From Pseudomonadota bacterium (GTDB lineage: Bacteria; Pseudomonadota; Alphaproteobacteria; Rhodobacterales; Rhodobacteraceae): a stretch of DNA of 64,000 nucleotides. The notes under the pieces are model-generated. The model searched no databases, was not told where the DNA came from, and saw nothing but the letters and a program-made list of their open reading frames with translations. The translations under genes were made by a program, and so were the position numbers. How positions within the stretch are numbered: position 1 is the stretch's first letter; every line of letters begins with the position of its first letter. Below, piece after piece: positions 1 through 64,000 of this stretch. The stretch is from the NCBI GenBank assembly GCA_039177645.1, contig JBCDFS010000003.1, positions 185,693 through 249,692 on the forward strand, written 5' to 3'.

Positions 1-305
1 AGCCGGTCACCAGCTCTGACCTGTTGCTCGTTCTGGACATAGACTTCCGAGACCCGACCGCCGACTTCCGGCAATATTGTGACCGTCCGAAAAATGGGCG
101 TCACATTGGTCGTGGATGGGTGGTAGTAGAATACGATCGTAATGAGAGTGATGGTCAGCAGAACGCAGCCTGTGATCCCCCAGCGTAACTCATACCACAT
201 TGTAAAGAAGGTGATTTCTTTACCCCAGCGCTTGCCCTGGAGATATCTTCTGAGAAGGTAGTCCGGGAAAACCGTCAGGAGAGAACAGAGGAAGAGTTCG
301 ACCAT
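1..305 (-). CDS. HlyD-family membrane fusion/secretion protein, 5' part (runs off window)
   Basis: Manual minus-strand translation from ATG at 305: MVELFLCSLLTVFPDYLLRRY...RWGITGCVLLTITLITIVFYYHPSTTNVTPIFRTVTILPEVGGRVSEVYVQNEQQVRAGD. N-terminal TM followed by the start of a barrel-sandwich/lipoyl half-motif. Confidence 0.8.
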   Translation of the reverse strand, partial: MVELFLCSLLTVFPDYLLRRYLQGKRWGKEITFFTMWYELRWGITGCVLLTITLITIVFYYHPSTTNVTPIFRTVTILPEVGGRVSEVYVQNEQQVRAGDR

Positions 306-309
306 TCTG

Positions 310-750
310 TCAGGTCCCCTGCCCCTGAGGAGATCCTGTTGACGGCAAGTCTACATCTGCGGGCGCGGCTGATCCTGTAAGGGTCGGACGGCTTTCCGGT
401 GGATTATCGCGCTTTTCGATCCGCTCCAGAGAATCCGCGATGGCATTGAGAGGCGTGCTGAAATCAGGCCAACGGACCACTGCGATGAAAAGAGCGATCA
501 CCCAGTAAATGTTGTTGTGCGTAAAGAGCGCGAGCAAGGCCAGGATCGTCACGGCCTGCTGTTGAGTATGGTTGCTTGAATGCGCGAGGCGTTCCGGAAC
601 AGCATGCAATCGCAAATAGAGGTTACCAACGACCAGAAGCAGCCCGATCATCATCCAAACGGTAAAGGTGAACAAACCGTCGCTTCCATCGGGTCCGGGC
701 AGATACCAAGGGATGTGGTGGGGTGCCATGGGATGGATTTCGCCATGCAT
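310..750 (-). CDS. Small membrane protein encoded upstream of the HlyD gene
   Basis: ORF 310..825; likely start ATG at 750 after GAGGAG. Two to three hydrophobic segments and an 'LHAVPERLAH' motif; ends 4 bp before the HlyD start. Confidence 0.65.
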   Translation of the reverse strand: MHGEIHPMAPHHIPWYLPGPDGSDGLFTFTVWMMIGLLLVVGNLYLRLHAVPERLAHSSNHTQQQAVTILALLALFTHNNIYWVIALFIAVVRWPDFSTPLNAIADSLERIEKRDNPPESRPTLTGSAAPADVDLPSTGSPQGQGT

Positions 751-944
751 GGGGCTCTCCTCAACGCTTTGACCCTGGTTTGCTTCCGGGGAGATACCGG
801 GCAGAGCCAGTGCCCGCAATTGCAATTCTCTTCGGTCGCGGCGCGGTGCCCGAACCTAAGATTTGGGTCCGAAGCAGTATGATTCCCGGTTGTGGCCAGC
901 AACCGGCGCGTTAAGACTCGTGCGTCAAATTTAGCGGAAGTTTT

Positions 945-1733
945 ATGGCCCTGACGGTCTGCACCTGGAATATCAATTCCGTTCGTCTCCGAGAGCCGAT
1001 TGTCCTGAGGCTCTTGGCCGAAGAGGCACCGGATATCCTTTGCCTTCAAGAAATCAAATCGCCTGTTGAGAAGATACCGTTGGAGGGCCTCAGAAGCCTG
1101 GGCTACGACCATGCCGTCTGTCGAGGCCAAAAGGGCTATAACGGGGTCGCGATATTCTCCCGCATACCCATTGAAGATGCGGGGAGTAGGGATTTCTGCA
1201 AAAAGGGAGACGCGCGCCATGTAGCGGCGCGGCTTCCTTCTGGGGTGATGCTGCACAATTTCTACGTCCCGGCAGGTGGGGACGTGCCAGACCGGGAAGC
1301 AAACCCGAAGTTCGGTCACAAGCTCGATTTCCTGGAGGAGATGCAGGCTTGGTTTGCCGCAGATCCGCCGAGAAACGCGATCCTCGTCGGCGACCTCAAC
1401 ATCGCACCGCGAGAAGACGATGTCTGGAGCCATAAGCAATTGCTGAAGGTCGTCTCTCACACGCCGATTGAGGTTGAGAGCCTTGCCGCTGTCCAAGCAT
1501 CGGGAGATTGGGTCGACGTGACCCGAAAGGACATCCCGAATGGGAAATTGTATTCCTGGTGGTCCTACAGAAGCCCCGATTGGGACAAAGCCGACAAGGG
1601 GCGGCGGCTCGATCATATCTGGGCGAGCGCCGATCTTGCGCCTTCGACCGGCGGAAGCCGCATAGCGCGGCACGTACGAGGCTGGGAAAAGCCTAGCGAT
1701 CATGCCCCTGTCTTCGCCGAATTCGAGGTCTGA
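945..1733 (+). CDS. xthA: Exodeoxyribonuclease III
   Basis: TWNINS, LQEIK, GDLNIAP, YSWWSY, RLDHIW and SDHAPV motifs of the ExoIII/AP-endonuclease family. Confidence 0.95.
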   Translation: MALTVCTWNINSVRLREPIVLRLLAEEAPDILCLQEIKSPVEKIPLEGLRSLGYDHAVCRGQKGYNGVAIFSRIPIEDAGSRDFCKKGDARHVAARLPSGVMLHNFYVPAGGDVPDREANPKFGHKLDFLEEMQAWFAADPPRNAILVGDLNIAPREDDVWSHKQLLKVVSHTPIEVESLAAVQASGDWVDVTRKDIPNGKLYSWWSYRSPDWDKADKGRRLDHIWASADLAPSTGGSRIARHVRGWEKPSDHAPVFAEFEV

Positions 1734-1737
1734 ACCG

Positions 1738-2484
1738 ATGATCGAGTCTGACATCTCCGGCCATGTCGGCCGCATAACCTTCAACAGGCCCGAGGCTCAC
1801 AATGCTCTGGACCGTGCCGCGATGGGCAAGATCGTCGAGATCTTAAACGACTGGGCGAAGCTTGGTGATCTTCGCGTCGTCATCATTACCGGCAATGGCA
1901 AGAGCTTTTGCGCTGGTGCCTCTCTCGGCGAGGTGGCCTCAGCAGACTGGAACGAAAATCCGCTGACCGTGCTCTGCGATACCATAGAGGAGTTTCCGGT
2001 ACCAACCATCGCAAGGCTCAATGGCGGAGCCTATGGCGGCGGCGTTGAAATTGCTTTGGCTTGCGATTTCCGGGTCGCGGCCTCCGGGGTGAAAGCATTC
2101 TTACCGCCGGCTCGATTGGGCATTCATTACGAGCCTGCGGGTATTCGTCGCGCGATGGACAGGATGGGCGCGCAGGCCGCCCGCCGGATGCTGCTCTTGG
2201 CGGAGCGCTTTGAGGCGGAAGATTTGCTTTCTCTCGGTTTCTTGGATTTCCTCGTCCAAACTGGCGAACTCGATACGAAAGTCGACGAACTCGTCGCCAT
2301 ATTGACAAGCCTTGCGCCAATGGCGGTCAGCGGAATGAAACAGACGATTGTTGCATTGTCCCGAAACGACCTCGACAAAGAGGCAGCACGGGCTCGAATT
2401 GCGGCGTGTTTTGCGTCTGCCGATCACGCTGAAGGTCTCAAGGCGCAGGCGGAGAAACGGCCCCCCGTTTTCGTTGGCAAATGA
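1738..2484 (+). CDS. Enoyl-CoA hydratase/isomerase (crotonase) family protein
   Basis: FNRPEAHNAL, SFCAGA and NGGAYGGGVEIALACDFR motifs; ATG at 1738. Confidence 0.9.
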   Translation: MIESDISGHVGRITFNRPEAHNALDRAAMGKIVEILNDWAKLGDLRVVIITGNGKSFCAGASLGEVASADWNENPLTVLCDTIEEFPVPTIARLNGGAYGGGVEIALACDFRVAASGVKAFLPPARLGIHYEPAGIRRAMDRMGAQAARRMLLLAERFEAEDLLSLGFLDFLVQTGELDTKVDELVAILTSLAPMAVSGMKQTIVALSRNDLDKEAARARIAACFASADHAEGLKAQAEKRPPVFVGK

Positions 2485-3743
2485 TAGAAGATCCGCGCGC
2501 CCTTCTCCGATCCGTCTTCGATGCAGCCATCGCCGCAGCGATGCCGGACAGGTCCGTCGCGGCCTTCTTGCCGGAGAAACCAAAGGGCCGAACGGTTGTG
2601 ATTGGCGCAGGCAAAGGTGCGGCACAACTTGCCCAAGCTTTTGAGCGGCACTGGGATGCCCCACTCGAAGGTGTGATTGTTACGCGCTATGGCTACGCCG
2701 CACCGTGCAATCGGATCGAGGTTTTGGAAGCCGCTCATCCCGAACCCGATGATGCTGGCATCGTTGCCGGTCAGCGTTTGTTGGGCGCGGTCTCGGATTT
2801 GACGGCAGATGATCTTGTTGTCGCGCTCATCTGCGGAGGGGGATCGGCGCTCCTGCCCTCCCCACCAGCCGATCTCAGTCTCGCCGACGAATTGGCAGTC
2901 AACCGTGCCCTCTTGGCCTCGGGAGCACCGATCTCGCAGATGAATGTCCTGCGAAAACATGTTTCTCGCATCAAGGGGGGGCGCCTGGCACAAGCGGCAG
3001 CACCCGCGCGGGTCGTGTCGCTCATCGTTTCCGACATTCCAGGCGACGACCCAGCGATGGTTGCCTCGGGACCAACGGTTCCGGACAGGGCGTCTGTGAA
3101 GGACGCGCACAAAGTCGTTGCCCAATACGCCCTCGACCTGCCCGATGCTGTCCACCAGCATCTTGCAAGTGATGCCTGTATGGCTCCAGACCCGGACCAT
3201 CCAGCCTTCGCCAACAACACGGTTCATGTCATCGCATCGGCCGCTGTCTCGCTAGAAGCCGCACAGAGCGCAGCGCGCAGTTTAGGTCTTGAGGCGGTCA
3301 TCCTTTCGGATGCCATCGAAGGCGAAAGTCGCGATGTGGGTCTGGTTCATGCTGCCATCGCGCGTGAGATTGCTGCCAGAAACCGCCCGTTCCCGAAGCC
3401 GGTTCTATTGCTCTCGGGCGGTGAGACCACGGTCACTCTGCGCCACAAGGGCAAAGGCGGGCGAAACTCCGAGTTTCTGCTCGCCCTCGCGATGGGCATT
3501 GAAGGCATCGAGGGTATCCACGCCCTGGCGGCAGATACGGATGGCATCGACGGCTCGGAAGATAATGCCGGTGGCTATGCGGATGGCGGCACGGCCGGGC
3601 GCATTCGGAACGCCGGGTCAGACCCGCGGGACTTGCTCGTATCGAACAATGCGTGGACAGCCTTGGATAGCGCGGGCGACCTCTTGGTGACCGGACCCAC
3701 GGGAACGAATGTGAACGACTTCCGCGCCATACTCATCCAGTGA
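2481..3743 (+). CDS. Glycerate kinase type 2 / hydroxypyruvate reductase (DUF4147-MOFRL)
   Basis: GAGKGA, ICGGGSALL, SRIKGGRLA, SGGETTV, GGRNSEF, DTDGIDG and TGPTGTNVND motifs. Confidence 0.92.
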   Translation: MIEDPRALLRSVFDAAIAAAMPDRSVAAFLPEKPKGRTVVIGAGKGAAQLAQAFERHWDAPLEGVIVTRYGYAAPCNRIEVLEAAHPEPDDAGIVAGQRLLGAVSDLTADDLVVALICGGGSALLPSPPADLSLADELAVNRALLASGAPISQMNVLRKHVSRIKGGRLAQAAAPARVVSLIVSDIPGDDPAMVASGPTVPDRASVKDAHKVVAQYALDLPDAVHQHLASDACMAPDPDHPAFANNTVHVIASAAVSLEAAQSAARSLGLEAVILSDAIEGESRDVGLVHAAIAREIAARNRPFPKPVLLLSGGETTVTLRHKGKGGRNSEFLLALAMGIEGIEGIHALAADTDGIDGSEDNAGGYADGGTAGRIRNAGSDPRDLLVSNNAWTALDSAGDLLVTGPTGTNVNDFRAILIQ

Positions 3744-3790
3744 CATCAGGGAGAGCCCCACGAAGCTCGCGCCAGGACCTGCTCGTCTCT

Positions 3791-5617
3791 TCACTGGCGA
3801 AGGGGGAGTTTCTCTTTCGCCCGATGGCGACCGATCATAATCGCCGCCATCACGAGACCCACATGGCTGAAGGCCTGAGGAAAATTGCCGAGCATCTCAC
3901 CGCTCTTCGGGTCATACTCTTCCGCAAGCAGACCGAGATCGTTGGCGACCCCAAGCAGCCTTTCGAACAGGGTTTCAGCCTCTTCAATCCGGCCCATGAG
4001 AGCATAAACTTCGACGAGCCAGAACGAGCAGAGAAGAAACGCACCTTCGTGCCCCTCAAGGCCGTCATGTCCATCGGTTTGGTAGCGCAATAAAAACCCG
4101 TCCTTCATGAGTTCGCGCTCGATCGCCGCAACGGTCCCGACGATGCGTGGATCATCCGGTGGCAAGAACCCCACGAGCGGCAGCATCAGAAGGCTCGAAT
4201 CGACAGTTTTGCCACCGTAATACTGCGTGAACGTATCAAGTTCCGCATCGAAGCCCTTCGCGCAGACGTCCGCGTGGACTTCCGCGGCAAGCGCTTGAAG
4301 TTGCACCTCTTCCTCTTCCTTGCCCGATGCTTGCGCGGCCTTTGCCGCATGGTCGAACCCGACCCAGGCCATGACCTTGGAGTAGACAAAATGCTGTTTG
4401 TCGCCCCGGACTTCCCAGATCCCTTCATCTGGCAGACGCCAAGCCTCTGCCAAAAAGCCCATGACTACTTTGCGGTAGGCCTCCTGGCGGTGATGCGGGG
4501 GAAGCCCACGCCGCCTCGCAAGCGCCAGAACATCCGCGACTTCGCCGTAGACATCGAGCTGGAATTGGCCTGCCGCATCGTTTCCGACCCGAACGGGCTT
4601 TGATCCCGCAAAGCCTGGGAGCCAATCCACCTCCCACTCCGTGAGCACGCGTTCGCCGGTTAGGCTATACATGATCTGCAATTGATCAGGCGATCCAGCG
4701 ACCGCGCGGATCAGCCAGTCGCGCCAGGCTTCGGCCTCCCGGCGCAATCCGCATTCAATGAAAGCCTGCAATGTGAACGCACTGTCCCGAAGCCAGCAGA
4801 AGCGATAATCCCAATTTCGAACCCCGCCCATCTCCTCAGGCAGCGATGTCGTCGCGGCAGCGGCAATGCCGCCAGACGGCATATATGTCAACGCTTTGAG
4901 GGTGAGCAGAGACCGGTGAACAGGCTCGTAGAACTTCTTCGGCAGTTTGGGGGGCGTGACGATCCGATCTGTGAATGCGTCCCAATAGGCTCTCGTGGCC
5001 GCCAGGGCTTTCCCGGCATTGGGCGGGATTGGTGGTGTCCCGAAAGACTTGCCATATGCGAGCACGAAATCGTGCACCTCCCCTTCGGCCAGCGTGAATT
5101 GTCCAACCGTATGGAGGTCCTCGCCATGGAGGCTGACGGATGTGTCCAGAACGAAAAGGTCCGGTCCAGCAATGGCATGCCAAGCGCCCTTTCCATCATG
5201 CTCCACCCAAGGCACGGTTCGACCGTAATCCGCGCGAATACAAAGATCGCAATCCATCTCTACGCGCCCATCAAGCCCCTCGACCCGGCGGATGATGGCG
5301 GCGGGCTCATCGGGCATCGACATGAAATCGAGCACCCGAACAGTGCCGCTCGGCAACTCGTAGGTGGTTTCGAGGATCATCGTGAAGGGCTCGTAGCGCC
5401 GGCTCACCTGGGCATCGAGCGTCGGTGCGATCCGCCACCGCCCGTTTTCCCGCGAGCCCAAAAGCGCCGCGAAACAGGCGGGCGAATCGAGCCTCGGCCA
5501 GCACAGCCAATCAATTGATCCCGTGCGGGAGACCAGCGCGCAAGAGCGGCCATCTGCGATAAGCCCGTAGTCTCCAATGGAGCGGACCGGAACGTTCGTG
5601 TTCATAGGCATGTTCAT
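3791..5617 (-). CDS. Glycoside hydrolase family 15 (glucoamylase/trehalase-like)
   Basis: IGDYGLIADG, DWLCWPRLDS, TTSLPE, NWDYRFCWLRD, EGIWEVRG, LLAEEYD and GNFPQAFSH motifs. Confidence 0.93.
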   Translation of the reverse strand: MNMPMNTNVPVRSIGDYGLIADGRSCALVSRTGSIDWLCWPRLDSPACFAALLGSRENGRWRIAPTLDAQVSRRYEPFTMILETTYELPSGTVRVLDFMSMPDEPAAIIRRVEGLDGRVEMDCDLCIRADYGRTVPWVEHDGKGAWHAIAGPDLFVLDTSVSLHGEDLHTVGQFTLAEGEVHDFVLAYGKSFGTPPIPPNAGKALAATRAYWDAFTDRIVTPPKLPKKFYEPVHRSLLTLKALTYMPSGGIAAAATTSLPEEMGGVRNWDYRFCWLRDSAFTLQAFIECGLRREAEAWRDWLIRAVAGSPDQLQIMYSLTGERVLTEWEVDWLPGFAGSKPVRVGNDAAGQFQLDVYGEVADVLALARRRGLPPHHRQEAYRKVVMGFLAEAWRLPDEGIWEVRGDKQHFVYSKVMAWVGFDHAAKAAQASGKEEEEVQLQALAAEVHADVCAKGFDAELDTFTQYYGGKTVDSSLLMLPLVGFLPPDDPRIVGTVAAIERELMKDGFLLRYQTDGHDGLEGHEGAFLLCSFWLVEVYALMGRIEEAETLFERLLGVANDLGLLAEEYDPKSGEMLGNFPQAFSHVGLVMAAIMIGRHRAKEKLPLRQ

Positions 5618-5850
5618 GAGCAGCCTCGTTTTGCCGCACGTTTTCCGATGAAACTTGCGGAAGCGTTACTATCAGGCAAGTCCCTTCATTTGCGATGTCT
5701 CGGAGATGCGCAAAGTGCGATTCGCCTGCGATGGGTTAACAGAGTATGAAAGCGGGGAGTGCTAAAACGCGGTTTTTCGAGGTGGCGGCGCGGAATGACC
5801 TACAAGCCGTTGAACGAAATATATTTTCTCGGATTTCGTCCGATATGGAA

Positions 5851-5879
5851 CCGGTAGGGATCCGGTAGTGTTCTGGTAG
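5851..5879. repeat. Three direct repeats C(C/T)GGTAG at exact 11-bp period
   Basis: CCGGTAG at 5851 and 5862, CTGGTAG at 5873. Confidence 0.7.
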
Positions 5880-6281
5880 TCCTCAATCGCGGCTCAGCAT
5901 CGAAACATGCCCCGGCTCAACGCTCCGACATCCGACATGGTGACACAAGGTTGTTTCCAGTGAATTGACCGAGCGAACTCACGCTTCGCCGGATTTTTCG
6001 ACCTCGTGGGCGAAGCTCTCCGGTCGCTTCGCCATATCCGTTTCGCTGATCTGTGATCTCAGCGAACTGACCCATAGAGCCCAACTCAAACCTCAGTCAG
6101 ACCTAGCAATACTCGCGAGGCGCCTTGTTTTTAGGCGGATAGGGGCGATGACTATCGGCGCCTCGCTTGTGGCGAAGGGACACACTGCTCCAAGTCGCCC
6201 CGAACGACACGCTGAGCGCCCATTAAGGGTCAGTGAGACGGCGGTTACTTAACCCGCCCTCACACCTTCTCGTGCAGGCTC

Positions 6282-6899
6282 TCAGCCCAATGCCTTGGCG
6301 ATGTTGGCGTCCGCTTCGGCTCGGGATTTTTCGGCAGCGGCCGGATCAAAAGCGGTGCCTTCGACATACACTGTTTCGATCTTGGGAATGCCGATAAAGG
6401 TCAGGACGCTTTCGAGATAGGGCTTCAAGAAGTCCATCGACGCCATCGCGCCGCCCACATAGCCGGAAGCGCCGTAAGCTATTGCAAGATAGGCGCATTT
6501 CGGCTGCGCCAATCCGGAAAATCCAGCCGTCGGATCATAGGAAAAGGTCTTTCCGGCTCGGACGAGGTTGTCGACGTAAGCTTTCAGCACTGATGGGGTG
6601 CCAAAATTGTAGACCGGTGTCGCAATCAAGACCTCATCGGCAGATTGAAACTCTTCAATCAACGCGTCTGAGTGCGCCGCAGCTGCGTCCAGAGCAGGGG
6701 TGCGGTCTTCTGGAGCGGTGGTGAAGGCGGCCGTCGAGTCTGCATCCACGTGGGGTGTCGGTGTCTTCGCGAGGTCCCGCGTTACAATTGTGCCGCCTGA
6801 GGTCTTGCTCTTCCAAGCGTCAACAAACTTGTCGGCCAAAGCCCGGGATTGAGAGCCTTGAAAGCGTGCGCTCGCGTCAATTCGGAGGAGTGTCGGCAT
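6282..6899 (-). CDS. azoR: FMN-dependent NADH-azoreductase
   Basis: RIDASAR..GSQSR, ATPVYNFGTPSVLKAYVD, RAGKTFSY and MDFLKPYLESVLTFIGI motifs; ATG at 6899. Confidence 0.9.
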   Translation of the reverse strand: MPTLLRIDASARFQGSQSRALADKFVDAWKSKTSGGTIVTRDLAKTPTPHVDADSTAAFTTAPEDRTPALDAAAAHSDALIEEFQSADEVLIATPVYNFGTPSVLKAYVDNLVRAGKTFSYDPTAGFSGLAQPKCAYLAIAYGASGYVGGAMASMDFLKPYLESVLTFIGIPKIETVYVEGTAFDPAAAEKSRAEADANIAKALG

Positions 6900-7690
6900 C
6901 GTTGAATCTTCTCTCCACATCAGATGAAATATTGCAAATCGCGATAAACGACATTGCATCCAGGTCCAATGATATTGTCGACCAATACGATCAGTTCGGT
7001 CTTTCGTGATGCGCTCCTCATGCATTTGTCTTGGAGCAAATTCACAGCCCTAGATTTCTGAGGCGCCCTCCTGTCCGAGTGTCGGATCTCGCTCGTCCAG
7101 GAGCGCGATTTCCGGTGCTTTGGATACGGGCACCTTTGGGCCAGCGGGCTGTCGCCTCATCGCGGATGTAGGTAAAGGCCTATGATTGTAATGATCATTC
7201 TACAGGGAGAGGAATTGGTGACCGACACAGCCGACAATAGTTATGACAATACCGAAGAACTTGATTCAAGATTCGATCAGGCAAAGCAAAATCCTGCGCG
7301 GTGCCTTATGGTGAGGCGGATACGGGCAATGGCAATCCAGGCCTCGCTTGAGGGGTTGCGACACCCCGAAAAACCCCTCGCTGCGAACGGCTTAAGTCCG
7401 AGGCATGCAGGGCTCCGTCCAGTCGGCGAACCGCACGGCATTACAACAAACTGAAGACGCAAACTCTTTTTTGGGCAGGCTCTCACAGGAACCCGGCGCG
7501 ATATCTGTTCCGAAGACCCGCTGATCCCTTTCGAGAACCAGATGCGCCTTGCGCAGAGAATCTGTCGTTTGGTGCGTCGATCCGTATCACAATGCGAAAC
7601 AAGAACCGCTCAAATGTTGTGCCGTTTCCGGTAGCGTATATCGCTTCATGCCAATAATGAACAATGTGTCAGACTCTCGAAAGCGAGCGC

Positions 7691-8902
7691 ATGCCCATTC
7701 CAACGACGATACTGAATGGTTTTCTGGGTGCGGGAAAAACGACGCTCATGCAGAACCTGCTCGTGCAGGCGCGCAGCGTGCCGGACGTCACGTTGGGCAT
7801 TGTTGTCAACGAAATGAGCACACTCGATGTAGACGGCTCTGTGCTCGATACGAGTGAGGTCATTTCGCGCAGGAGCCCCCATTTCGCCTCGATCCCCGGG
7901 GGAAGCATTAGCAGCGCCGAGGGATTGCCTCGCTTTGCCGAGGCCGCACGGGGCGTCTTGGACGATGGCGCAGTCACCCATCTGCTCATCGAGACGTCAG
8001 GCAGCACGCATCCATGGCCACTTCTGAGCCAAATCAGAGCAATGCCGGAGTTGCAACTCCATGGCTTCCTGACCGTGGTCGATACCGTCGTGCTCTGGCA
8101 AGATCATGATCAAGGCCGGGCCGTCCATGGTTCTGCAAGCAAGAACCTACAAGCTGGGCGGCGCGGCGTCGCAAATCTATTGGCTGAGCAGATCATGTTT
8201 GCCAACCGTGTGCTCTTAAGCAAGAGCGACAGAGTACGGCGCGATGTGTTGCAAAAGGTCGCGGAGGCGGTGCACCCGCTGAATCCCTTTGCCGATATCC
8301 TTGCGATGCAGTGGGGTAATCTCAACCTGGAAAGCGTGCTTAATCTGCCTCTATACGACTATGCGCGTGTCGAAACACTTGGAGCGGAATTGAGCCAATG
8401 GGACAAGGATCACGGATCCTCTTCGATATCCCAACCTGAGAGTTACCAGCTTGGCAGCCGCGTCGTGCGCGACCAGCGCCCGTTTCACCCCCAGCGTCTC
8501 TGGGATGTCTATAACAAGTTCTTGGGAATTGGGATTCATCGCAGCAAGGGATTTTTCTGGCTACCGACCCGAGACAATCTCGTGCTTCTGTGGAATCAGA
8601 CCGCTGGCAGCGTTGGGCTAGAGATCGTCAATTACTGGAAAATCAGCGCACTCGAAGACGACACGCTGAACCTCTCCGCTTGGGAAAGAGAAGCGTTGCG
8701 CGAGAAGCTGACAGAAGGCCATCCAGACTTCGGCGACAGGCGCTGCCAGCTGACCGTGATTGGAGATGAGGCAGAACTCGATGCATTTGTAGAGGCGCTC
8801 GAGACGTGTTTCTGCACGAAAGCCGAGGTTTTGGCATGGCAGAACGGCGAAGACTTTGCAGATCCTTGGCCCAAGAGCGTCAAGAGCCTTAAAGTAGAGT
8901 GA
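7691..8902 (+). CDS. COG0523/CobW-family G3E P-loop GTPase (putative metallochaperone) with CxCC replaced by SxSS
   Basis: NGFLGAGKTT Walker A, VVNEMS, IETSG, LSKSD and CobW_C-like RSKGFFWL...WNQTAG...LTVIG; GGSISS at 7898-7915 where GCICC is expected. Confidence 0.88.
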   Translation: MPIPTTILNGFLGAGKTTLMQNLLVQARSVPDVTLGIVVNEMSTLDVDGSVLDTSEVISRRSPHFASIPGGSISSAEGLPRFAEAARGVLDDGAVTHLLIETSGSTHPWPLLSQIRAMPELQLHGFLTVVDTVVLWQDHDQGRAVHGSASKNLQAGRRGVANLLAEQIMFANRVLLSKSDRVRRDVLQKVAEAVHPLNPFADILAMQWGNLNLESVLNLPLYDYARVETLGAELSQWDKDHGSSSISQPESYQLGSRVVRDQRPFHPQRLWDVYNKFLGIGIHRSKGFFWLPTRDNLVLLWNQTAGSVGLEIVNYWKISALEDDTLNLSAWEREALREKLTEGHPDFGDRRCQLTVIGDEAELDAFVEALETCFCTKAEVLAWQNGEDFADPWPKSVKSLKVE

Positions 8903-8963
8903 GGCCGAGAAAGCCCTATAGATCAGTGAATTGGAGACTGTGTTTCTACGAAAATCGACTTCC

Positions 8964-9195
8964 TAAGAGTCCGATTCAAAACTCGATAAAACATCAAACA
9001 CAGCAATACATAGCGAGACGCTTTTTATGAGGCGGATGTGTGAGTTGTTCATCTAGGGCCCACTTGAGGCGAAGGATTTCTCCCAATCCTCGGCCAGCCG
9101 TCAACAGTGTCGGCACCATGCGAACGTTCGTTCTACAATCCAGCAGAGGGCAAGGACTTCGAAGCCTTTGGCAGCTTCTGTGACGATATCTCTGG
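8964..9195 (-). mobile_element. Decayed IS5-family insertion sequence remnant (transposase C-terminus and right end)
   Basis: Minus frame from 9178 reads [38 protein letters not shown]; after a further stop and frameshift, HIRL..KRLAMYCCV* (stop 8996-8994). Matches the IS5-type 'GFEVLPRRWVVERTFAW..R.RRLAKD' tail. IR-like GAGTCCGATTCAAAA at 8967-8981 is preceded by TAA. Confidence 0.75.
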
Positions 9196-9301
9196 GCGAG
9201 AAAAGCTGACCTTAGCGACAGAGAGCCTCATTCCGCTCCTGCCGCTCGGCGCTCGGCTTGCGAGCCCCAGCGCGTGCTGAGGCTCGGTGGATGGGTTTCC
9301 C

Positions 9302-9991
9302 TTAGACCGGCACCAAACGGTAGCCGCCAGGTTCGGTGACCAGGATACGGGCGTTGGAGGGATCGGGCTCGATTTTCTGGCGCAGGCGGTAGATGTGGGT
9401 CTCCAGCGTGTGGGTGGTGACACCGGCATTGTAACCCCAGACCTCGTGCAACAGGATGTCGCGCGCGACGACTTCCGAGCCGGAGCGATAGAGGAATTTG
9501 AGGATATTGGTTTCCTTCTCGGTGAGCCGGATCTTTTTCTCCTGCTCATCGAGCAGCATCTTGGCCGCGGGCTTGAACGTGTAGGGTCCCACCGCGAAGA
9601 CCGCGTCTTCGGATTGCTCGTGCTGGCGGAGTTGGGCGCGGATCCGGGCCAGAAGCACCGGGAGCTTGAACGGCTTGGCGATGTAATCGTTCGCTCCGGC
9701 ATCGAGGCCCAGGATCTGATCGCTGTCTGTCGTGTGGCCGGTGAGCATGATGACCGGCGTTTTGACGCCCTGCTTGCGGATGAGGCGGCAGACTTCGCGA
9801 CCGTCCATATCGGGGAGACCTACATCGAGCAGGATCAGGTCATGGTGCTGTTCCTTGGCCCGCGTGAGCCCGTCGCCGCCATCACCCGCCTCGAAAACGT
9901 CGAATTCCTCGGTGAGGACGAGCTGGTCGGCGAGCGCTTCCCGAAGATCGTTATCGTCATCGATCAACAGGATTTTCTTCAGTATAGTCAT
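9302..9991 (-). CDS. OmpR/PhoB-family response regulator
   Basis: ILLIDDD, LLDVGLPDMDG, GANDYIAKPF and winged-helix tail THTLETHIYRLRQKIE; ATG at 9991. Confidence 0.95.
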   Translation of the reverse strand: MTILKKILLIDDDNDLREALADQLVLTEEFDVFEAGDGGDGLTRAKEQHHDLILLDVGLPDMDGREVCRLIRKQGVKTPVIMLTGHTTDSDQILGLDAGANDYIAKPFKLPVLLARIRAQLRQHEQSEDAVFAVGPYTFKPAAKMLLDEQEKKIRLTEKETNILKFLYRSGSEVVARDILLHEVWGYNAGVTTHTLETHIYRLRQKIEPDPSNARILVTEPGGYRLVPV

Positions 9992-10150
9992 GGTTTGTCT
10001 CCCTTCCCGCGTTGAGGTGCTGGCTTTCCTTGCATCGGGCAATATTTGTGTCGCACCTCTCACGTCACTGTGTCTCCGGGGAGGCTTTTGTTTCATCGCT
10101 GCGACAAAGCGGCTAAGACCACGGGCCTGAGGGGAGGGCCGGACGGACGC

Positions 10151-11242
10151 ATGAGCCTGACACTGACACAAGCGGAGCATCTCGCGCGGGCGCGCTCCGA
10201 TCTGCGCATGGGCGTGGCGGTGGTGATTTCCAGCTCAGCCGAAGATGCGCTTGTCGTCGCCGCCGAGGCGGTCACGGGAGACCGGCTGGCCGATCTTCGC
10301 GCACGGGGCACGACCGATCTGGCGATCACCGGGCGGCGGGCGGAAACGCTAAAGGCGCGTGCCTATGACGGAGACTTGGCCCGTGTGGTCTTGCCGGGCG
10401 ACGCGAATTTGGCTTGGGTGCGTGCCTCCTCCGATCCGTCGGCAGACCTGCTCTATCCGCTGAAGGGGCCTTACATGACCCGTCGGGACGGCGCGGCGGA
10501 TCTGCACCGGGCGGCGATCGCGTTGTGCAAGCAGGCGCATCTCCTGCCCGCCGCTTTGGTGACGCCCCTCACCCGGGAGGCGGCGCAGGATCTGGTAGCG
10601 CGCGAACGGCTCAGCCGCGTCGAGACCTGCGACCTGCCGCTCCAGCGCCCCGACGCCGATATGCAGGAGATCGCCTCGGCCCGTGTGCCGCTGGAGATTT
10701 CCGAGGCCGGGCGGGTGCGGGTGTTTCGGCCCCTCGATGGCGCGGAAGAACACTATGCGGTGGAGGTTGGCGCGCCTGACCGCCAAGCGCCGGTTCTCTG
10801 TCGTCTGCACTCGGCCTGCTTTACCGGCGACCTGATCGGCAGCTTGAAATGCGATTGCGGGCACCAGCTGCGCACCGCTTTGGAGCAGATCGGCAGCGAG
10901 GGTGCGGGGGTGTTGCTCTATCTCAACCAGGAGGGCCGCGGCATCGGGCTTGCCAACAAGATGCGCGCCTATTCACTCCAGGATCAGGGCTTCGATACGG
11001 TCGAGGCCAATCACCGGCTCGGCTTCGAGGACGATGAGCGAGACTTTCGGATCGGTGCCAATATGCTGCGGCGCATGGGCTTTTCGCAGGTGCGGCTTAT
11101 GACCAACAATCCTGCGAAGCTTGAGATGATGGCGGGTTGCGGCCTCGCCGTCGCCGAGCGTGTGCCGCTCAAGGTCGGGCGCGGGACGCATAACGACCAA
11201 TATCTCCAGACCAAGGCCAAGAAGAGCGGCCATCTGCTTTGA
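10151..11242 (+). CDS. ribA: GTP cyclohydrolase II
   Basis: RLHSACFTGDLIGSLKCDCG, QEGRGIGL, DERDF and MTNNPAK motifs; alphaproteobacterial N-terminal extension. Confidence 0.93.
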   Translation: MSLTLTQAEHLARARSDLRMGVAVVISSSAEDALVVAAEAVTGDRLADLRARGTTDLAITGRRAETLKARAYDGDLARVVLPGDANLAWVRASSDPSADLLYPLKGPYMTRRDGAADLHRAAIALCKQAHLLPAALVTPLTREAAQDLVARERLSRVETCDLPLQRPDADMQEIASARVPLEISEAGRVRVFRPLDGAEEHYAVEVGAPDRQAPVLCRLHSACFTGDLIGSLKCDCGHQLRTALEQIGSEGAGVLLYLNQEGRGIGLANKMRAYSLQDQGFDTVEANHRLGFEDDERDFRIGANMLRRMGFSQVRLMTNNPAKLEMMAGCGLAVAERVPLKVGRGTHNDQYLQTKAKKSGHLL

Positions 11243-11739
11243 GCGCTGAGGACCTCGTCATCGGCCCATGGGGCGCGCGGTTTCGCGGCCGCTGGTTTCC
11301 CTGCGCCGTGGGGCGTGGCGGGATCGGCGAGAAGCGCGCGGAAGGCGACGGGGTGACGCCTGTGGGGCGCCACCGCATCGAGTGGGTCTATGTGCGGCCC
11401 GACCGGGTCTGGTTGTACTCTCCCCTTCAGAGACGGGCGATTGGCCACCGGGATGCCTGGTCTGACGACCCCGCCGATCCGAATTATAATGCGCCGGTTC
11501 AACGCCCGAGGCGCCTTTCGCACGAAGCGATGCGGCGACCCGATGGGCTTTACGACATTGTGGCCGTTCTCGATTGGAACCGGGCGCCGGTGAAGCCCGG
11601 GCGCGGCAGCGCGATCTTCCTGCATGTTTGGCGCGCGCCCCGGCGCCCGACCGAAGGCTGCGTTGCGTTTCGGCGGCGCGATCTGATGTGGATCCTGGAG
11701 CATTGGCGGCGGGGCGGCCGGGTCGTGATCCGGGCCTGA
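11239..11739 (+). CDS. L,D-transpeptidase (YkuD-like) family protein
   Basis: EGDGVTP, WSDDP.DP.YN and GSAIFLHVW...PTEGCVAF (HxxxxxxxxxTxGC catalytic motif); overlaps the ribA stop. Confidence 0.85.
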   Translation: MSAEDLVIGPWGARFRGRWFPCAVGRGGIGEKRAEGDGVTPVGRHRIEWVYVRPDRVWLYSPLQRRAIGHRDAWSDDPADPNYNAPVQRPRRLSHEAMRRPDGLYDIVAVLDWNRAPVKPGRGSAIFLHVWRAPRRPTEGCVAFRRRDLMWILEHWRRGGRVVIRA

Positions 11740-11755
11740 GCGCTGGATTTCGGGT

Positions 11756-13582
11756 TCAGGCAGCGCCCTCGTCCCGCTCGGCGGCCTGGTTGGCCCACAT
11801 TGAGGCATAGCGCCCGCGCTGCTCCAGGAGCTCCTCGTGGGTCCCCTGCTCTGACACAACGCCTTTTTCCAAGACGATGATCCGGTCGGCATCGACCACT
11901 GTGGAGAGCCTGTGCGCGATGGTGATGACCGTTCGGCCCAGAGCCGTTGCCTGGAGGCTCACCTGAATTTCGCGCTCCGTCTCGGTGTCGAGCGCGCTGG
12001 TGGCTTCGTCGAGCAGGAGGATCGGCGGGTCCTTCAGGAGGGTTCGCGCAATCCCGACGCGCTGCTTCTCGCCGCCAGAGAGCTTGAGGCCGCGTTCGCC
12101 AACCACAGTGTTGTAGCCTTTGGGGAGGGCCATGACGAAGTCATGGATCTGCGCCGCCCGGGCCGCGTCTTCGATCTCCTCCGGCGTGGCATCCGGGCGG
12201 CCATAGGCGATGTTATAGCCAATCGATTCGTTGAAGAGGACCGTGTCTTGGGGGACGATGCCGATCTGCGACCGCAGGCTCGTTTGCGTCACATCTCTCA
12301 CGTCCTGGCCGTCGATCAGGATCGCCCCGCCGCTCACATCGTAGAAGCGAAACAGCAAGCGGCCTATGGTCGATTTCCCCGAGCCCGACGGCCCAACGAT
12401 GGCAAGTGTGCCCTCCGGCGGCACCACGAGCGAGAGATTGGAGAGAATCTCGCGTTCGTCATAGCCGAAGGAGACGTTGCGGAATTCGATTTCGCCGCCA
12501 TCGACCTCGATCGGGCCCGCCTCCGGCCGATCCTCAATCTCTGGGTGCTGGCGCAGGAGCGCGAGCATGGCCGCCATATCGACAAGGGCCTGGCGGATCT
12601 CGCGGTAGACCGTGCCCAGAAAATTCAGCGGCATGGTGATTTGGATCATGTAGGCGTTGACCATGACGAAATCGCCGACCGTCAGATCTCCCGATTGGAC
12701 GCCGAGCGCTGCCATTACCATGACGGAAACAAGGCCCGTGGAGATCAGCGCCGATTGCCCGAAATTGAGCCAGGCGAGCGACACCCACGTCTGGATCGCC
12801 GCGGTCTGATAACCGCGCATCGACTCGTCGTAGCGCGCTGTCTCGCGCTCTTCGGCGTTGAAATACTTCACCGTCTCGAAATTGAGCAGGCTGTCGATCG
12901 CCTTTTGGTTGGTATCGGTGTCGCGCTCATTCATCCGCCGCCGGATCTTCACCCGCTTCTCGGACACGATGAAGGTGAAGAGCGAGTAGACGGAGATGGT
13001 TCCGATCACCACCGCGAAGTAGGAAACCCCGAAAATCCAGAGCAGAATGACCGCCACCAGGACCAGTTCGAACACCAGCGGCACAATCGAGAAGATCAAG
13101 AACCGCAGCAGGAACTCCACGCCCTTCACGCCGCGCTCGATGATCCGGCTCAACCCGCCGGTTTTGCGCGTGATGTGGTAGCGGAGGCTCAGGGCATGGA
13201 TATGTTGGAATGTCTCCAATGCGATAAGCCGCAGCGCGCTTTGCCCGACGCGCGCAAAGAGACCGTCCCGAAGCTGGGTAAACCCAACGCCTGCGAGCCG
13301 GATCAACGCATAGAAGACCGTGAGCGCGACAGGCCCGGCGATGAGCAGGAAGTTCGCCGTATCCTCAACCTGCGAGGGGGCCATGCCGTCGACCGCAGCG
13401 CGGAAGAAGAAGGGGGTCGACACGGTGGCGACCTTGGCGAGCACAAGTGCGAGGAGTGCTAGGACGACACGGACCCGCAGCCCCGCGGCATTGGCTGGCC
13501 ACAGATATGGCAGGACTTTGCGAATGGTCTGCCAGCCGGAATCGCCTTGTTCCGTTTGCGCGTCTTCGGGAGGGCTGGACAT
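11756..13582 (-). CDS. ATM1/HMT-type ABC half-transporter (permease + ATPase)
   Basis: HALSLRYHITRKTGGL, DSLLNFETVKYFN, GPSGSGKST, LSGGEKQRV and LLDEATSALD motifs. Confidence 0.93.
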   Translation of the reverse strand: MSSPPEDAQTEQGDSGWQTIRKVLPYLWPANAAGLRVRVVLALLALVLAKVATVSTPFFFRAAVDGMAPSQVEDTANFLLIAGPVALTVFYALIRLAGVGFTQLRDGLFARVGQSALRLIALETFQHIHALSLRYHITRKTGGLSRIIERGVKGVEFLLRFLIFSIVPLVFELVLVAVILLWIFGVSYFAVVIGTISVYSLFTFIVSEKRVKIRRRMNERDTDTNQKAIDSLLNFETVKYFNAEERETARYDESMRGYQTAAIQTWVSLAWLNFGQSALISTGLVSVMVMAALGVQSGDLTVGDFVMVNAYMIQITMPLNFLGTVYREIRQALVDMAAMLALLRQHPEIEDRPEAGPIEVDGGEIEFRNVSFGYDEREILSNLSLVVPPEGTLAIVGPSGSGKSTIGRLLFRFYDVSGGAILIDGQDVRDVTQTSLRSQIGIVPQDTVLFNESIGYNIAYGRPDATPEEIEDAARAAQIHDFVMALPKGYNTVVGERGLKLSGGEKQRVGIARTLLKDPPILLLDEATSALDTETEREIQVSLQATALGRTVITIAHRLSTVVDADRIIVLEKGVVSEQGTHEELLEQRGRYASMWANQAAERDEGAA

Positions 13583-13589
13583 GAACTCG

Positions 13590-14804
13590 CTAGGGCTGGC
13601 CGGAGCTCGGGATAGCTATCACCTGCCCTGGATAAATCAAGTTCGGGTCTCGGATCAGATCCCGGTTCGCGGTAAAGATGAGCGTGTAGAGCACGCCGCT
13701 GCCGTAATGCTCCTGGGCGATGGTCCAGAGCGTTCCGCCGGGTTGGACGGTGGCGATGAGCTCTCCTGCCTGCCCCTCGCCGGGAGGTCCGGGCCGAGGC
13801 CTTGGGCCGGTCATCAGGTCGCGCTGGAACGGGGTTTCGACCCGGCTGGCCACGCCGCCCTCGAGGTCGAGCTGGTCGATCCGGAGCTGGTGCAGGCCAA
13901 GTTCGACGCCATCGAGGCGTACGAGCCAGCCTCCATCGCGGTCAATCGCCGATTCTGCGGCGAGCTCATTGTCCATGTAGATGCGAATTTCCGTTTCCGC
14001 CGGACCCCGCCCGGACAATTCGACGAGGCCATCCCGCGTGTAGGAGATACTCGCGAGGGTGACTTGCTCCTCCCGAACGATTTCTTCCGCATCCGTGTTA
14101 GACGTGACTTCGACCGATCCTGGCCGCAGAATTGCCGTGGCGCCGATCTCCGGCCCGGCTGCTTCGTCCTCTGCCCCGTTTGCCTCACTCTCGCGAGGGA
14201 AGAGCATGACAACGGCATCGGAGGGCACGGCTGGGCCGTCGGGACCTTCGGCCTCGATTGAGAGCGCCACCGGGTCCTGCGTGGGTTCGGCCTCGAAGAA
14301 GGCGACGAAATTTCCGTCTGCATCCGCCTCGACGGACGCCAAAAGGATGCCTTCTGCGAAGATCGAAACGGTCCATCCGGGTTCGGCATTGCCCGCAACG
14401 AGCGCCGTGCCATCGGGCTCGACGCGCACGATGTCAAAGCTGGGCGCGCGCCCTTCCGGCAGCTCGGGGGCAGGATCCTGCGCCTCGGCCTCGGCGGCTG
14501 GCGATTCCTCCGCCGCTGGCTCCACTACTTCGGGTTCGGCCTCTGCTTCAACTGGGCCTCCCGGTGGCGCGGAGCTGTCTTCCGGTTCCGGCTCAACCTC
14601 TATCGGCAGGCTCGCGACGTCTTGGGGCTCGACCTCGGGGGGAGCCGATGCCACCACGGACAGAGCATCTTGCGATTGAGCAGATGTCTGATCCGGCGCC
14701 GGACGGTTCGGGATAAGCGCAAAACCCAGCGCGGCCAGAACGCCACCGCCAAGCAACACCGCGAGCGCGGTGTCTGTCTTGCGTCTCGCGCGAGTTTCGT
14801 CCAA
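13590..14804 (-). CDS. Membrane-anchored LysM peptidoglycan-binding protein with Ig-like domains
   Basis: N-terminal TM, acidic Pro/Glu linker, PSFDIVRVEPDG, C-terminal TVQPGGTLWTIA...NPNLIYPGQV-type LysM; TTG start at 14804 after GAGG is inferred. Confidence 0.85.
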   Translation of the reverse strand: MDETRARRKTDTALAVLLGGGVLAALGFALIPNRPAPDQTSAQSQDALSVVASAPPEVEPQDVASLPIEVEPEPEDSSAPPGGPVEAEAEPEVVEPAAEESPAAEAEAQDPAPELPEGRAPSFDIVRVEPDGTALVAGNAEPGWTVSIFAEGILLASVEADADGNFVAFFEAEPTQDPVALSIEAEGPDGPAVPSDAVVMLFPRESEANGAEDEAAGPEIGATAILRPGSVEVTSNTDAEEIVREEQVTLASISYTRDGLVELSGRGPAETEIRIYMDNELAAESAIDRDGGWLVRLDGVELGLHQLRIDQLDLEGGVASRVETPFQRDLMTGPRPRPGPPGEGQAGELIATVQPGGTLWTIAQEHYGSGVLYTLIFTANRDLIRDPNLIYPGQVIAIPSSGQP

Positions 14805-14949
14805 GGGTTCTGCCTCTGTTACGGTATATCCTGACCGCGGGTTCGGGGGTTTATCAGACCCTTTCGTGATGTCGCGCCGCCCGCGACCATCTGGAATATA
14901 TGCTAAATCTCCCAAGACTTGTCATCAAGTCTTCACAAAGGAGCCTGCC

Positions 14950-15510
14950 GTGCCGACGAGCACTTTGAGATCGGTCTGTGTCTTCTGTGGCGCGCGCCAC
15001 GGGGTTTCTCCGGGGTATACGAAAGCGGCCCAGGATCTTGGGGCTGGCCTAGCGGCGCATGGGCTTCGGCTGGTGTTTGGCGCGGGCGATGTGGGTCTGA
15101 TGGGGGAAGTGGCCCGCGCCGCTCAGACCGCCGGGGGCGTCACGTTCGGCGTGATCCCCAAGCATCTCATGGAGATGGAAGTGGGGAAGCGAGATCTCAG
15201 CCATCTTGTCGTTACCGAGACGATGCATGAGCGCAAGAAGGTCATGTTCATGAATGCTGATGCCATCGTTGCCCTGCCGGGCGGCGCGGGCACGCTGGAC
15301 GAATTGTTCGAGGTGCTGACATGGCGGCAACTCGGGCTGCATGAAAAGCCGGTCTATTTGCTCAATGCCGAAGGGTATTGGGACCCGCTGCTCGCAATGC
15401 TCGACAACATGCGCGATCAAGGCTTCATTGACGATGCGTTCTTGGCGACGCTCACGCCGACCTCGAGTGTTTCGGAGTTGCTCGGTGCGTTGCGCGCGGC
15501 TCTCTGCTGA
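14950..15510 (+). CDS. LOG-family (TIGR00730) nucleotide phosphoribohydrolase
   Basis: VCVFCGA, GLMGEVA, MHERK and PGGAGTLDELFE motifs; GTG start at 14950. Confidence 0.92.
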   Translation: MPTSTLRSVCVFCGARHGVSPGYTKAAQDLGAGLAAHGLRLVFGAGDVGLMGEVARAAQTAGGVTFGVIPKHLMEMEVGKRDLSHLVVTETMHERKKVMFMNADAIVALPGGAGTLDELFEVLTWRQLGLHEKPVYLLNAEGYWDPLLAMLDNMRDQGFIDDAFLATLTPTSSVSELLGALRAALC

Positions 15511-16397
15511 CGCAGGCCCGACGCCACATAGATGGCAAGCGCGGTCCAGATCAGGGCAAAGGCGATCATGTGCGGGACGGTGAAGGGCTCGCCGAACACC
15601 GCCACGGCCACGCTGAATTGCAGCGTCGGGTTCAAATACTGAACGAGACCAATTGTCGCATAGCGCACATGCTGCGCAGCGTAGGACATCAGGATGAGCG
15701 GTGTTGCGGTGATCGGACCCGAGCCCATCAGAAGCAGCGTCGTCGCGAGATCGGCACCGAACGCGCCCGCGCTCGCCCCGGACCCGCCCCCTTGCGCGCC
15801 CGGCGCGGCACCAAGCCAGATCAGGTAGGCCAGGACCCAAGGCGCAAGGATGAGCGTTTCGGCGAAGACGCTGACCATCGGGTCGATGCTGATGCGCTTT
15901 TTCAACACGCCGTAGAAGCCAAAGCTGGCCGCGAGGACAAGCGCGATCCAAGGCGGCGCGCCGAGCCCGACGGTCAGAACCAGGACGGCAAAGGATGCGA
16001 GCCCGAAGGCCACGGCCTGCGCGCGGGTGAAGCGCTCGCCGAAGACGAGATAGCCGAGGGCCACCGCAAGCAACGGGAAGCAGTAATAGCCAAGGCTTGC
16101 CTCCAGGGCGCGGCCGACCTGGATCGCATAGATAAACAGAAACCAGTTGAAACTGATGGTGAGCGCCGCGAGACAGAGCGGGCCGGTAGTCCCTGGCCTA
16201 TTCCTGTAGACGCGCAGGTCCTTGAGCCGCTTCCGAGCCGCGAGGATGAGACCGAAAAACACCGCGCTCCAGACGATCCGGTGACACACCACCTCCAAGG
16301 CAGGCACATGATCGAGCGCCTTGTAGTAGAGCCCCGAAAGCCCCCAAACCGTGGCCGCCGCGGTCATCGCGAGCAATCCCCAGAGCGTTTGCGTCAT
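15417..16397 (-). CDS. rarD: EamA-family transporter RarD
   Basis: EVVCHRIVWS, NWFLFIYAI, EASLGYY and GLVQYLNPTLQF motifs. Confidence 0.9.
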   Translation of the reverse strand: MTQTLWGLLAMTAAATVWGLSGLYYKALDHVPALEVVCHRIVWSAVFFGLILAARKRLKDLRVYRNRPGTTGPLCLAALTISFNWFLFIYAIQVGRALEASLGYYCFPLLAVALGYLVFGERFTRAQAVAFGLASFAVLVLTVGLGAPPWIALVLAASFGFYGVLKKRISIDPMVSVFAETLILAPWVLAYLIWLGAAPGAQGGGSGASAGAFGADLATTLLLMGSGPITATPLILMSYAAQHVRYATIGLVQYLNPTLQFSVAVAVFGEPFTVPHMIAFALIWTALAIYVASGLRQQRAARNAPSNSETLEVGVSVAKNASSMKP

Positions 16398-16477
16398 GTG
16401 GGTCGTGCTCCGGCCTTGGCTTCATTCGATCTGCGTTCTCAACGCTGGCCATAGACGATCGCCCAGCGCGCTGCACG

Positions 16478-16507
16478 AAAAAACCCGGCCCAAAGGGAGC
16501 CGGGTTC
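16478..16507 (-). terminator. Intrinsic terminator downstream of sodB
   Basis: AAAAACCCGGC-ccaaaggga-GCCGGGTT; U-tract on the minus strand. Confidence 0.7.
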
Positions 16508-16542
16508 TCGGAGCCCGTTGTTGGGGCTACAGCGCGGCGCGC

Positions 16543-17142
16543 TTAGAGCTTGGAGGCGACGTATTCCCAGTTCACGAGCTTTTCGAGGAAGTTCGAGAGA
16601 TAGGCCGGACGCTTGTTGCGGAAGTCGATATAGTAGGAGTGCTCCCACACATCACAGCCGAGCAGTGCGGTCTGACCGAAGCAAAGCGGGTTCACGCCGT
16701 TCTCGGTCTTGGTGACCTTTAGAGCACCGTCGGCCTCGGCCACGAGCCAACACCAGCCCGAGCCAAACTGGCCCGCGCCCGCAGCGGCGAAATCGGTCTT
16801 GAACTGATCGACCGACCCGAAGCATTCCGCGATCCGGCTTTCGAGTTCACCAGGCATCTTGCTCTCGCCCGGGCCCATCATTTCCCAGAACTGCATGTGG
16901 TTCCAATGCTGGGAGGCATTGTTGAAGATGCCCGACTGGGCCACGGCGTCGCTGCTATAGGTTCCCTTGACGATGTCCTCGAGATCCTTGCCTTCCCATT
17001 CGGTGCCGGCGATCAGCTTTTTGCCGTTATCGACATAGGCTTTGTGGTGGATGTCGTGGTGAAACTCGAGCGTTTCGCGGGACATGCCGGCGTCTGCCAG
17101 GGCATCGTGGGAGTACGGAAGATCGGGAAGTTCAAAAGCCAT
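16543..17142 (-). CDS. sodB: Superoxide dismutase, Fe-type signature
   Basis: HHDIHH, NNASQHWNH (Fe-type Gln), FGSGW and DVWEHSYY motifs. Confidence 0.95.
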   Translation of the reverse strand: MAFELPDLPYSHDALADAGMSRETLEFHHDIHHKAYVDNGKKLIAGTEWEGKDLEDIVKGTYSSDAVAQSGIFNNASQHWNHMQFWEMMGPGESKMPGELESRIAECFGSVDQFKTDFAAAGAGQFGSGWCWLVAEADGALKVTKTENGVNPLCFGQTALLGCDVWEHSYYIDFRNKRPAYLSNFLEKLVNWEYVASKL

Positions 17143-17341
17143 TCATATCCCCTCAGGTCTAAAGGAAGGCATCCGCAGCCTGGATGCCATTGGGCCGTCG
17201 CCTCGGCTGCGTTATAGGGCGCAGGACGCCGGGGAAAAACCCCTGATCGGCAGAGTGTTTGCCCCTCGGCGGGCATGGCGCCTCGCGGGCGCGTTCTTTA
17301 CGGTGCGGGTGGTGTGAGACGGAGGCGGAGGTCGGCACAAG

Positions 17342-18226
17342 ATGTTCGAAGGATTTCTCGAGGAACGCATCGGCCTGCCAAACGGGATCACGCTCAACGT
17401 CCGGCATGCGGGGGATGGCGCGCCGGTCCTGCTGTTGCACGGCTATCCGCAGACCTCGGCCTGCTGGCATCTTGTCGCACCCAAGCTGCTTGCGGCGGGA
17501 TACCGGGTCATCGTGCCGGATCTGCGCGGTTATGGCGGGTCCGATAAGCCCGCTTCCGCCGCCGATCATTCCACCTATTCCAAGCGCGAAATGGCCAAGG
17601 ATCAGGTTTTGCTCATGCGGCATTTCGGCCATGAGAGGTTTATCCTGGCTGGGCATGATCGGGGTGCGCGAGTGTCGCATCGGCTGACCCTCGACTATCC
17701 CGAATGTGTGTCCAAGGTCGGCATACTCGATATCGCGCCCACGGCCACGATGTACGCCAAAACGGACAAGGCGTTCGCAACCGGTTATTACCACTGGTTT
17801 TTCCTGATCCAGCCCGCACCCTTGCCGGAGACGCTGATTTCAGCGGATGCGGGCTTCTACCTCCGGTCGAAACTCGGCGCGTGGGGCCGGAGCGGCATGT
17901 CTGCCTTCAGTGCCGAGGCGCTGGACGAGTATCAGCGGTGCTTCGACGATCCAGACTGCATCTCCGCCACCTGCGAGGATTACCGTGCGGCAGCCACCAT
18001 CGATTTGGAGCATGACCGGAGCGATGCGGCGAACCGGATCGCCTGCCCGCTCCTGGTGCTTTGGGGCGGCGAGGGGCTGATGGGCCAGCTTTACGACATC
18101 CCGGCTGTCTGGCGCGAGAAGGCAGATCATGTCGAGGGTCATGCGCTGCCCTGCGGACATTTCCTCGCCGAAGAGCAGCCGGAAATGACGGCGGAAGCCC
18201 TCCTAGCCTTCTTCGCAAGGTCATGA
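17342..18226 (+). CDS. Alpha/beta hydrolase, haloacetate (fluoroacetate) dehalogenase-like
   Basis: LLHGYPQT, YSKREMA, GHDRGAR, YYHWFF, CEDYRA and GHFLAEE motifs. Confidence 0.8.
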   Translation: MFEGFLEERIGLPNGITLNVRHAGDGAPVLLLHGYPQTSACWHLVAPKLLAAGYRVIVPDLRGYGGSDKPASAADHSTYSKREMAKDQVLLMRHFGHERFILAGHDRGARVSHRLTLDYPECVSKVGILDIAPTATMYAKTDKAFATGYYHWFFLIQPAPLPETLISADAGFYLRSKLGAWGRSGMSAFSAEALDEYQRCFDDPDCISATCEDYRAAATIDLEHDRSDAANRIACPLLVLWGGEGLMGQLYDIPAVWREKADHVEGHALPCGHFLAEEQPEMTAEALLAFFARS

Positions 18227-18388
18227 CGGGCGGGTCATCTTTCGGGTCGGTCAAAGCACCGAAAGCGGTGTGCAACCAGATTAAACAGATTCTAAAAACT
18301 TTCGCCTCAATCGGCGAAACGTCGTAAAAGGTTCAAAGGCTGCGGCCTACGGTGCAGCCGTTGTCAAACGACAAACTAACCCAGCAGA

Positions 18389-20431
18389 ATGCCAGGGAGC
18401 CGGCACTTGAACCGCAAGACCATCATCCAGAATCCAGAGCACGGGAACAAAGCAGAAGCCTTCGAGGCTTATGATGACATCCCGACCAATCCGAACTTGG
18501 GCAACACGATCGGGGACGTCATCCAGCGTCGCTATGGCCGAAGGGACTTTCTGCGCGGGTCATTGGGTGTGACCGCCACGACAGCCCTGTTCGGTGCAAC
18601 TGCCCTGACCGCTCCGTCGCGCGCCAAGGCGGCGGATGCCGCTTCTAGCCGCTACGTTTTCGAGGAACTGCCCTGGGGCAATGATGTCAATCATCATATC
18701 GCGGACGACTACAACGCCGATATTCTCGTGCGTTGGGGAGACCCGATCACCGCAAATGCGCCCGACTTCGATGTAATGAACCAAAGTGCCGCGGCTCAGT
18801 CCCAGCAGTTTGGTTACAACAACGATTATGTGGGCTTCGCAGAGATCGAACCCGGCCGGGGCATGCTCTGTGTGAACCACGAATACACGAACGAAGAAGT
18901 GATGTTCCCCGGCCTCGGTCGCCAGGACCGCGACGGTTTTCAAGGCATGACCCAGGATCTCGTGGACATCGAAATGGCCGCGCATGGCGGGTCGGTGTTC
19001 GAGATCGTCAAAGGCGCAGACGGGAAGTGGTCGGTCAACCGCGACAACCCGGCGAACCGCAGGATCACAGCCAACACGCCGATGACGTTTGATGGTCCTG
19101 CCGCGGGACACGACCGGCTCAAGACGAGCGCGGATCCGACTGGCATGACTGTTCTCGGCACCATCAACAACTGCGCTGGCGGTATGACGCCTTGGGGCAC
19201 CTACCTCATGGCCGAAGAGAACTTCCACGGGTATTTCTGGAGCGATGTCGTTGATGGCGAAGGCGATCCGGATGTTTCCGCCCAACCGGAAGCCGCAAGC
19301 ATGGAGCGCTATGGCGTGCCCGGCCGCTGGTATGCCTGGGGTCGCTACTACGACCGGTTCAACATTGACCGCGAGCCGAATGAACCGAACCGCTTTGGGT
19401 ATGTCGTCGAAGTGGATCCAATGAACCCCGACGCGACGCCGATCAAGCACACAGCACTTGGCCGCTTCCGCCATGAGGGCGCGGAGACCACGGTCGCGTC
19501 CGACGGGCGGCTGGTCATTTATTCCGGCGACGATAACCGTTTTGACTATCAGTATAAGTGGGTGTCGCGCGATCCGGTGACGGAAGAGAACTCGGTGTTC
19601 GGCTCGCCGCTTTTGTCAGAGGGCACGCTTTACGTGGCGCGCTTCAACGACGACGGTACCATCGACTGGCTGCCGCTGGTCCATGGCGAAGGTCCGCTGA
19701 CCGCTGAAAACGGCTTCAACAGCCAGGCCGATATCTCCATCGACACGCGGATCGCATCCGACCTGCTGGGCGCGACGCCGATGGACCGACCGGAAGACGC
19801 GCAGCCGCGTGGCGACGGCACGGCCTATATCATGCTGACCAACAACAGCCGCCGAACATCGGAGCAGTTGGACACCGCAAATCCTCGGCCCGAAAGCAAT
19901 TTTGGGCATATCATCGAGATCAAAGAAGACGGCGGAAACCACTCGGCAACGCACGGCACATGGTCAATCCTGGTGCTGTGTGGCGATCCGACCTTGGAAG
20001 AGGTCGGCGCGATGTGGAACCCCGAGACCTCAGAGCATGGCTGGTTCGGTTCACCGGACAACTGCGCCATCGACAATGACGGCCGCCTTTGGGTCTCCAC
20101 CGACCAAGGCACCGGCTGGGGCCGCACGGGCAAGTCGGATGGTCTGTATTCGCTCGAAACCGAGGGGGATCTTCGCGGTCATTCGAAACTGTTCTTCCGT
20201 TGCCCGGTGGGTGGCGAGCTTTGTGGCCCCTACTTCGCCGACAACTCCCAGACGCTGTTTCTTGCGGTCCAGCATCCAGGGACGGACGGGACCAAGGACT
20301 TTGCGGGTTTCGAGCGCGATTCGACCTTTGAGGATCCCGCGACCCGCTGGCCCGATTTCGCCGACGGCATGCCGCCCCGGCCATCGGTTGTCGTCGTGAC
20401 TAAGGGAGACGGCGGCGTTATCGGCGTCTGA
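18389..20431 (+). CDS. phoX: Tat-exported alkaline phosphatase PhoX
   Basis: GRRDFL twin-arginine, VNHEY, NNCAGGMTPWGTYLMAEENF, GRFRHE, MDRPED, SPDN, ELCGP and VQHPG motifs. Confidence 0.95.
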   Translation: MPGSRHLNRKTIIQNPEHGNKAEAFEAYDDIPTNPNLGNTIGDVIQRRYGRRDFLRGSLGVTATTALFGATALTAPSRAKAADAASSRYVFEELPWGNDVNHHIADDYNADILVRWGDPITANAPDFDVMNQSAAAQSQQFGYNNDYVGFAEIEPGRGMLCVNHEYTNEEVMFPGLGRQDRDGFQGMTQDLVDIEMAAHGGSVFEIVKGADGKWSVNRDNPANRRITANTPMTFDGPAAGHDRLKTSADPTGMTVLGTINNCAGGMTPWGTYLMAEENFHGYFWSDVVDGEGDPDVSAQPEAASMERYGVPGRWYAWGRYYDRFNIDREPNEPNRFGYVVEVDPMNPDATPIKHTALGRFRHEGAETTVASDGRLVIYSGDDNRFDYQYKWVSRDPVTEENSVFGSPLLSEGTLYVARFNDDGTIDWLPLVHGEGPLTAENGFNSQADISIDTRIASDLLGATPMDRPEDAQPRGDGTAYIMLTNNSRRTSEQLDTANPRPESNFGHIIEIKEDGGNHSATHGTWSILVLCGDPTLEEVGAMWNPETSEHGWFGSPDNCAIDNDGRLWVSTDQGTGWGRTGKSDGLYSLETEGDLRGHSKLFFRCPVGGELCGPYFADNSQTLFLAVQHPGTDGTKDFAGFERDSTFEDPATRWPDFADGMPPRPSVVVVTKGDGGVIGV

Positions 20432-20454
20432 TCCGACCGACGACCTGAATAGAG

Positions 20455-20486
20455 AACCGGCATTGCCAGCGGCGGTGCCGGTTTTT
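20455..20486 (+). terminator. Intrinsic terminator after phoX
   Basis: AACCGGCA...TGCCGGTT stem followed by TTT. Confidence 0.75.
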
Positions 20487-20749
20487 CAATTTTGAGTGCC
20501 TGCAAGTCTGGGGCGCGCAGCGTGTGGCTCTCCTTGTCCTACGCGGCGGATGCGTGACCTTTCGCCCCGCCTTCTCATGGTTTGCGACACGCGACTAGCG
20601 GCGGATTAACAGCGGAAAATCAGCCTCCGACGCCGGGCTTCCCGAGCTGCGCTCGTTCCGGGTGGCTCTGGACAAATGGCAACAGGTCGCGATCTCCGTT
20701 AATCGGCTCTGAACCGTTAACTTGTTGTTCAACGAGAATCCGCTTAGGT

Positions 20750-20870
20750 GCGGCGCAGCATAGATAGGCGTCGGGCGGGCGCGACCAGAGAAATCCCGAG
20801 AACGCTGCCGCCGCGACCGCACGCTCAACAGTGCAACCGCACCCCAAACCCACCAGGTGTTTCGCCTGGG
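20750..20870 (+). ncRNA. Candidate structured cis-regulatory leader upstream of SulP (possibly sul1-motif-like)
   Basis: Nested pairings 20750-20759/20804-20814 and 20771-20775/20795-20799, plus hairpins 20819-20834 and 20853-20869 abutting the RBS. Confidence 0.45.
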
Positions 20871-20885
20871 AAAGGAAGCTCTTGC

Positions 20886-22376
20886 ATGTTCTCATTTCAT
20901 GCCTACCGAAATGAATGGCTCAGCAATGTTCGCGCAGATCTCCTCGCCGGGCTGGTCGTTGCCCTCGCGCTGATCCCCGAGGCCATCGCCTTTTCGATCA
21001 TCGCGGGCGTGGACCCCAAGGTGGGGCTCTATGCGAGCTTCTCCATCGCGGTGATCACAGCCATCGCAGGCGGACGGCCCGGCATGATTTCAGCAGCTAC
21101 AGCGGCCACAGCGGTCCTGATGGTGACCCTGGTGCGGGATCACGGGCTGCAATATCTTTTGGCCGCGACAGTGCTGGCCGGACTGATCCAGATCGGCGCG
21201 GGCACCCTGAAACTCGGCTTTGTCATGCGCTATGTCTCGCGCTCGGTGATGACGGGTTTCGTCAATGCGCTCGCGATTCTGATCTTCATGGCGCAACTGC
21301 CCGAACTCGATCCGCGCAAGGTGACGTGGCTCACCTATGTTCTTGTCGCGGCGGGGCTCGCGATCATCTACCTCTTTCCAAGAATCACCAAATCCATCCC
21401 GTCGCCGCTGGTGACCATCATCATTTTGACCGCGCTTGTCGTCGCATTCGATTGGGATGTTCGCACCGTGGGGGATATGGGGGAACTGCCCGACGCGCTT
21501 CCGGTCTTTCTCCTCCCCGACATTCCGCTGAACTTTGAGACGCTTCGGATCATCCTGCCTTACTCCGTGGCAGTGGCGGTTGTGGGTCTGCTTGAGAGCC
21601 TTATGACGCAGAACATCGTGGATGATCTGACGGATACGAAATCGAACCGAAACCGCGAATGCATCGGTCAGGGTTTGGCCAACACGGCCACCGGGTTCAT
21701 TGGCGGGATGGCGGGTTGCGCGATGATCGGTCAGTCGATCATCAACGTGAAATCCGGCGGACGTGGGCGGCTCTCATGTTTCGTGGCGGGTGTGTTCTTG
21801 CTGATCCTCGTGGTTGGGCTCGGCGACTTAGTGGCCGTCATCCCGATGCCTGCGCTTGTTGCGATCATGATCATGGTCTCGATCGGGACGTTTTCCTGGT
21901 CGTCTATCAAGGCGTTGCGGGTGCATCCGCGCTCTTCCTCAGTTGTGATGCTCGCGACCGTGGCAACTGTGGTCTACACCCACAACCTCGCCATCGGGGT
22001 GCTTGTGGGCGTCTTGCTTTCGGGCATTTTCTTTGCGGGTAAGATTGCGCAGCTCTTCCGCGTCACCTCCGAGATCAGCCCCGATGGGCGCTTGCACACC
22101 TATCGGGTCGAGGGGCAGCTCTTCTATGGCTCGGTCGAGGATTTCATGGATGCGTTCGACTTCAAGGAGGCACCCGAGCGGGTGGTGATCGATGTGAGCG
22201 GCTCGCACATTTGGGATATCAGCTCGGTGCAAGCGCTCGACATGGCAATCCTGAAGTTCCGCAGGGATGGTGCGGAAGTGGAAGTTGTGGGAATGAATGC
22301 GGCCACGGAAACGCTGGTGGACCGGCTTGCCGTCCACGATAAACCGGGCGCCACGGCCTCGCTGGCTGCGCATTGA
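20886..22376 (+). CDS. SulP-family inorganic anion transporter with STAS domain
   Basis: [26 protein letters not shown] and C-terminal GQLFYGS...D.S (STAS); ATG at 20886. Confidence 0.93.
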
Positions 22377-22393
22377 GAAGGAGCGGAACGATC

Positions 22394-23245
22394 ATGGATA
22401 AGATCATCGCCCTGGTCGACGGCTCGATCTATTCGGAGAGCGTCTGCGACCATGCCGCCTGGATTGCCGGTCGGACCGGCGCGCCCATTGAGGTCCTCCA
22501 CGTTCTTGGCAGGCGGGAAGCGCCGGAGACGTCCGATCTGTCCGGCTCCATCCGGCTTGGGGCGCGGACGCAGCTCCTGGAGGAATTGGCCGAGCTCGAC
22601 GCGCAGCGGGCCAAGCTCGTCAGTCAGCGCGGTCGCGCGATCCTGGAAGATGCCCGCGCGATTTTCGACCGGATCGGGCTTTCCGATGTGACAACTCGTC
22701 TACGGCGCGGCGATGCCGTGGAGGCCATATCTGAGGTCGAGGACGAGGCACGCGTCATCGTGATCGGCAAGCGCGGCGAGGCGGCTGATTTCGCGAAGGG
22801 GCATCTTGGCTCAAACCTCGAACGCATCGTGCGGGCTGTGCATCGGCCTGTCTTCGTCGCCTCCCGCGCTTTCGCGCCCATCGACCGGGTGCTCGTAGCC
22901 CATGACGGTGGCAGTTCGGCGATCAAGGCGGTCGAGCACATCTCCCAAAGCCCGCTCTTCAAGGGGCTGGCGGTGACCGTTGTCTCGGTGGGGCCAGAGA
23001 CGCCAGCAGCACGGCGATGGCTGGACGACGCTACCGGGAAGCTAAACGCGGCAGGTCTCGATGCTTCGTCCCGGACGGTTGACGGGCGGCCCGAAGAGGT
23101 TCTCGGCGAGATGGTGGTGAAAGACGGCTTCGGGCTGCTCGTGATGGGCGCCTATGGGCATAGCCGCATACGCAGCCTCGTGATCGGGTCGACGACAACC
23201 GAGATGCTCCGGTCTTGCAAGGTGCCTGTGCTGTTGATGCGCTAA
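22394..23245 (+). CDS. Universal stress protein (tandem USP domains)
   Basis: IALVDGS, VIGKRG, HLGSNLERIVR and MGAYGHSRIR...GSTT motifs. Confidence 0.92.
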   Translation: MDKIIALVDGSIYSESVCDHAAWIAGRTGAPIEVLHVLGRREAPETSDLSGSIRLGARTQLLEELAELDAQRAKLVSQRGRAILEDARAIFDRIGLSDVTTRLRRGDAVEAISEVEDEARVIVIGKRGEAADFAKGHLGSNLERIVRAVHRPVFVASRAFAPIDRVLVAHDGGSSAIKAVEHISQSPLFKGLAVTVVSVGPETPAARRWLDDATGKLNAAGLDASSRTVDGRPEEVLGEMVVKDGFGLLVMGAYGHSRIRSLVIGSTTTEMLRSCKVPVLLMR

Positions 23246-23362
23246 GGCGCGACCAAAGGGGTATGGGTCCCGAGCCCCAATCTAGGGTAGCCTCCGCTCG
23301 GCCCCTCGCCCAGCGGCGGCGGGCCCCAACGAAAAGCCGACACAGATCGGGAGGATCCTGCG

Positions 23363-23962
23363 ATGTCTGCTCGCCCCACCTTGCGAAACCTTACCGGCGC
23401 GCGCGCCGCGCCCAACGCCCTGTCCGAGACGGCGCTGATCATGATCGATTGCCAGAACACCTATACTGACGGTGTGATGGCGCTCGATGGCGTTGAGGAT
23501 GCGCTGAAGGAAGCCGAAGCGCTTCTTGCCCGCGCTCGCGCTTTGGGCAGCCCGATCATCCACATCCGGCATGATGCCGGGGTGGGAAGCCCCTATGACA
23601 TTACGGCTGAAAACGGCCAGATCGTCACCGCAGTGGCGCCAGTGGGCGACGAGCCTGTGGTCGACAAAAACTTTCCCAGCTCCTTTGAGCAAACGGAACT
23701 CGATGAACTCCTCAAGGCGCGGGATATCACCAAGCTCACCCTAGCGGGCTTCATGACGCATATGTGTGTCAATTCGACCGCACGGGCGGGGTTCAACAAG
23801 GGGTATGATGTGACGGTCGTCGCCTCTGCCACGGCCACGCGCTCCCTGCCCGATCCACGGGGCGGCGACATTCCGTCTTCGGCGGTCCATGCCAATGCGC
23901 TTGCCGCAATGGGCGATCTGTTTGCGCATGTGAGCGCAAGCGCGAGCGATATCCCCGACTGA
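23363..23962 (+). CDS. Isochorismatase-family cysteine hydrolase
   Basis: IMIDCQN, VDKNFPSSF and GFMTHMCVNSTAR motifs. Confidence 0.9.
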   Translation: MSARPTLRNLTGARAAPNALSETALIMIDCQNTYTDGVMALDGVEDALKEAEALLARARALGSPIIHIRHDAGVGSPYDITAENGQIVTAVAPVGDEPVVDKNFPSSFEQTELDELLKARDITKLTLAGFMTHMCVNSTARAGFNKGYDVTVVASATATRSLPDPRGGDIPSSAVHANALAAMGDLFAHVSASASDIPD

Positions 23963-24045
23963 TCGCTGGCCTTGGTGCGGGAGGCAGCTTCGCGGGCTGC
24001 CCTTCGCGCCAAACGCGGTGGGATCGGGCCGGGCCTCGCAATTCC

Positions 24046-25050
24046 CTATTGCGAGACGGGTTCGACCTCCGGCAAGGCGTAAGAGCGCGCCAAGACCGCC
24101 TCACCGGGCCGATAGATTCGCATCAGGAAATTCCAGCCATCAGAGATGTCGACGCGGTTGGGCTGTTCGCCACACTCCTGTTCGCTCCCGAAAAACACTG
24201 TGAAGGTGCCATCTTCGTTTAGCGTGGCATTTCGATCGTTCACGATATTCGCGTCGCTCACCATGAAGCCGTTTGCACCATAAACGGTGATCGACCAAAA
24301 CGCGTCGTTTGGGGGCACGTCGTAAGTCGCGCTATAGCAGCCCTCCACCGCACCGGGTCCAGTATAGTTGATGTAGACCGCGTCTTTTTCTGGGAAGAGG
24401 CCCCACGCTCCGGCAACGGCAAAGTGGCGGGTCTCCTCGTTTACGGCGCCTTTTGGACCCATCCAATCGGGCTCATATTGATCAAAGGTCTGAAACTCAG
24501 ACTCATATACCGCACGGAGCCGCAGCAGACTGTCGATGTCCCAATCGGGCCGCGGGAAGAGGTCGTGGCTTGCCGCCTCGATGACAAAGGCATTCTGCAA
24601 GTCATTGACCAGCTTGACCTCTTCGGGATCGTCGGGGTCCATGATCTGTATGCGCATGATGAGCGCGACATACTTTGTATCGCCTGGGATCTGGTGCGTT
24701 CCAGGTTCATAAAACACAGCCGGGGCGTAGTGGTCGTTGTCGATCACCATGACAGAGACATAGCGGTCGTCGGGCAGTTCGGGGATGGTGATCGAGGCAC
24801 CGCCTTCGGTATCGACGACTGCGCCGGCATAGAGTGTGTCGCGGTTCATCCGGACGACGGTCTGGGCGTCGGAAGGTGTGGGCTCGCGGATGTAGTAGAA
24901 CCGGTTGACGTCGCTGCCCGCGTAGCCCTGGAACTGTGCGAAGGCCATATCGACCTCGGCACGGATGTAATTCTCCGGCCCGACGAAATCCTGCGCAGCG
25001 GCGGCGCTGCCAGAGGCCACCGCCAGGATTGCCCACAAGGTCTTCTGCAT
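24046..25050 (-). CDS. Secreted DUF1254/DUF1214 protein
   Basis: Signal peptide MQKTLWAILAVASGSAAAA; VVRMNRDTLY, AFWSITVY and WNFLMRIYRP motifs. Confidence 0.85.
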   Translation of the reverse strand: MQKTLWAILAVASGSAAAAQDFVGPENYIRAEVDMAFAQFQGYAGSDVNRFYYIREPTPSDAQTVVRMNRDTLYAGAVVDTEGGASITIPELPDDRYVSVMVIDNDHYAPAVFYEPGTHQIPGDTKYVALIMRIQIMDPDDPEEVKLVNDLQNAFVIEAASHDLFPRPDWDIDSLLRLRAVYESEFQTFDQYEPDWMGPKGAVNEETRHFAVAGAWGLFPEKDAVYINYTGPGAVEGCYSATYDVPPNDAFWSITVYGANGFMVSDANIVNDRNATLNEDGTFTVFFGSEQECGEQPNRVDISDGWNFLMRIYRPGEAVLARSYALPEVEPVSQ

Positions 25051-25500
25051 CTCGCCGGCCCCTCCTGATTTGATTTGATCGCCAGGTGCCTGTCCCGGCT
25101 GCGCGAGGCTAGCATGCGTCGCGCTGGGGCAGAAGGCGGGACGCAGACCGCGCAAAATCACGATCTCGTTTCGACTTCCCCGGACTGTTATGCGGCGGGA
25201 TGCGGGCTGTCATGTCTCCCTCACCAAGCCAAATTGAGAGAATCACTTCGCGCCGCGAATCCCCAGAATCGGGGCAAGTGAGACCCCGATGGTATCAATC
25301 CTTGGGCGCCGGATCTCCACACTGTCGCGCCGTTCCCGCCCCTAACTGCCGCTTAAACTTGCGAAACAGGCGGGCTTTGAGGGTCTGTGATCGGGCTTGA
25401 GCGAGCTCCGCATCATACGCATTGCTCATGCCCGAAAAAGGCATATAGTGGTGTTAAGAAACGTTGAGGCACGAAATAGAGATACAGGAGCAGGCCGACC

Positions 25501-26286
25501 GTGCAGTCAGTCAGTGTGCAGGATAGGGTCAGTGAGGCCGTTGCAGCCGTCATGCCCTTCCAGATTCGAAGCCGCGCTTTCACGGCTGTTGTCCTGCGGT
25601 TGTCTGCGGATCCCAGCAACGGTTTCTTCGATGCGCTCGACCGTCAGCTCAAGCAAGCGCCGCACTTTTTCTCCAACGCGCCGATGGTCCTCGATCTGGG
25701 TCGCTCCGACACGCTGACGCAGGTCGACGACTTCGCGGACTTGGTCTCCGAGCTTCGGTTGCGCAACCTCTCGGTGTTTGGGGTGCAGAACGCGACGCCG
25801 GGGCAAAGCGCAGCTGCACTCGAGGCGGGCCTCATCACGCTCACAGGTGGTCGTGAGGTGCCGCATTCGCGCGACCGGCGCGACCTCCGGGCAGAACAAG
25901 CGCCAACCAAGGCAGCACCTGCCCCGGCTGCGCCGGAGCCAGAGCCCGAACCCGAGGCCAGCACGTTGATGGTCACACAGCCGGTTCGCTCCGGCCAGCG
26001 GCTGTTTGCAGATCGTGGCGATATGGTGGTGCTCGCGCCCGTTAGTTCTGGGGCGGAGCTGATCGCGCATGGAAACATTCACGTCTATGCGACGATGCGC
26101 GGCCGGGCGCTTGCCGGGGTCAACGGCAACCGGAACGCCCGCATCTTCTGCCAGGATCTGGATGCGGAACTGATTGCGATCGCGGGGCTCTATCAGACCA
26201 GCGAGGATCTGAGCCCGGAGGTGCGCGGACGGCGCATCCAGGCCTTCCTGCGCGACGATGCGCTGTGCGTTGAGGCATTGAAGTAA
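25501..26286 (+). CDS. minC: Septum site-determining protein MinC
   Basis: PVRSGQR, VSSGAELIAHGNIHVY, RGRALAG and DAELIAIAG motifs. Confidence 0.93.
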   Translation: MQSVSVQDRVSEAVAAVMPFQIRSRAFTAVVLRLSADPSNGFFDALDRQLKQAPHFFSNAPMVLDLGRSDTLTQVDDFADLVSELRLRNLSVFGVQNATPGQSAAALEAGLITLTGGREVPHSRDRRDLRAEQAPTKAAPAPAAPEPEPEPEASTLMVTQPVRSGQRLFADRGDMVVLAPVSSGAELIAHGNIHVYATMRGRALAGVNGNRNARIFCQDLDAELIAIAGLYQTSEDLSPEVRGRRIQAFLRDDALCVEALK

Positions 26287-26312
26287 GAACCGAGAAACGA
26301 GAGGAGCATTCC

Positions 26313-27131
26313 TTGGCCAAGATCATCGTTGTTACATCCGGCAAAGGTGGGGTTGGCAAGACCACCTCTTCCGCGGCAATTGGAGCGGGCCTGGCCCTGC
26401 GCGGACACAAGACGGTCGTGATCGACTTCGATGTCGGTCTGCGCAACCTCGATATGATTATGGGCTGCGAGCGCCGCGTCGTCTTCGATTTCATCAACGT
26501 GATCCAGGGCGATGCGAAGCTCAAGCAGGCCCTGATCAAGGATCGACGGAACGACAATCTCTGGGTGCTGCCAACCTCGCAAACCCGCGACAAGGATGCG
26601 CTGACGCAGGAGGGGGTCGAAACCGTCCTTAACGAATTGCGCGAGGACTTCGACTATATCATTTGCGACAGCCCCGCCGGGATTGAGCGCGGCGCGCATC
26701 TGGCGATGTATTATGCCGATGAGGCTGTGGTTGTGACCAACCCGGAAGTCTCTTCGGTGCGGGACAGCGACCGGGTTCTCGGGCTGCTCAACTCCAAGAC
26801 CAGCCGCGCCGAGAAGACCGGGGCCGAACCGGTGCAGGCGCATCTTCTCCTCACCCGCTACGACCAGGGACGTGTAGCCAAGGGTGAGATGATGAAGGTC
26901 GAGGACATCCTGGAGATCCTCTCGATCCCGCTTTTGGGCATCATTCCAGAAAGCACCACGGTTCTCAAAGCGTCGAATGTCGGCATGCCGGTGGTGTTTG
27001 ACGACAAGTCGCAGGCCGCAAAAGCCTATGAGGACGCCGTTTCGCGACTAATCGGCGAGCAGCTCGAAATCCAGCTGCAACCCGTTGAAAGACCGGGCTT
27101 CTTCCAGCGGCTTCTGGGGCGCACGGCATGA
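26313..27131 (+). CDS. minD: Septum site-determining ATPase MinD
   Basis: TSGKGGVGKTT, DFDVGLRNLD, DSPAGIE, NPEVSSVRDSDR and C-terminal GFFQRLLG amphipathic helix; TTG start. Confidence 0.96.
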   Translation: MAKIIVVTSGKGGVGKTTSSAAIGAGLALRGHKTVVIDFDVGLRNLDMIMGCERRVVFDFINVIQGDAKLKQALIKDRRNDNLWVLPTSQTRDKDALTQEGVETVLNELREDFDYIICDSPAGIERGAHLAMYYADEAVVVTNPEVSSVRDSDRVLGLLNSKTSRAEKTGAEPVQAHLLLTRYDQGRVAKGEMMKVEDILEILSIPLLGIIPESTTVLKASNVGMPVVFDDKSQAAKAYEDAVSRLIGEQLEIQLQPVERPGFFQRLLGRTA

Positions 27132-27424
27132 GGCTCTTCGGTTTTACATTCCGGGCGCCGCGCACCGACGCCACAGCGGATATGGCGAAAGAGCGGCTGC
27201 AGATCCTCCTGGCGCATGAGCGCGTGGACCGCTCAAACGCCGAGTTGCTGCCGATCCTGCAGCGGGAGATCCTTGAGGTCGTCAAGCGCCACATGAAGGT
27301 GGACAGCAAGACCGTTGACATAAAGCTCGAACGGGGCGACGACATCTCGAGCCTTGAGATCAACGTCGAGCTTCCAGGGGCGCGGCAGCTTCAGGCGGCG
27401 CGGGGCGCGGCGCTGAGCGCCTGA
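27128..27424 (+). CDS. minE: Cell division topological specificity factor MinE
   Basis: AKERLQILLAHER...LQREILEVVKRH...LEINVELP. Confidence 0.93.
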   Translation: MRLFGFTFRAPRTDATADMAKERLQILLAHERVDRSNAELLPILQREILEVVKRHMKVDSKTVDIKLERGDDISSLEINVELPGARQLQAARGAALSA

Positions 27425-27439
27425 TCCTGGCGCCCGCCC

Positions 27440-27892
27440 ATGAGCCTTTTTGCGCCGGTCATGGAGCTGGCGCTTCAAGAGGCGCGTTCGGCACAATTGC
27501 GCGGTGAGATCCCGGTCGGTGCAGTGATCGTTTCCGAGACCAGAGAGGTTCTTGCGCGCGCTGGGAACCGGACACGCGAGTTGCGAGATCCGACGGCGCA
27601 TGCCGAGTTACTCACGATTCGGGATGCTTGCGCGCGCGTGGGGTCAGAGCGACTCGTCGGCTGTACGCTTTACGTGACGTTGGAACCGTGCGCGATGTGC
27701 GCGGGCGCAATTGCCGCGGCGCGGATCGCGAAGCTTTGCTACGGCGCGTCCGACCCGAAGTCCGGCGGTGTCGAGCAAGGCGCCCGGGTTTTCGAGCAAC
27801 CTCAATCCCACCATCGGCCCGAGATTATTGGTGGGATACGCGAAGCAGAATGCGCAGAACTCTTGCGGGAATTCTTTGCGGAACGGCGGTAA
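27440..27892 (+). CDS. tadA: tRNA-specific adenosine deaminase
   Basis: GEIPVGAV, DPTAHAE, TLEPCAMC and DPKSG motifs. Confidence 0.88.
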   Translation: MSLFAPVMELALQEARSAQLRGEIPVGAVIVSETREVLARAGNRTRELRDPTAHAELLTIRDACARVGSERLVGCTLYVTLEPCAMCAGAIAAARIAKLCYGASDPKSGGVEQGARVFEQPQSHHRPEIIGGIREAECAELLREFFAERR

Positions 27893-28118
27893 TTTGAGCC
27901 TCTTCGCGCGTTCTACAGATGCGTCTATTTAGGCAACAAAATAAGGCCGAACCAGCAGCTTTGTATTACCAACACTTTTGACGCTTGATCTCGCACTTAT
28001 TCCGAGAGTATCATTCGAGCGGGGGAAATTATTAGTCGCCTGATTCTTTTTGATAGTTATTGGCCGGTGAATTGCGTCGGCATCCTCCCTTGCGAAATTG
28101 ATTTTAGGATTGTCAGAT

Positions 28119-30191
28119 ATGAAAATCGTTGACACGAAACCGGTGCCCACCGGAAAGAAACGGGTTCATCTCGCAAAGAAAACGCGCGAAGCGGCGACGC
28201 AACATCATACGTCGCTCGAGAAACCTCTCCAGACGATCGACAATGGCGATGAGAGCGATTTCCACGCAAGTTTGGCGGGTAGCTTTACCAAAGGACTCGA
28301 ACACGACGCGTTCGGTTTTGCCGACAAGGGCGAGTATCAGAAGTTCGTGTCGGCGATCAATCAGGACATCGCGACGAATTTCAATGACGTCACGGAGGCG
28401 CCCGGCCCAAATCGCTTTGAGATCGAGGGCATTTCTTGGCGCGGCTGGGAAAGTCCGCGCACGGGACACTATCATTCGCTCCAGGGCGCGGATGCGGATG
28501 CGGTCGGTATGGCTCCTGCCCCCAAGCTCGGCTCGGACGAACTCGCCGCGGAAATGGCGGAAGTCTACGCCATGGCGATGCTGCGCGATGTGCCGTTCGC
28601 GAAGATCGCCGATGGCACAGGCGTAGACCCCAATACCGGGATCGACGTCGGCAGCGTCCTCGATGCCATGTCCGGCATGGCTTATTTCGGGTCTGATGGG
28701 GACGACTCGGTCTTTTCCAAACGCCGCCGCGCGGCCCGGCTTGAAGAGCCCGAAAACTATGACATCAATCACCCGGCGACATTGACCGCCCTCACCTCAA
28801 CCTTGTTGTTCCGAGGGTCCGGTCCGGGCGCGAAATCCGGGCCATTCGTGTCGCAATTCATGCTGGTTGGTAACGACCTTTCGGGCGGAAGCACCTTTGG
28901 CGCAGCGCCCATGCGGTCGAGCACGCCAAGCGCGATGGACGGCTATATCTCCTACGGCAATCAGCTGATCGACCAGCGCGTCCGCGTGTTTCATCCGGAG
29001 ATCGACTTCATGACGGGCTGGCACGGCTGGCACGATGTCCAGCGGGGCGCGAATGTGATCGGTCGAAGCATGTTCGACCCAGAGCGGCGGTTCATCGCGA
29101 CACCACGGCATTTGGCGACCTATGTGCGCTTCGACGCGCTCTATCAGGCTTACCTCAACGCTTGCCTTATTCTGATTGGTGTCAACGCAGCCACGCAAGC
29201 AGACTTCCCAGACAAAGGGCTTAATCGTGCAGTGGACAGTCCTGGCCGCACCGGTTTCGCGAGCTTTGGCGGGCCGCAGGTCCTCTCGCTCGTGACGGAA
29301 GTCGCGACACGGTGCCTCAAATTTGCTCGTCGGCAGAAGTTCAATTTCCACCGCCGCGCGCGGCCCGAGCGCATCGGCGGGCTTCTCACCGTGGGTGCGG
29401 CCGTGACCGGCGGCGCGATCAAAACGGCACCTGCCGCGTATCGCGAAGGCACGAAGACCGCGACCGATGCCATGCTGTCGCAGCTCCAGCCGATGCTCGA
29501 TCTGGTCCACAAGCATAATGCGATGCGAAAGCAATCGGTCTTCGCAGCGCAGCATCCACTGAAGACCCCGGATGATCCGGAGTGGTTCGCGGCAGGCGAG
29601 AATTACCTCCTGCCGATGGCGTTTGCCGAAGGATCGCCGATGCACCCGGCCTATGCTGCGGGCCACGCTACTGTGGCCGGCGGTTGCGTGACCATGCTCA
29701 AAGCTTTCTTCAAGACGGTCGATGACAACGGCACGCCCGTGCCTTGGAGCGCGACAGAATTGCCACCGGTGGTATCGGATGAGGCCGGGCTCTCGCTGGT
29801 TCCTGTGGCCGAAAGCGGCATGACAATCGAGGGCGAGTTGAACAAGCTTGCTGCCAACATCTCCATCGGTCGGAATATGGCCGGGGTGCACTACTACTCG
29901 GACTACTACGACAGTCTGCGCATGGGGGAGAGGGTTGCGGTCAGCATTCTCGTGGAGCAGGCCTATACCTATGATGAGCCTGTCAGGATGGTGTTCCGCA
30001 GCTTTGACGGAGATCTGATCGAGATCGCGACCATTGCCTCCGATGCGCACACACCGAGCCGTGTCGCTGTGACAATCAACACCGATTGCAGCGACGAAGC
30101 TTATCGCAACTGGTGGTTCCGGCACATGCCGGAGCCGTCCGAACCTGAAGGCGGGGATCCCGAGCTGGCAGCGGCGGCCACCGGCCACTGA
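28119..30191 (+). CDS. Vanadium-dependent haloperoxidase (red-algal/cyanobacterial bromoperoxidase type)
   Basis: NGDE and SFTKGL.HD N-terminus, ELAAEMAEVY; active-site motifs QKFNFHRRARPE (29334-29369), SPMHPAYAAGHATVAG (about 29634-29681) and NISIGRNMAGVHYYSD (about 29856-29903). Confidence 0.88.
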   Translation: MKIVDTKPVPTGKKRVHLAKKTREAATQHHTSLEKPLQTIDNGDESDFHASLAGSFTKGLEHDAFGFADKGEYQKFVSAINQDIATNFNDVTEAPGPNRFEIEGISWRGWESPRTGHYHSLQGADADAVGMAPAPKLGSDELAAEMAEVYAMAMLRDVPFAKIADGTGVDPNTGIDVGSVLDAMSGMAYFGSDGDDSVFSKRRRAARLEEPENYDINHPATLTALTSTLLFRGSGPGAKSGPFVSQFMLVGNDLSGGSTFGAAPMRSSTPSAMDGYISYGNQLIDQRVRVFHPEIDFMTGWHGWHDVQRGANVIGRSMFDPERRFIATPRHLATYVRFDALYQAYLNACLILIGVNAATQADFPDKGLNRAVDSPGRTGFASFGGPQVLSLVTEVATRCLKFARRQKFNFHRRARPERIGGLLTVGAAVTGGAIKTAPAAYREGTKTATDAMLSQLQPMLDLVHKHNAMRKQSVFAAQHPLKTPDDPEWFAAGENYLLPMAFAEGSPMHPAYAAGHATVAGGCVTMLKAFFKTVDDNGTPVPWSATELPPVVSDEAGLSLVPVAESGMTIEGELNKLAANISIGRNMAGVHYYSDYYDSLRMGERVAVSILVEQAYTYDEPVRMVFRSFDGDLIEIATIASDAHTPSRVAVTINTDCSDEAYRNWWFRHMPEPSEPEGGDPELAAAATGH

Positions 30192-30216
30192 ACGAATGCG
30201 TTGAGGTTAGCAAGTT

Positions 30217-30246
30217 CCGCGCCCTTCTTCGGAGGGCGCGGTTTTT
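30217..30246 (+). terminator. Intrinsic terminator after the haloperoxidase gene
   Basis: CCGCGCCCT(T)C-TTCG-GAGGGCGCGG followed by TTTTT. Confidence 0.85.
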
Positions 30247-30282
30247 ATGTATACTACGTCACGTGACCGCAGCGGAGGCCAG

Positions 30283-31521
30283 TCAACGATCCGCGACGAT
30301 GGCTTTCACATCCTCTCGCCGCCAAAGCCAAGCAATCGTGGCCAATGTCACAAGAGCAGCGACGCCGCCGAACCCGAACAAAGCCGGGAAGTCGGCTGCG
30401 CCGATCAGCCCTCCGATGAAGGAGGCGATAGCTGAGGCGAGCGTGAAAAGCGCGACCGCAACACCCATCACCCAGCCCTGATCCTCCGCTGAGGTCGCCT
30501 TAGAGAAGAGCCCCAGGAAGGCTGGATACATATAGGCATGGACCACTCCCATCAGCGTAATGCAAAGGAAGGAAACCACCGGTTGTTGGACCGCCACGAA
30601 TAAGGCGATCAGACCCAATGCACCGAGCGTGAAGGCTACCATCAGTGTGCGGGGTGGCGCCAGAGCGTTGATCCTTTGCAGCGCCGGCGTGCTCGTAACA
30701 GCCAGGGTGACGCCCAAAGCGAACATCGCGGCGCTCTGGCCGGTTGTGCCATAGCCATACCAGCGCTCAAGTGCATTATCAAAAAAGACGTAGAAGGTGA
30801 TGAAACACATCATATAAAAGAGATACGGCACAGCGACCTTCAGCACGACGGGGCGCTTCGTGATCTGCCATAGAAGCGTGAAAATAGCCGATGGGTGGAT
30901 ACTCAGCGGCACCCGCGTCGTGGAGGTCTCCTGGAAGAAGACCATGACGAGCAGCATGGTTGCGGCCACGAGCGCAGCACCCACCAGGAACGGAAGCGTC
31001 AGAGCAAGGCCCGCAAAGGCGCTGGAGGAGAAGAGCCCCCCGATCAACGGACCCGCGACAAGGCCGATACCTGCACCGAGCATCACGAGGCCCATATTGC
31101 GCGCTTTCTCCGCATCGTCGCGGGAGAGATCGACAAGAGCGGCCTGCGCGATCGGTTGGTTGCCAGCGGTAAACCCGGTGATGGCCCGGCTGAGCAGCAG
31201 GAGCCAGAAGCTCGACATTTCAATGGCGATGAAAGCGAGGAGATATCCAGCGAGCGTTCCAGTGAGGCAGATCAGCACCCCACGCTTTCGGCCCACACTG
31301 TCCGAGAGCCGGGAGACATAGATCGCGCCGAAGAACCAGAAGAGGAAGAAAACGCCGACAAGAAGGCCGTAGAGCGCCTGGCGATTGGCAGCCGAGGTGC
31401 CTTCGGCCAGCATGCCTGCGCTGTCTGAGAGGATCAGGACACTGAAGATCGGGAAAGCCAGCCCTTGGCCCATGACATCGACCAGGATGACCAAGACCAT
31501 CGCTGCTTTGGCAATCGCCAT
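30283..31521 (-). CDS. MFS transporter (DHA1/Tet-like efflux type)
   Basis: About 12 hydrophobic segments; SRLSDSVGRKR motif A; AGNQPIAQAALVD; GLVAGPLIGG. Confidence 0.88.
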   Translation of the reverse strand: MAIAKAAMVLVILVDVMGQGLAFPIFSVLILSDSAGMLAEGTSAANRQALYGLLVGVFFLFWFFGAIYVSRLSDSVGRKRGVLICLTGTLAGYLLAFIAIEMSSFWLLLLSRAITGFTAGNQPIAQAALVDLSRDDAEKARNMGLVMLGAGIGLVAGPLIGGLFSSSAFAGLALTLPFLVGAALVAATMLLVMVFFQETSTTRVPLSIHPSAIFTLLWQITKRPVVLKVAVPYLFYMMCFITFYVFFDNALERWYGYGTTGQSAAMFALGVTLAVTSTPALQRINALAPPRTLMVAFTLGALGLIALFVAVQQPVVSFLCITLMGVVHAYMYPAFLGLFSKATSAEDQGWVMGVAVALFTLASAIASFIGGLIGAADFPALFGFGGVAALVTLATIAWLWRREDVKAIVADR

Positions 31522-31659
31522 CGCGTCTCTCCCCTCTCCCTGCGGCGCTTCATCTGACCATAGGCGATCAGCACGGCCCGCGCCCCATTCGCGATTTCTT
31601 GGGCCAATTTTCACTGGTAGCGCAAGGCCGCAGCACGCGGCTTTCCTTGGCCCTTAGCG

Positions 31660-33108
31660 CTAGCGCGCGATGACAAGACGCGCCCGAGCACCAGATTTCC
31701 CGGGCTCGAATGAGAGGCTTCCGCCGTGTTCCGCCGCGATTGCGGCCGCAATCGTCAGGCCCATCCCGTAGCCACCCACGGATGTCGCATTGCTGCCACG
31801 ATGAAAGGGAGCCACGAGTTTTTCCAGATCAGTCGCTGAGACGTCGCCGCCCTCATCTTCGACCAGGATATACGCATGGGCCGAGTTTGTTTCGAGCGAC
31901 ACCAATGCCCGGCGACCATACTTGAGGGCGTTGTCGATGAGATTGGAGACCGCCCGCTGAAGGGCAATGGGGCGCGCAGTGACGATGACCTGGCTTTCTT
32001 CGGGCAAGCTGCCGCGGCCCCGGCGCGACATGAATATCGATTGGCCGCCCTCCACAACCACGGTCTCGCTGCGCGAAAACTCCACCGGTTTCCCCACATC
32101 CTGATAGTCGGCGACGACGGATTCCATCAGCGATGCGAGCGCGAGGCGGCGCGGCGCCTCGGTATTCATCTCAGCGCGGGTATAGGTGAGCACGCTTTCG
32201 ATAATGCCTGTCATCCGGTCGATATCCGCTTCGAATTTCGAGCGGAGTTCTGGGTCCTCGATCAGCGCTGCGCGCAGCTTGAGCCGAGTTGCCGGCGTTC
32301 CGAGGTCGTGGGTGACCCCCGACAGAACAAGCGCGCGCTCCGAGAGCTGTTGGCGCTCGATCTCGAGATAGCCATTGACCGCATCGACGATGCGACGAAG
32401 CTCCACCGGGCCTTCTTCCTGATATGTGTCCGGCCCTCCACTGCGCCGCCGCCCCCGAAGCGTGTCGGCAAAGCTGATGAAGCGATCCGATGTTTTGATC
32501 ACGATTGTCGCTAGGCCCGCGAGGGCGAACGCCCCGGTCAACACAGCGAGGAGACGGCGGTCCGCAGGTGCCGCGGGACACTGCCAGACCCCCGGGCCAT
32601 CAGCGCGTTGCCAGGCCTCTTCGCCAACCGCCGCCAAAAGGATCGCGTCACTGCAATACCTAGCCAGCAAGACAACGATGTCGCCAAGTCTTTGGCGCGG
32701 CGACGGCGCTTCGCTCTGCGCGATCTCGGACAAGGGATAGCGGAGATCCTTCGACAGGATCGCGATCTTCATCTCCTGCCCAGAGAGCGGATCGGTTGGG
32801 TCCAGACCGATGGAGAGGTTCGTGACAAGCGGCGGCCTTGGAGCAAAGGAGAGCCGCTCGAACTCTCCCGCGTCGGCTAGGGTCTGGTCCCGCTCTGCGA
32901 GCATCGAGAGATCACTACCGACTGGCGGCTGTGTGCCCGCGATTATGCTGTCATAGAGCATTGCGCCGGAGAACGAGGCCGATTGCAGGTGTTTTTGCCA
33001 AGCCGATGTCGATGAGACCCAAAGGCCCGCGGAAACCATGCCGAGGCCCAGCGCCAGCGCGATCAACGCGACGCCCGCAACGCGCAGGGACTGAAGGCTT
33101 CGGATCAT
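31660..33108 (-). CDS. Sensor histidine kinase (EnvZ-like)
   Basis: THDLGTP H-box, NLIDNALKY, EDEGG and GYGMGL motifs; two TM segments. Confidence 0.92.
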   Translation of the reverse strand: MIRSLQSLRVAGVALIALALGLGMVSAGLWVSSTSAWQKHLQSASFSGAMLYDSIIAGTQPPVGSDLSMLAERDQTLADAGEFERLSFAPRPPLVTNLSIGLDPTDPLSGQEMKIAILSKDLRYPLSEIAQSEAPSPRQRLGDIVVLLARYCSDAILLAAVGEEAWQRADGPGVWQCPAAPADRRLLAVLTGAFALAGLATIVIKTSDRFISFADTLRGRRRSGGPDTYQEEGPVELRRIVDAVNGYLEIERQQLSERALVLSGVTHDLGTPATRLKLRAALIEDPELRSKFEADIDRMTGIIESVLTYTRAEMNTEAPRRLALASLMESVVADYQDVGKPVEFSRSETVVVEGGQSIFMSRRGRGSLPEESQVIVTARPIALQRAVSNLIDNALKYGRRALVSLETNSAHAYILVEDEGGDVSATDLEKLVAPFHRGSNATSVGGYGMGLTIAAAIAAEHGGSLSFEPGKSGARARLVIAR

Positions 33109-33842
33109 GTCTCCACTTCCGTCACCTCCGCGGCGAAGACATAGCCGACGCCGCGTTGAGTGCGCAGCAGCTCAGGCTGTTTGGGGTTCTTTTCGATCTT
33201 GGAGCGGAGCCGCCCCACCAGCATGTCGATCGCACGCCCCTGGGCTTCGGAGCTTGTGTCGCCCTCTCCCGTCACGTCGAGCGCGGCGGCAATTTCCTCC
33301 CGCGTCAGCGGAATCTGTGGATTGGCCAAGAGGGCTTGCAGAAGCGTGGTCTCGCGCCGGGAAAGCGAGACCTGGTAGCCTTGGGACGAGATGACCTCGT
33401 CGGTTCTGGAATCGTAGGACCAGCCGGCGAATTCGAAACGCGCCCGGCGTCGGCGGTGGACAACAGAGGCTGTGCGCCTTGTCCGGGCAAGCACCGCCTT
33501 GATGCGTGCGAGTAGAAGCTCTGTGTTGAAGGGCTTGGCGATATAGTCGTCGGCGCCGACGGCATACCCTGCCATCCGTTGCTGATCGGTGGAAAGCGCC
33601 GAGACCATGATGATCGGGACATCATGCTCTTCGCGCAGCTTGGCGCAGATCTCGACACCGCTTTCATCGCCGAGCATGACATCGAGCAAGATGAGGTCGA
33701 TCCGGCTTGCCCTGATATGCTCGCGAATGTCGGCCTCTCCCGCCGCTGGCAGGGCCATCGAACCGTTCCGCTGAAGAAACTGGGTCAGCATCTGACGCAT
33801 TTCGGCGTCGTCATCGACCACGAGGATCCGAGGAATCGACAT
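33105..33842 (-). CDS. OmpR-family response regulator
   Basis: ILVVDDD, LLDVMLG, GADDYIAKPF and RAIDMLVGRLRSKIE motifs; ATG at 33842. Confidence 0.93.
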   Translation of the reverse strand: MSIPRILVVDDDAEMRQMLTQFLQRNGSMALPAAGEADIREHIRASRIDLILLDVMLGDESGVEICAKLREEHDVPIIMVSALSTDQQRMAGYAVGADDYIAKPFNTELLLARIKAVLARTRRTASVVHRRRRARFEFAGWSYDSRTDEVISSQGYQVSLSRRETTLLQALLANPQIPLTREEIAAALDVTGEGDTSSEAQGRAIDMLVGRLRSKIEKNPKQPELLRTQRGVGYVFAAEVTEVET

Positions 33843-34067
33843 CTCCGAACGCCTCCCTACGCCCGCACTGTGCCGTCTGCCAGCCCCCCTTTGGTGCGTG
33901 GCCAGACGCCCGAAATCAACCGCGATGTAACAGCGCGTAACGGGGGCGTTCGTTAAGTCCAACCAACAGGCGAATAGCTGCGTTGCATCAATTGCATTCG
34001 AAGGTCGGTCTTTTGCATGGTCCGCTCACCCAATGTCTAAGAGACCATGTTCTGGGAGGAACTCAAC

Positions 34068-35309
34068 ATGATGCGTTTTGCTCTGTCCGTTTCGGGCGCT
34101 GCTCTTCTTGCCGCTGGTGCCGTCCAGGCGCAGCCGGAGGCCGAAGTTCTGCACTGGTGGACCTCGGGCGGCGAAGCCAAATCCGTCGCTGTGCTCCAGG
34201 AAGAGTTTGCCGCCCAGGGCGGCACCTGGACCGACATGCCGGTGGCAGGCGGTGGCGGCGATGCCGCGATGCAGGCCCTGCGCGCCCGGGTACTCTCCGG
34301 CAACGCGCCGACAGCCGTGCAGCTCAAGGGGCCGGCAATCCAGGAATGGTATGAAGAGGGTGTGCTTGCCGATATCTCTGCGGTTGCGGAAGTGGAGGGC
34401 TGGGCCGAGGTGCTGCCCGCCTCTATCGCCGACCATATGATGTGCGAGGACATCTGGTGCGCGGCGCCCGTGAACGTCCACCGCGTGGATTGGTTCTGGG
34501 CCAATGCAGACGTGCTCGAAGCAAATGGCATCGAAATGCCGACCACGTGGGATGAGTTCAACGCGGCGGCAGAAACGCTGCAGGCGGCCGGGATCATCCC
34601 ACTCGCGCATGGCGGTCAGGCCTGGCAGGACGCCACGATTTTCGAGGTCGTCGCCCTGGATATCCTCGGGCCGGAAGGCTTCCGCAAGGCGTTCGTCGAG
34701 CTTGACGAGGCAACCCTCACCTCCGACGAGATGAAGGCGGTTTTCGACCAGATGCGCACTCTGCGCGGTTTCGTCGATCCAAACTTCCCCGGCCGCGACT
34801 GGAACCTAGCCACGGCCATGGTGATGAACGGAGAGGCCGCCTTCCAGATCATGGGCGACTGGGCCAAGGGCGAGTTTCTCGCCGCAGGCAAGGAGCCTGG
34901 TGTGGATTTCCTCTGCGCTTCGACGCCGGGCGACGGCTTCCTCTACAATGTCGACAGCTTCGCGATGTTTGAGGTCAATGGCGACGACAAACGCGACGGT
35001 CAGGCGCTGCTTGCCGAGTTGATCGTGGGCGAGAACTTCCAGAAGGTCTTCAACCTCAACAAAGGCTCGATCCCGGCCCGCGTAGATGTCCCGCTCGATG
35101 ACTTCGACAGCTGCGCGGTCCTGTCCTCCAATGACATGGGCGCCTCCAGCGAAGGCGGGTCACTCCTGCCGAGCTTTGCCCATGGCATGGCGCTGCGCGG
35201 CGCGCAGTCGGGCGCGATCACCGATGTGGTGACGGCGCATTTCAACTCCGACATGTCGTCTGACGAAGCGGTGCAGCAACTCGCCGCTGCGGTCGCCAAC
35301 AGCCTGTAA
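34068..35309 (+). CDS. Sugar ABC transporter substrate-binding protein (glucose-binding GtsA-like)
   Basis: Signal peptide; EVLHWWTSGGEA, PVNVHR, AHGGQAWQD, MGDWAKGEF and NKGSIPAR motifs; GGAGGA RBS. Confidence 0.9.
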   Translation: MMRFALSVSGAALLAAGAVQAQPEAEVLHWWTSGGEAKSVAVLQEEFAAQGGTWTDMPVAGGGGDAAMQALRARVLSGNAPTAVQLKGPAIQEWYEEGVLADISAVAEVEGWAEVLPASIADHMMCEDIWCAAPVNVHRVDWFWANADVLEANGIEMPTTWDEFNAAAETLQAAGIIPLAHGGQAWQDATIFEVVALDILGPEGFRKAFVELDEATLTSDEMKAVFDQMRTLRGFVDPNFPGRDWNLATAMVMNGEAAFQIMGDWAKGEFLAAGKEPGVDFLCASTPGDGFLYNVDSFAMFEVNGDDKRDGQALLAELIVGENFQKVFNLNKGSIPARVDVPLDDFDSCAVLSSNDMGASSEGGSLLPSFAHGMALRGAQSGAITDVVTAHFNSDMSSDEAVQQLAAAVANSL

Positions 35310-35393
35310 CTCTCTCCCTGGCGACAGGCCAAGCTGATCCGCCGTCCGCTCCGGGCGGCGGGGCAGCGGAGATTCATTTGGGGGAGAAAATCG

Positions 35394-36263
35394 GTGAAAT
35401 TCCTAGAGAACCACCTGCCGAAAATCATGCTCGCGCCGTCCTTTATCGCGATCCTGATCTTCGTTTACGGGTTCATTGCCTGGACGGCATGGGTCTCGTT
35501 GACGCGCTCGCGTCTGCTGCCGCGATACGAGATTGAGGGCTTTATCCAATACGAGAGGCTGTTTGCGTCTCCGCGCTGGGATACCGCCTTCAGCAACCTG
35601 TTTTTGTTTGGCTTTCTGTTTATCGCAATCTCGATGTTGCTGGGCCTGGTCCTCGCGATCTTCCTGGATCAGAACATCCGAACCGAAGGCGCGATCCGCA
35701 CGATCTATCTTTATCCGATGGCGCTCTCGATGATCGTCACCGGGACGGCATGGAAATGGATCCTCAATCCGGGGCTCGGCTTCGAGGCGCTGGTGCGCGG
35801 CTGGGGATTCGAGACCTTCACCTTCGACTGGCTCGTGAACCCGAATTTCGCGATCTACACCGTGGTGATCGCGGCAATATGGCAAAGCTCAGGCTTTGTG
35901 ATGGCGCTGTTTCTTGCGGGTCTGCGGTCGGTAGACGGCGAAATCATCAAGGCCGCCCAGATCGACGGGATCCCGACATGGCGGATCTATTCGGCGATCA
36001 TCATCCCCTCCATGGCGCCAATCTTCCTGTCGGCCTTCATCGTGCTCGCCCATCTCGCAATCAAGAGCTTCGACCTTGTCATCGCCCTGACCGGCGGTGG
36101 TCCGGGCTTCGCCACGGATCTACCGGCCACGTATATGTTCGCGATGGCGTTTTCGCGCGGAGATATCGGGCAGGCGGCCAGCTCCGCGATGGTGATGATG
36201 GCGGTCGTGTTCGCGATCATTGTTCCCTATCTCTACTCTGAACTGAGGGTGAAAAATGACTGA
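35394..36263 (+). CDS. Carbohydrate ABC transporter permease
   Basis: YLYPMALS, EAA-loop-like KAAQIDG, GGPG...LPA motifs. Confidence 0.92.
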   Translation: MKFLENHLPKIMLAPSFIAILIFVYGFIAWTAWVSLTRSRLLPRYEIEGFIQYERLFASPRWDTAFSNLFLFGFLFIAISMLLGLVLAIFLDQNIRTEGAIRTIYLYPMALSMIVTGTAWKWILNPGLGFEALVRGWGFETFTFDWLVNPNFAIYTVVIAAIWQSSGFVMALFLAGLRSVDGEIIKAAQIDGIPTWRIYSAIIIPSMAPIFLSAFIVLAHLAIKSFDLVIALTGGGPGFATDLPATYMFAMAFSRGDIGQAASSAMVMMAVVFAIIVPYLYSELRVKND

Positions 36264-37161
36264 CGCAGCCCTCACTCAAACCCAGATCCAGGCGCCGAGC
36301 CAAGGCCAAGTGACAAAGATCGTTCTGCGCGTGCTGCTCTATGCGTTGCTGATCGGCTTCGCGCTTTTCTACCTCGCGCCGCTCTTCGTGATGATCACCA
36401 CATCTCTGAAAAGCCTTGAGGAGATCCGGACCGGCGATCTTATCTCCCTGCCCCGCGAAGTCACGTTTGACGCCTGGCGGACCGCATGGGCGAGCGCCTG
36501 CACCGGCATCCAGTGCGACGGGGTTCGCCCCTACTTCTGGAACTCGGTGCTGATTGCGGTGCCCGCCGTCCTGATCTCGACCCTGCTTGGCGCGATCAAC
36601 GGCTATGTCATCGCGCAGTGGCGCTTTAAAGGCGCCAACCTGATCTTTGCGCTCATGCTCTTTGGCTGCTTCATTCCCTTTCAGGTCGTGTTGCTTCCGA
36701 TGGCGCGGATGCTCGGGATCATGGGGATTGCAGGCACGATCCAGGGGCTGATCTTCGTGCATGTGGTCTACGGGATCGGCTTCACGACGCTGTTCTTCCG
36801 CAATTACTACGTGACGATCCCGGTGGAATTGGTGAAAGCGGCGAAAGTGGATGGCGCGAACTTCTTGCGCATCTTCTGGTCGATCTTCCTGCCCCTCAGC
36901 CTTCCGATCATCGTGGTGACTGTTATCTGGCAATTCACGCAGATCTGGAACGACTTCCTGTTCGGCGTTTCGTTCAGCCAAGCGGGAACTCAACCGGTAA
37001 CGGTGGCTCTCAACAACATCGTCAACTCCACGACCGGCGTGAAGGAGTACAACGTGGATATGGCGGCCGCGATTATCGCCGCTCTGCCCACGCTCCTCGT
37101 CTATGTCGTCGCTGGCAAATACTTCATCCGCGGTCTTACCGCAGGTTCCGTGAAAGGTTAG
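36256..37161 (+). CDS. Carbohydrate ABC transporter permease
   Basis: KAAKVDGA, WQFTQIWNDFLFG and GLTAGSVKG motifs. Confidence 0.92.
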   Translation: MTDAALTQTQIQAPSQGQVTKIVLRVLLYALLIGFALFYLAPLFVMITTSLKSLEEIRTGDLISLPREVTFDAWRTAWASACTGIQCDGVRPYFWNSVLIAVPAVLISTLLGAINGYVIAQWRFKGANLIFALMLFGCFIPFQVVLLPMARMLGIMGIAGTIQGLIFVHVVYGIGFTTLFFRNYYVTIPVELVKAAKVDGANFLRIFWSIFLPLSLPIIVVTVIWQFTQIWNDFLFGVSFSQAGTQPVTVALNNIVNSTTGVKEYNVDMAAAIIAALPTLLVYVVAGKYFIRGLTAGSVKG

Positions 37162-37166
37162 GTCTC

Positions 37167-38264
37167 ATGGCACCCATCCTCGACATCCAAGGCCTCTACA
37201 AGAACTACGGCACCGTTGAAATTCTCAAGGATATCAACGTGTCGATCAATGCGGGTGACTTTCTGGTGCTGGTCGGGCCCTCCGGCTGCGGGAAATCCAC
37301 CCTGCTCAACTGCATCGCCGGGCTGGAGCCGATTTCTGGCGGCAACCTCCGCATCGGAGGGGAGGATATGAGCCATGTCAGCCCCAAGGACCGCGACATC
37401 GCGATGGTGTTTCAGTCCTATGCGCTCTACCCGACGATGAGCGTCGCGAAAAATATCACGTTCGGCATGAAAGTGCGGGGCATCGATCCGGCGACGCAGG
37501 ACGCAAAGCTCAAGAAAGTGGCTGAGCAGCTGCAGATCGAGAAGCTTCTCAACCGTCGCCCCAGCCAGCTCTCGGGCGGTCAGCGGCAGCGGGTTGCCAT
37601 GGGGCGCGCGTTGGTGCGTGATCCGAAGCTGTTCCTGTTCGACGAGCCGCTTTCAAACCTCGATGCCAAACTTCGGGTCGAGATGCGCACCGAGATCAAG
37701 TCTTTGCATCAGAACCTCGGCGCCACGATGGTCTATGTCACGCACGACCAGATCGAAGCCATGACACTGGCCACGAAGATCGTGGTCATGAAAGGTGGCA
37801 TCATCCAGCAGATCGGCAGCCCTTCGGAGATCTACAATGAGCCCGCCAATACGTTCGTGGCGGACTTCATGGGCAATCCGGCGATGAACCTCATCCCCGC
37901 GAAGGCCAAGCGCAACGGAAGCGGCGCCAATATCGAGATCGCGCGGGGGAGCGGCGCGCCGATTGTCCTGCGCGAATCGCGTGAGATTGCCCTTCCGCAA
38001 GATGTAATCCTTGGGGTTAGGCCGGAGGATATTGGCGAGGCAGGCTTGCGGTCGGACACTCACCTCCAGGAGGCGGACTGCATGGTCGATATTGTCGAAC
38101 CGGCGGGCGCAGACACGTTTGTGGTGACGCAGCTCGGCGGCAGGCAGGTAACCGCCCGGCTTCATTCGGAGACAAAAGCCGCTGCCGGTCATGCCCAGCG
38201 GCTCGCCTTCGATCTTTCGAAAGTGTCGTATTTTGCGCCCGATACCGGGTTGCGCTTGAACTGA
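37167..38264 (+). CDS. Carbohydrate ABC transporter ATP-binding protein (MalK-like)
   Basis: GPSGCGKST, LSGGQRQR, FDEPLSNLDAKLR and TOBE tail. Confidence 0.95.
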   Translation: MAPILDIQGLYKNYGTVEILKDINVSINAGDFLVLVGPSGCGKSTLLNCIAGLEPISGGNLRIGGEDMSHVSPKDRDIAMVFQSYALYPTMSVAKNITFGMKVRGIDPATQDAKLKKVAEQLQIEKLLNRRPSQLSGGQRQRVAMGRALVRDPKLFLFDEPLSNLDAKLRVEMRTEIKSLHQNLGATMVYVTHDQIEAMTLATKIVVMKGGIIQQIGSPSEIYNEPANTFVADFMGNPAMNLIPAKAKRNGSGANIEIARGSGAPIVLRESREIALPQDVILGVRPEDIGEAGLRSDTHLQEADCMVDIVEPAGADTFVVTQLGGRQVTARLHSETKAAAGHAQRLAFDLSKVSYFAPDTGLRLN

Positions 38265-38285
38265 ACGGACCAACCAGAAGGTTGG

Positions 38286-38320
38286 GTCGGATCGGGCGCG
38301 GTATCGCCCGATCCGACTTT
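38286..38320 (+). terminator. Intrinsic terminator after the sugar ABC operon
   Basis: 13-bp perfect stem GTCGGATCGGGCG/CGCCCGATCCGAC followed by TTT. Confidence 0.85.
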
Positions 38321-38442
38321 CGTTCTTCCTGAACTCTTGCGGAGCCTATTAAGTTTGGCGCTCGCTCACGGACATGGTTTACGCGCAGGTTGCTGGAGCC
38401 TCGTTTCTCCCCGTTTTGCCTGTGCGCACCCGCGTCGCCCGA

Positions 38443-39135
38443 TCACAGATCGAATGGCACCATCACGTCCGCATCAATCACGTTCACGCCGGGCAACCCG
38501 GACTTCAACTCGTCGGTCGTTTGGGCCAGCAGCGGAAACGTCTTGTAGTGGCACGGGATCACTGTCTGGAACTTGAAGAACTTGCGTGCAGCAAACGCCG
38601 CGCGCTTCATGTCCATGGTGAAGTGCCCGCCGCAACAGAGGATCCCGATATCGGGATGATGGAGCTCCTCGAAGAGCGCCATATCCGCCATGACGTCCGT
38701 GTCGCCGGAGACGTAGATTGTGCGGCCTTCTCCGGCGATCATGTAGCCCGCCTCGGCACCGGCATAGACCGGCCCACCCTCACCGCCGGTGGAGGAGGAA
38801 TGGGCAGCGTTCACCATCGTGACCGAGACATCGCCGAGCTTCACCGTGCCGCCTTTGTTGAACCCGACGGTCTTGAGGCCGTGAGCGCTTTCCCAATGGC
38901 TCATGAGATCGTAGATCCCGACCACCGGGGCGCCGGTTTCTTTGGCGATGTCGAGAACACTGCCGGCATGGTCGAAATGCCCGTGGGTCAAGAGGATTTG
39001 CGTAACGCCAGCGATGGCCGCTGCGCGATCCTGACCCTCGAAGCTCGGGTTCCCGTCCAGCCAAGGGTCGATCAGCAGCGTCTCACCCGCGATTTCGATT
39101 CGAAAGCCTGAATGCCCGAGCCACGTAACTTTCAT
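38443..39135 (-). CDS. Metallo-beta-lactamase-fold metal-dependent hydrolase (UPF0173-like)
   Basis: WLGHS, LTHGHFDH, AAHSS, SGDT and PCHY motifs; ATG at 39135. Confidence 0.9.
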   Translation of the reverse strand: MKVTWLGHSGFRIEIAGETLLIDPWLDGNPSFEGQDRAAAIAGVTQILLTHGHFDHAGSVLDIAKETGAPVVGIYDLMSHWESAHGLKTVGFNKGGTVKLGDVSVTMVNAAHSSSTGGEGGPVYAGAEAGYMIAGEGRTIYVSGDTDVMADMALFEELHHPDIGILCCGGHFTMDMKRAAFAARKFFKFQTVIPCHYKTFPLLAQTTDELKSGLPGVNVIDADVMVPFDL

Positions 39136-39196
39136 TTGAATTCCTCTCCCCTTCTGCTCCCATAGCGCTGCGAGGTTGCGCGCGTGGAGAGTTTCA

Positions 39197-39856
39197 ATGG
39201 ACTGGTTTCGGCAGGTCAACAATTACTGCGAGAGGACAGACTTCAGCTATTGGTCGGAGCCGGTCAATGCGCTCACAAATCTCGCCTTCGTTCTCGCGGG
39301 TCTCTGGGCGCTCAGACTGGCGGCACGAAGCGGCGATAACGGCGCGCGGGTGCTGTCGGTTTGTCTCATTGCCATCGGGATCGGGTCTTGGCTCTTCCAT
39401 ACCCATGCGCAGATCTGGTCGCTGATGGCCGACGTGATCCCGATTCTTGTTTTCATCCTCGCCTATGTTTATCTAGCGACAGTGCGTTTCTTCGCACTGC
39501 CGCTCTGGGCCGGGGCGCTCGCGGTGATCGTCTATATCCCCTATTCCTCAGCGTTTACTGGCGTTTTCGAGCCGATTGTCGGCAATCTCAATGGCTCGAT
39601 GAGCTACATGCCCGTGCCGGTCCTGATCCTCGCTTATGCGGCCATTTTGCGAAATCGGCGCCGGGAAACCGCGAAAGGCTTGGCCATCGGGGCCTCCATC
39701 CTGTTTGCGTCGCTGTTTTTCCGCACGGTGGACGAAGCCATTTGTCCCACATTTCCGTTGGGGACGCATTTTCTCTGGCACATCCTCAACGCGGTGATGC
39801 TGGGCTGGATGATCCGGGTGATGGTCGAGGACCGGAGGGCCTTTCCAGCACATTGA
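39197..39856 (+). CDS. Ceramidase-domain (CREST family) membrane protein
   Basis: YCER....WSEPVNALTN, GSWLFHT, D..PI and GTHFLWH motifs; about 7 TM segments. Confidence 0.85.
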   Translation: MDWFRQVNNYCERTDFSYWSEPVNALTNLAFVLAGLWALRLAARSGDNGARVLSVCLIAIGIGSWLFHTHAQIWSLMADVIPILVFILAYVYLATVRFFALPLWAGALAVIVYIPYSSAFTGVFEPIVGNLNGSMSYMPVPVLILAYAAILRNRRRETAKGLAIGASILFASLFFRTVDEAICPTFPLGTHFLWHILNAVMLGWMIRVMVEDRRAFPAH

Positions 39857-40079
39857 GACGCGCCGAGGCGCTGCACTCGCGTTCAGAGGTCGACCCGTCT
39901 GACCGCTCGGTAAACCTCGATACCGTCTCGGGTTGGGCCTCAACAACTCATCGGCAGACCATGGGATGCCGCTGGCTTACGTCCAGATCTCTCAAACCGG
40001 GGCCGCGGTTACGGATCTGAAACCATTATTCCTGCAAAGACCAGACTGGTTTCCGCCTCTCGACCTCGAGGAGCACTGT

Positions 40080-41054
40080 ATGGTCACGAGTTCCAATCAA
40101 GGTTTCTTAGCTGAAGCAACCTTACCGTCCGAAAGCGTTTTTGGCACAGAGCGCACCATCAGCGGCACGCTGAACGACGATCGGATGCGGTTTGATACGT
40201 CCAGCGCGAGCGGTCCGGCCAGCAACGATCTGATCCGCGGCTATGACGGCAACGACACGATCAATGGCGGTCGCGGCGACGATTGGGTCTCGGGCGGTGA
40301 AGGCGACGACGTCTTGGGGGATTATGCAGGAAACGACCATCTGTTCGGAGAGGGCGGGAATGACCGGCTGAATGGCCGCCAGAACAAAGACTGGCTCGAT
40401 GGCGGGACCGGCAACGACTATCTCAGGGGCGGAAACGGACGCGATACGCTGCTGGGCGGCAGCGGCAACGACACGCTTGATGGTGGCAACGGGGCCGACA
40501 CTATGCTCGGTGGCGGCAACGGCGATGAAATGTCAGGCGGATCCGGCCGGGATTCTGTCGATGGCGGTGGCGGCAACGATAGTCTGCAGGGCGGTGATGG
40601 AAACGACACGCTGATCGGCAGCCGCGGCGACGACACGCTTGAGGGCGGAGGGGGCGGCGATATCCTGATAGGCGGCGAAGGGGCTGACGTTTTCCTCTTT
40701 ACCAGCGCGGAGGATTCAATACCGGGCAGGTCCGGGCGGAAGCTCCTCTATGATGAGATTCGCGCCCCAAGCGACAGTGAGGAGAGCACAGCATCCGCTT
40801 TTGACGCCGAGGATATCATTGATCTCTCAGCTCTTGATGCAGACCAATTGCAGGACGACGATCAGGCATTTGCTTGGGGCGGCATATTGAACAGTTCGAC
40901 CCGTTCAATCGGCACCCTCTATCTCAGGGAGCGAAAGGGCGAAACGATGCTCCTTGCCAATACCGACGACGATGAAAGCTGGGAACTCAAGATCGAGATC
41001 GAAGACGGAACGCGCGAACTCCTCTGGTACGACAGCGCGAATTTTATCCTCTGA
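40080..41054 (+). CDS. RTX/hemolysin-type calcium-binding repeat protein
   Basis: Many GGxGxDx(L/I) nonapeptides (about 40220-40700) and a serralysin-like C-terminal DIIDLSALDAD...QAF; ATG at 40080 after GAGGAG. Confidence 0.85.
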   Translation: MVTSSNQGFLAEATLPSESVFGTERTISGTLNDDRMRFDTSSASGPASNDLIRGYDGNDTINGGRGDDWVSGGEGDDVLGDYAGNDHLFGEGGNDRLNGRQNKDWLDGGTGNDYLRGGNGRDTLLGGSGNDTLDGGNGADTMLGGGNGDEMSGGSGRDSVDGGGGNDSLQGGDGNDTLIGSRGDDTLEGGGGGDILIGGEGADVFLFTSAEDSIPGRSGRKLLYDEIRAPSDSEESTASAFDAEDIIDLSALDADQLQDDDQAFAWGGILNSSTRSIGTLYLRERKGETMLLANTDDDESWELKIEIEDGTRELLWYDSANFIL

Positions 41055-41142
41055 GCGACCTCAACCAATTTGAGTTTTTTTTCGCGGCGGGCGACAACGG
41101 CACAAGCGTTGATCCCGCCGCGTCAGCAGCTATAGGCCCGCT

Positions 41143-41685
41143 CTAGACCTTGTTCGGCTCGAAGACGAGCGACGTGCCATTGATGCAGTGGAGGAGCTGT
41201 CCATCCACGATGAGGATGTGGCCGAGATGGGAGCCGCAGCGGCGGCAATGGACCTCGATCGCGGACAGGATCGCGAAATCCTCGCCATCGATATAGCGTT
41301 CTTCGACGCCATCGACGCTCATCATGGCCGCATGGGGCATCGAGTGGTAGAAAAACAGCCAACCCTTATCCAGGACCTTTTTCCATTCTGCATCATAAAC
41401 CGGTAGGCCGCAGCCCCGGCAATGATATGTGCCGGCGCGGGTCTCTTCCCAAAGAGGGCTCGTCTTTGGCACCTCTGTGCCCCCCTCACGCAAGATCCGG
41501 TATTCCGCGTCGGTGAGCATGGCGCGCCATTCTTCCTCACTGCGGGTCACTTCGAATTTGAAGTCGAAGTTTGCGGGGCCAGCTGTGACATTGGCCCGCG
41601 CCGCTGTTGAAAGGGTCATGGATGCCGCCAAGGCCGCGCTTGCGGACGCGAACAGCTCACGGCGGCTGAGGTTGAGTTTGCTCAT
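41143..41685 (-). CDS. msrB: Peptide-methionine (R)-S-oxide reductase with Tat signal
   Basis: SRRELF Tat motif; ILREGGTE, CRGC, CRRCGSHLGH and HCING motifs. Confidence 0.85.
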   Translation of the reverse strand: MSKLNLSRRELFASASAALAASMTLSTAARANVTAGPANFDFKFEVTRSEEEWRAMLTDAEYRILREGGTEVPKTSPLWEETRAGTYHCRGCGLPVYDAEWKKVLDKGWLFFYHSMPHAAMMSVDGVEERYIDGEDFAILSAIEVHCRRCGSHLGHILIVDGQLLHCINGTSLVFEPNKV

Positions 41686-41935
41686 GATCGTCTCCCTATC
41701 TCTTCAAACCCGGCGGCGGCTAGGTTTCCGGCAGCCGTCATTCCCATTGTCGGTTTCACCACTGGAGGCATTACAAAGCGGCCGTAAACTCTCCGTGGGT
41801 TGCGAAAGAGGTCTGTGGCTCTGGGCGGTCCAGTCTTTCCCACAGTGACGCAGCCACCGGAATGCGCGACGCGGCTCCACGGTAGCAATGCTTCTCGCCG
41901 CCAGTCGATCAACAGGGCCGTGGCCATGAGGCGAC

Positions 41936-42823
41936 TTACGCGAGATACTGATTGAACCAGGCGATTGTGCGCTCCCAAGCCAAGTTCGCCGCCGCCTCAT
42001 CGTAGCGGGGGGTGGAATCATTGTGAAAGCCATGGTTCGTGCCAGGGTAGATGTAGGCCTCGTAGGTCTTGTTGTGGGCCTGCAAGGCAGCTTCATAGGC
42101 GGGCCAGCCCTGATTGATCCGGTCATCGAACTCAGCATATTGGATCAGCAGAGGGGCATTAATGCGCGGCACGGCCTCGGCCTCCGGTTGGCGGCCATAG
42201 AACGGAACCGCAGCCGCGAGTTCCGGAATAGCTACCGCTGCCGCGTTTGAGACCCCACCGCCATAGCAGAATCCGGTGATCCCGATTTTGTCGGTCGTAT
42301 CCTCGTGAGACATCAGGAAAGTCACGGCGGCGAAGAAGTCGTTCATTAGCTTGACCGGATCCACCGTCCGCTGCAATTCGCGACCCTCATCGTCGTTTCC
42401 GGGATAACCTCCCGCGGAAGTCAGGCCGTCGGGTGCGAGGGCAATGAAACCTGATTTGGCCACACGACGCGCCACATCTTCGATGTAGGGATTGAGGCCG
42501 CGGTTCTCGTGCACCACGACAACTCCGGGTGTTGGACCTTGAACGTCTGAGGGCCGCACGAGATAGGCGCGCACATCACCGTGCCCCTCAGGCGACGGAT
42601 AGGTGATATACTCGGGGAAGATATCCGGGTCGGTGAACGAGACCTGGGAAGCAAGCGCGTAGTCGGGCTTCATTGAAGCGAGGATCGCCGTCGCCGTCAG
42701 GCCGCCGACGGCATACTTTCCCGCGCGGTCCAAGAACTCCCGCTTTGTGATCATTCCATGGGCGTAGAAATCGTAGAGCTCGAGCAGTTCTGGGTGAAAA
42801 TCCTTGGCGGTCAATCTGGTCAT
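41936..42823 (-). CDS. YghX-type dienelactone hydrolase family protein
   Basis: YDFYAHG.ITKREFL, HENRGLNP, GFCYGGG and HGFHNDSTPRY motifs; ATG at 42823. Confidence 0.92.
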   Translation of the reverse strand: MTRLTAKDFHPELLELYDFYAHGMITKREFLDRAGKYAVGGLTATAILASMKPDYALASQVSFTDPDIFPEYITYPSPEGHGDVRAYLVRPSDVQGPTPGVVVVHENRGLNPYIEDVARRVAKSGFIALAPDGLTSAGGYPGNDDEGRELQRTVDPVKLMNDFFAAVTFLMSHEDTTDKIGITGFCYGGGVSNAAAVAIPELAAAVPFYGRQPEAEAVPRINAPLLIQYAEFDDRINQGWPAYEAALQAHNKTYEAYIYPGTNHGFHNDSTPRYDEAAANLAWERTIAWFNQYLA

Positions 42824-42992
42824 AAGTGGCTCCCTGTTTCGCAACGACCGAATTGCAGCCCGGTGACGCCCAAACGGAGGCTTTTCTTGTTTGCACGTGA
42901 GACGACCCGGCTGTTGGAGTGTAACGAGCATTTCGCGATCCGGTGAGAAAAAATTTGTTCAGTAAAAAATTTTCCTGTGATGGATTGTCTGC

Positions 42993-44237
42993 TCAGAAAG
43001 ATCGCTGCCGTTTCGCGGCGGGTTTATGCGAATGTCTGGTCGAGCGACCTGAGACGCTAAACCGGGCATGCGGCTCTTTCAGCATTTCGCCGAGCTGTTC
43101 GAGGCTTTCGAGTGAATGGCACGCGTGGAAGTCATCTACGTGGGGTAAGAGCGCCTGAATACCACGGGCGCGAGGCACGAACCCATCCCAGCGCAAGAGC
43201 GGGTTGAGCCAAATCAGGCGGCGCGCCGAGAGGTGTAGCCGCTCTGCCTCTGTCGCCAAGAGCTCCGGGTCATCGCGCTCCAGACCATCGGTTACGAGAA
43301 GGACCACCCCACCCTGCCCCAGCAGGCGCCGGGACCAGTCGCGGTTGAAAATGCGCAGACACGCTCCGATCCGGGTGCCTCCGCTCCAATCGCGCGCCAT
43401 TTGGCCGATGGTATCGAGGGCTGCATCCGGGCTCCGCAGGCGCAGATGCCGGGTGATATCGGTGAGCTGTGTGCCGAACACAAAACCGTAGACTTGAGCC
43501 CAATCCGCGCCGCGCCGATGCATCAGGCTATGGAGAAAGTGCAAGAGCATGCGCGAATAGACCGACATCGACCCTGAGATATCGCAAAGCACCACCAGGT
43601 TGGGCGGCCGTCTTCCATGGCTACGGCGGACGAGCGTGCGCAACTCGCCTCCGCTCCGCACGCTTTGGCGCAGGGTCGCACGCCAATCCGCCAGCTTGCC
43701 GACGGGGTCGGAACGCAAGCGTCGGCTGCGGATTGGGTCAAACTTGAGATCGAGGCGGGCCAGGGCGCGGCGCGCGGCGGCGCGTTCCTCATCGGACATG
43801 CGCTCAAAATCACGGGTCCTGAAACGCTCCAACACGGAGGCGGCAGCCACAGGATCGAGCTGCTCCGAGGCGTTGGTGTCGCTAGAGTCCGTTTGCGGCA
43901 AGAACCCTTCGTGGTCGCCGACAGCTTGCGGAGCCTGCGCAACTTCAGCGAGGTTGTCGAGTGCAGTCTCCTGATTGGGCGCGGCCAAACTGCCCCATCG
44001 CTCCCGCCAGAACGCATCGAAAACGCGGGCGAAGACATCCCGATGCTCGGGGCGGCTGACGAAGCAGGCGACGAGCGCATATCGGACATCGCTTCGGTTT
44101 TGGACGCCTACGGCCTCAAGAGCCCGTGTCGCGTTGAGCATATGATCGGGACCGACCGGGAGACCGGCGGCTCTCAAGGCGCGCGCAAACAGCGTGATGT
44201 TGGCGGCGAGAGCGCCCTGGTCCTGCGTTGCGCTCAC
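42993..44237 (-). CDS. CoxE-like VWA domain protein
   Basis: LCDISGSM MIDAS, FGTQLT, DWSGGTRIG, TDGLE and WLNPLL motifs. Confidence 0.9.
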   Translation of the reverse strand: MSATQDQGALAANITLFARALRAAGLPVGPDHMLNATRALEAVGVQNRSDVRYALVACFVSRPEHRDVFARVFDAFWRERWGSLAAPNQETALDNLAEVAQAPQAVGDHEGFLPQTDSSDTNASEQLDPVAAASVLERFRTRDFERMSDEERAAARRALARLDLKFDPIRSRRLRSDPVGKLADWRATLRQSVRSGGELRTLVRRSHGRRPPNLVVLCDISGSMSVYSRMLLHFLHSLMHRRGADWAQVYGFVFGTQLTDITRHLRLRSPDAALDTIGQMARDWSGGTRIGACLRIFNRDWSRRLLGQGGVVLLVTDGLERDDPELLATEAERLHLSARRLIWLNPLLRWDGFVPRARGIQALLPHVDDFHACHSLESLEQLGEMLKEPHARFSVSGRSTRHSHKPAAKRQRSF

Positions 44238-45145
44238 TCCGCAGCGCTTCGGGTTTGCGCCGCATCGAGCAAGCGGCTGATGCGTGCAGGCGCCATATCG
44301 GCGATATCGTCTCGGTATTTGAGGAGCGCGCCGAGGGTCTCGCGGACCACATCTTCAGAGAGCGTCTTTGCATCGAGAGCGGCAAGGCAATTCGCCCAAT
44401 CGAGAGCTTCTGCGATCCCCGGCCGCTTGAAGACATCCTCGGCCCGCAGCGCCTGCACGAAGGCCACAACCTGGCGGCTCAGCGCCTCAGGTGTTCCCGG
44501 CGCCTTTACACGGAGGATCGCATACTCGCGGTCGAAATCGGGATACTCGACCCAATGATAGAGGCAGCGGCGCTTGATCGCGTCATGAACCTCGCGGGTC
44601 CGGTTGGAGGTCAGCACGACGATTGGCGGCACAGCGGCGCGGATAGTGCCAAGCTCGGGGATCGTCACCTGAAAATCGGAGAGCGCTTCGAGCAGGAAGG
44701 CCTCGAACGGCGCATCGGTGCGGTCGATTTCGTCGATGAGGAGCACAGGCGGTGTGCCCGCGCCCGGATCAAGCGCCTCCAGGAGCGGGCGGCGGATCAG
44801 GAAGCGCTCGGAAAACACTTCTTCGGTCAGAGAGGCTCGCTCAGGGCCGCCAGAGGCTTCGGCGGCGCGGATTGCGACCATTTGAGCGGGGAAGTTCCAT
44901 TCATAGACGGCGGAGGCGGCATCGAGCCCCTCATAGCATTGCAGCCGGATCAGCCGCCGATCAAGCATCGCGGCCAGCGCTTTGGCGATCTCGGTCTTGC
45001 CGACGCCCGCCTCCCCTTCAACAAAGAGAGGCCTGCCGAGCTTCAGCGCCAGGAACACCACGGTGGCGAGATCCCGGCCCGCGATGTAGCCCGCCGCGCC
45101 GAGCCGGGCTTGGGTGGCTTCGATGGAGGCGGGGAGATCGGACAT
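44234..45145 (-). CDS. CoxD-like MoxR AAA+ ATPase
   Basis: GEAGVGKTE, RLQCYEGLD, LIDEIDR, TSNRTRE and RRCLYHW motifs; start at 45145 or 45172. Confidence 0.92.
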   Translation of the reverse strand: MSDLPASIEATQARLGAAGYIAGRDLATVVFLALKLGRPLFVEGEAGVGKTEIAKALAAMLDRRLIRLQCYEGLDAASAVYEWNFPAQMVAIRAAEASGGPERASLTEEVFSERFLIRRPLLEALDPGAGTPPVLLIDEIDRTDAPFEAFLLEALSDFQVTIPELGTIRAAVPPIVVLTSNRTREVHDAIKRRCLYHWVEYPDFDREYAILRVKAPGTPEALSRQVVAFVQALRAEDVFKRPGIAEALDWANCLAALDAKTLSEDVVRETLGALLKYRDDIADMAPARISRLLDAAQTRSAAE

Positions 45146-45275
45146 GGGCTCCTGTGGGGTGTTTGGGAGCATCTAGGAATAGGCCGGGCGCCGGATCAAG
45201 CGCCGCGCTGCGTTTACGGCGCCGTGATGCCAGTTTAGCGTGTCGTTATTGGATTGAAATCACTGGCACGGCGGA

Positions 45276-46661
45276 ATGATCGAGTACCTTTCCTGGTTTT
45301 TCACGCTATTTGCGACGCTCATCGGTTTGTTCGGCCTCTCCGGCCTCATACTATACGGGAATTTTGCCACGCAGATCGCGGATCTGCTCAAGAAACCGGT
45401 TAGCGAGAGCCTCTATCAGAAAAATATGACGCGCTTACTCGACTGGGTGGACCGCCAGTTGACACCGGATAAGGCGCCAAGTGGTCAGGCCTCACGGATT
45501 GGAAAATGCGCCTGGAACTGGCCGGTTTTTGACTTCGCGCTGTGGCTTGCGGTCGCATACCCGCTCGTCTTCCTGATCGCGACCTGGGTCGCTGGTTATG
45601 ACGGCAAGATCGGCGCGTTGGATGTGATGCCAGCAACCGAGGATCCTTTGGTCCGGTACGGCGCTGCCTTCTTGCTTGTGTACATGTTTCTGCTGTTTTA
45701 CGTGTCGAAATGGGCGTCAGCCCGAAAGAAGCGAGCTGCGGAATACGCTTTTTTCGGGCTGGTCTTCGCATTCGCAGGCGCAGGCGCATTCGCATTCGCA
45801 GTCGCCTTCGCATTCACATTCGCATTCGCATTCTCAGGCGCAGGCGCAGGCGCATTCGCAGGCACAGTCGCATTCTCAGGCGCAGTCGGAGTCGCAGGCG
45901 CAGTCGCAGGCGCATTCGCACTCGCACTCGTAGGCGCAGTCTCGCTTGGCGCGCAGCGCGGTTACGGTCTGGTCAGCTACATCCTGCTCTGTCTCGCGCT
46001 GCTTTTGGCCATCGCCACAACGAGTGCCGCCGTCGAATTGACCGAAGAGGTGCGTGGATTGCTTGTCTTTCTCGCCCTGCTCCCCGTCCTCAATGGGGCG
46101 TTCGATTTCCTGTCCTATGGGCTCACGCGGTATCTGCTGCGCCGGGGCGTGACGGAGGGCGGCGGTTCGCCGATCCTGCTCGGCCTAGTGGACCTCTTTG
46201 GCGCGCTGAGCCTCTTCACGCTTTTGGGCCTGACCACGATCCTGGTTTTGCATCTGGTAAATGTGGTGTCGCCCGTGCCGCTCGCGGTTCCTTCCGAGGT
46301 GTTGGTCGATATTCGCGCCGATCCATGGGCCTATGGCTGGCTGTTTTTCTGCCTGTTCTCGACATTGATCCCGACCGGCCTGCATTTCTTTGTCAGCTTG
46401 TTCAGTGCCCCGCAGCTCCTGCCCTGGCTTACGGAACCCCTAGCTCGGGCGCTGGAGCACACGGGGGAGCATTTTACCTGGGCGCTGAAAGCGACAGCAC
46501 TCCTGTTGCTCTATTGCGGGATCTGGCTCGCCGTGGTGGTGTTTGGATTTGTCGCCTTTTTCGAGGGCGGCGCGTGGCTGCTTTCCACCTATGGCTGGAC
46601 GTATCTCTCGTTGTTCGACTGGTGCGACGGCTGGTTGGCGAGCCAGCTCGGCACACCCTAG
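45276..46661 (+). CDS. Hypothetical polytopic membrane protein with Ala-X low-complexity tract
   Basis: 461-aa ORF, mostly hydrophobic segments, no recognised catalytic motif. Confidence 0.75.
   Translation: MIEYLSWFFTLFATLIGLFGLSGLILYGNFATQIADLLKKPVSESLYQKNMTRLLDWVDRQLTPDKAPSGQASRIGKCAWNWPVFDFALWLAVAYPLVFLIATWVAGYDGKIGALDVMPATEDPLVRYGAAFLLVYMFLLFYVSKWASARKKRAAEYAFFGLVFAFAGAGAFAFAVAFAFTFAFAFSGAGAGAFAGTVAFSGAVGVAGAVAGAFALALVGAVSLGAQRGYGLVSYILLCLALLLAIATTSAAVELTEEVRGLLVFLALLPVLNGAFDFLSYGLTRYLLRRGVTEGGGSPILLGLVDLFGALSLFTLLGLTTILVLHLVNVVSPVPLAVPSEVLVDIRADPWAYGWLFFCLFSTLIPTGLHFFVSLFSAPQLLPWLTEPLARALEHTGEHFTWALKATALLLLYCGIWLAVVVFGFVAFFEGGAWLLSTYGWTYLSLFDWCDGWLASQLGTP
45765..45938 (+). repeat. Degenerate hexamer tandem repeat (TTC/GGC/GTC/CTC)-GCA, 29 units, in frame
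   Basis: Counted directly from TTCGCA at 45765 to GGCGCA ending at 45938. Confidence 0.9.
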
Positions 46662-47077
46662 CGCAGGGCGGGTGCGTCGCCTGTCTCCGGCGCGGGGTTG
46701 AACAGCGAGGGCGAGCCTGCCGGGCCGCCATCGAACACGTCCGGGGCGGCGGGTAGCTCGATGATGTCGAGCCCTGGTTGGAGATCGGCGGGCGGAAGGG
46801 TGGTCAGGAGCGGCGCAGGCGCCTCCACGATCAGTGATCCGGTCTGACCCTGCGGCGCTGCGGGCGGTGCAACCGCCTCGGGTTGGGCGATCCCCTCTGG
46901 TGGCAGAGCCATTTCCGGTGAGACGCGCGGCGGCTGGAAGATCGTGGGCGGGTAGAGATACGTCACTGCAAGAAGACAAAGGAAGCAAAACGCGAGCCCC
47001 GCGGCCACACCGCGCCAGAAGCCGGTGCTTCCACCTTCCCGCACGGTCAAATATTTCTTGGAAGTGTCGCTATTCAC
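46658..47077 (-). CDS. Hypothetical Pro-rich protein with N-terminal TM anchor
   Basis: GFWRGVAAGLAFCFLCLLAVTYLY followed by a Pro/Ala-rich tail; divergent from trpG. Confidence 0.6.
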   Translation of the reverse strand: MNSDTSKKYLTVREGGSTGFWRGVAAGLAFCFLCLLAVTYLYPPTIFQPPRVSPEMALPPEGIAQPEAVAPPAAPQGQTGSLIVEAPAPLLTTLPPADLQPGLDIIELPAAPDVFDGGPAGSPSLFNPAPETGDAPALR

Positions 47078-47169
47078 TCAGCTAACCCTTGACCATACCA
47101 TCTGGTAATGGCCATGTATAATGCCCACGCTGACACGCGCCAGTCCCAACGCAAGGAGCGACGGCCGAG

Positions 47170-47760
47170 ATGTTGCTGCTGATAGATAACTACGATAGCT
47201 TTACCTATAATCTCTATCACTATCTCGGCGAACTAGGGGCAGAGGTCGTGGTACGGCGGAATGATGCCGTCGATGTTCAGGAAGCGATGGGGATGCGGCC
47301 GAGTTCGATCCTCCTCTCACCAGGCCCTTGCGATCCCGATCAGGCGGGCATTTGCCTCGCGTTGATTGCCGCCGCCGCTGAAACTCGCACACCCCTCGTG
47401 GGCGTCTGCTTGGGGCACCAAGCTATTGGGCAAGCCTTTGGCGGGCGCGTGGTAAGGGCGAACCAGATCATGCATGGCAAGATGGGCAAGGTGCGCCACG
47501 GCGGTGAGGGGATCTTCCGCGGTGTGCCCTCCCCATTCCTGGCAACGCGTTATCATTCGCTGATCGTGGACCGGGCCTCCCTCCCCGACACGCTTCAAGT
47601 CACGGCGGATCTGGCGGACGGCACCATTATGAGCCTGCGCCACCGCGATCTGCCGATTTACGGGATGCAGTTTCATCCCGAATCGATCGCCTCCGAGCAT
47701 GGCTACACGCTCTTGAGGAATTTTCTGAATATCGCGGACACTACCGGGATTGCGGCATGA
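47170..47760 (+). CDS. trpG: Anthranilate synthase component II (glutamine amidotransferase)
   Basis: [27 protein letters not shown] and QFHPES motifs. Confidence 0.95.
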
Positions 47761-48773
47761 GTGACCGGCTGAAGGCGCTGATCGGCCCTGCAGCCGATGC
47801 GCCGCTGACCCGCGCTAACGCAGAAGAGGCGTTTGGCGCGATCATGGGCGGCGACGCAACCCCAGCGCAGATCGGCGGTTTTCTAATGGCGTTGCGCGCG
47901 CGCGGCGAGAGCGTCACGGAGATTGCCGCGGCCGCGGCTGTGATGCGGGCGAAGTGTTTGGCCGTCTCGGCCCCAGAAGGTGCCATGGATATCGTTGGCA
48001 CAGGCGGCGACGGTAAGGGGACGCTCAACATCTCCACTGCCACGGCCTTTGTGGTAGCGGGTGCGGGCGTTCCGGTGGCAAAGCATGGCAACCGCAATCT
48101 TTCCTCGAAATCGGGCGCGGCGGACGCTCTGACTGCGCTCGGCGTCGATGTCATGGTCGGCCCCGAGGCGGTTGAACGCGCGCTTGCGGAGACCGGGATC
48201 GGTTTCATGATGGCGCCGATGCATCATCCGGCGATGAAGTATGTGATGCCCGCTCGGCTTGAGCTTGGCACGCGCACGATCTTCAACATTCTCGGGCCGC
48301 TGACCAACCCCGCCGGTGTCCGCCGCCAGCTCACCGGTGCCTACGCGCATGCTTTGATCCGACCGATGGCAGAGACTCTGGGCCTGCTCGGCTCGGAGCG
48401 CGCCTGGCTCGTGCACGGCAGCGACGGAACCGACGAAATCTCGATCTCGGGTGAGACCTACGTCGCCGAGCTTCGCGATGGCAACGTGACAGAGTTCACC
48501 ATTCACCCCGACGAGGCGGGACTGCCGGTGCATCCCTTCGAGGCCCTGATTGGCGGCACGCCCGCGGAAAACGGCGCGGCCCTTACGGCACTCCTTGGCG
48601 GCGCAAAATCGGCTTATCGCGATGCGGTTCTCTTGAACGCCGCGGCCGCGCTGATTATCGCCGACCGGGCGGCAAGCCTGCCAGACGGGGCCGCGCTCGC
48701 ACGAGAGAGCATTGACTCGGGAGCCGCAAAGTCGAAAGCAGAGGCCCTCGCCGGGCAGAAAGCGCCGGCGTAA
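47757..48773 (+). CDS. trpD: Anthranilate phosphoribosyltransferase
   Basis: [27 protein letters not shown] and [10 protein letters not shown] motifs. Confidence 0.97.
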
Positions 48774-48789
48774 GCGGAGAGCGGGCCCT

Positions 48790-49599
48790 TTGAGCATTCT
48801 CGACGAGATCAAGACCTATAAGCTTGCGGATGTCGCGGAGCGCAAGGCGGCGCAACCGCTTTCGGAAATCGAAGGCATTGCCCGCGCGGCGGCCCCCGTG
48901 CGTCCTTTTGCGGCGGCGTTGCGTCAGGCGGCGGGAGCTGGCGATTACGGGCTGATTGCCGAGATCAAGAAGGCCAGTCCCTCCAAGGGTTTGATCCGGG
49001 AGGATTTCGACCCGGAGGCTCTGGCGCGCGCTTATGAGGCGGGGGGCGCGACCTGCCTTTCTGTGCTCACTGACGCCCCAAGTTTTCAAGGGCATGACAG
49101 CTATCTTGCTCAGGCACGCGCTGCGGTCTCATTGCCTGTCCTGCGCAAGGATTTCATTTACGATCCCTGGCAAGTGGTGGAGAGCCGCGCGCTTGGGGCC
49201 GATTGTATCCTGATCATCCTTGCGAGTGTCACCGACGGGGAGGCCGCGGAGATCGAGGCGGCTGCGCAGGAATGGGGGATGGATGCCCTCATCGAGGTGC
49301 ATACGCGGGAGGAAGTCGAGCGCGCGGCGCGCCTCACCTCGCCTCTGATCGGCATTAACAACCGCGATCTGAATACCTTCGTCACCTCGATTGAGACGAC
49401 CAAGAACCTTGCCCGCGGCGTTCCGACTGACAGGCTCATCGTATCGGAATCAGGCCTGGCGAGCCGGATGGATCTTGCGCAGATCGCGCGGTTTGGCGTG
49501 CGCTGCTTTCTGATCGGTGAGACGCTGATGCGCGAGGCCAATGTGGAAGGTGCGACGCGCGAACTGCTCCGCGCGCCCTGGCGCCCGCAGGCGGAATGA
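48790..49599 (+). CDS. trpC: Indole-3-glycerol phosphate synthase
   Basis: [30 protein letters not shown] and SESG motifs; TTG start at 48790. Confidence 0.96.
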
Positions 49600-50075
49600 G
49601 CGGTCCTCTCACGCATTTCGACGCAGAAGGCGCTGCGCATATGGTCGATATCTCGGCCAAGCCGCAGACCCAACGGATCGCCATCGCCCGCTGCGCTGTG
49701 ACCATGGCGGTTGAGACGCTTGCGCTCGTTACCGCCGGGACCGCGAAAAAAGGGGATGTTCTTGGCGTTGCCCGGCTTGCAGGCATCATGGCTGCCAAGA
49801 AGACCGCCGACCTTATCCCGCTCTGCCACCCGATCGCGCTCTCCAAAGTGAGCGTCGATTTCGAGGTGAACGCCGCGGCAAGCCGGGTTGAGATCGAGGC
49901 GCAGGTTCGTACCACGGGGCCAACGGGCGTTGAGATGGAGGCCCTGACGGCCGTCTCGGTCGCGGCGCTCACCATCTACGATATGCTCAAGGCCGCAGAT
50001 AAGGCGATGGTGATCGGGGAGATCCGCGTCTCGCTCAAAGACGGCGGCAAGTCGGGCCGGTTCGAGCAGGAATAG
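49596..50075 (+). CDS. moaC: Cyclic pyranopterin monophosphate synthase
   Basis: MVDIS.K, KKGDVL, LIPLCH and TGVEMEAL motifs. Confidence 0.97.
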
Positions 50076-50088
50076 GACAGAGTGCGGG

Positions 50089-51276
50089 ATGATAAGCGTC
50101 ACGGAAGCCCATGCCCGGCTGATGGCGCTTTTTGAGCCGCTGGGCCCGGAGGACGTCGCGGTCGATGCCGCCGCAGGTCGGGTTTTGGCCTACGATCTTC
50201 GGGCAAATCGGACCCAGCCCCCCTTTCCGTCCTCAGCGATGGATGGCTATGCGCTGCGCAGCATAGAGGGGCGCGCTGGCGCTGCGTTCGAAGTGGTGGG
50301 CGAAGCGGCAGCCGGGCGACGCTATCCCAAACCTGTGAAACCCCGCGAAGCGGTGCGGATCTTTACAGGCGCGCCGGTGCCCGACGGCGCAGATACGGTG
50401 GTGATCCAGGAAAACACGCATGCCGCAGACGGGAGGGTCACGCTCACCGAGGACGCTGTGATCGGCGCGCATATCCGCCCGGCAGGCATTGATTTCAAAA
50501 AGGGAGATCCGCTTCGGGCGCCGAGACGGTTGAGTTCCGCCGATGTGGCTTTGATCGGTGCGATGAACGTGGCACACGTTCCGGTGATGCGGAAGCCGAT
50601 TGTCGCATTGATCGCTACCGGGAACGAACTGGTCTACCCAGGAGAGACGCCTCGCCCGGATCAGATCGTCGCGTCGAACCATCTGGGCCTGAAAGCGATG
50701 CTGAGCGCGCGCGGCGTGGACGTCCGGGTGCTCCCGATCGCGCGGGACAATGCAGAGAGCCTCGCCGCGAGCTTTGCCTGCGCCTCGGATGCAGACGCGA
50801 TCATCACCATCGGCGGCGCCTCCGTCGGAGACTACGACCTGGTTCAAAGCACAGCGCTCAGCGAGGGTCTGGACCTCGGTTTCTACAAGATTGCGATGCG
50901 CCCGGGAAAGCCGCTCATGGCGGGCAAGCTGCGGGGCATCCCCTTGGTCGGCCTGCCCGGGAACCCTGTTTCGGCCCATGTCTGCGCGCAGGTTTTGCTT
51001 TTGCCCGCCATTGATCGCATGCTTGGCTTGCCCTCCGCGCTCGCCCAAACCCATCCTGCACGGCTCAAAGGCACGTTGGGAAAAAATGGCCAGCGTCAGC
51101 ACTATCTTCGCGCCAAAGTGGAAGTCGGCCTCGATGGCTGGCTCTGCACGAGCTTCGACCAGCAAGACAGCTCTCTGCTTTCCGTCCTTTCGAACGCGAA
51201 TGCACTCCTGGTCCGTCCCCCTCACGACCCACCGAAAGAAGACGGGAGCAAAGTAGAAATTCTCTGGCTGAGCTAA
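50089..51276 (+). CDS. moeA: Molybdopterin molybdotransferase
   Basis: SAMDGYA, RIFTGA, ATGNEL, GGASVG and RPGKP...GLPGNP motifs. Confidence 0.95.
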
Positions 51277-51304
51277 CCCAAAGGTTGCATCCCGCTTTCG
51301 ATTC

Positions 51305-51333
51305 TTGACACAAAACGAGAACGTTAGTAGAAC
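51305..51333 (+). promoter_or_regulatory. lexA promoter: -35 TTGACA plus alphaproteobacterial SOS box
   Basis: TTGACA at 51305-51310; GAAC-gttagta-GAAC at 51319-51333, 29 bp upstream of the lexA ATG. Confidence 0.88.
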
Positions 51334-51361
51334 GACAGACGAGAGGGCAAAGGATCGGGCA

Positions 51362-52051
51362 ATGCTGACACGCAAACAACACGACCTGTTGAAGTTTATC
51401 CATAAGCGTATGCAGCGAGACGGCGTGCCGCCCTCCTTCGACGAGATGAAGGATGCGCTTGACCTAAGGTCGAAGTCCGGGATCCACCGCCTGATTACAG
51501 CCCTTGAAGAACGTGGCTTCGTGCGACGACTTGCGCATCGTGCGAGGGCCATTGAAATCCTGAAATTGCCGGAAAACATGGACGATGACACCGGCTTCCA
51601 ACCACGTGTCGTCGAGAGCAGCCCGATGGATCGTCCTGCGACATCTATGCCCGCGGCGGATATCGGAGCCATCGAGATCCCGGTTATGGGCCGTATTGCC
51701 GCCGGTGTGCCGATTGCCGCGATTCAAGACCGCTCTCATAACGTAGCCATACCTGCTTCCATGCTCAAATCGAGCAATCGTCATTACGCTTTGACAGTGA
51801 GGGGGGATTCGATGATCGAAGCGGGGATCAATAACGGCGATGTCGTTGTGATCCAGGAACAGGCCAGCGCGACGAATGGCGATATCGTTGTGGCCTTGGT
51901 TGAAGATCAGGAAGCAACACTCAAGACGTTTCGGCGCCGTGGGTCGACTATCGCCCTTGAAGCGGCGAACCCATCCTACGAGACCCGGCTCTATCAGGAC
52001 CATCAGGTGAAGGTTCAAGGAAAGTTAGTTGGACTGATCCGCACCTACTGA
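51362..52051 (+). CDS. lexA: SOS repressor LexA
   Basis: [27 protein letters not shown] cleavage site, GDSM (Ser) and ATLK (Lys) motifs. Confidence 0.97.
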
Positions 52052-52383
52052 CGTGTAGACGGCACGCGAAGGGGACGAGTCTCTCGGGCTGGATTCGGGA
52101 CGGCGGACTTAGTTGTAGCGACTTGCGTTGATTTCGATTCGTTGATGCGCGGCCCCCAGTGAAAGCGCATTTCTCTTCCATTCCCTTCACCCGTTTGAAG
52201 CGTTTGTGGACCTGTTTCGCGCTCCCACAAGGCGAAATCGGTTAGTCGAGTGGCATTTTCGTGTAAGTAGTTTGCGATGAGGTGCCTCAATTCAGCTGTC
52301 TGTCGCTTCTCGCGGGACAAGCCACGGGCATAGCGCCTGCGCACTGATTTCTTTTAGCTCCTCAATTGTTCAGGCAGCCCGCT

Positions 52384-52938
52384 TTAACGGAGGAGACGCG
52401 CTTGAAGCGCAGGATCAGGGAGCGCGCACATATCTGCCCGTCCGAACAGACGGTAGCGATTGAGCGCAATTCGGCGATAGATCCAATCCTGCGCGCCGCG
52501 CGGCAGGATTGCAAGGGGAGCAGCCATTCTGCCGACACCGCCAACCGTGCGGCCTACTTTAATGATGGCCTCTAGCGACGCATAGGCTCTGCCCTCCTTT
52601 AGGAGGAGCCACGATTCAGGATCGCCAGGCTCAAGGCCGTAATGCCTCAGTAGCGCTGCGCCCAAACGGGTTTCGATCGGGCAAATACGAAACGCCCCTT
52701 TTCGATCCAGTCGGCTGATGACCCGCGCACCCTGGGAGCACAACATACAGGCGCCATCCATAACGACGACGGGACCCTCATCGTTGAAGGCCGGAACAGC
52801 GGGATCGTTTCTGTAGGAATAGGCAGGGCGTTTCAGGGGATGAGCCAAGACAATCCCTTTCTTTCGTTTCGACCGGGTTCGTTGATATGTATCTTGGGCG
52901 TCATTCCAGTCCCAATTCAATAGACGCGTGAAGCGCAT
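52384..52938 (-). CDS. DCC1/YuxK-like thiol-disulfide oxidoreductase
   Basis: MDGACMLC (DxxCxxC), Y..IA.NRYRLFG...C; start uncertain. Confidence 0.8.
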   Translation of the reverse strand: MRFTRLLNWDWNDAQDTYQRTRSKRKKGIVLAHPLKRPAYSYRNDPAVPAFNDEGPVVVMDGACMLCSQGARVISRLDRKGAFRICPIETRLGAALLRHYGLEPGDPESWLLLKEGRAYASLEAIIKVGRTVGGVGRMAAPLAILPRGAQDWIYRRIALNRYRLFGRADMCALPDPALQARLLR

Positions 52939-53049
52939 CGTCTTCCCACGGTTGTGGTTGAAAGTTACGCGCGACCGATGTTGGATTTGAAACCGAATGC
53001 TACTGCGGAACACAGTTAGTTCAGGAATATGCCCAGCTCGCTTGGAAAT

Positions 53050-53345
53050 GCAGGCTTCTGTTGCCAGGTGCCTGCGGACCCCGCCTAACGCTGCAAGGCG
53101 CTAGGGCTTCAGATTTCGGTCTTTGTCACCGCATTAAGCAGCGACGCGAACCGGAGCATAATTGTCGTTGGCAACTATACTTAGGTGAACCGATAACGGT
53201 GGTATCTCACCGAGTAAAAGCTAACCCCTTTGGGCGTCCGTCGATCCTATTTCGGCCCCTCGGGTCCTCCAACGAAGGAGCTTTGGTGGAGCCGCCGGGT
53301 ACCGCCCCCGGGTCCGATCCGCTTATTACGAGCGCGTTTATCACC
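53050..53345 (-). ncRNA. ssrA: Permuted two-piece tmRNA; tag ANDNYAPVRVAA
   Basis: Acceptor piece ends GGGGGCGGTACCCGGCGGCTCCACCA at 53284; coding piece starts GGGGCCGAAATAGGATCGAC at 53259; tag reading frame 53172-53134 GCC AAC GAC AAT TAT GCT CCG GTT CGC GTC GCT GCT TAA. Outer ends approximate. Confidence 0.93.
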
Positions 53346-53427
53346 ATAGTCCCGTTTCCGAGACACTCAGAACATAGTGCAATCGGCGGAGGATTTGAAG
53401 CCCTGCCAAGTGCAGGGCGCCCGACGG

Positions 53428-54120
53428 TCAATCGAAGGGTTCAAGAGAGCTCAGCGCGCTAACACCGACCTCGCGCACGAGTTTTCGCCGCATCGCACGC
53501 TCGAAATCGCTGTGGTTTTCGGCGAGTTCGACAAAAGATCCAGGCCCCTGAATGACAAACTGCTCGTAGTAAACCTGCAAGACGTCGCGGTTATGGCCGA
53601 TCACCAATCCGTTCACGATCACATCTTGCAGGATGACGTTACCGCGCAAATCGCCAGGCCAAAGCCCATCATTGTTCGTGCCGTCGCCAGAGACATCGAG
53701 CTTGCGCTCCAGGCAATCCGGCGCCGCTTGTAGAACACGGCCACCAAATGCCATCGCGGCTCCAATGGCGGTCGGTAGATTTGCATGGGTGCGCGGCATT
53801 TGGAGAACGCGGCCCGCGATCTCATCCAAGTCGGCGGCCTCTGCGACCATGACCCAGTCCTGGCGGATCATCTGCTGGTGGCGACCGCTCCATTCGTAGA
53901 TCAAGAGCGCGACCGTTTGTCCGGGTGCGGAGAAAAAGGCCTCCCGCACTTCGGGAGCTGTCAGGGCGGCTGCAAGCCCCTCTTTCTGCAATTCATACTC
54001 GAACGTGTCGACCGACGACGAGACGTCCAAAGCCAAGGCGAGTGCTAGACGGCACGACGACGCTTCGGCTGTGACTGGCAATGCAAGTGCCAGACCTAAA
54101 GCTACCAGTCGTCGTGCCAT
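53428..54120 (-). CDS. DUF1194 (VWA-like) secreted protein
   Basis: Signal peptide; LALALDVSSSVD..EY.LQ.EGLA.AL, EWSG, TAIG, DVSGDG.NN and GPGSFV motifs. Confidence 0.88.
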   Translation of the reverse strand: MARRLVALGLALALPVTAEASSCRLALALALDVSSSVDTFEYELQKEGLAAALTAPEVREAFFSAPGQTVALLIYEWSGRHQQMIRQDWVMVAEAADLDEIAGRVLQMPRTHANLPTAIGAAMAFGGRVLQAAPDCLERKLDVSGDGTNNDGLWPGDLRGNVILQDVIVNGLVIGHNRDVLQVYYEQFVIQGPGSFVELAENHSDFERAMRRKLVREVGVSALSSLEPFD

Positions 54121-54125
54121 GCGCT

Positions 54126-54554
54126 TCACCAGCTTCCCGTATTCTCCATGCTTGCCCAGGGCTCTGCTGGGGCAAGGGCCTCGCCAATCTGAAGAAGCTC
54201 CACCGAAATTCCATCCGGCGACCGAACGAACGCCATATGTCCGTCCCGAGGCGGACGATTGATCGTCACGCCGGCATCCTGCAGTTTTTCGCACATCTCG
54301 TAGATGTTCTCGACACCATAAGCGAGATGACCGAAATTGCGACCTCCGGTGTAGTCTTCACCGCTCCCCCAGTTGTAGGTGAGTTCTACAGCGGCATTTT
54401 CTTGTCCAGGTGGCGCGAGAAACACCAAAGTGAATTTACCGCCCTCGTTGTCGATCCGGCGGGTTTCGGTCAGGCCAAGGAGATCGCAATAAAACTTCTT
54501 GGACTCGTCGATATCTTTAACCCGGACCATGGTGTGGAGATATTTGATCTTCAT
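54126..54554 (-). CDS. gloA: Lactoylglutathione lyase (glyoxalase I, VOC)
   Basis: YLHTMVRV, ELTYNW, FGHLAY and FVRSPDGISVEL motifs. Confidence 0.85.
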   Translation of the reverse strand: MKIKYLHTMVRVKDIDESKKFYCDLLGLTETRRIDNEGGKFTLVFLAPPGQENAAVELTYNWGSGEDYTGGRNFGHLAYGVENIYEMCEKLQDAGVTINRPPRDGHMAFVRSPDGISVELLQIGEALAPAEPWASMENTGSW

Positions 54555-54629
54555 ATTGCGTTTCCCGCCCCCTAGTATGCAACATATAGGCAAACCGAAT
54601 CCGTTTCTCGGTATGCTAACAGGATACAT

Positions 54630-55550
54630 ATGTCGTTAAGCCCTGATCAGAAGGCCGAGATCGCCGCACAACGCCAAACTAGCGCGCCGACACGCCGCGC
54701 AACTGCTGCGGGAATCGAGCAACACCTCTATGAACCCATCCCGGTGCTGGATCACGGCTTCGTCCGCGTGATCGACTATATGGGCGATGATGCAGCGATC
54801 GTCCAAGCCGCACGGGTCTCTTACGGAGCGGGGACGCGAAAGGCCCGCGATGATGCTGGTCTCATCCGCTACTTGATGCGGCATTGGCATTCGACTCCGT
54901 TTGAGATGTGCGAGATCAAACTGCATGTGAAATTGCCGGTCTTTGTGGCGCGGCAGTGGATCCGGCACCGCACGGCAAACGTGAATGAGTATTCGGCGCG
55001 CTACTCGATCCTCGACCGCGAGTTTTACGTTCCTGCCCCGGAACATCTGGCAGCCCAGTCTGCGTCGAACAATCAAGGCCGTGGCGCTTGCTTGCCCGAA
55101 GCAGAGGCCGCGCGGGTTCTGGAAATCCTACGCACCGATTCCGGTCGCGCGTACGACCATTATGAGTCGATGCTCTCGTCCAATGGGCAAGTGGGCCTTG
55201 CGCGGGAACTGGCACGGATGAACCTGCCAGCGAATATCTACACGCAGTGGTATTGGAAGGTCGATCTGCACAACCTTTTTCATTTCCTTCGACTGAGAGC
55301 GGATGCGCATGCCCAGTATGAGATTCGGGTCTATGCCGAGGCGATTTCGGAGGTTGTTCGCAACTGGGTGCCTGCAGCCTGGGGCGCCTTTGAAGACTAT
55401 CGCCTGAACGCTGTTTCATTTTCAGGGAACGGCATGGCCTGCCTGCGCCGAATGCTGGCTGGCGAAACTGTGACTCAAGAAGACAGCGGTATGAGCAAGG
55501 GCGAATGGCGGGAGTTTGAGGCGTCGATCGCCGATCCGAACGCAAGCTAG
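54630..55550 (+). CDS. thyX: Flavin-dependent thymidylate synthase
   Basis: HSTPFE and [19 protein letters not shown] (RHRx7S) motifs. Confidence 0.96.
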
Positions 55551-55713
55551 GTGTTTGCGCGCGTAACCCGACTCCAATTGGCTACGATCCGAGTTCCAAA
55601 TCGGCGCTGATCTTGTATACAGCCTTCCTGAGGCTAATATACACCAACCGGACACGGGTTATTGACACAACCCGTATAGAGCCGGTCGAGAAACCACCGG
55701 AGTAGCTTGCAAC

Positions 55714-56379
55714 ATGTCCTGGACCGACGAACGGGTAGAATTGCTGAAGGCCATGTGGACCGAAGGCAAGAGCGCCAGCCAGATTGCTAAGGAACTGGGC
55801 GGCGTGACCCGGAATGCGGTGATCGGGAAGGTGCACCGGTTGGGCCTTTCGAACCGGGTGGGCAACGAACAGACCGCCGAAACAAGCGAAGCGCCCGCTG
55901 AACCGGCTCAGACAGCCAAGTCGACCGCGTCGGACGCACCAGAGAGTTCCACAAGTCGCGCCGAGACCCCATCTCAGGATTCAGACACATCTATGCCATC
56001 GCCAGATCCCTCTAACGGCTCGCTGAAGAATGGAAGCGACGTCTCCGGGCGGTCCCAGCCATCAGGTATTCAGCCCGCCATGAACCGTCCCATCCGCCCT
56101 GTGAACGGGCATCCATTGCCGCCGCAACCTGCAGGCGCAGAAATGAGCGAGGAAACGCTAGCCAATCTCGCCGAGGCGGCGAAACGAGCCAAACGGCTGA
56201 CGCTTATGCAGCTCACCGAACGGACGTGCAAATGGCCCGTGGGCGATCCGGCAACCGATGATTTTTGGTTCTGCGGTCTCCCCGCGGTTCCCGGTAAGCC
56301 ATATTGCGAGACACATGTCAGTGTCGCGTTCCAACCAATGTCCTCTCGTCGGGATCGCCGGTCGTCCGGGTCGAAGTGA
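55714..56379 (+). CDS. gcrA: Cell-cycle regulator GcrA
   Basis: MSWTDERVELLK...GVTRNAVIGKVHRLGL and LTERTCKWP.GDP...FCG...YC..H motifs. Confidence 0.96.
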   Translation: MSWTDERVELLKAMWTEGKSASQIAKELGGVTRNAVIGKVHRLGLSNRVGNEQTAETSEAPAEPAQTAKSTASDAPESSTSRAETPSQDSDTSMPSPDPSNGSLKNGSDVSGRSQPSGIQPAMNRPIRPVNGHPLPPQPAGAEMSEETLANLAEAAKRAKRLTLMQLTERTCKWPVGDPATDDFWFCGLPAVPGKPYCETHVSVAFQPMSSRRDRRSSGSK

Positions 56380-57463
56380 GCTCATTGTTTGAGCCGGTAT
56401 AAAGGGCAGAGATCCGCCTGAGGAATGCATCCGGTCCGAGCGGTCCTTCAGCGGTCTCTCGCGCCGCAGACCCGACGCGTGCCACAATTTCGCGATCATC
56501 CAATAGCCGACTGAACAATGCCTGCATCGCGGGCGGATGATTGGCATCAATGACGAAACCGTCCTGGCCGTCCGTAACGCAGCCCGCGCTTCCGCACTGC
56601 GTTGAAAAGACGGGAACAAGACCGTAGGCCATTGCCTCCAGCGGCGCCATGCCAAGTGGCTCCCGATCCGCAGGCAGCACGCAGATATCGTGCTGCGCAT
56701 AGATACCCGGCATCTCGGAATAGGGCACATCTGCGCGGATTTCGACGCGCATCCGGCCTCCGGTTTCGGCGGCCCGGGCAGCTAGGCTTTCCCAATGTTG
56801 GAGGCTTCCTCCTGACGCGCGTTGAGACGCCGAACCGACGAGGGTGAGCTGCATTTCGGACGGCCGGTTCAGCCCATCCAGCGCCGAGACGAGCTTGTCT
56901 TGGTTCTTGCGCGGCTGATGGAGCTTACCCACGCAGAGGATGCGCAAGGGCACCTGATGGGGAGCCGCACGCGCTTTCGGATTCATCGTCGCCTCCACAG
57001 GCCACGGCAGATAGATTGCCTGTTTGTCGGCAGCACCAGTTGGTGAGAGCCCCGGGACAGGCGTGATCCGGCGCCGAGGCTGGCCATGGAGAAGGCGCTC
57101 GATTTGGCGGCCCCATTCTGGACGTTTTGTCACCGGGCTGAGACCATAAGAATAGCTTCGTACGCCGAAAATACGCGCGAAGTAGCCGACTTGGCGGGAG
57201 AGTGGCTTACAGGCGCGAATAAAAATGAGATCCGGGTTTATCGCGCGCACCGAGGCCCAGACCTCTCTCCGGGATGCGGAAGCTGGGATCAAGCGTGGAG
57301 TGACGACAGAGTGATCCTCAATCGTGCCTTCGCCTGGCGAAAACACATGCACCTTACAACCCGCCCGGTCGAGCGCGCGAACCGCGACCGCAAGATTGGT
57401 ATGAAACCTCGGCACGACAAAGAGCAAGGATCGCGGCAGGCGAAGATTGTCGGCATCCAGCAT
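56318..57463 (-). CDS. Glycosyltransferase family 4
   Basis: VGKLHQPRKNQ and EPLGMAPLEAMAYG (ExxGxxxxEA) motifs. Confidence 0.85.
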   Translation of the reverse strand: MLDADNLRLPRSLLFVVPRFHTNLAVAVRALDRAGCKVHVFSPGEGTIEDHSVVTPRLIPASASRREVWASVRAINPDLIFIRACKPLSRQVGYFARIFGVRSYSYGLSPVTKRPEWGRQIERLLHGQPRRRITPVPGLSPTGAADKQAIYLPWPVEATMNPKARAAPHQVPLRILCVGKLHQPRKNQDKLVSALDGLNRPSEMQLTLVGSASQRASGGSLQHWESLAARAAETGGRMRVEIRADVPYSEMPGIYAQHDICVLPADREPLGMAPLEAMAYGLVPVFSTQCGSAGCVTDGQDGFVIDANHPPAMQALFSRLLDDREIVARVGSAARETAEGPLGPDAFLRRISALYTGSNNELTSTRTTGDPDERTLVGTRH

Positions 57464-57620
57464 GGCAGCGTCTCCGCTTAGGCGCTATACGGTCTAGCAA
57501 TGCGTTGATCGGTGTGTCCAGCGGCGGCAGCGCTTTAGCGCGATGCAGCTGCGACACAGCCGTTTTACGCGTTATGGCTATGCAAGCTCGGGGCATCGTT
57601 TGGGAGGCTGAGAGAACGGA

Positions 57621-57965
57621 ATGCATCGGATCTCATGGGGCTGCCGAGCGATCGCAAGTGCGGCAACCCTTGCGATTCTGCTGCCGAGCCTTCCAAGCGC
57701 GCAACAGGTTTGCCGCGAGACCGCCCTGGGCGCGCAATCCTGCCAAGGCGACACGCCCTTGCGACCCGCCGCGCGCCCAGATATCGGCCACCCCGACCGA
57801 GGGCTCAACGATGTCATTGGCTCCCAGCGATACGAAGCGCCTGGCCCTAAGCTGATCCCCTCTCGCGAGCGTGGCACACTTGGAACAACACTCCCTAGCA
57901 GCCGGATCAATAGATCGGGCATTGGCTGTCGCTCGGATCGGCTCGGGAACGTCGTATGCCGTTAA
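57621..57965 (+). CDS. Small secreted hypothetical protein with two CRxxxLGxxxC motifs
   Basis: Signal-peptide-like N-terminus; CRETALGAQSC and CRSDRLGNVVC. Confidence 0.6.
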   Translation: MHRISWGCRAIASAATLAILLPSLPSAQQVCRETALGAQSCQGDTPLRPAARPDIGHPDRGLNDVIGSQRYEAPGPKLIPSRERGTLGTTLPSSRINRSGIGCRSDRLGNVVCR

Positions 57966-58092
57966 AATGCCGGGGCCGCCGGATGCCGATTGCACAAGGA
58001 TGTCTGAGATCGAGCTCAAAGAGAGCGCGGCTCAAGCCTGAAGACTTTGCCATTCCCTACCTTTCGATGGTCCATAAAGGCATGTCGAGGCC

Positions 58093-59028
58093 GTGATCCC
58101 TGCCGCAAACGATCCGTTGCGCGGAATTGCCTACAAACTCTTCTCAGTCTTGTGTTTCACGCTGATGGCGATCTGCGTGAAGCTCGCGGCAGCGCGAATT
58201 CCCACAGGCGAGACGGTCTTTTTCCGCTCTTTTTGCGCCTTTCCCGTGATCCTAACTTGGTTGGCATGGCGAGGACGGCTGCGTTTTGCCCTGCGGACCT
58301 CGCGGCCGTTGGACCATTTCTGGCGCGGTATCATCGGAACGTCCGCCATGGCGCTTAACTTTACCGCGCTTGGCCTGCTGCCTCTCCCAGAGGTAACAAC
58401 ACTTTTCTACACCGCGCCGCTCTTCATGGTGGTTTTCGCTGTGTTTCTTCTCGGCGAGCGGGTCCGGTTGATCAGGATCACGGCGCTTGCGATTGGGCTG
58501 ACCGGGACGATCATCGTGCTCTATCCACGGCTCTCTGTCTTTGATCTTGAAGGGGCCGGTTTTTGGGCCGCGATTGGGGCCGCCGCTGCCCTGCTCGGTG
58601 CGATCTTAGCCGCGCTGGCACAGGTCTTCATCCGCTATCTCACTGCGACTGAGGATACAGGCACAATCGTGCTCTATTTCACCGTAACCTCGACGCTGCT
58701 CTCGCTGTTGACGCTTCCATTCGGCTGGATCTTTCCAACGGGATTTGAAGCGGTCTGCCTCGTGGGCGCAGGCCTTTTCGGCGGCCTCGGCCAGATCACG
58801 TTAACCGAGGCCTATCGCAACGCGGCTCTGGCCGTTGTTGCGCCATTCGAGTATCTCTCGATCGTTCTCTCAATCGCCGCGGGCATGCTCCTGTTTGGCG
58901 AATGGCCAACCGCGCCGATGCTGGCGGGTGCCGCGCTCATCACAGCATCGGGCCTCGCCATCATCTGGCGCGAGCGACAGATCCAGGAGCAACGGAAACT
59001 ACAGGGGTCGAAGGCACCTATTCCCTAG
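58093..59028 (+). CDS. DMT/EamA-family transporter
   Basis: Ten TM segments; VFFRS, TAPLF, LLGERV and A..VAPFEY motifs. Confidence 0.9.
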
Positions 59029-59669
59029 GCATCAACGCCAATGGGACAGGAAACACCTGTGCCGCCAAGGCCGCAGTAGCCGCGCGGGTTCTTTGCCAGA
59101 TACTGCTGGTGGTATTCTTCCGCGTAGTAAAACTCCGGTGCGGGCGCGATCTCGGTTGTGATCGACCCGAAACCCTTGGCTTGCAGGCGAGTTTGATATC
59201 CATCGCGAGATCTCTCAGCGGCAGCGATGGCGTCAGAGCCCTCCACGAACAGACATGACCGGTATTGCGTGCCGCGGTCATTGCCTTGCCGCATCACTTG
59301 AGTGGGATCATGGCCTTCCCAGAACGTCTTGAAGAGCGCTTCCCGTTTGATTTCAGAGGGATCATACACCACAAGCACGGTCTCCGCATGACCGGTGAGT
59401 CCGGAACACGCCTCCTCATAGGTCGGGTTTGGGGTTTTGCCGCCAGAATACCCGACAGCCGTCACCCAAACGCCTGGGAGCGACCAAAACAGCCTTTCGG
59501 CGCCCCAAAAGCAGCCCATGCCAAACTGAACCTGCTCATACTTCTCCGGGAACGGGCCCTTGAGAGGTCGACCGTTCACGTAGTGTGTTCTTGCCGTTGG
59601 GATCGGCGCCTGGCGACCGGGCAGGATCTGATCCGCCGACGGCATGGTCGGCGTCTTGAAGAAGAACAT
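59025..59669 (-). CDS. msrA: Peptide-methionine (S)-S-oxide reductase
   Basis: [29 protein letters not shown] and [10 protein letters not shown] motifs. Confidence 0.96.
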
Positions 59670-59819
59670 CGCATCCTCGCAATAGGTTTCCCAACGCGAT
59701 TTAGACCCGATGTGGCGAGATCCAAGCCCCATCGGCGTATCCAGACTGACTATGATCTCATCAAAACAAGAAGCGCCAGGCACTCGGCCTGGCGCAATTC
59801 GTGATCATCCGAGGCTGGA

Positions 59820-60440
59820 TTAGTTCTTCGCGTAAAACTCCACGACGAGGTTTGGTTCCATAATCACCGGGTAGGGCACATCCGTCAGGGCGGGCGTTCG
59901 CAGGAATTCGGCCGTCATTTTGCTGTGATCGGCAGAGAGATAATCCGGCACGTCTCGCTCCGCGCTGCCGACCGCCTCCAAGACTATCGCAAGCTGGCGC
60001 GATCTTTCGCGAACCTCGACCACATCGCCTTCTTTAACGCGGTAGGACGGGACGTTGACCCGCTTTCCGTTGACTGTCACGTGGCCATGGTTGACGAATT
60101 GCCTCGCAGCAAAGATCGTCGGAACAAACTTCGCGCGATAGACAACGGCATCAAGCCTGCGCTCGAGCAAACCGATCAACTGTTCGGAGGTATCGCCACG
60201 GAGCCGTTCGGCATCCGCGTAAATCCGGCGGAACTGCTTTTCGGTGAGATCGCCGTAATAACCCTTCAGCTTTTGCTTGGCCCGAAGCTGCGTTCCAAAG
60301 TCGGAGAGCTTCGACTTGCGGCGCTGGCCATGCTGACCCGGGCCGTATTCGCGGCGGTTCACCGGGCTCTTCGGACGACCCCAGATGTTTTCGCCCATCC
60401 GACGGTCGAGTTTATATTTCGCAGACGTCCGCTTCGTCAC
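59820..60440 (-). CDS. rpsD: 30S ribosomal protein S4
   Basis: [28 protein letters not shown] and ARQFVNHGH motifs; GTG start. Confidence 0.98.
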
Positions 60441-60660
60441 GTCAGGTCCTTCCTATCCATATCAACGGTCCCTTCCTTTGCCGAGCAGTCCCGGCCGACA
60501 GGTTTCCCCTTGCGGGGTCCACGGGCACCAAACGCGCCACCTAAACTGGTGGCGAACTGCGCGCTTATATCCAGATCAGACGTGCTGTCAACGCAAGGAT
60601 GCCGGCGCGCCAGCTGAGGACCGGATCACATGTAATGACGGCTGAAGACACTCGTTTAGG

Positions 60661-62193
60661 CTAGAGGAAGGGGGTGATTGGAGGCTCTTTGCCTTGGGAC
60701 GTTGCCAGGACCCGATCGCGGAGCACTTCGGGTATTTCGAAGCGAGCCAAACGCTCCCCGACATGGATACGGCCGATCTCGCTTTTTTCGACCTCTGCAG
60801 TTCTGCAGATCAATCGAACGATTTCAGACATATCTGACCGGGTCCGCTGTCCGATATCGATCGCCAGCCAGACCCTAGGATGGTCCTTGAGCGTCTCGGC
60901 ATCGGCGCGGGTATATTCTTGGGCCATCGGTTGCGCGCGCCTCCAGAGGTAGGCGCAAGCCTTGCTGATTGCATCTTGAGAGAACCGATCCGAAATCAGT
61001 CGCGCCAGCGTCCGGTCCTCTTCACTGTGACCGCCCAAGAAGACCGGATCACGCGTGATCCGCTCGCGGTCGGAGATCAGGATTTCCATCGTCCTGGGCT
61101 GGGACACCCACTCGATCTTGCGGCCGAGTTGTCTCGCAAGACGTTCCGCCATGGGCCGTTCGCCAGAGTTTAGAACAAGAACCGCTCTCCCGCGATTGAG
61201 GTGCCGCCCCGCCCTTCCCGAGCGATGCAAGAGCATTTGCGCGTTTTCGGGCACGCCTGCGTGGATCACCAGATCCAAGCCCTCGACGTTCAAGCCTCTG
61301 GCTGCCACATCGGTCGCCACGCAGACACGGGCTTTTCCCGAGACAAAACGCTCAACCGCCGCAAACCGCCAGTTCTGCGCCAAGCTACCCGTTAACGCGA
61401 CGGTGGCGAAGCCATAGCGGCTCAGTTTGGCCGCAAATCGCGTTGCGTCTTCGCGACGGTTGCAGAAGACCATAGCGCTTCTGGGATGATTGAGACGCAG
61501 GATACTTCCGATTAGCCTGTCGCGACTCGGGCCCGTCGTCACCATGCCGTGCAGGTCGACATTCGGTAGTCGCGCCTCGATGTCGTCTAGCTCGACGCGG
61601 GTTGGTTCGACCAATACACTCTCCGCCACGGACATAAGCGTCGGCGTGCGGGTTGCGGAGACAAGAATGAGCCGCCATGTCCTCCCCACCTCGGGGAAAA
61701 GAACGGGCTGAAGATCTGCGTCGTAATCTCCGGACAGCAATTCGTCAGCCTCGTCGAGAACAACGCAAGCGCAATTCGAAAGAACAATGCTGCCCGCAGC
61801 AATTTGGCGACGGAGCCCACATGGTGTGGTCACCAGAATATCCGCGTCGCCGTGAAACTCCGCATCCGCAAAGCCGAACTGGACCTGGTGTCCAGTTTCC
61901 CGGAAGAGACGTTGAAACACGCCCGCGATCTGCACGGCGATCTCACGGGTCGGCACGACAACAACCGCGCGCGGGCCTTTCACGGGCTCATCACTTCGAG
62001 CAATGAGATCTTGAGCGATGGCAAGCCCATAGGCGAGTGTTTTGCCCGAACTCGTCGGGGCCAAAAGGAGAAAATCCCCTACCCCACGGTCCGCCTTCAG
62101 CACGGCTGTCTGGACGTCTGTAAAATCGGTAAACCCATCTTCCAACAGGTTATGAGAGAGTGCCTCGGAGAGACGCTCCGATACCATTCGCAT
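60661..62193 (-). CDS. DEAD-box RNA helicase (DeaD/DbpA-like C-terminus), divergent
   Basis: Q motif, APTSSGKT, PTREIA, DEADE, SAT, ATDVAARG and HRSGRAGR motifs. Confidence 0.85.
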   Translation of the reverse strand: MRMVSERLSEALSHNLLEDGFTDFTDVQTAVLKADRGVGDFLLLAPTSSGKTLAYGLAIAQDLIARSDEPVKGPRAVVVVPTREIAVQIAGVFQRLFRETGHQVQFGFADAEFHGDADILVTTPCGLRRQIAAGSIVLSNCACVVLDEADELLSGDYDADLQPVLFPEVGRTWRLILVSATRTPTLMSVAESVLVEPTRVELDDIEARLPNVDLHGMVTTGPSRDRLIGSILRLNHPRSAMVFCNRREDATRFAAKLSRYGFATVALTGSLAQNWRFAAVERFVSGKARVCVATDVAARGLNVEGLDLVIHAGVPENAQMLLHRSGRAGRHLNRGRAVLVLNSGERPMAERLARQLGRKIEWVSQPRTMEILISDRERITRDPVFLGGHSEEDRTLARLISDRFSQDAISKACAYLWRRAQPMAQEYTRADAETLKDHPRVWLAIDIGQRTRSDMSEIVRLICRTAEVEKSEIGRIHVGERLARFEIPEVLRDRVLATSQGKEPPITPFL

Positions 62194-62366
62194 TACTCGT
62201 TTCCTGAAATCTGCCCCAAGACGCTGGGTCTTTCGCGCAATCCGAAGGTGAAAGACGCCGTGGATCTAACGTGGTCCGCACCCCTGGATGCCGAGACCTT
62301 GCCAGCATCGTTCCGCACACCTATAGCGACGCAAACTTTCGATCTCGTGAACACACAGGAAACAAA

Positions 62367-62930
62367 ATGCCGAAGATCAACGGAAATGAGATCCGCCCCG
62401 GCAACATCCTTGAGCATGATGGCGGTCTTTGGGTCGCCGTGAAGGTCAATCATGTCAAACCTGGCAAAGGGGGTGCCTTCGCGCAGGTTGAGATGAAGAA
62501 TCTGCGCAGCGGTTCGAAGCTCAACGAACGATTTCGGTCAGCCGACAAGGTCGAACGCGTTCGGTTGGAACAAAAAGACCAGCAATTCCTCTACGAGAGT
62601 GACGGAATGCTCGTCTTCATGGACGCCTCGACCTTCGAGCAAATCGAGATACCCGCGGATATTCTCGGGGAACGCCGACCGTTCCTTCAAGATGGCATGA
62701 CAGTTCAAATCGAGTATTACGAGACCGAGGCGCTTTCGGTGCAACTGCCTGACAAAGTGACCTGCACTGTGACCGAGACGGAACCCGCCGTGAAGGGCCA
62801 GACCGCGGCAAACAGTTTCAAACCAGCCATCCTCGACAACGGCGTCAGGGTCATGGTGCCGCCTTTTGTTGGCGAGGATGAAGCCATTGTGGTTTCGACC
62901 GAAACGATGGAATACGTCGAGCGCGCGTGA
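62367..62930 (+). CDS. efp: Translation elongation factor P
   Basis: [15 protein letters not shown] and [12 protein letters not shown] motifs. Confidence 0.97.
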
Positions 62931-62936
62931 AATGGC

Positions 62937-63482
62937 TCAGGAGAGAGGATACTCAGCCAGATCCTCGTAGTGCGGGTTGCCTTGACCAAGATGCGAGCGC
63001 ACGAGCGCGAAGCCTTCGACCTTGAAGCCCGAACGAAACCCAGTTTTCGAGGCGGCAAATTCTCGAAGTTTCTGTGCATCTTCACCGCTGGCCCCCTTTC
63101 CGCCACACCGCGCAAGAGTGACATGCGGCAGAAACTTCTGGCGAGGACGGTCCAGTCCCGCAAGTCGAACGGCTTGCAAGACGCTGGCATGAAGATGGGA
63201 GAGCGAGGAAGACGGAGCGGCACGCGCACAAAGGAGCCTCACACGCCCGTTGCCAAAAGCGTCGACACCTTCGAGCCGCAACTCAAAGCGCGGAAGCTGA
63301 ATTTCCGAAAGCGCGTGATGCACGTCCTCAACGATTGGTCCTTGGTGCTCCCCAAGGAATGACAAGGTCATGTGGAGGTTCTCCATGGGCACTGGGCGGC
63401 CCGCGGGCAGCCCCGCTTGAAGGGCGACGACTTCGTGGGCGACCACATCCGGCAGGTGAATAGCGACGAAGGCGCGGATCAT
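62937..63482 (-). CDS. thpR: RNA 2',3'-cyclic phosphodiesterase (2H family)
   Basis: IRAFVAI and two HxT motifs (HMTL, HVTL). Confidence 0.92.
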   Translation of the reverse strand: MIRAFVAIHLPDVVAHEVVALQAGLPAGRPVPMENLHMTLSFLGEHQGPIVEDVHHALSEIQLPRFELRLEGVDAFGNGRVRLLCARAAPSSSLSHLHASVLQAVRLAGLDRPRQKFLPHVTLARCGGKGASGEDAQKLREFAASKTGFRSGFKVEGFALVRSHLGQGNPHYEDLAEYPLS

Positions 63483-63601
63483 CACGATCTCCCCGGACTG
63501 ACATGGCGTCCTCCTAGCCGGTTGCATCCCGGGAAGGAAGACCGCCTGTCGCCATCGCACCGCAATCCCTAACCAAGTCGCAGACCGGTAAACAGCTACA
63601 T

Positions 63602-64000
63602 TCAGATACCGAGGCGCTGGCGGATATCGCTTGGTGTTGCGCCTTCAGCGCGGAGCATTCGCAGCGCACGTGCGGCGTCGCGTTTTGCGAGACGTTTCCC
63701 ATTCTCATCGAGTACTAATTGATGATGATGCCAAATGGGCACAGGCAATTCCAATAGCGACTGGAGCAGTCGGTGCAGCGGCGTGACCTCCCACAAATCC
63801 GCACCGCGAACGACATGGCTGATTTTCTGAAAGGCGTCGTCCACAACAACCGCCAGATGATACGCAGCCAATCCGGTATCTTTTCGACCAAGCACGACAT
63901 CTCCGAAGCTGGCGATAAGCGCCGTGGGATCAACGCTATGCTGGCCGGAATGCGCTGGTCCCGTTTCCGTGAAGAGCAGCGGGACAGATCCAATCCGCTG
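63602..64000 (-). CDS. gluQ: tRNA glutamyl-Q(34) synthetase, 3' part
   Basis: Open frame from the window edge: ...GDVVLGRKD..AYHLAVVVDD...HVVRGADL...GKRLAKRD. Confidence 0.9.
   Translation of the reverse strand, partial: QRIGSVPLLFTETGPAHSGQHSVDPTALIASFGDVVLGRKDTGLAAYHLAVVVDDAFQKISHVVRGADLWEVTPLHRLLQSLLELPVPIWHHHQLVLDENGKRLAKRDAARALRMLRAEGATPSDIRQRLGI

Follow-up and report, generated by a model that had tools for sequence, protein, structure and literature searches.

Within the 64-kb stretch of DNA analyzed here (the window) lies a gene encoding a two-domain GTPase of the COG0523/CobW type (Table 1). A second in-frame ATG is found at 7664; the orthologues start with MPIP, which corresponds to the ATG at 7691. 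The product matched the cobW Pfam domain (PF02492) with 84.3 bits (cutoff 20.7). In an alignment of 82 sequences, G10, G13, G15 and K16 of Walker A were invariant, as were R284, K286 and G287 of the RxKG motif, which is needed for COG0523 GTPase activity (PMC13001444). The AF2 model showed two domains predicted with confidence (pLDDT 91.6, pTM 0.87), and its best fold match in the PDB was YjiA. The G-domain motifs, the CobW_C domain and RxKG place the protein in the superfamily, but it lacks the CxCC motif. From the motif conservation and the confident model, the gene product is predicted to be a functional COG0523 GTPase. A preliminary description of this DNA had reported intact GTPase motifs, an intact CobW_C domain and no His-rich tract; indeed, Walker A, ExxG, SKxD, RxKG and the Pfam domains were all present, and no such tract was found.

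Table 1. Features of the COG0523 gene and its upstream region (positions in the window)
Feature	Position	Strand	Remarks
Degenerate Zur-box-like half-site GAAACGGCACAACAT	7614..7628	-	62 nt upstream of ATG; PWM score 10.2
CDS, 403-aa two-domain COG0523/CobW-type GTPase	7691..8902	+	ATG 7691, TGA 8900-8902 (stop included)
G1 / Walker A GFLGAGKTT	7718..7744	+	Residues 10-18; read from sequence
G-S-I-S-S in place of the canonical G-C-x-C-C metal site	7901..7915	+	Residues 71-75; YjiA alignment
G3 / Walker B region ETSGSTHP	7991..8014	+	Residues 101-108; ETSG at 7991-8002; includes clade-specific His107
G4 SKSD (NKxD equivalent)	8219..8230	+	Residues 177-180; K178 and D180 nearly invariant
CobW_C domain, PF07683	8456..8809	+	Residues 256-373; 49.6 bits (cutoff 22)
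RSKG, the RxKG 'arginine finger' of the C-terminal domain	8540..8551	+	Residues 284-287
C-terminal-domain cysteines C352, C373 and C375	8744..8815	+	C352 (8744-8746), C373 (8807-8809), C375 (8813-8815)

A clade of COG0523 proteins without CxCC

The conversion of CxCC to SxSS that had been described was confirmed by reading the codons (GGA AGC ATT AGC AGC, encoding G71-S72-I73-S74-S75) and by alignment to the GCICC of E. coli YjiA; in a phmmer search against PDB chains, IPGGSISSAEG was aligned with LTNGCICCSRS of YjiA (1nij). The three AGC codons had also been read correctly, but taken alone they are weak evidence of Cys-to-Ser change, since most Ser residues are encoded by AGC anyway (19 of 31 in the window gene, 53% of Ser codons across the orthologues), and we dropped them as a sign of recent conversion. 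The codon usage of the orthologues is the stronger fact: in 39 of them, Ser at the three motif sites was always encoded by AGY and never by TCN, wherever Ser was present.

A CICC-to-SISS triple mutant of ZigA lost both high-affinity Zn binding and Zn-stimulated GTPase activity (PMC11672702). The absence of Cys from the window motif, taken with the loss of the high-affinity Zn site in this mutant, supports the earlier proposal that the canonical site no longer binds metal through thiols. The suggested switch to a hard O-donor metal, by contrast, was unsupported as stated, as the three positions vary across the clade. The first was S, T or A, the second S, G, H, C or D, and the third S, G, A or D; the variants on deep branches included SISS, SLCS, SIHS, AAGD, TLSG, AISA and SVGG, among others. 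Because none of the three positions is conserved, a ligand set does not appear to have been rebuilt, and the alignment indicates that the metal site was lost rather than remade as a conserved O-donor site.

All of the 120 closest homologues (60-81% identity) were Cys-free at the motif and lacked CxCC, and about 20 further representative clusters (33-48% identity) likewise had no CxCC. In an approximate neighbor-joining tree with midpoint rooting, built from representative sequences only, the Cys-less sequences formed one clade beside the ZigA-like CxCC proteins. Its members came from Rhodobacteraceae, Obesumbacterium, Klebsiella plasmids, Prosthecobacter and Chthoniobacterales. The dN/dS ratio was 0.1-0.35 for pairs with dS below 1, and below 0.15 for pairs that included the window gene. 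Thus, the closest homologues have not kept CxCC, and selection is purifying rather than relaxed; together with the intact ORF, these results bear out the earlier suggestion of a real subfamily rather than decay. The tree and alignments point to a distinct, old clade derived from the ZigA-like lineage.

Zur boxes and gene context of the orthologues

We scored putative Zur boxes with a position weight matrix (PWM) built from the EMSA-verified sites of P. denitrificans, which themselves scored 21.6-24.2. In 17 of the 40 orthologue loci a Zur box lay 26-32 nt upstream of the ATG, a constant spacing, and in 23 of the 40 one lay within 300 nt. Its sequence agrees with GTAAYGTAATAACAT, a site verified by EMSA in P. 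denitrificans (PMC5387054). In the same organism the orthologue adjoins the Zur-regulated gene pden1338, but Pden_1333-1337, whose locus tags were mapped by position only, were absent from the published lists of genes induced by zinc depletion (RNA-seq, PMC5387054), which speaks against zinc induction of this orthologue.

Outside the Rhodobacteraceae, a perfect enterobacterial Zur box was found in O. proteus upstream of folE2-gammaCA-COG0523-pyrC2, and in Verrucomicrobia a clade member adjoins znuACB. On a Klebsiella plasmid, the Cys-less COG0523 gene heads an operon that contains dksA2. Hypervirulent Klebsiella plasmids carry two copies of the clade member, and on a pLVPK-like virulence plasmid one copy belongs to a zinc-starvation island, while the second is located within a few kb of the genes for aerobactin (iuc). 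Plasmid records with a clade member numbered 691, of which 656 were from Klebsiella. The neighbours of the orthologues included canonical CxCC paralogues and the zinc-independent enzyme paralogues FolE2, PyrC2, gamma-CA, DksA2 and HisI; most Rhodobacteraceae loci had no folE2-type operon. We saw no gene for an mpy-like hibernation factor next to clade members. Judged by these arrangements, the orthologues usually sit behind a predicted Zur operator or in zinc-starvation islands, and the clade appears to be tied into the Zur regulons of at least three phyla.

Candidate functions of the Cys-less clade

Among known systems, the tree places ZigA (Zur-induced GTPase A, NF038288), known from Acinetobacter baumannii, Pseudomonas and others, as the sister group. 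The two share their domain order over the full length: the ZigA HMM aligned over model positions 1-389 with residues 3-393 of the window protein, the VN(D/E)MS switch-I region, ExxG, (N/S)KxD, CobW_C and RxKG are common to both, and the orthologues of both are Zur-regulated, as predicted from Zur boxes and context in the case of the Cys-less clade. However, the window protein scored 191.4 bits against a cutoff of 600, has SxSS for CxCC, His for the invariant Glu of STGxSEP and a weakened PETEEY motif, and its natural motif is the one that was engineered in the SISS null mutant of ZigA. Mrf, the mycobacterial Mpy-recruitment factor (NF047431), is also a COG0523 protein of a Zur regulon; its working state has been proposed to be zinc-free and its job to be protein/ribosome binding, not metal delivery (PMC7431043). 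By analogy, Mrf offers the closest functional model for a COG0523 protein that works without metal, although the window protein matched its model only in part (residues 118-393; 68.3 bits against a cutoff of 375).

YjiA and YeiR of E. coli (1nij, 4ixm, 4ixn) have the same two-domain fold, and YjiA, the best PDB match in sequence as well as in fold, also has (T)KxD (TKTD) in place of NKxD. By contrast, identity to YjiA is about 18%, YjiA retains the CxCC motif and is able to bind Zn, Co and Ni, and the window protein exceeds it by about 85 residues and contains a long linker. Scores fell below the cutoffs for the YjiA-type GTPase (NF008578; 37.6 bits against 361) and for CobW proper, which delivers cobalt for B12 (TIGR02475; 74.4 bits against 332). 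Nor was a link to CobW proper seen around the window gene, where an Rfam scan of positions 5500-9500 at E ≤ 1 returned no matches and no riboswitch, and where the neighbours were azoR-like, response regulator and ribA-like genes. The 'C-minus' paralogues of Zur regulons (ribosomal proteins L31/L36 C-, DksA2) resemble the clade in that Cys ligands were lost and, as predicted for the clade, fold and function were kept and the promoter is Zur-repressed; there, however, a structural Zn site was lost, whereas here the site is presumed to be functional (cargo or regulatory). A COG0523 relative of the Rv0106 type is Zur-regulated and has a CxSC motif (Haas et al. 2009, PMC2770081). Unlike the Cys-less clade, which keeps all of the GTPase motifs and lacks all three Cys, the Rv0106-type relative is missing Walker A as well as other GTPase motifs and was considered not to be a GTPase.

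On balance, we lean towards the reading that the clade is an old offshoot of the ZigA-like lineage, a zinc-independent ('C-minus') COG0523 paralogue with a functional GTPase. Its GTP cycle would be driven by the arginine finger of the protein's own C-terminal domain, without the Zn(II) activation or gating of the GTPase that characterizes ZigA and MigC. The canonical site would be unable to hold Zn or pass it on, so that in zinc-starved cells the protein would perform the share of COG0523 work that needs no metal, namely GTP-dependent client binding or remodelling. Mrf of mycobacteria, proposed to act in a zinc-free form (PMC7431043), would be the precedent, and the logic would parallel that of the ribosomal-protein and DksA2 paralogues that lack Cys in Zur regulons.

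Residues tied to the canonical site changed alongside the loss of Cys: N70 was replaced by G or A and the invariant E107 by H, and the PETEEY linker motif was weakened. Y97 to H, N46 to D and E107 to H were fixed in the close clade; at position 107, H was present in 48/48 close and 8/14 distant clade members, and E in 20/20 canonical proteins. This position corresponds to the metal-binding Cys that follows Walker B in HypB (ENVGNLVCP). Such replacements would fit an alternative-metal chaperone, in which thiolates gave way to harder ligands (Ser72, Ser74 and Ser75 with His107, His97 and Asp46) and Mn(II), Fe(II) or Mg(II) is delivered to the neighbouring zinc-independent paralogues FolE2, PyrC2, gamma-CA and HemB. 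We regard this as unlikely, since no candidate ligand is conserved clade-wide, given AAGD, TLSG, AISA and SVGG on deep branches and the incomplete conservation of H107 among distant members, and since Ser hydroxyls are poor transition-metal ligands. In Obesumbacterium and on Klebsiella plasmids the gene shares an operon with those for FolE2, gamma-CA, PyrC2 and DksA2, which is consistent with such delivery, but the folE2-type operon is mostly missing at the Rhodobacteraceae loci.

The C-terminal domain has acquired cysteines. C375 was found in 61 of 62 clade members (48/48 close, 13/14 distant) where canonical proteins have L (L375C), and C352 (47/48 close, 7/14 distant) takes the place of Q or N in canonical proteins (Q352C); both are gains specific to the Cys-less clade. 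They raise the less likely alternative that the metal site was relocated or split, with zinc held on C352/C373/C375 or in trans on a 72-aa protein, in which case the product would still be a zinc chaperone. The His/Cys gene for this 72-aa protein directly adjoins the COG0523 gene in at least 18 of the 40 orthologue loci and is translationally coupled to it in Paracoccus and Tritonibacter. In the four-helix product, H13, C14 and C19 are invariant and H54 is near-invariant, and these residues fit a C2H2-type site; the protein belonged to no Pfam or NCBIfam family, and a fold search against the PDB gave nothing below E=6. Against this alternative, half of the distant members lack C352, and the 72-aa gene was absent from the window and from roughly half of the loci in Rhodobacteraceae, and none of the inspected loci of gamma-proteobacteria and Verrucomicrobia had it. 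Because it is missing from so many clade loci, the partner is not essential to the function of the clade. A split metallochaperone, in which the 72-aa protein and/or C352/C373/C375 carry the metal and the GTPase serves as a nucleotide-driven switch only, seems to us just as doubtful; if true, it would add a new architecture to nucleotide-dependent metal delivery, present in marine Rhodobacteraceae and, in a partner-free form, on hypervirulent Klebsiella plasmids. A new metal site could also be formed by clade-specific His97 and His107 of the G domain and by Cys352, Cys373 and Cys375 of the C-terminal domain and, if such a site forms, the 'metal-independent' reading would be wrong.

The zinc-independent GTPase that we favor bears on how the family is defined. 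CxCC has been called 'family-defining and invariant' (PMC13001444) and has been an inclusion criterion in surveys (PMC2770081, PMC10642216), one of which discards sequences without CxCC as poorly aligned (PMC10642216). Since these surveys filter on CxCC, the Cys-less clade would be removed before analysis. Its members resemble the SISS mutant, yet they are under purifying selection, keep the whole GTPase and arginine-finger machinery and have the wiring of a Zur regulon. The clade may therefore offer a direct route to the question of what the COG0523 GTPase cycle does besides zinc binding; candidate zinc-free roles are client recognition, remodelling, ribosome association and partnership with canonical paralogues. 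The presence of clade members on Klebsiella virulence plasmids gives the question medical reach.

The copy in the window

In this marine metagenome-assembled genome the window gene stands apart from the usual context of the clade, and its value lies in the clade rather than in the locus. The two matches to a Zur operator near the gene, at 7614-7628 and 7238-7252, were degenerate and were rejected; the former ranked fifth in the 64-kb window and is not palindromic, and its score (Table 1) compares with 21.6-24.2 for verified sites. A scan for sigma-70 promoters and terminators gave results no better than those with shuffled sequence. When ten window neighbours (azoR-like, response regulator, ribA-like, GH15 and others) were compared by tblastn with the 40 orthologue loci, none was shared. 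A gene for a Zn-dependent GTP cyclohydrolase II lies at about 10.2-11.2 kb; because none of the neighbours is shared with the orthologue loci, they are, this gene included, uninformative on function. With no good Zur box, partner gene or synteny, the window copy has been moved out of the zinc context and is probably not zinc-regulated now. The window sequence was found in DNA metagenome runs only, and in no RNA run.

That the gene reflects strain-specific drift, a decaying pseudogene or a sequencing or assembly artefact is highly improbable and, as far as the data reach, already refuted: the copy does lack the usual context and lies in a lower-GC stretch with a repeated element flanking it, but its ORF is intact, the motif lacks Cys in all homologues, even at 33% identity, dN/dS stays well under 1, the protein deviates at 2 of the 166 clade-conserved columns (mean of its relatives, 1.4), and the whole sequence is present in an independent metagenome run.

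Motif and domains of the window protein and its clade

As the preliminary description had stated, the window gene encodes GSISS in place of GCICC. Comparison with PDB sequences by phmmer pairs 'IPGGSISSAEG' of the window protein with 'LTNGCICCSRS' of E. coli YjiA, and the serines therefore sit at exactly the three Cys positions. The GTPase motifs and the C-terminal domain are intact, as had also been noted: Pfam assigned a cobW G domain (84 bits) and CobW_C (50 bits), Walker A (GFLGAGKTT), ETSG, SKSD and RSKG were all found, and the protein has no His-rich tract. The top NCBIfam model was that of ZigA (Zur-induced GTPase A), which aligned end to end at 191 bits versus a cutoff of 600, while the protein scored far under the cutoff of each of the CobW, Mrf and YjiA-type models. 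An AlphaFold2 model built from an 82-sequence alignment was confident and showed two domains (pLDDT 91.6, pTM 0.87), and the PDB structure that it matched best was YjiA; UreG and HypB came next, for the G domain.

None of the 120 best homologues (60-81% identity; Ruegeria, Yoonia, Cognatishimia, Actibacterium, Paracoccus, Martelella and many marine MAGs) has a Cys at the motif, for which their consensus is G-S-[IMLV]-S-[SGAT]. When 1.84 billion representatives were searched exhaustively with phmmer, about 20 more full-length clusters without CxCC emerged at 33-48% identity, and matches under about 33% identity were ZigA-like proteins with NGCICC. Neighbour joining of 101 full-length representatives placed the Cys-less sequences, among them Obesumbacterium proteus WP_061555287.1, a Prosthecobacter MAG and Chthoniobacterales MAGs, in one clade beside the CxCC proteins. 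Selection is purifying, dN/dS being 0.11-0.38 for orthologue pairs with dS<1 and, at saturated dS, <0.15 for pairs that include the window gene. Of 166 columns with at least 95% conservation in the clade, the window protein differs from the consensus at 2 (relatives: mean 1.4, up to 5). These results bear out the earlier argument against simple decay; decay or artefact is excluded, and, judged from the sequences, the SISS state of the window protein is not drift.

In 39 orthologues, Ser at the three motif sites is always encoded by AGC or AGT and never by TCN, as expected if the TGY-to-AGY conversion arose once and the sites stayed under constraint thereafter. The three AGC codons of the window gene were read correctly in the preliminary description, but they are not significant alone, because AGC accounts for 53% of the Ser codons in these genes.

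The searchable literature yielded no account of a COG0523 clade that lacks CxCC but has intact GTPase motifs, although a prior mention is possible. CxCC is viewed as family-defining (PMC13001444) and serves as an inclusion filter in surveys (PMC2770081, PMC10642216). The sole non-canonical case mentioned, Rv0106, has a CxSC motif and also lacks the GTPase motifs (PMC2770081), whereas these are intact in the Cys-less clade. It is to this clade, and not to the window locus, that interest attaches.

Coordinates of features in the window and in the loci of relatives (L numbers are locus handles)
Feature	Locus	Position	Strand	Detail
COG0523 ORF	window	ATG 7691 to TGA 8902	+	403 aa
G71-S72-I73-S74-S75	window	7901-7915	+	codons GGA AGC ATT AGC AGC
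azoR-like flavodoxin-fold gene	window	6282-7025	-	
RibA-type ORF	window	10046-11242	+	398 aa
Intergenic element, direct copies	window	6115-6183; 7296-7364		74% identity over 69 nt
Palindrome ATGATTGTAATGATCAT	window	7182-7198		TGA-N9-TCA
72-aa gene	L015	7219-7434	-	
72-aa gene	L028	5757-5972	+	
72-aa gene	L031	5777-5998	+	
72-aa gene	at least 15 other loci			
Pyr_redox_3 flavoprotein	L001	8661-9800	-	Cys-rich tail ends …DDLTCCDDDKCLC; homologues in ~12 loci
P. denitrificans DSM 413 cluster	L028	4143-7206		apparent operon: SnoaL-like, hisI, ribD-type zinc deaminase, 72-aa gene, Cys-less COG0523
Plasmid NZ_CP104316.1 Cys-less copy	L090	6989-8188		
Plasmid NZ_CP104316.1 Cys-less copy	L091	21060-22259		

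Zinc-starvation context of the relatives

The relatives are associated with the Zur regulon. A GTTAC-N5-TAACA palindrome, matching the P. denitrificans Zur operator verified by EMSA (GTAAYGTAATAACAT; PMC5387054 Table 7), is found at a constant distance of 26-32 nt upstream of the ATG in 17 of the 40 orthologue loci and within 300 nt in 23, the chance expectation being about 5e-4 per locus. A convergent downstream operon in about 12 loci encodes the flavoprotein with the Cys-rich tail and an SBF-family transporter, and in several of these a strong Zur-box match is found at the operon's upstream end; further loci contain DUF1826, or Fur-family (Zur) and znuB-like genes. In DSM 413 the cluster runs divergently from pden1338, a canonical COG0523 gene under Zur control, and the published pden1338 Zur box is present, as an exact match, in their common intergenic region; the Cys-less orthologue is not among the zinc-induced genes reported in PMC5387054.

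The gene order in O. proteus is Zur box, folE2, gamma-carbonic anhydrase, Cys-less COG0523 and pyrC2-type amidohydrolase. Chthoniobacterales carry three consecutive COG0523 genes followed by a WD40 gene, znuA, znuC and znuB, and in Prosthecobacter the Cys-less gene is accompanied by two other COG0523 genes, hisI, a flavoprotein gene and a FeoB-like gene. The flavoprotein adjoining the Prosthecobacter gene (locus L089) is similar to that of L001.

The K. pneumoniae IncHI1B/IncFIB virulence plasmid NZ_CP104316.1 (iuc+; iucA/B nearby) is of the hypervirulence type and carries two near-identical Cys-less genes with D-S-I-S-S; a zigA-hisI pair of the canonical kind lies close by. One copy is the first gene of an operon with dksA, folE2, carbonate dehydratase (gamma-CA), thrS-like, dihydroorotase (pyrC-like) and hemB, and is divergent from a gene annotated only 'transcriptional repressor'. 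The upstream sequence common to both copies, TATTATTGCAACTTGATTGCATTAAC, lies opposite this repressor gene and is not a classical Zur box. At ≥95% nucleotide identity, the gene occurs in 691 plasmid records (656 Klebsiella, 33 Escherichia and 2 Enterobacter). Haas et al. 2009 (PMC2770081) had earlier pointed out a Zur-regulated cluster on pLVPK.

In marine alpha-proteobacteria, a 72-aa gene is tightly linked to the Cys-less gene. It is directly beside it in at least 18 of the 40 loci, and three others retain degenerate remnants of the 72-aa gene. This gene is upstream and translationally coupled in Paracoccus and Tritonibacter, and elsewhere immediately downstream, convergent or co-directional. 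The family follows the pattern MSFVPTTYEDWKHCITVKCDIPLT...FIDRWGxAHHARTxxWF, in which W11, H13, C14, C19, G51, W61 and F62 do not vary and H54 hardly varies. Structure prediction folds the protein into a four-helix bundle (pLDDT 89.5); it has no relatives in Pfam, NCBIfam or PDB and is annotated only as 'hypothetical'.

Residues around the former motif and the fate of the metal site

G10, G13, G15, K16, E101, G104, P108, K178, D180, R284, K286 and G287 are invariant or near-invariant in Cys-less and canonical proteins alike. R-x-K-G is the 'arginine finger' of the C-terminal domain, and GTP hydrolysis in ZigA and MigC requires it (PMC13001444). On this alignment, the clade retains the GTPase and arginine-finger apparatus. 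By contrast, residues around the former site co-vary with Cys loss. From ZigA-like proteins to the Cys-less clade, the residues differ at positions 70 (of NGCxCC; N versus G/A), 107 (of STGxSEP; E in 20/20 versus H in 48/48 close and 8/14 distant sequences), 97 (Y versus H), 105 (I versus S), 46 (N versus D), 177 (of NKxD; N versus S/T), 352 (Q versus C) and 375 (L versus C), and the clade has a weakened form of ZigA's PETEEY linker motif.

CxCC supplies three thiolates to a high-affinity Zn site. When CICC was changed to SISS in a triple mutant, this site was lost and Zn no longer stimulated the GTPase (PMC11672702). All three thiolates are missing from the sequences throughout the selected clade, in agreement, for the canonical site, with the earlier suggestion that thiol metal binding may have been lost. 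The favoured reading is that the clade protein is a zinc-independent COG0523 that would cycle GTP without Zn gating. By analogy with ribosomal-protein and DksA paralogues that have no Cys, it could bind or remodel its client independently of metal in zinc-starved cells; Mrf, the mycobacterial Mpy-recruitment factor, is thought to work in a zinc-free form (PMC7431043).

Alternatively, the metal site may have been relocated or split, to C352, C373 and C375 or to the His/Cys-containing 72-aa partner. The clade-specific Cys gains and the tight pairing of the two genes are consistent with such a move, but the partner gene is absent from half of the loci and from the whole 64-kb window. A chaperone for a harder metal, with His107, His97, Asp46 and the serines as ligands, would suit the folE2/pyrC2 operon context, but these ligands are not conserved clade-wide. 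The old motif reads SLCS, SIHS, SIAS, SASG, TLSS, TLSG, AISA or AAGD in deep branches, and comparison of close and deep branches revealed no replacement ligand set conserved clade-wide, which argues for site loss over a conserved new O-donor site and against the hard O-donor switch that the preliminary description offered as one possibility.

Surroundings of the window gene

The window gene lies between the azoR-like gene and a response-regulator gene, and none of its neighbours is shared with the 40 orthologue loci. GC content is 0.53-0.57 over about 5400-9300 versus 0.61-0.69 immediately downstream. From the low GC and the lack of any shared synteny, the azoR-COG0523 segment appears to have been relocated or acquired. 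Zur-like matches in the window are degenerate and non-palindromic only (7614-7628 scores 10.2 versus 21.6-24.2 for verified sites), and the window contains no second COG0523 gene. The gene, intact but without a convincing Zur box or a partner gene, is therefore a conserved clade member outside the clade's usual regulatory setting. The sequence of this copy was found whole in one marine metagenome run, and the runs that contain it are DNA only.

In the nearby RibA-type ORF, whose position is not conserved in relatives, the GTP cyclohydrolase II domain covers residues 210-374 only. Pfam assigns nothing to the N-terminal ~200 aa at E<=1e-5; this part may be a RibB-like domain that has degenerated, or may reflect a mis-called start. 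The azoR/COG0523 intergenic region contains a near-perfect palindrome, which we take to resemble alpha-proteobacterial iron-responsive (RirA/IRO-type) operators. The direct copies of the intergenic element flank the azoR-like gene, and weaker similarity extends over about 5930-6300 and 7110-7500. The element matches nothing in Rfam and is not repeated elsewhere in the window or among the orthologue loci; it may be mobile or a small repeat, or the two copies may be regulatory or sRNA regions related to each other.

Follow-up and report, generated by a model that had tools for sequence, protein, structure and literature searches.

Does a heterotrophic alphaproteobacterium carry, directly behind tadA, a working haloperoxidase of the red-algal and cyanobacterial kind, and if so, does the enzyme act alone and how did its gene come to stand there? 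The locus lies in a window of 64,000 nucleotides, the whole stretch of DNA analyzed here, in which a sequence-only reading had described a 690-aa ORF for an algal/cyanobacterial-type vanadium haloperoxidase (VHPO) in a Rhodobacterales-like host. The host markers agree with that description, with a permuted tmRNA and with TadA and MinD closest to those of Paracoccaceae/Rhodobacteraceae. The longest possible reading of the ORF begins at a TTG at 28098, and the ATG at 28119 yields the 690 residues; because this ATG follows a Shine-Dalgarno AGGA (28106-28109) at 9-nt spacing, and the resulting N-terminus lines up with those of homologs (P8, R15, and R23 being nearly invariant), we consider the start originally proposed to be right. 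The gene had also been placed between tadA and a convergent MFS gene, and both neighbors were confirmed by Pfam/NCBIfam profiles (TadA by NF008113, E 2e-39). In the single public metagenome run that holds the window DNA, two assembler contigs (26483-29884 and 29855-34000) cover both junctions of the gene at an even depth of 12-14x and with no variants, so the tadA-VHPO-MFS arrangement is not chimeric. A contig lookup for the exact sequence of the window protein gave no match. One joint, 27413 to 29480, was considered as a deletion variant and rejected as a spurious short match, since a single high-depth contig carried it and the match on one of its sides was just 21 letters long.

Features of the VHPO locus and its flanks (window coordinates)
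Feature	Position	Strand	Basis or remark
minC-minD-minE-tadA block, left flank	25501..27892	+	blastn against L050 and L051; homology stops at the tadA stop codon
AT-rich tadA-VHPO spacer	27893..28118	+	226 bp, GC 0.44; probably bears the VHPO's own promoter
Vanadium-dependent haloperoxidase (bromoperoxidase-type) CDS	28119..30191	+	690 aa, predicted cytoplasmic; PDB homologs, AF2 model
R404 (halide-specificity position), K407, R415-P416 (vanadate-binding K-x7-RP)	29328..29366	+	Invariant in 55 homologs; mapped to Cp R397/K400/R408
HPAYAAGH: H509, A514-G515, H516 (catalytic acid-base His)	29643..29666	+	H509, G515, H516 invariant; equivalent to Cp H480, H487
RNMAGVHY: R585 (vanadate-binding), H591 (covalent vanadate His)	29871..29894	+	Invariant; H591 mapped to Cp H553
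C-terminal extension, residues 637-690	30027..30188	+	Absent from all solved VBPOs; AF2 model and conservation
VHPO intrinsic terminator	30217..30246	+	11-bp stem, TTCG-containing loop, T5
Tet-like MFS_1 transporter (30283-31614), histidine kinase (31660-33108), OmpR-type response regulator (33105-33962)	30283..33962	-	Pfam, NCBIfam; outside the VHPO unit

Profile scans of the protein with Pfam and NCBIfam gave no family match, with Pfam even at E<=10, so that the protein was placed in its family by way of its PDB homologs and of the PF22778 tag precomputed for the VHPO homologs. phmmer against the PDB aligned one continuous stretch (residues 42/103-636) with 5lpc (E 2.5e-106), 1qhb (E 4.8e-100), and 1up8 (E 1.2e-99), and the identity to solved vanadium bromoperoxidases (VBPOs) is about 35% over the structural alignment. 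The AF2 monomer model (pTM 0.89, mean pLDDT 83.6) superposes on solved members as the same two-bundle, mainly helical fold; the first 12 Foldseek ranks are all VBPOs, with target-normalized TM-scores of 0.73 to 0.86, and for 5lpc, 1qhb, 1up8, and 8vh0 the probability is 1.00 and the TM-score 0.78 to 0.86. Neither a signal peptide nor a transmembrane segment was seen in the hydropathy profile (maximal Kyte-Doolittle mean 0.15 over 15 residues in the first 70 aa, and 1.39 over 19 residues across the whole protein), as the sequence-only reading had stated for the signal peptide. Sequence, motifs, and fold all uphold the enzyme class originally assigned, and the modeled protein, from an uncultured marine bacterium, is predicted to be a vanadium-dependent bromoperoxidase of the red-algal/cyanobacterial type, intact and located in the cytoplasm. 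This is not a new kind of enzyme. Its family, for which annotations in marine bacteria are already widespread, comprises 674 clusters (50% identity) at E<=1e-30, and many homologs from Pseudomonadota MAGs already bear the name bromoperoxidase; the finding calls for no more than routine genome annotation, and the gene should be named vanadium-dependent bromoperoxidase.

All the vanadate-binding motifs claimed at the outset (K-x7-RP, HPxYxxGH, and R-x4-VHY) were recovered by regular expression as KFNFHRRARP (407-416), HPAYAAGH (509-516), and RNMAGVHY (585-592), together with NGDE (42-45) and SFTKGL (55-60), and E111, R404, K407, R415, P416, S506, H509, G515, H516, R585, and H591 are invariant among 55 homologs. 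The active-site residues map one to one onto R397/K400/R408/H480/G486/H487/R547/H553 of Corallina pilulifera. A514 stands where Corallina has a Ser, and the alignment shows the same Ala in the active Acaryochloris marina enzyme. The second shell is also of the bromoperoxidase type: three residues before the Lys there is an Arg rather than a Trp (R404, equivalent to AmVHPO R425 and CpVBPO R397), and position 509 is the extra His of bromoperoxidases (Am H513, Cp H480) rather than the Phe that stands beside the vanadate in the Curvularia chloroperoxidase. The Arg at this position sets bromide versus chloride specificity in AmVHPO and CpVBPO, and roles have been described for AmVHPO R425 and K428 (PMC11871015). 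Chlorination appeared in the R425S variant of AmVHPO. Sequence is no reliable guide to halide preference, and AmVBPO itself chlorinates weakly (PMC13519999); because R404 and H509 are bromoperoxidase and not chloroperoxidase residues, the physiological halide is expected to be Br-/I- and not Cl-.

Among known systems, AmVHPO/AmVBPO of A. marina (5LPC, 8Q20-22) is the best match in both sequence and fold (TM-score 0.71 query-normalized, 0.78 target-normalized). It shares K-x7-RP, HPxYxAGH with Ala instead of Ser, R-x4-VHY, and the equivalents of R404, E111 (E139), and H509, and it likewise has no signal peptide and is encoded by a single gene outside any biosynthetic cluster; characterized eukaryotic and cyanobacterial VHPOs in general have no signal peptide (PMC11312541). 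The two enzymes, about 35% identical, differ in that the long, poorly aligning N-terminal part of AmVHPO is missing from the window protein (query residues 1 to 102 barely match), which carries 54 further residues with WWFRH at its C-terminus, and in that its host is a heterotrophic alphaproteobacterium and not a cyanobacterium. The VBPOs of Corallina officinalis and C. pilulifera (1QHB, 1UP8, 7QWI, 8VH0) match residues 42 to 636 at E about 1e-100 and superpose with target-normalized TM-scores up to 0.86 (rmsd 3.4 A), their active-site residues corresponding one to one except that Ser485 is Ala514 here, and their chains stop at the position that corresponds to residue 636. These are eukaryotic dodecamers, and a dimer-based homododecamer with active sites at subunit interfaces is a mark of the long type; the bacterial window enzyme, modeled here as a monomer, is of this probably oligomeric type.

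By analogy with the family, vanadate would be held covalently by H591 and hydrogen-bonded by K407, R415, G515, and R585. H2O2 would bind to give peroxovanadate, with H516 as the acid-base catalyst, and bromide (or iodide) would be oxidized to HOBr, or to a Br+ equivalent associated with the enzyme, and this product would brominate nearby electron-rich organic molecules. On balance, H2O2 would be consumed and bromocarbons or brominated metabolites formed, and the physiological role may lie in peroxide removal with nonspecific bromination. An enzyme that makes HOBr in the cytoplasm could damage its own cell, which counts against this explanation. Even so, we consider it highly probable that the product is a functional vanadate-dependent haloperoxidase of the long Corallina/Acaryochloris type, located in the cytoplasm and encoded in an accessory single-gene unit that was acquired long ago or from a similar donor.

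The unit structure is visible on both sides of the gene. The window has 17 intergenic regions with a length of 80 bp or more (mean GC 0.60, SD 0.068); among them, the AT-rich region noted upstream (about 27900-28118) has the lowest GC, and it probably carries the VHPO promoter. A sigma-70-like TTGATC-18-TATCAT lies at 27985-28014, as a consensus match only (2 found versus 1.3 expected); the upstream spacers of the seven closest homologs share no operator or promoter motif beyond chance 8- to 9-mers, and an Rfam scan of the spacer returned no family. Downstream, the UUCG terminator previously ascribed to the gene is present as a strong CCGCGCCCTTC-TTCG-type hairpin at 30217-30241 (11 pairs, 9 of them G-C) followed by TTTTT, and the single Rfam match to the gene and spacer, below threshold, falls on this hairpin. 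With its AT-rich promoter region, Shine-Dalgarno sequence, and terminator, the VHPO gene is predicted to be a transcription unit of one gene. A 15-nt inverted repeat around the spacer (27898-27912/28181-28195, 93% complementary) was judged to be chance, because one arm lies within the CDS and no similar pair occurs at the 3' end.

The surroundings of this unit are not conserved. The two nearest host relatives (contigs L050 and L051) share the minCDE-tadA block with 76.5% nucleotide identity over about 2.49 kb (blastn against window 25415-27892), and the homology ends exactly at the tadA stop codon, after which they have different, convergent genes; in farther relatives, tadA is followed by a Lactamase_B gene and gatCA, without a VHPO. 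By its position, the VHPO is thus an accessory gene at a synteny breakpoint directly after tadA, the empty-site comparison being one between fairly distant genomes (about 76% DNA identity), and the synteny check proposed at the outset came out on the side of an accessory gene. Across 41 homologous loci, including the seven closest, no neighbor recurs with the window VHPO, and the neighbors of those seven are unrelated to one another, which bears out the idea of a stand-alone enzyme. Clustering of the ORFs of these loci did reveal recurring genes for a wHTH/TPR regulator (in 11 loci), for a PAP2-like protein, and for an S8 peptidase, found together in L011, L013, L014, L016, and L029; neither the window nor most of the close relatives have any of the three. 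L003 and L039 have a cluster of a LuxR-type regulator, a gene of unknown function, a haem peroxidase, and the VHPO, which the window also lacks.

The gene had further been described as horizontally acquired, and this claim stands only in part. Its GC at the three codon positions is 0.62/0.47/0.72 (GC3 of the neighbors, 0.68 to 0.81), its codon usage is host-like (rank 21 of 36, z +0.16), and around it we found no integrase, IS, mobility gene, or flanking repeat, only short, chance-like repeats; given this native composition and the absence of mobile-element scars, the transfer was not recent. The features of a recently transferred genomic island are missing, the 226-bp spacer alone being compositionally odd, and with the tmRNA gene 23 kb away and tadA coding for protein, there is no tRNA/tmRNA insertion site. 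A plasmid search with 24000-34000 matched only minCDE of Paracoccus replicons (75% identity) and nothing in the VHPO, and so lends no support to a plasmid origin. Only an old transfer, or one from a compositionally similar donor, would fit.

Alternatively, the VHPO might not have been acquired at all, being instead an ancient, vertically inherited Rhodobacterales gene lost from most lineages, with flanks shaped by ordinary rearrangement. The native composition and codon usage and the missing integrase, IS, and repeats would suit this history, rearrangement is common at minCDE-tadA given that all three related genomes differ on both sides, and the window's clade holds other Rhodobacterales (Citreimonas; Roseovarius P0019). 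However, in a midpoint-rooted neighbor-joining tree of 40 sequences, which is only indicative, the order is polyphyletic: its VHPOs fall in at least five separate places, interleaved with those of Gammaproteobacteria, Hyphomicrobiales, Planctomycetota, and Actinomycetota, and the window VHPO is sister to that of an unclassified Pseudomonadota MAG (87 of 100 bootstraps). Moreover, identity within the order (52 to 54%) is no higher than that to Roseibium of another order (52%) and barely above that to Granulosicoccaceae of another class (47 to 50%), while MinD is 81 to 91% identical within the order. We therefore regard vertical descent as unlikely, although it keeps a substantial chance of being right, and the VHPO as, to judge by these comparisons, a patchily distributed accessory gene. 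The algal or cyanobacterial origin implied by the sequence-only reading was not borne out, as the nearest relatives are all from heterotrophic bacteria (best identity, 56%) and the cyanobacterial sequences are farther off. Cultured carriers of a homolog include Ruegeria haliotis, Tropicibacter naphthalenivorans, and Pseudooceanicola sp. LIPI14-2-Ac024. The window enzyme's true family and clade are the uncharacterized proteins, annotated as bromoperoxidase or vanadium-dependent haloperoxidase, of marine Pseudomonadota MAGs and isolates (for example Citreimonas, Roseovarius, Roseibium, Rhodoplanes sp. TEM, and Granulosicoccus), which are 650 to 725 aa long and 47 to 56% identical over 96 to 98% of the length, with the same WWxRH extension and invariant residues; none exceeds 56% identity, and none stands in a tadA/MFS context.

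That extension is a previously undescribed detail of the family. Every PDB alignment stops at query residue 636, the C-terminus of those chains, and beyond it the AF2 model has a β-strand (648-654) and a short helix with WWFRH (665-669, nucleotides 30111-30125), with pLDDT of 69 to 86 across residues 641 to 670. The residues W665, R668, and H669 each show a conservation of 90% or more in 55 sequences, and W[WFY]x[RK]H occurs in 130 of 250 family proteins, being absent from the short-tailed cyanobacterial and Bacteroidota members. It is a tentative and rather doubtful reading of these sequences that the window protein's bacterial, noncyanobacterial clade, recognizable by its conserved C-terminal β-strand with WWxRH and its cytoplasmic location, may be a functionally distinct VHPO subclass of marine heterotrophs, or that its enzymes may turn heterotrophic Rhodobacterales and related bacteria into an unrecognized marine source of bromocarbons, or serve them as an intracellular halide-dependent peroxide defense. 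If so, the extension might act as a cap or gate where the active site of a neighboring subunit opens, leading to substrate selectivity or a different oligomeric assembly, and the bromocarbons would be bromoform and similar compounds. Ocean-derived volatile bromocarbons influence the ozone chemistry of the atmosphere, and algae and cyanobacteria are usually named as their producers. The window gene and several hundred homolog clusters show that intact enzymes of this type are also present in heterotrophic marine Pseudomonadota, usually as single accessory genes, and such a homolog could help to test the share of heterotrophs in halogen cycling, or the use of HOBr against competitors or signaling molecules. 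A robust soluble bacterial homolog could also interest biocatalysis, since AmVHPO and Corallina enzymes are already in use as halogenation catalysts and we found no characterized proteobacterial member of this long-type clade in the searchable literature.

Could the enzyme instead be a tailoring halogenase with a specific substrate, in a natural-product or signal-modifying pathway whose product the MFS protein exports or against which it protects the cell? An efflux-type MFS_1 gene does lie convergently 92 nt downstream, in the sister locus (L023) the VHPO is preceded by an MFS_1 gene about 1.6 kb upstream, and engineered AmVHPO binds substrate at subunit interfaces (PMC11871015). However, no biosynthetic genes flank the VHPO in the window, and tblastn with the window MFS found an orthologue next to the VHPO in none of the 41 loci, L023 included. 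The response regulator and histidine kinase genes overlap by 4 nt, and the MFS gene follows the pair on the same minus strand, 45 to 138 nt downstream, with a gap of 45 nt to the histidine kinase gene, a position that makes it look like their operon partner; the three probably form a separate operon that converges on the VHPO. The export or self-resistance role suggested for the MFS was therefore not upheld. A metagenome search with the MFS protein was uninformative, yielding just one homolog, 43% identical and set among unrelated genes. Short bacterial VHPOs, 410 to 470 aa long and mostly with secretion signals or in biosynthetic clusters (PMC11312541), share the vanadate/H2O2/halide chemistry. 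The selective ones (NapH1, AQ-VHPO), characterized by a NapH1-like fold of about 450 to 530 aa, belong to a different, shorter, usually secreted subfamily, and the window model matches it at E about 0.1 or worse: the Zobellia galactanivorans iodoperoxidase (4CIT), Streptomyces NapH1/NapH3 (3W36, 8CXL), and AQ-brominating enzymes gave Foldseek E values of 0.1 to 1.7 with TM-scores below 0.26 (the bacterial VIPO and NapH1 types, E 0.1 to 0.7; 3w35 and 3w36, E 0.28 to 0.69), and the window enzyme, with neither signal peptide nor cluster, stands outside these subfamilies and the NapH1/Mcl24/AQ-VHPO type. With the neighbors of the seven closest homologs mutually unrelated as well, a dedicated tailoring role seems quite improbable.

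Still less credible is a mainly phosphatase (PAP2-superfamily) or nonhalogenating role like that of NapH3, for which one may cite the active-site architecture common to VHPOs and PAP2 acid phosphatases, very weak Foldseek matches to acid phosphatases (1iw8, 9jq0, E about 4 to 5), and a PhoX phosphatase gene 8 kb upstream, though not linked, because the Pfam PAP2 model does not match the protein, all vanadate ligands are intact (unlike those of NapH3), the K-x7-RP spacing, H509, and R404 follow the Corallina/Acaryochloris VBPO pattern, and all close solved relatives are bromoperoxidases.

A phmmer search of the 690-aa window protein against all PDB chains returned the bromoperoxidases of Acaryochloris marina (5LPC, E 2.5e-106), Corallina officinalis (1QHB, E 4.8e-100), Corallina pilulifera (1UP8, E 1.2e-99) and Ascophyllum nodosum (1QI9, E 1.4e-48), each alignment running continuously to query residue 636, the C-terminus of the matched chains. 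The AlphaFold2 model, with a 55-sequence alignment as input (pTM 0.89, mean pLDDT 83.6), gave 12 significant Foldseek matches, all vanadium bromoperoxidases (VBPOs; E 4e-35 to 1e-24, target-normalised TM-score 0.73-0.86), whereas the structures of the Zobellia iodoperoxidase and Streptomyces NapH1 and NapH3 reached only E 0.1-1.7. We therefore assign the protein, on sequence and predicted fold, to the long algal/cyanobacterial type of vanadium haloperoxidase (VHPO) and not to the short bacterial types, as the sequence-only reading had proposed from motifs that were all found (Table). It appears to be a member by every test open to sequence and predicted structure. Membership in the NapH1, AQ-VHPO or Zobellia VIPO subfamilies was ruled out, the NapH1 and Zobellia structures giving only the weak Foldseek values.

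Local Pfam-A and NCBIfam scans of the 28119-30188 product returned no family, in Pfam even at E<=10, unlike the homologs, which all carry a precomputed PF22778 match; this blank is a library gap, not evidence against VHPO membership. Because a clear VHPO can go unrecognised by these libraries, automatic annotation could leave such genes as "hypothetical protein", the label borne by the Roseibium, Citreimonas, Roseovarius and Rhodoplanes homologs. Many MAG proteins already carry the names "bromoperoxidase" or "vanadium-dependent haloperoxidase", and database annotation thus already recognises such long-type proteins; no characterised alphaproteobacterial enzyme of this type was found in the searchable literature. 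The family is modest in size and wide in distribution: of 1.84 billion 50%-identity cluster representatives, 2583 match at E<=1e-3 and 674 at E<=1e-30.

Active-site residues were mapped to C. pilulifera through HMMER alignments (Table). All of them except A514 are invariant in the 55 aligned homologs, as is E111 (A. marina Glu139), and the Ala at 514, in place of the Corallina Ser, is common to the window protein and the active A. marina enzyme. When the Arg at position -3 from the catalytic Lys (AmVHPO R425, CpVBPO R397, of A. marina and C. pilulifera, respectively) is mutated, the cyanobacterial enzyme shifts towards chlorination, and Trp occupies the R425-equivalent position in chlorinating enzymes (PMC11871015). 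Since the window protein retains this Arg as R404, bromide and iodide are its expected substrates by analogy. It would work like the A. marina and Corallina VBPOs: vanadate bound to H591 would react with H2O2, with H516 as the acid-base catalyst and K407, R415, G515 and R585 polarising the peroxo-vanadate, and oxidation of Br- or I- would yield hypohalous acid or its enzyme-associated equivalent, leading to the halogenation of nearby nucleophiles. Judging from sequence and model, the protein is very probably an active vanadium bromo/iodoperoxidase; any particular physiological role is considerably less certain.

No solved structure contains an equivalent of the final 54 residues (637-690), which the AlphaFold2 model folds into a β-strand (648-654) and a short helix (662-666). 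The pLDDT is 69-86 across 641-670, and conservation of W665, R668 and H669 among close homologs is 90% or higher. Of 250 retrieved family proteins, 130 carry the pattern W[WFY]x[RK]H at 60-75 residues past the VHY motif and many others have WWxRx variants, while the cyanobacterial, Bacteroidota and one Planctomycetota sequences end about 44-50 residues past VHY, like the solved enzymes. The extension, of which we found no mention in the VHPO literature examined, thus seems to be a conserved, clade-specific and undescribed structural appendage.

Table. Features of the VHPO gene, its product and the surrounding or compared loci (window nucleotides unless residues or a locus are named).
Feature	Position	Strand	Detail
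Longest ORF reading	28098-30191	+	begins at TTG 28098
Preferred start	ATG 28119	+	AGGA at 28106-28109, spacing 9 nt
Terminator hairpin	30217-30246	+	11-bp G+C-rich stem, TTCG-containing loop, T5 tail
Perfect palindrome, 10 bp	30258-30267		GTCACGTGAC; between VHPO terminator and MFS stop codon
NGDE	residues 42-45		VHPO motif
SFTKGL	residues 55-60		VHPO motif
KFNFHRRARP	residues 407-416		VHPO motif
HPAYAAGH	residues 509-516		VHPO motif
RNMAGVHY	residues 585-592		VHPO motif
R404	residue 404		C. pilulifera R397
K407	residue 407		C. pilulifera K400
R415	residue 415		C. pilulifera R408
H509	residue 509		C. pilulifera H480
A514	residue 514		C. pilulifera S485
G515	residue 515		C. pilulifera G486
H516	residue 516		C. 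pilulifera H487
R585	residue 585		C. pilulifera R547
H591	residue 591		C. pilulifera H553
minC-minD-minE-tadA	25415-27892		L050:3030-5498; L051:444-2921
PhoX, SulP/STAS, tandem-Usp genes	18389-23245	+	PhoX with weak Tat-signal match
RTX/HemolysinCabind repeat gene	39933-41054	+	PF00353, E 2e-34, 6 stretches
Permuted two-piece tmRNA gene	53043-53376	-	tag peptide ANDNYAPVRVAA
LuxR/haem-peroxidase/VHPO cluster	L039:5157-12088; L003:2181-9238		MAG loci
VHPO with wHTH/TPR regulator	e.g. L013:4435-9527		distant subclade

ATG 28119 is the credible start, because TTG 28098 has no ribosome-binding site and the N-terminus counted from the ATG matches the near-invariant homolog positions P8, R15, R23 and A26 in the 55-sequence alignment. 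The absence of a signal peptide claimed earlier agrees with the lack of a hydrophobic N-terminal segment (maximum Kyte-Doolittle 15-residue mean 0.15 in the first 70 residues), and no transmembrane segment was found in the protein. The 226-bp tadA-VHPO spacer has a GC of 0.44, the lowest among 17 window intergenic regions (mean 0.60, sd 0.068), bearing out the AT-rich upstream region, and the UUCG terminator is likewise present. The window DNA occurs in one public run only, a marine metagenome, whose assembler contigs span 26483-29884 and 29855-34000 at even, variant-free 12-14x depth; therefore both VHPO junctions are genuine. The gene, motifs, spacer, terminator and neighbours of the sequence-only reading were thus all recovered in an arrangement that is no assembly artefact, and our analyses show a unit of one gene whose product is an intact, cytoplasmic enzyme of the Corallina/Acaryochloris type, its vanadate site complete.

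The host was rightly read as Rhodobacterales-like. TadA is 70-77% identical to proteins of Rhodobacteraceae/Paracoccaceae genera (Amaricoccus, Litoreibacter, Sulfitobacter), MinD 81-91% to those of Rhodobacteraceae, Paracoccus and Amaricoccus, and minCDE DNA 75% to Paracoccus replicons, with no close sequenced relative. Permuted two-piece tmRNA genes are typical of Alphaproteobacteria, and one marks this alphaproteobacterial chromosome. In moderately related Rhodobacterales (TadA 74-76%), the order is pseudouridine synthase-tadA-Lactamase_B-fold gene-gatCA, and VHPO is absent. Two related contigs found by MinD search, L050 (JGI) and L051 (GCA_040777765.1), carry minC-minD-minE-tadA in the window's order, with 76.5% DNA identity to the window and 81.8% to each other. 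Their homology with the window stops exactly at the tadA stop codon, and 20-50 bp beyond lies a convergent GMC oxidoreductase gene in L051 and an unrelated convergent gene in L050, neither found anywhere in the window. Therefore, synteny in this lineage breaks at the tadA 3' flank, where VHPO is specific to the window's genome; its accessory position is well documented, and conserved synteny across the family, which would have spoken against an accessory gene, was not seen. At about 76% DNA identity the comparison is distant, and what it demonstrates is a lack of conserved synteny, not a clean insertion site. The minCDE-tadA module itself behaves as a conserved four-gene unit, 76-82% identical across the three uncultured relatives with wholly different flanks on both sides; Paracoccus minCDE lies on plasmids or chromids, and other Rhodobacterales pair tadA with the pseudouridine synthase and Lactamase_B-fold genes.

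Even the closest non-self match shares no more than 56% identity with the window protein. A neighbour-joining tree (40 sequences, 100 bootstraps) places the window protein as sister to an unclassified Pseudomonadota MAG sequence (87/100), in a clade with a gammaproteobacterial Granulosicoccaceae sequence and Citreimonas of the Rhodobacterales. The other Rhodobacterales sequences, from Ruegeria haliotis, Antarctobacter, Roseobacter sp. HKCCA0434, Donghicola, Sagittula, Pseudooceanicola and IMCC34051, are spread over at least four further positions, where they interleave with Hyphomicrobiales, Betaproteobacteria, Planctomycetota, Actinomycetota and Cyanobacteria. Because of this scatter, and because identity to same-order homologs (52-54%) is not above that to Roseibium of a different order (52%), the sequences favour repeated transfer between lineages over ancient paralogy with loss. 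The proposed horizontal acquisition is favoured in this sense, but a recent event is not indicated: GC by codon position (0.62/0.47/0.72) is in line with the neighbours, synonymous codon choice ranks 21 of 36 window genes (z +0.16), and the search around VHPO turned up neither mobility genes nor convincing flanking repeats. The compositional oddity is limited to the tadA-VHPO spacer; GC-poor upstream spacers are the usual look of promoter regions, and all seven closest homologs have spacers 0.05-0.16 below their own genome in GC.

Neither the 41 homolog loci nor the seven closest ones show a conserved partner of VHPO for biosynthesis, regulation or transport, so the gene does stand alone. For this reason, and as algal and cyanobacterial homologs are regarded as non-selective HOX producers that act in removing peroxide, in antifouling and in forming bromoform (PMC8407465), the most economical role by analogy would be halide-dependent H2O2 consumption with non-specific bromination. 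As placed earlier, VHPO lies between tadA (NCBIfam NF008113, E 2e-39) and a convergent Tet-like MFS_1 transporter gene; the suggested functional link to this pump was not supported, since no orthologous MFS lies near VHPO in any of the 41 loci. Neither tadA nor minCDE lies near it there. The pump is most simply a member of the RR/HK operon, because the minus-strand OmpR-type regulator and histidine kinase genes overlap by 4 nt and MFS follows the kinase by 45 nt (138 nt from an internal ATG).

Other loci have their own arrangements. L039 and L003 combine a LuxR-type regulator, a ~470-aa unknown protein, an animal-haem-peroxidase homolog (PF03098, E 5e-32) and VHPO, placing two peroxidase types side by side; this cluster is absent from the window. 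In a more distant subclade (~42% identity; L011, L013, L014, L016, L029), VHPO adjoins a 540-600 aa winged-helix/TPR (BTAD-like) regulator, a ~380-aa small PAP2-superfamily protein (PF01569, E 2e-14) and a subtilase-like protein of 760-840 aa, and such a regulator lies within 10 kb of VHPO in 11 of the 41 loci. In the window, genes for a DUF1254/DUF1214 protein, an isochorismatase, a Usp protein, a SulP/STAS anion transporter and PhoX alkaline phosphatase lie upstream of minCDE, and the last three, 5-10 kb upstream of VHPO, look like a phosphate- or anion-stress neighbourhood. Beyond MFS and the two-component genes follows an ABC sugar-type uptake system, and the window also holds an RTX repeat protein gene (Table).
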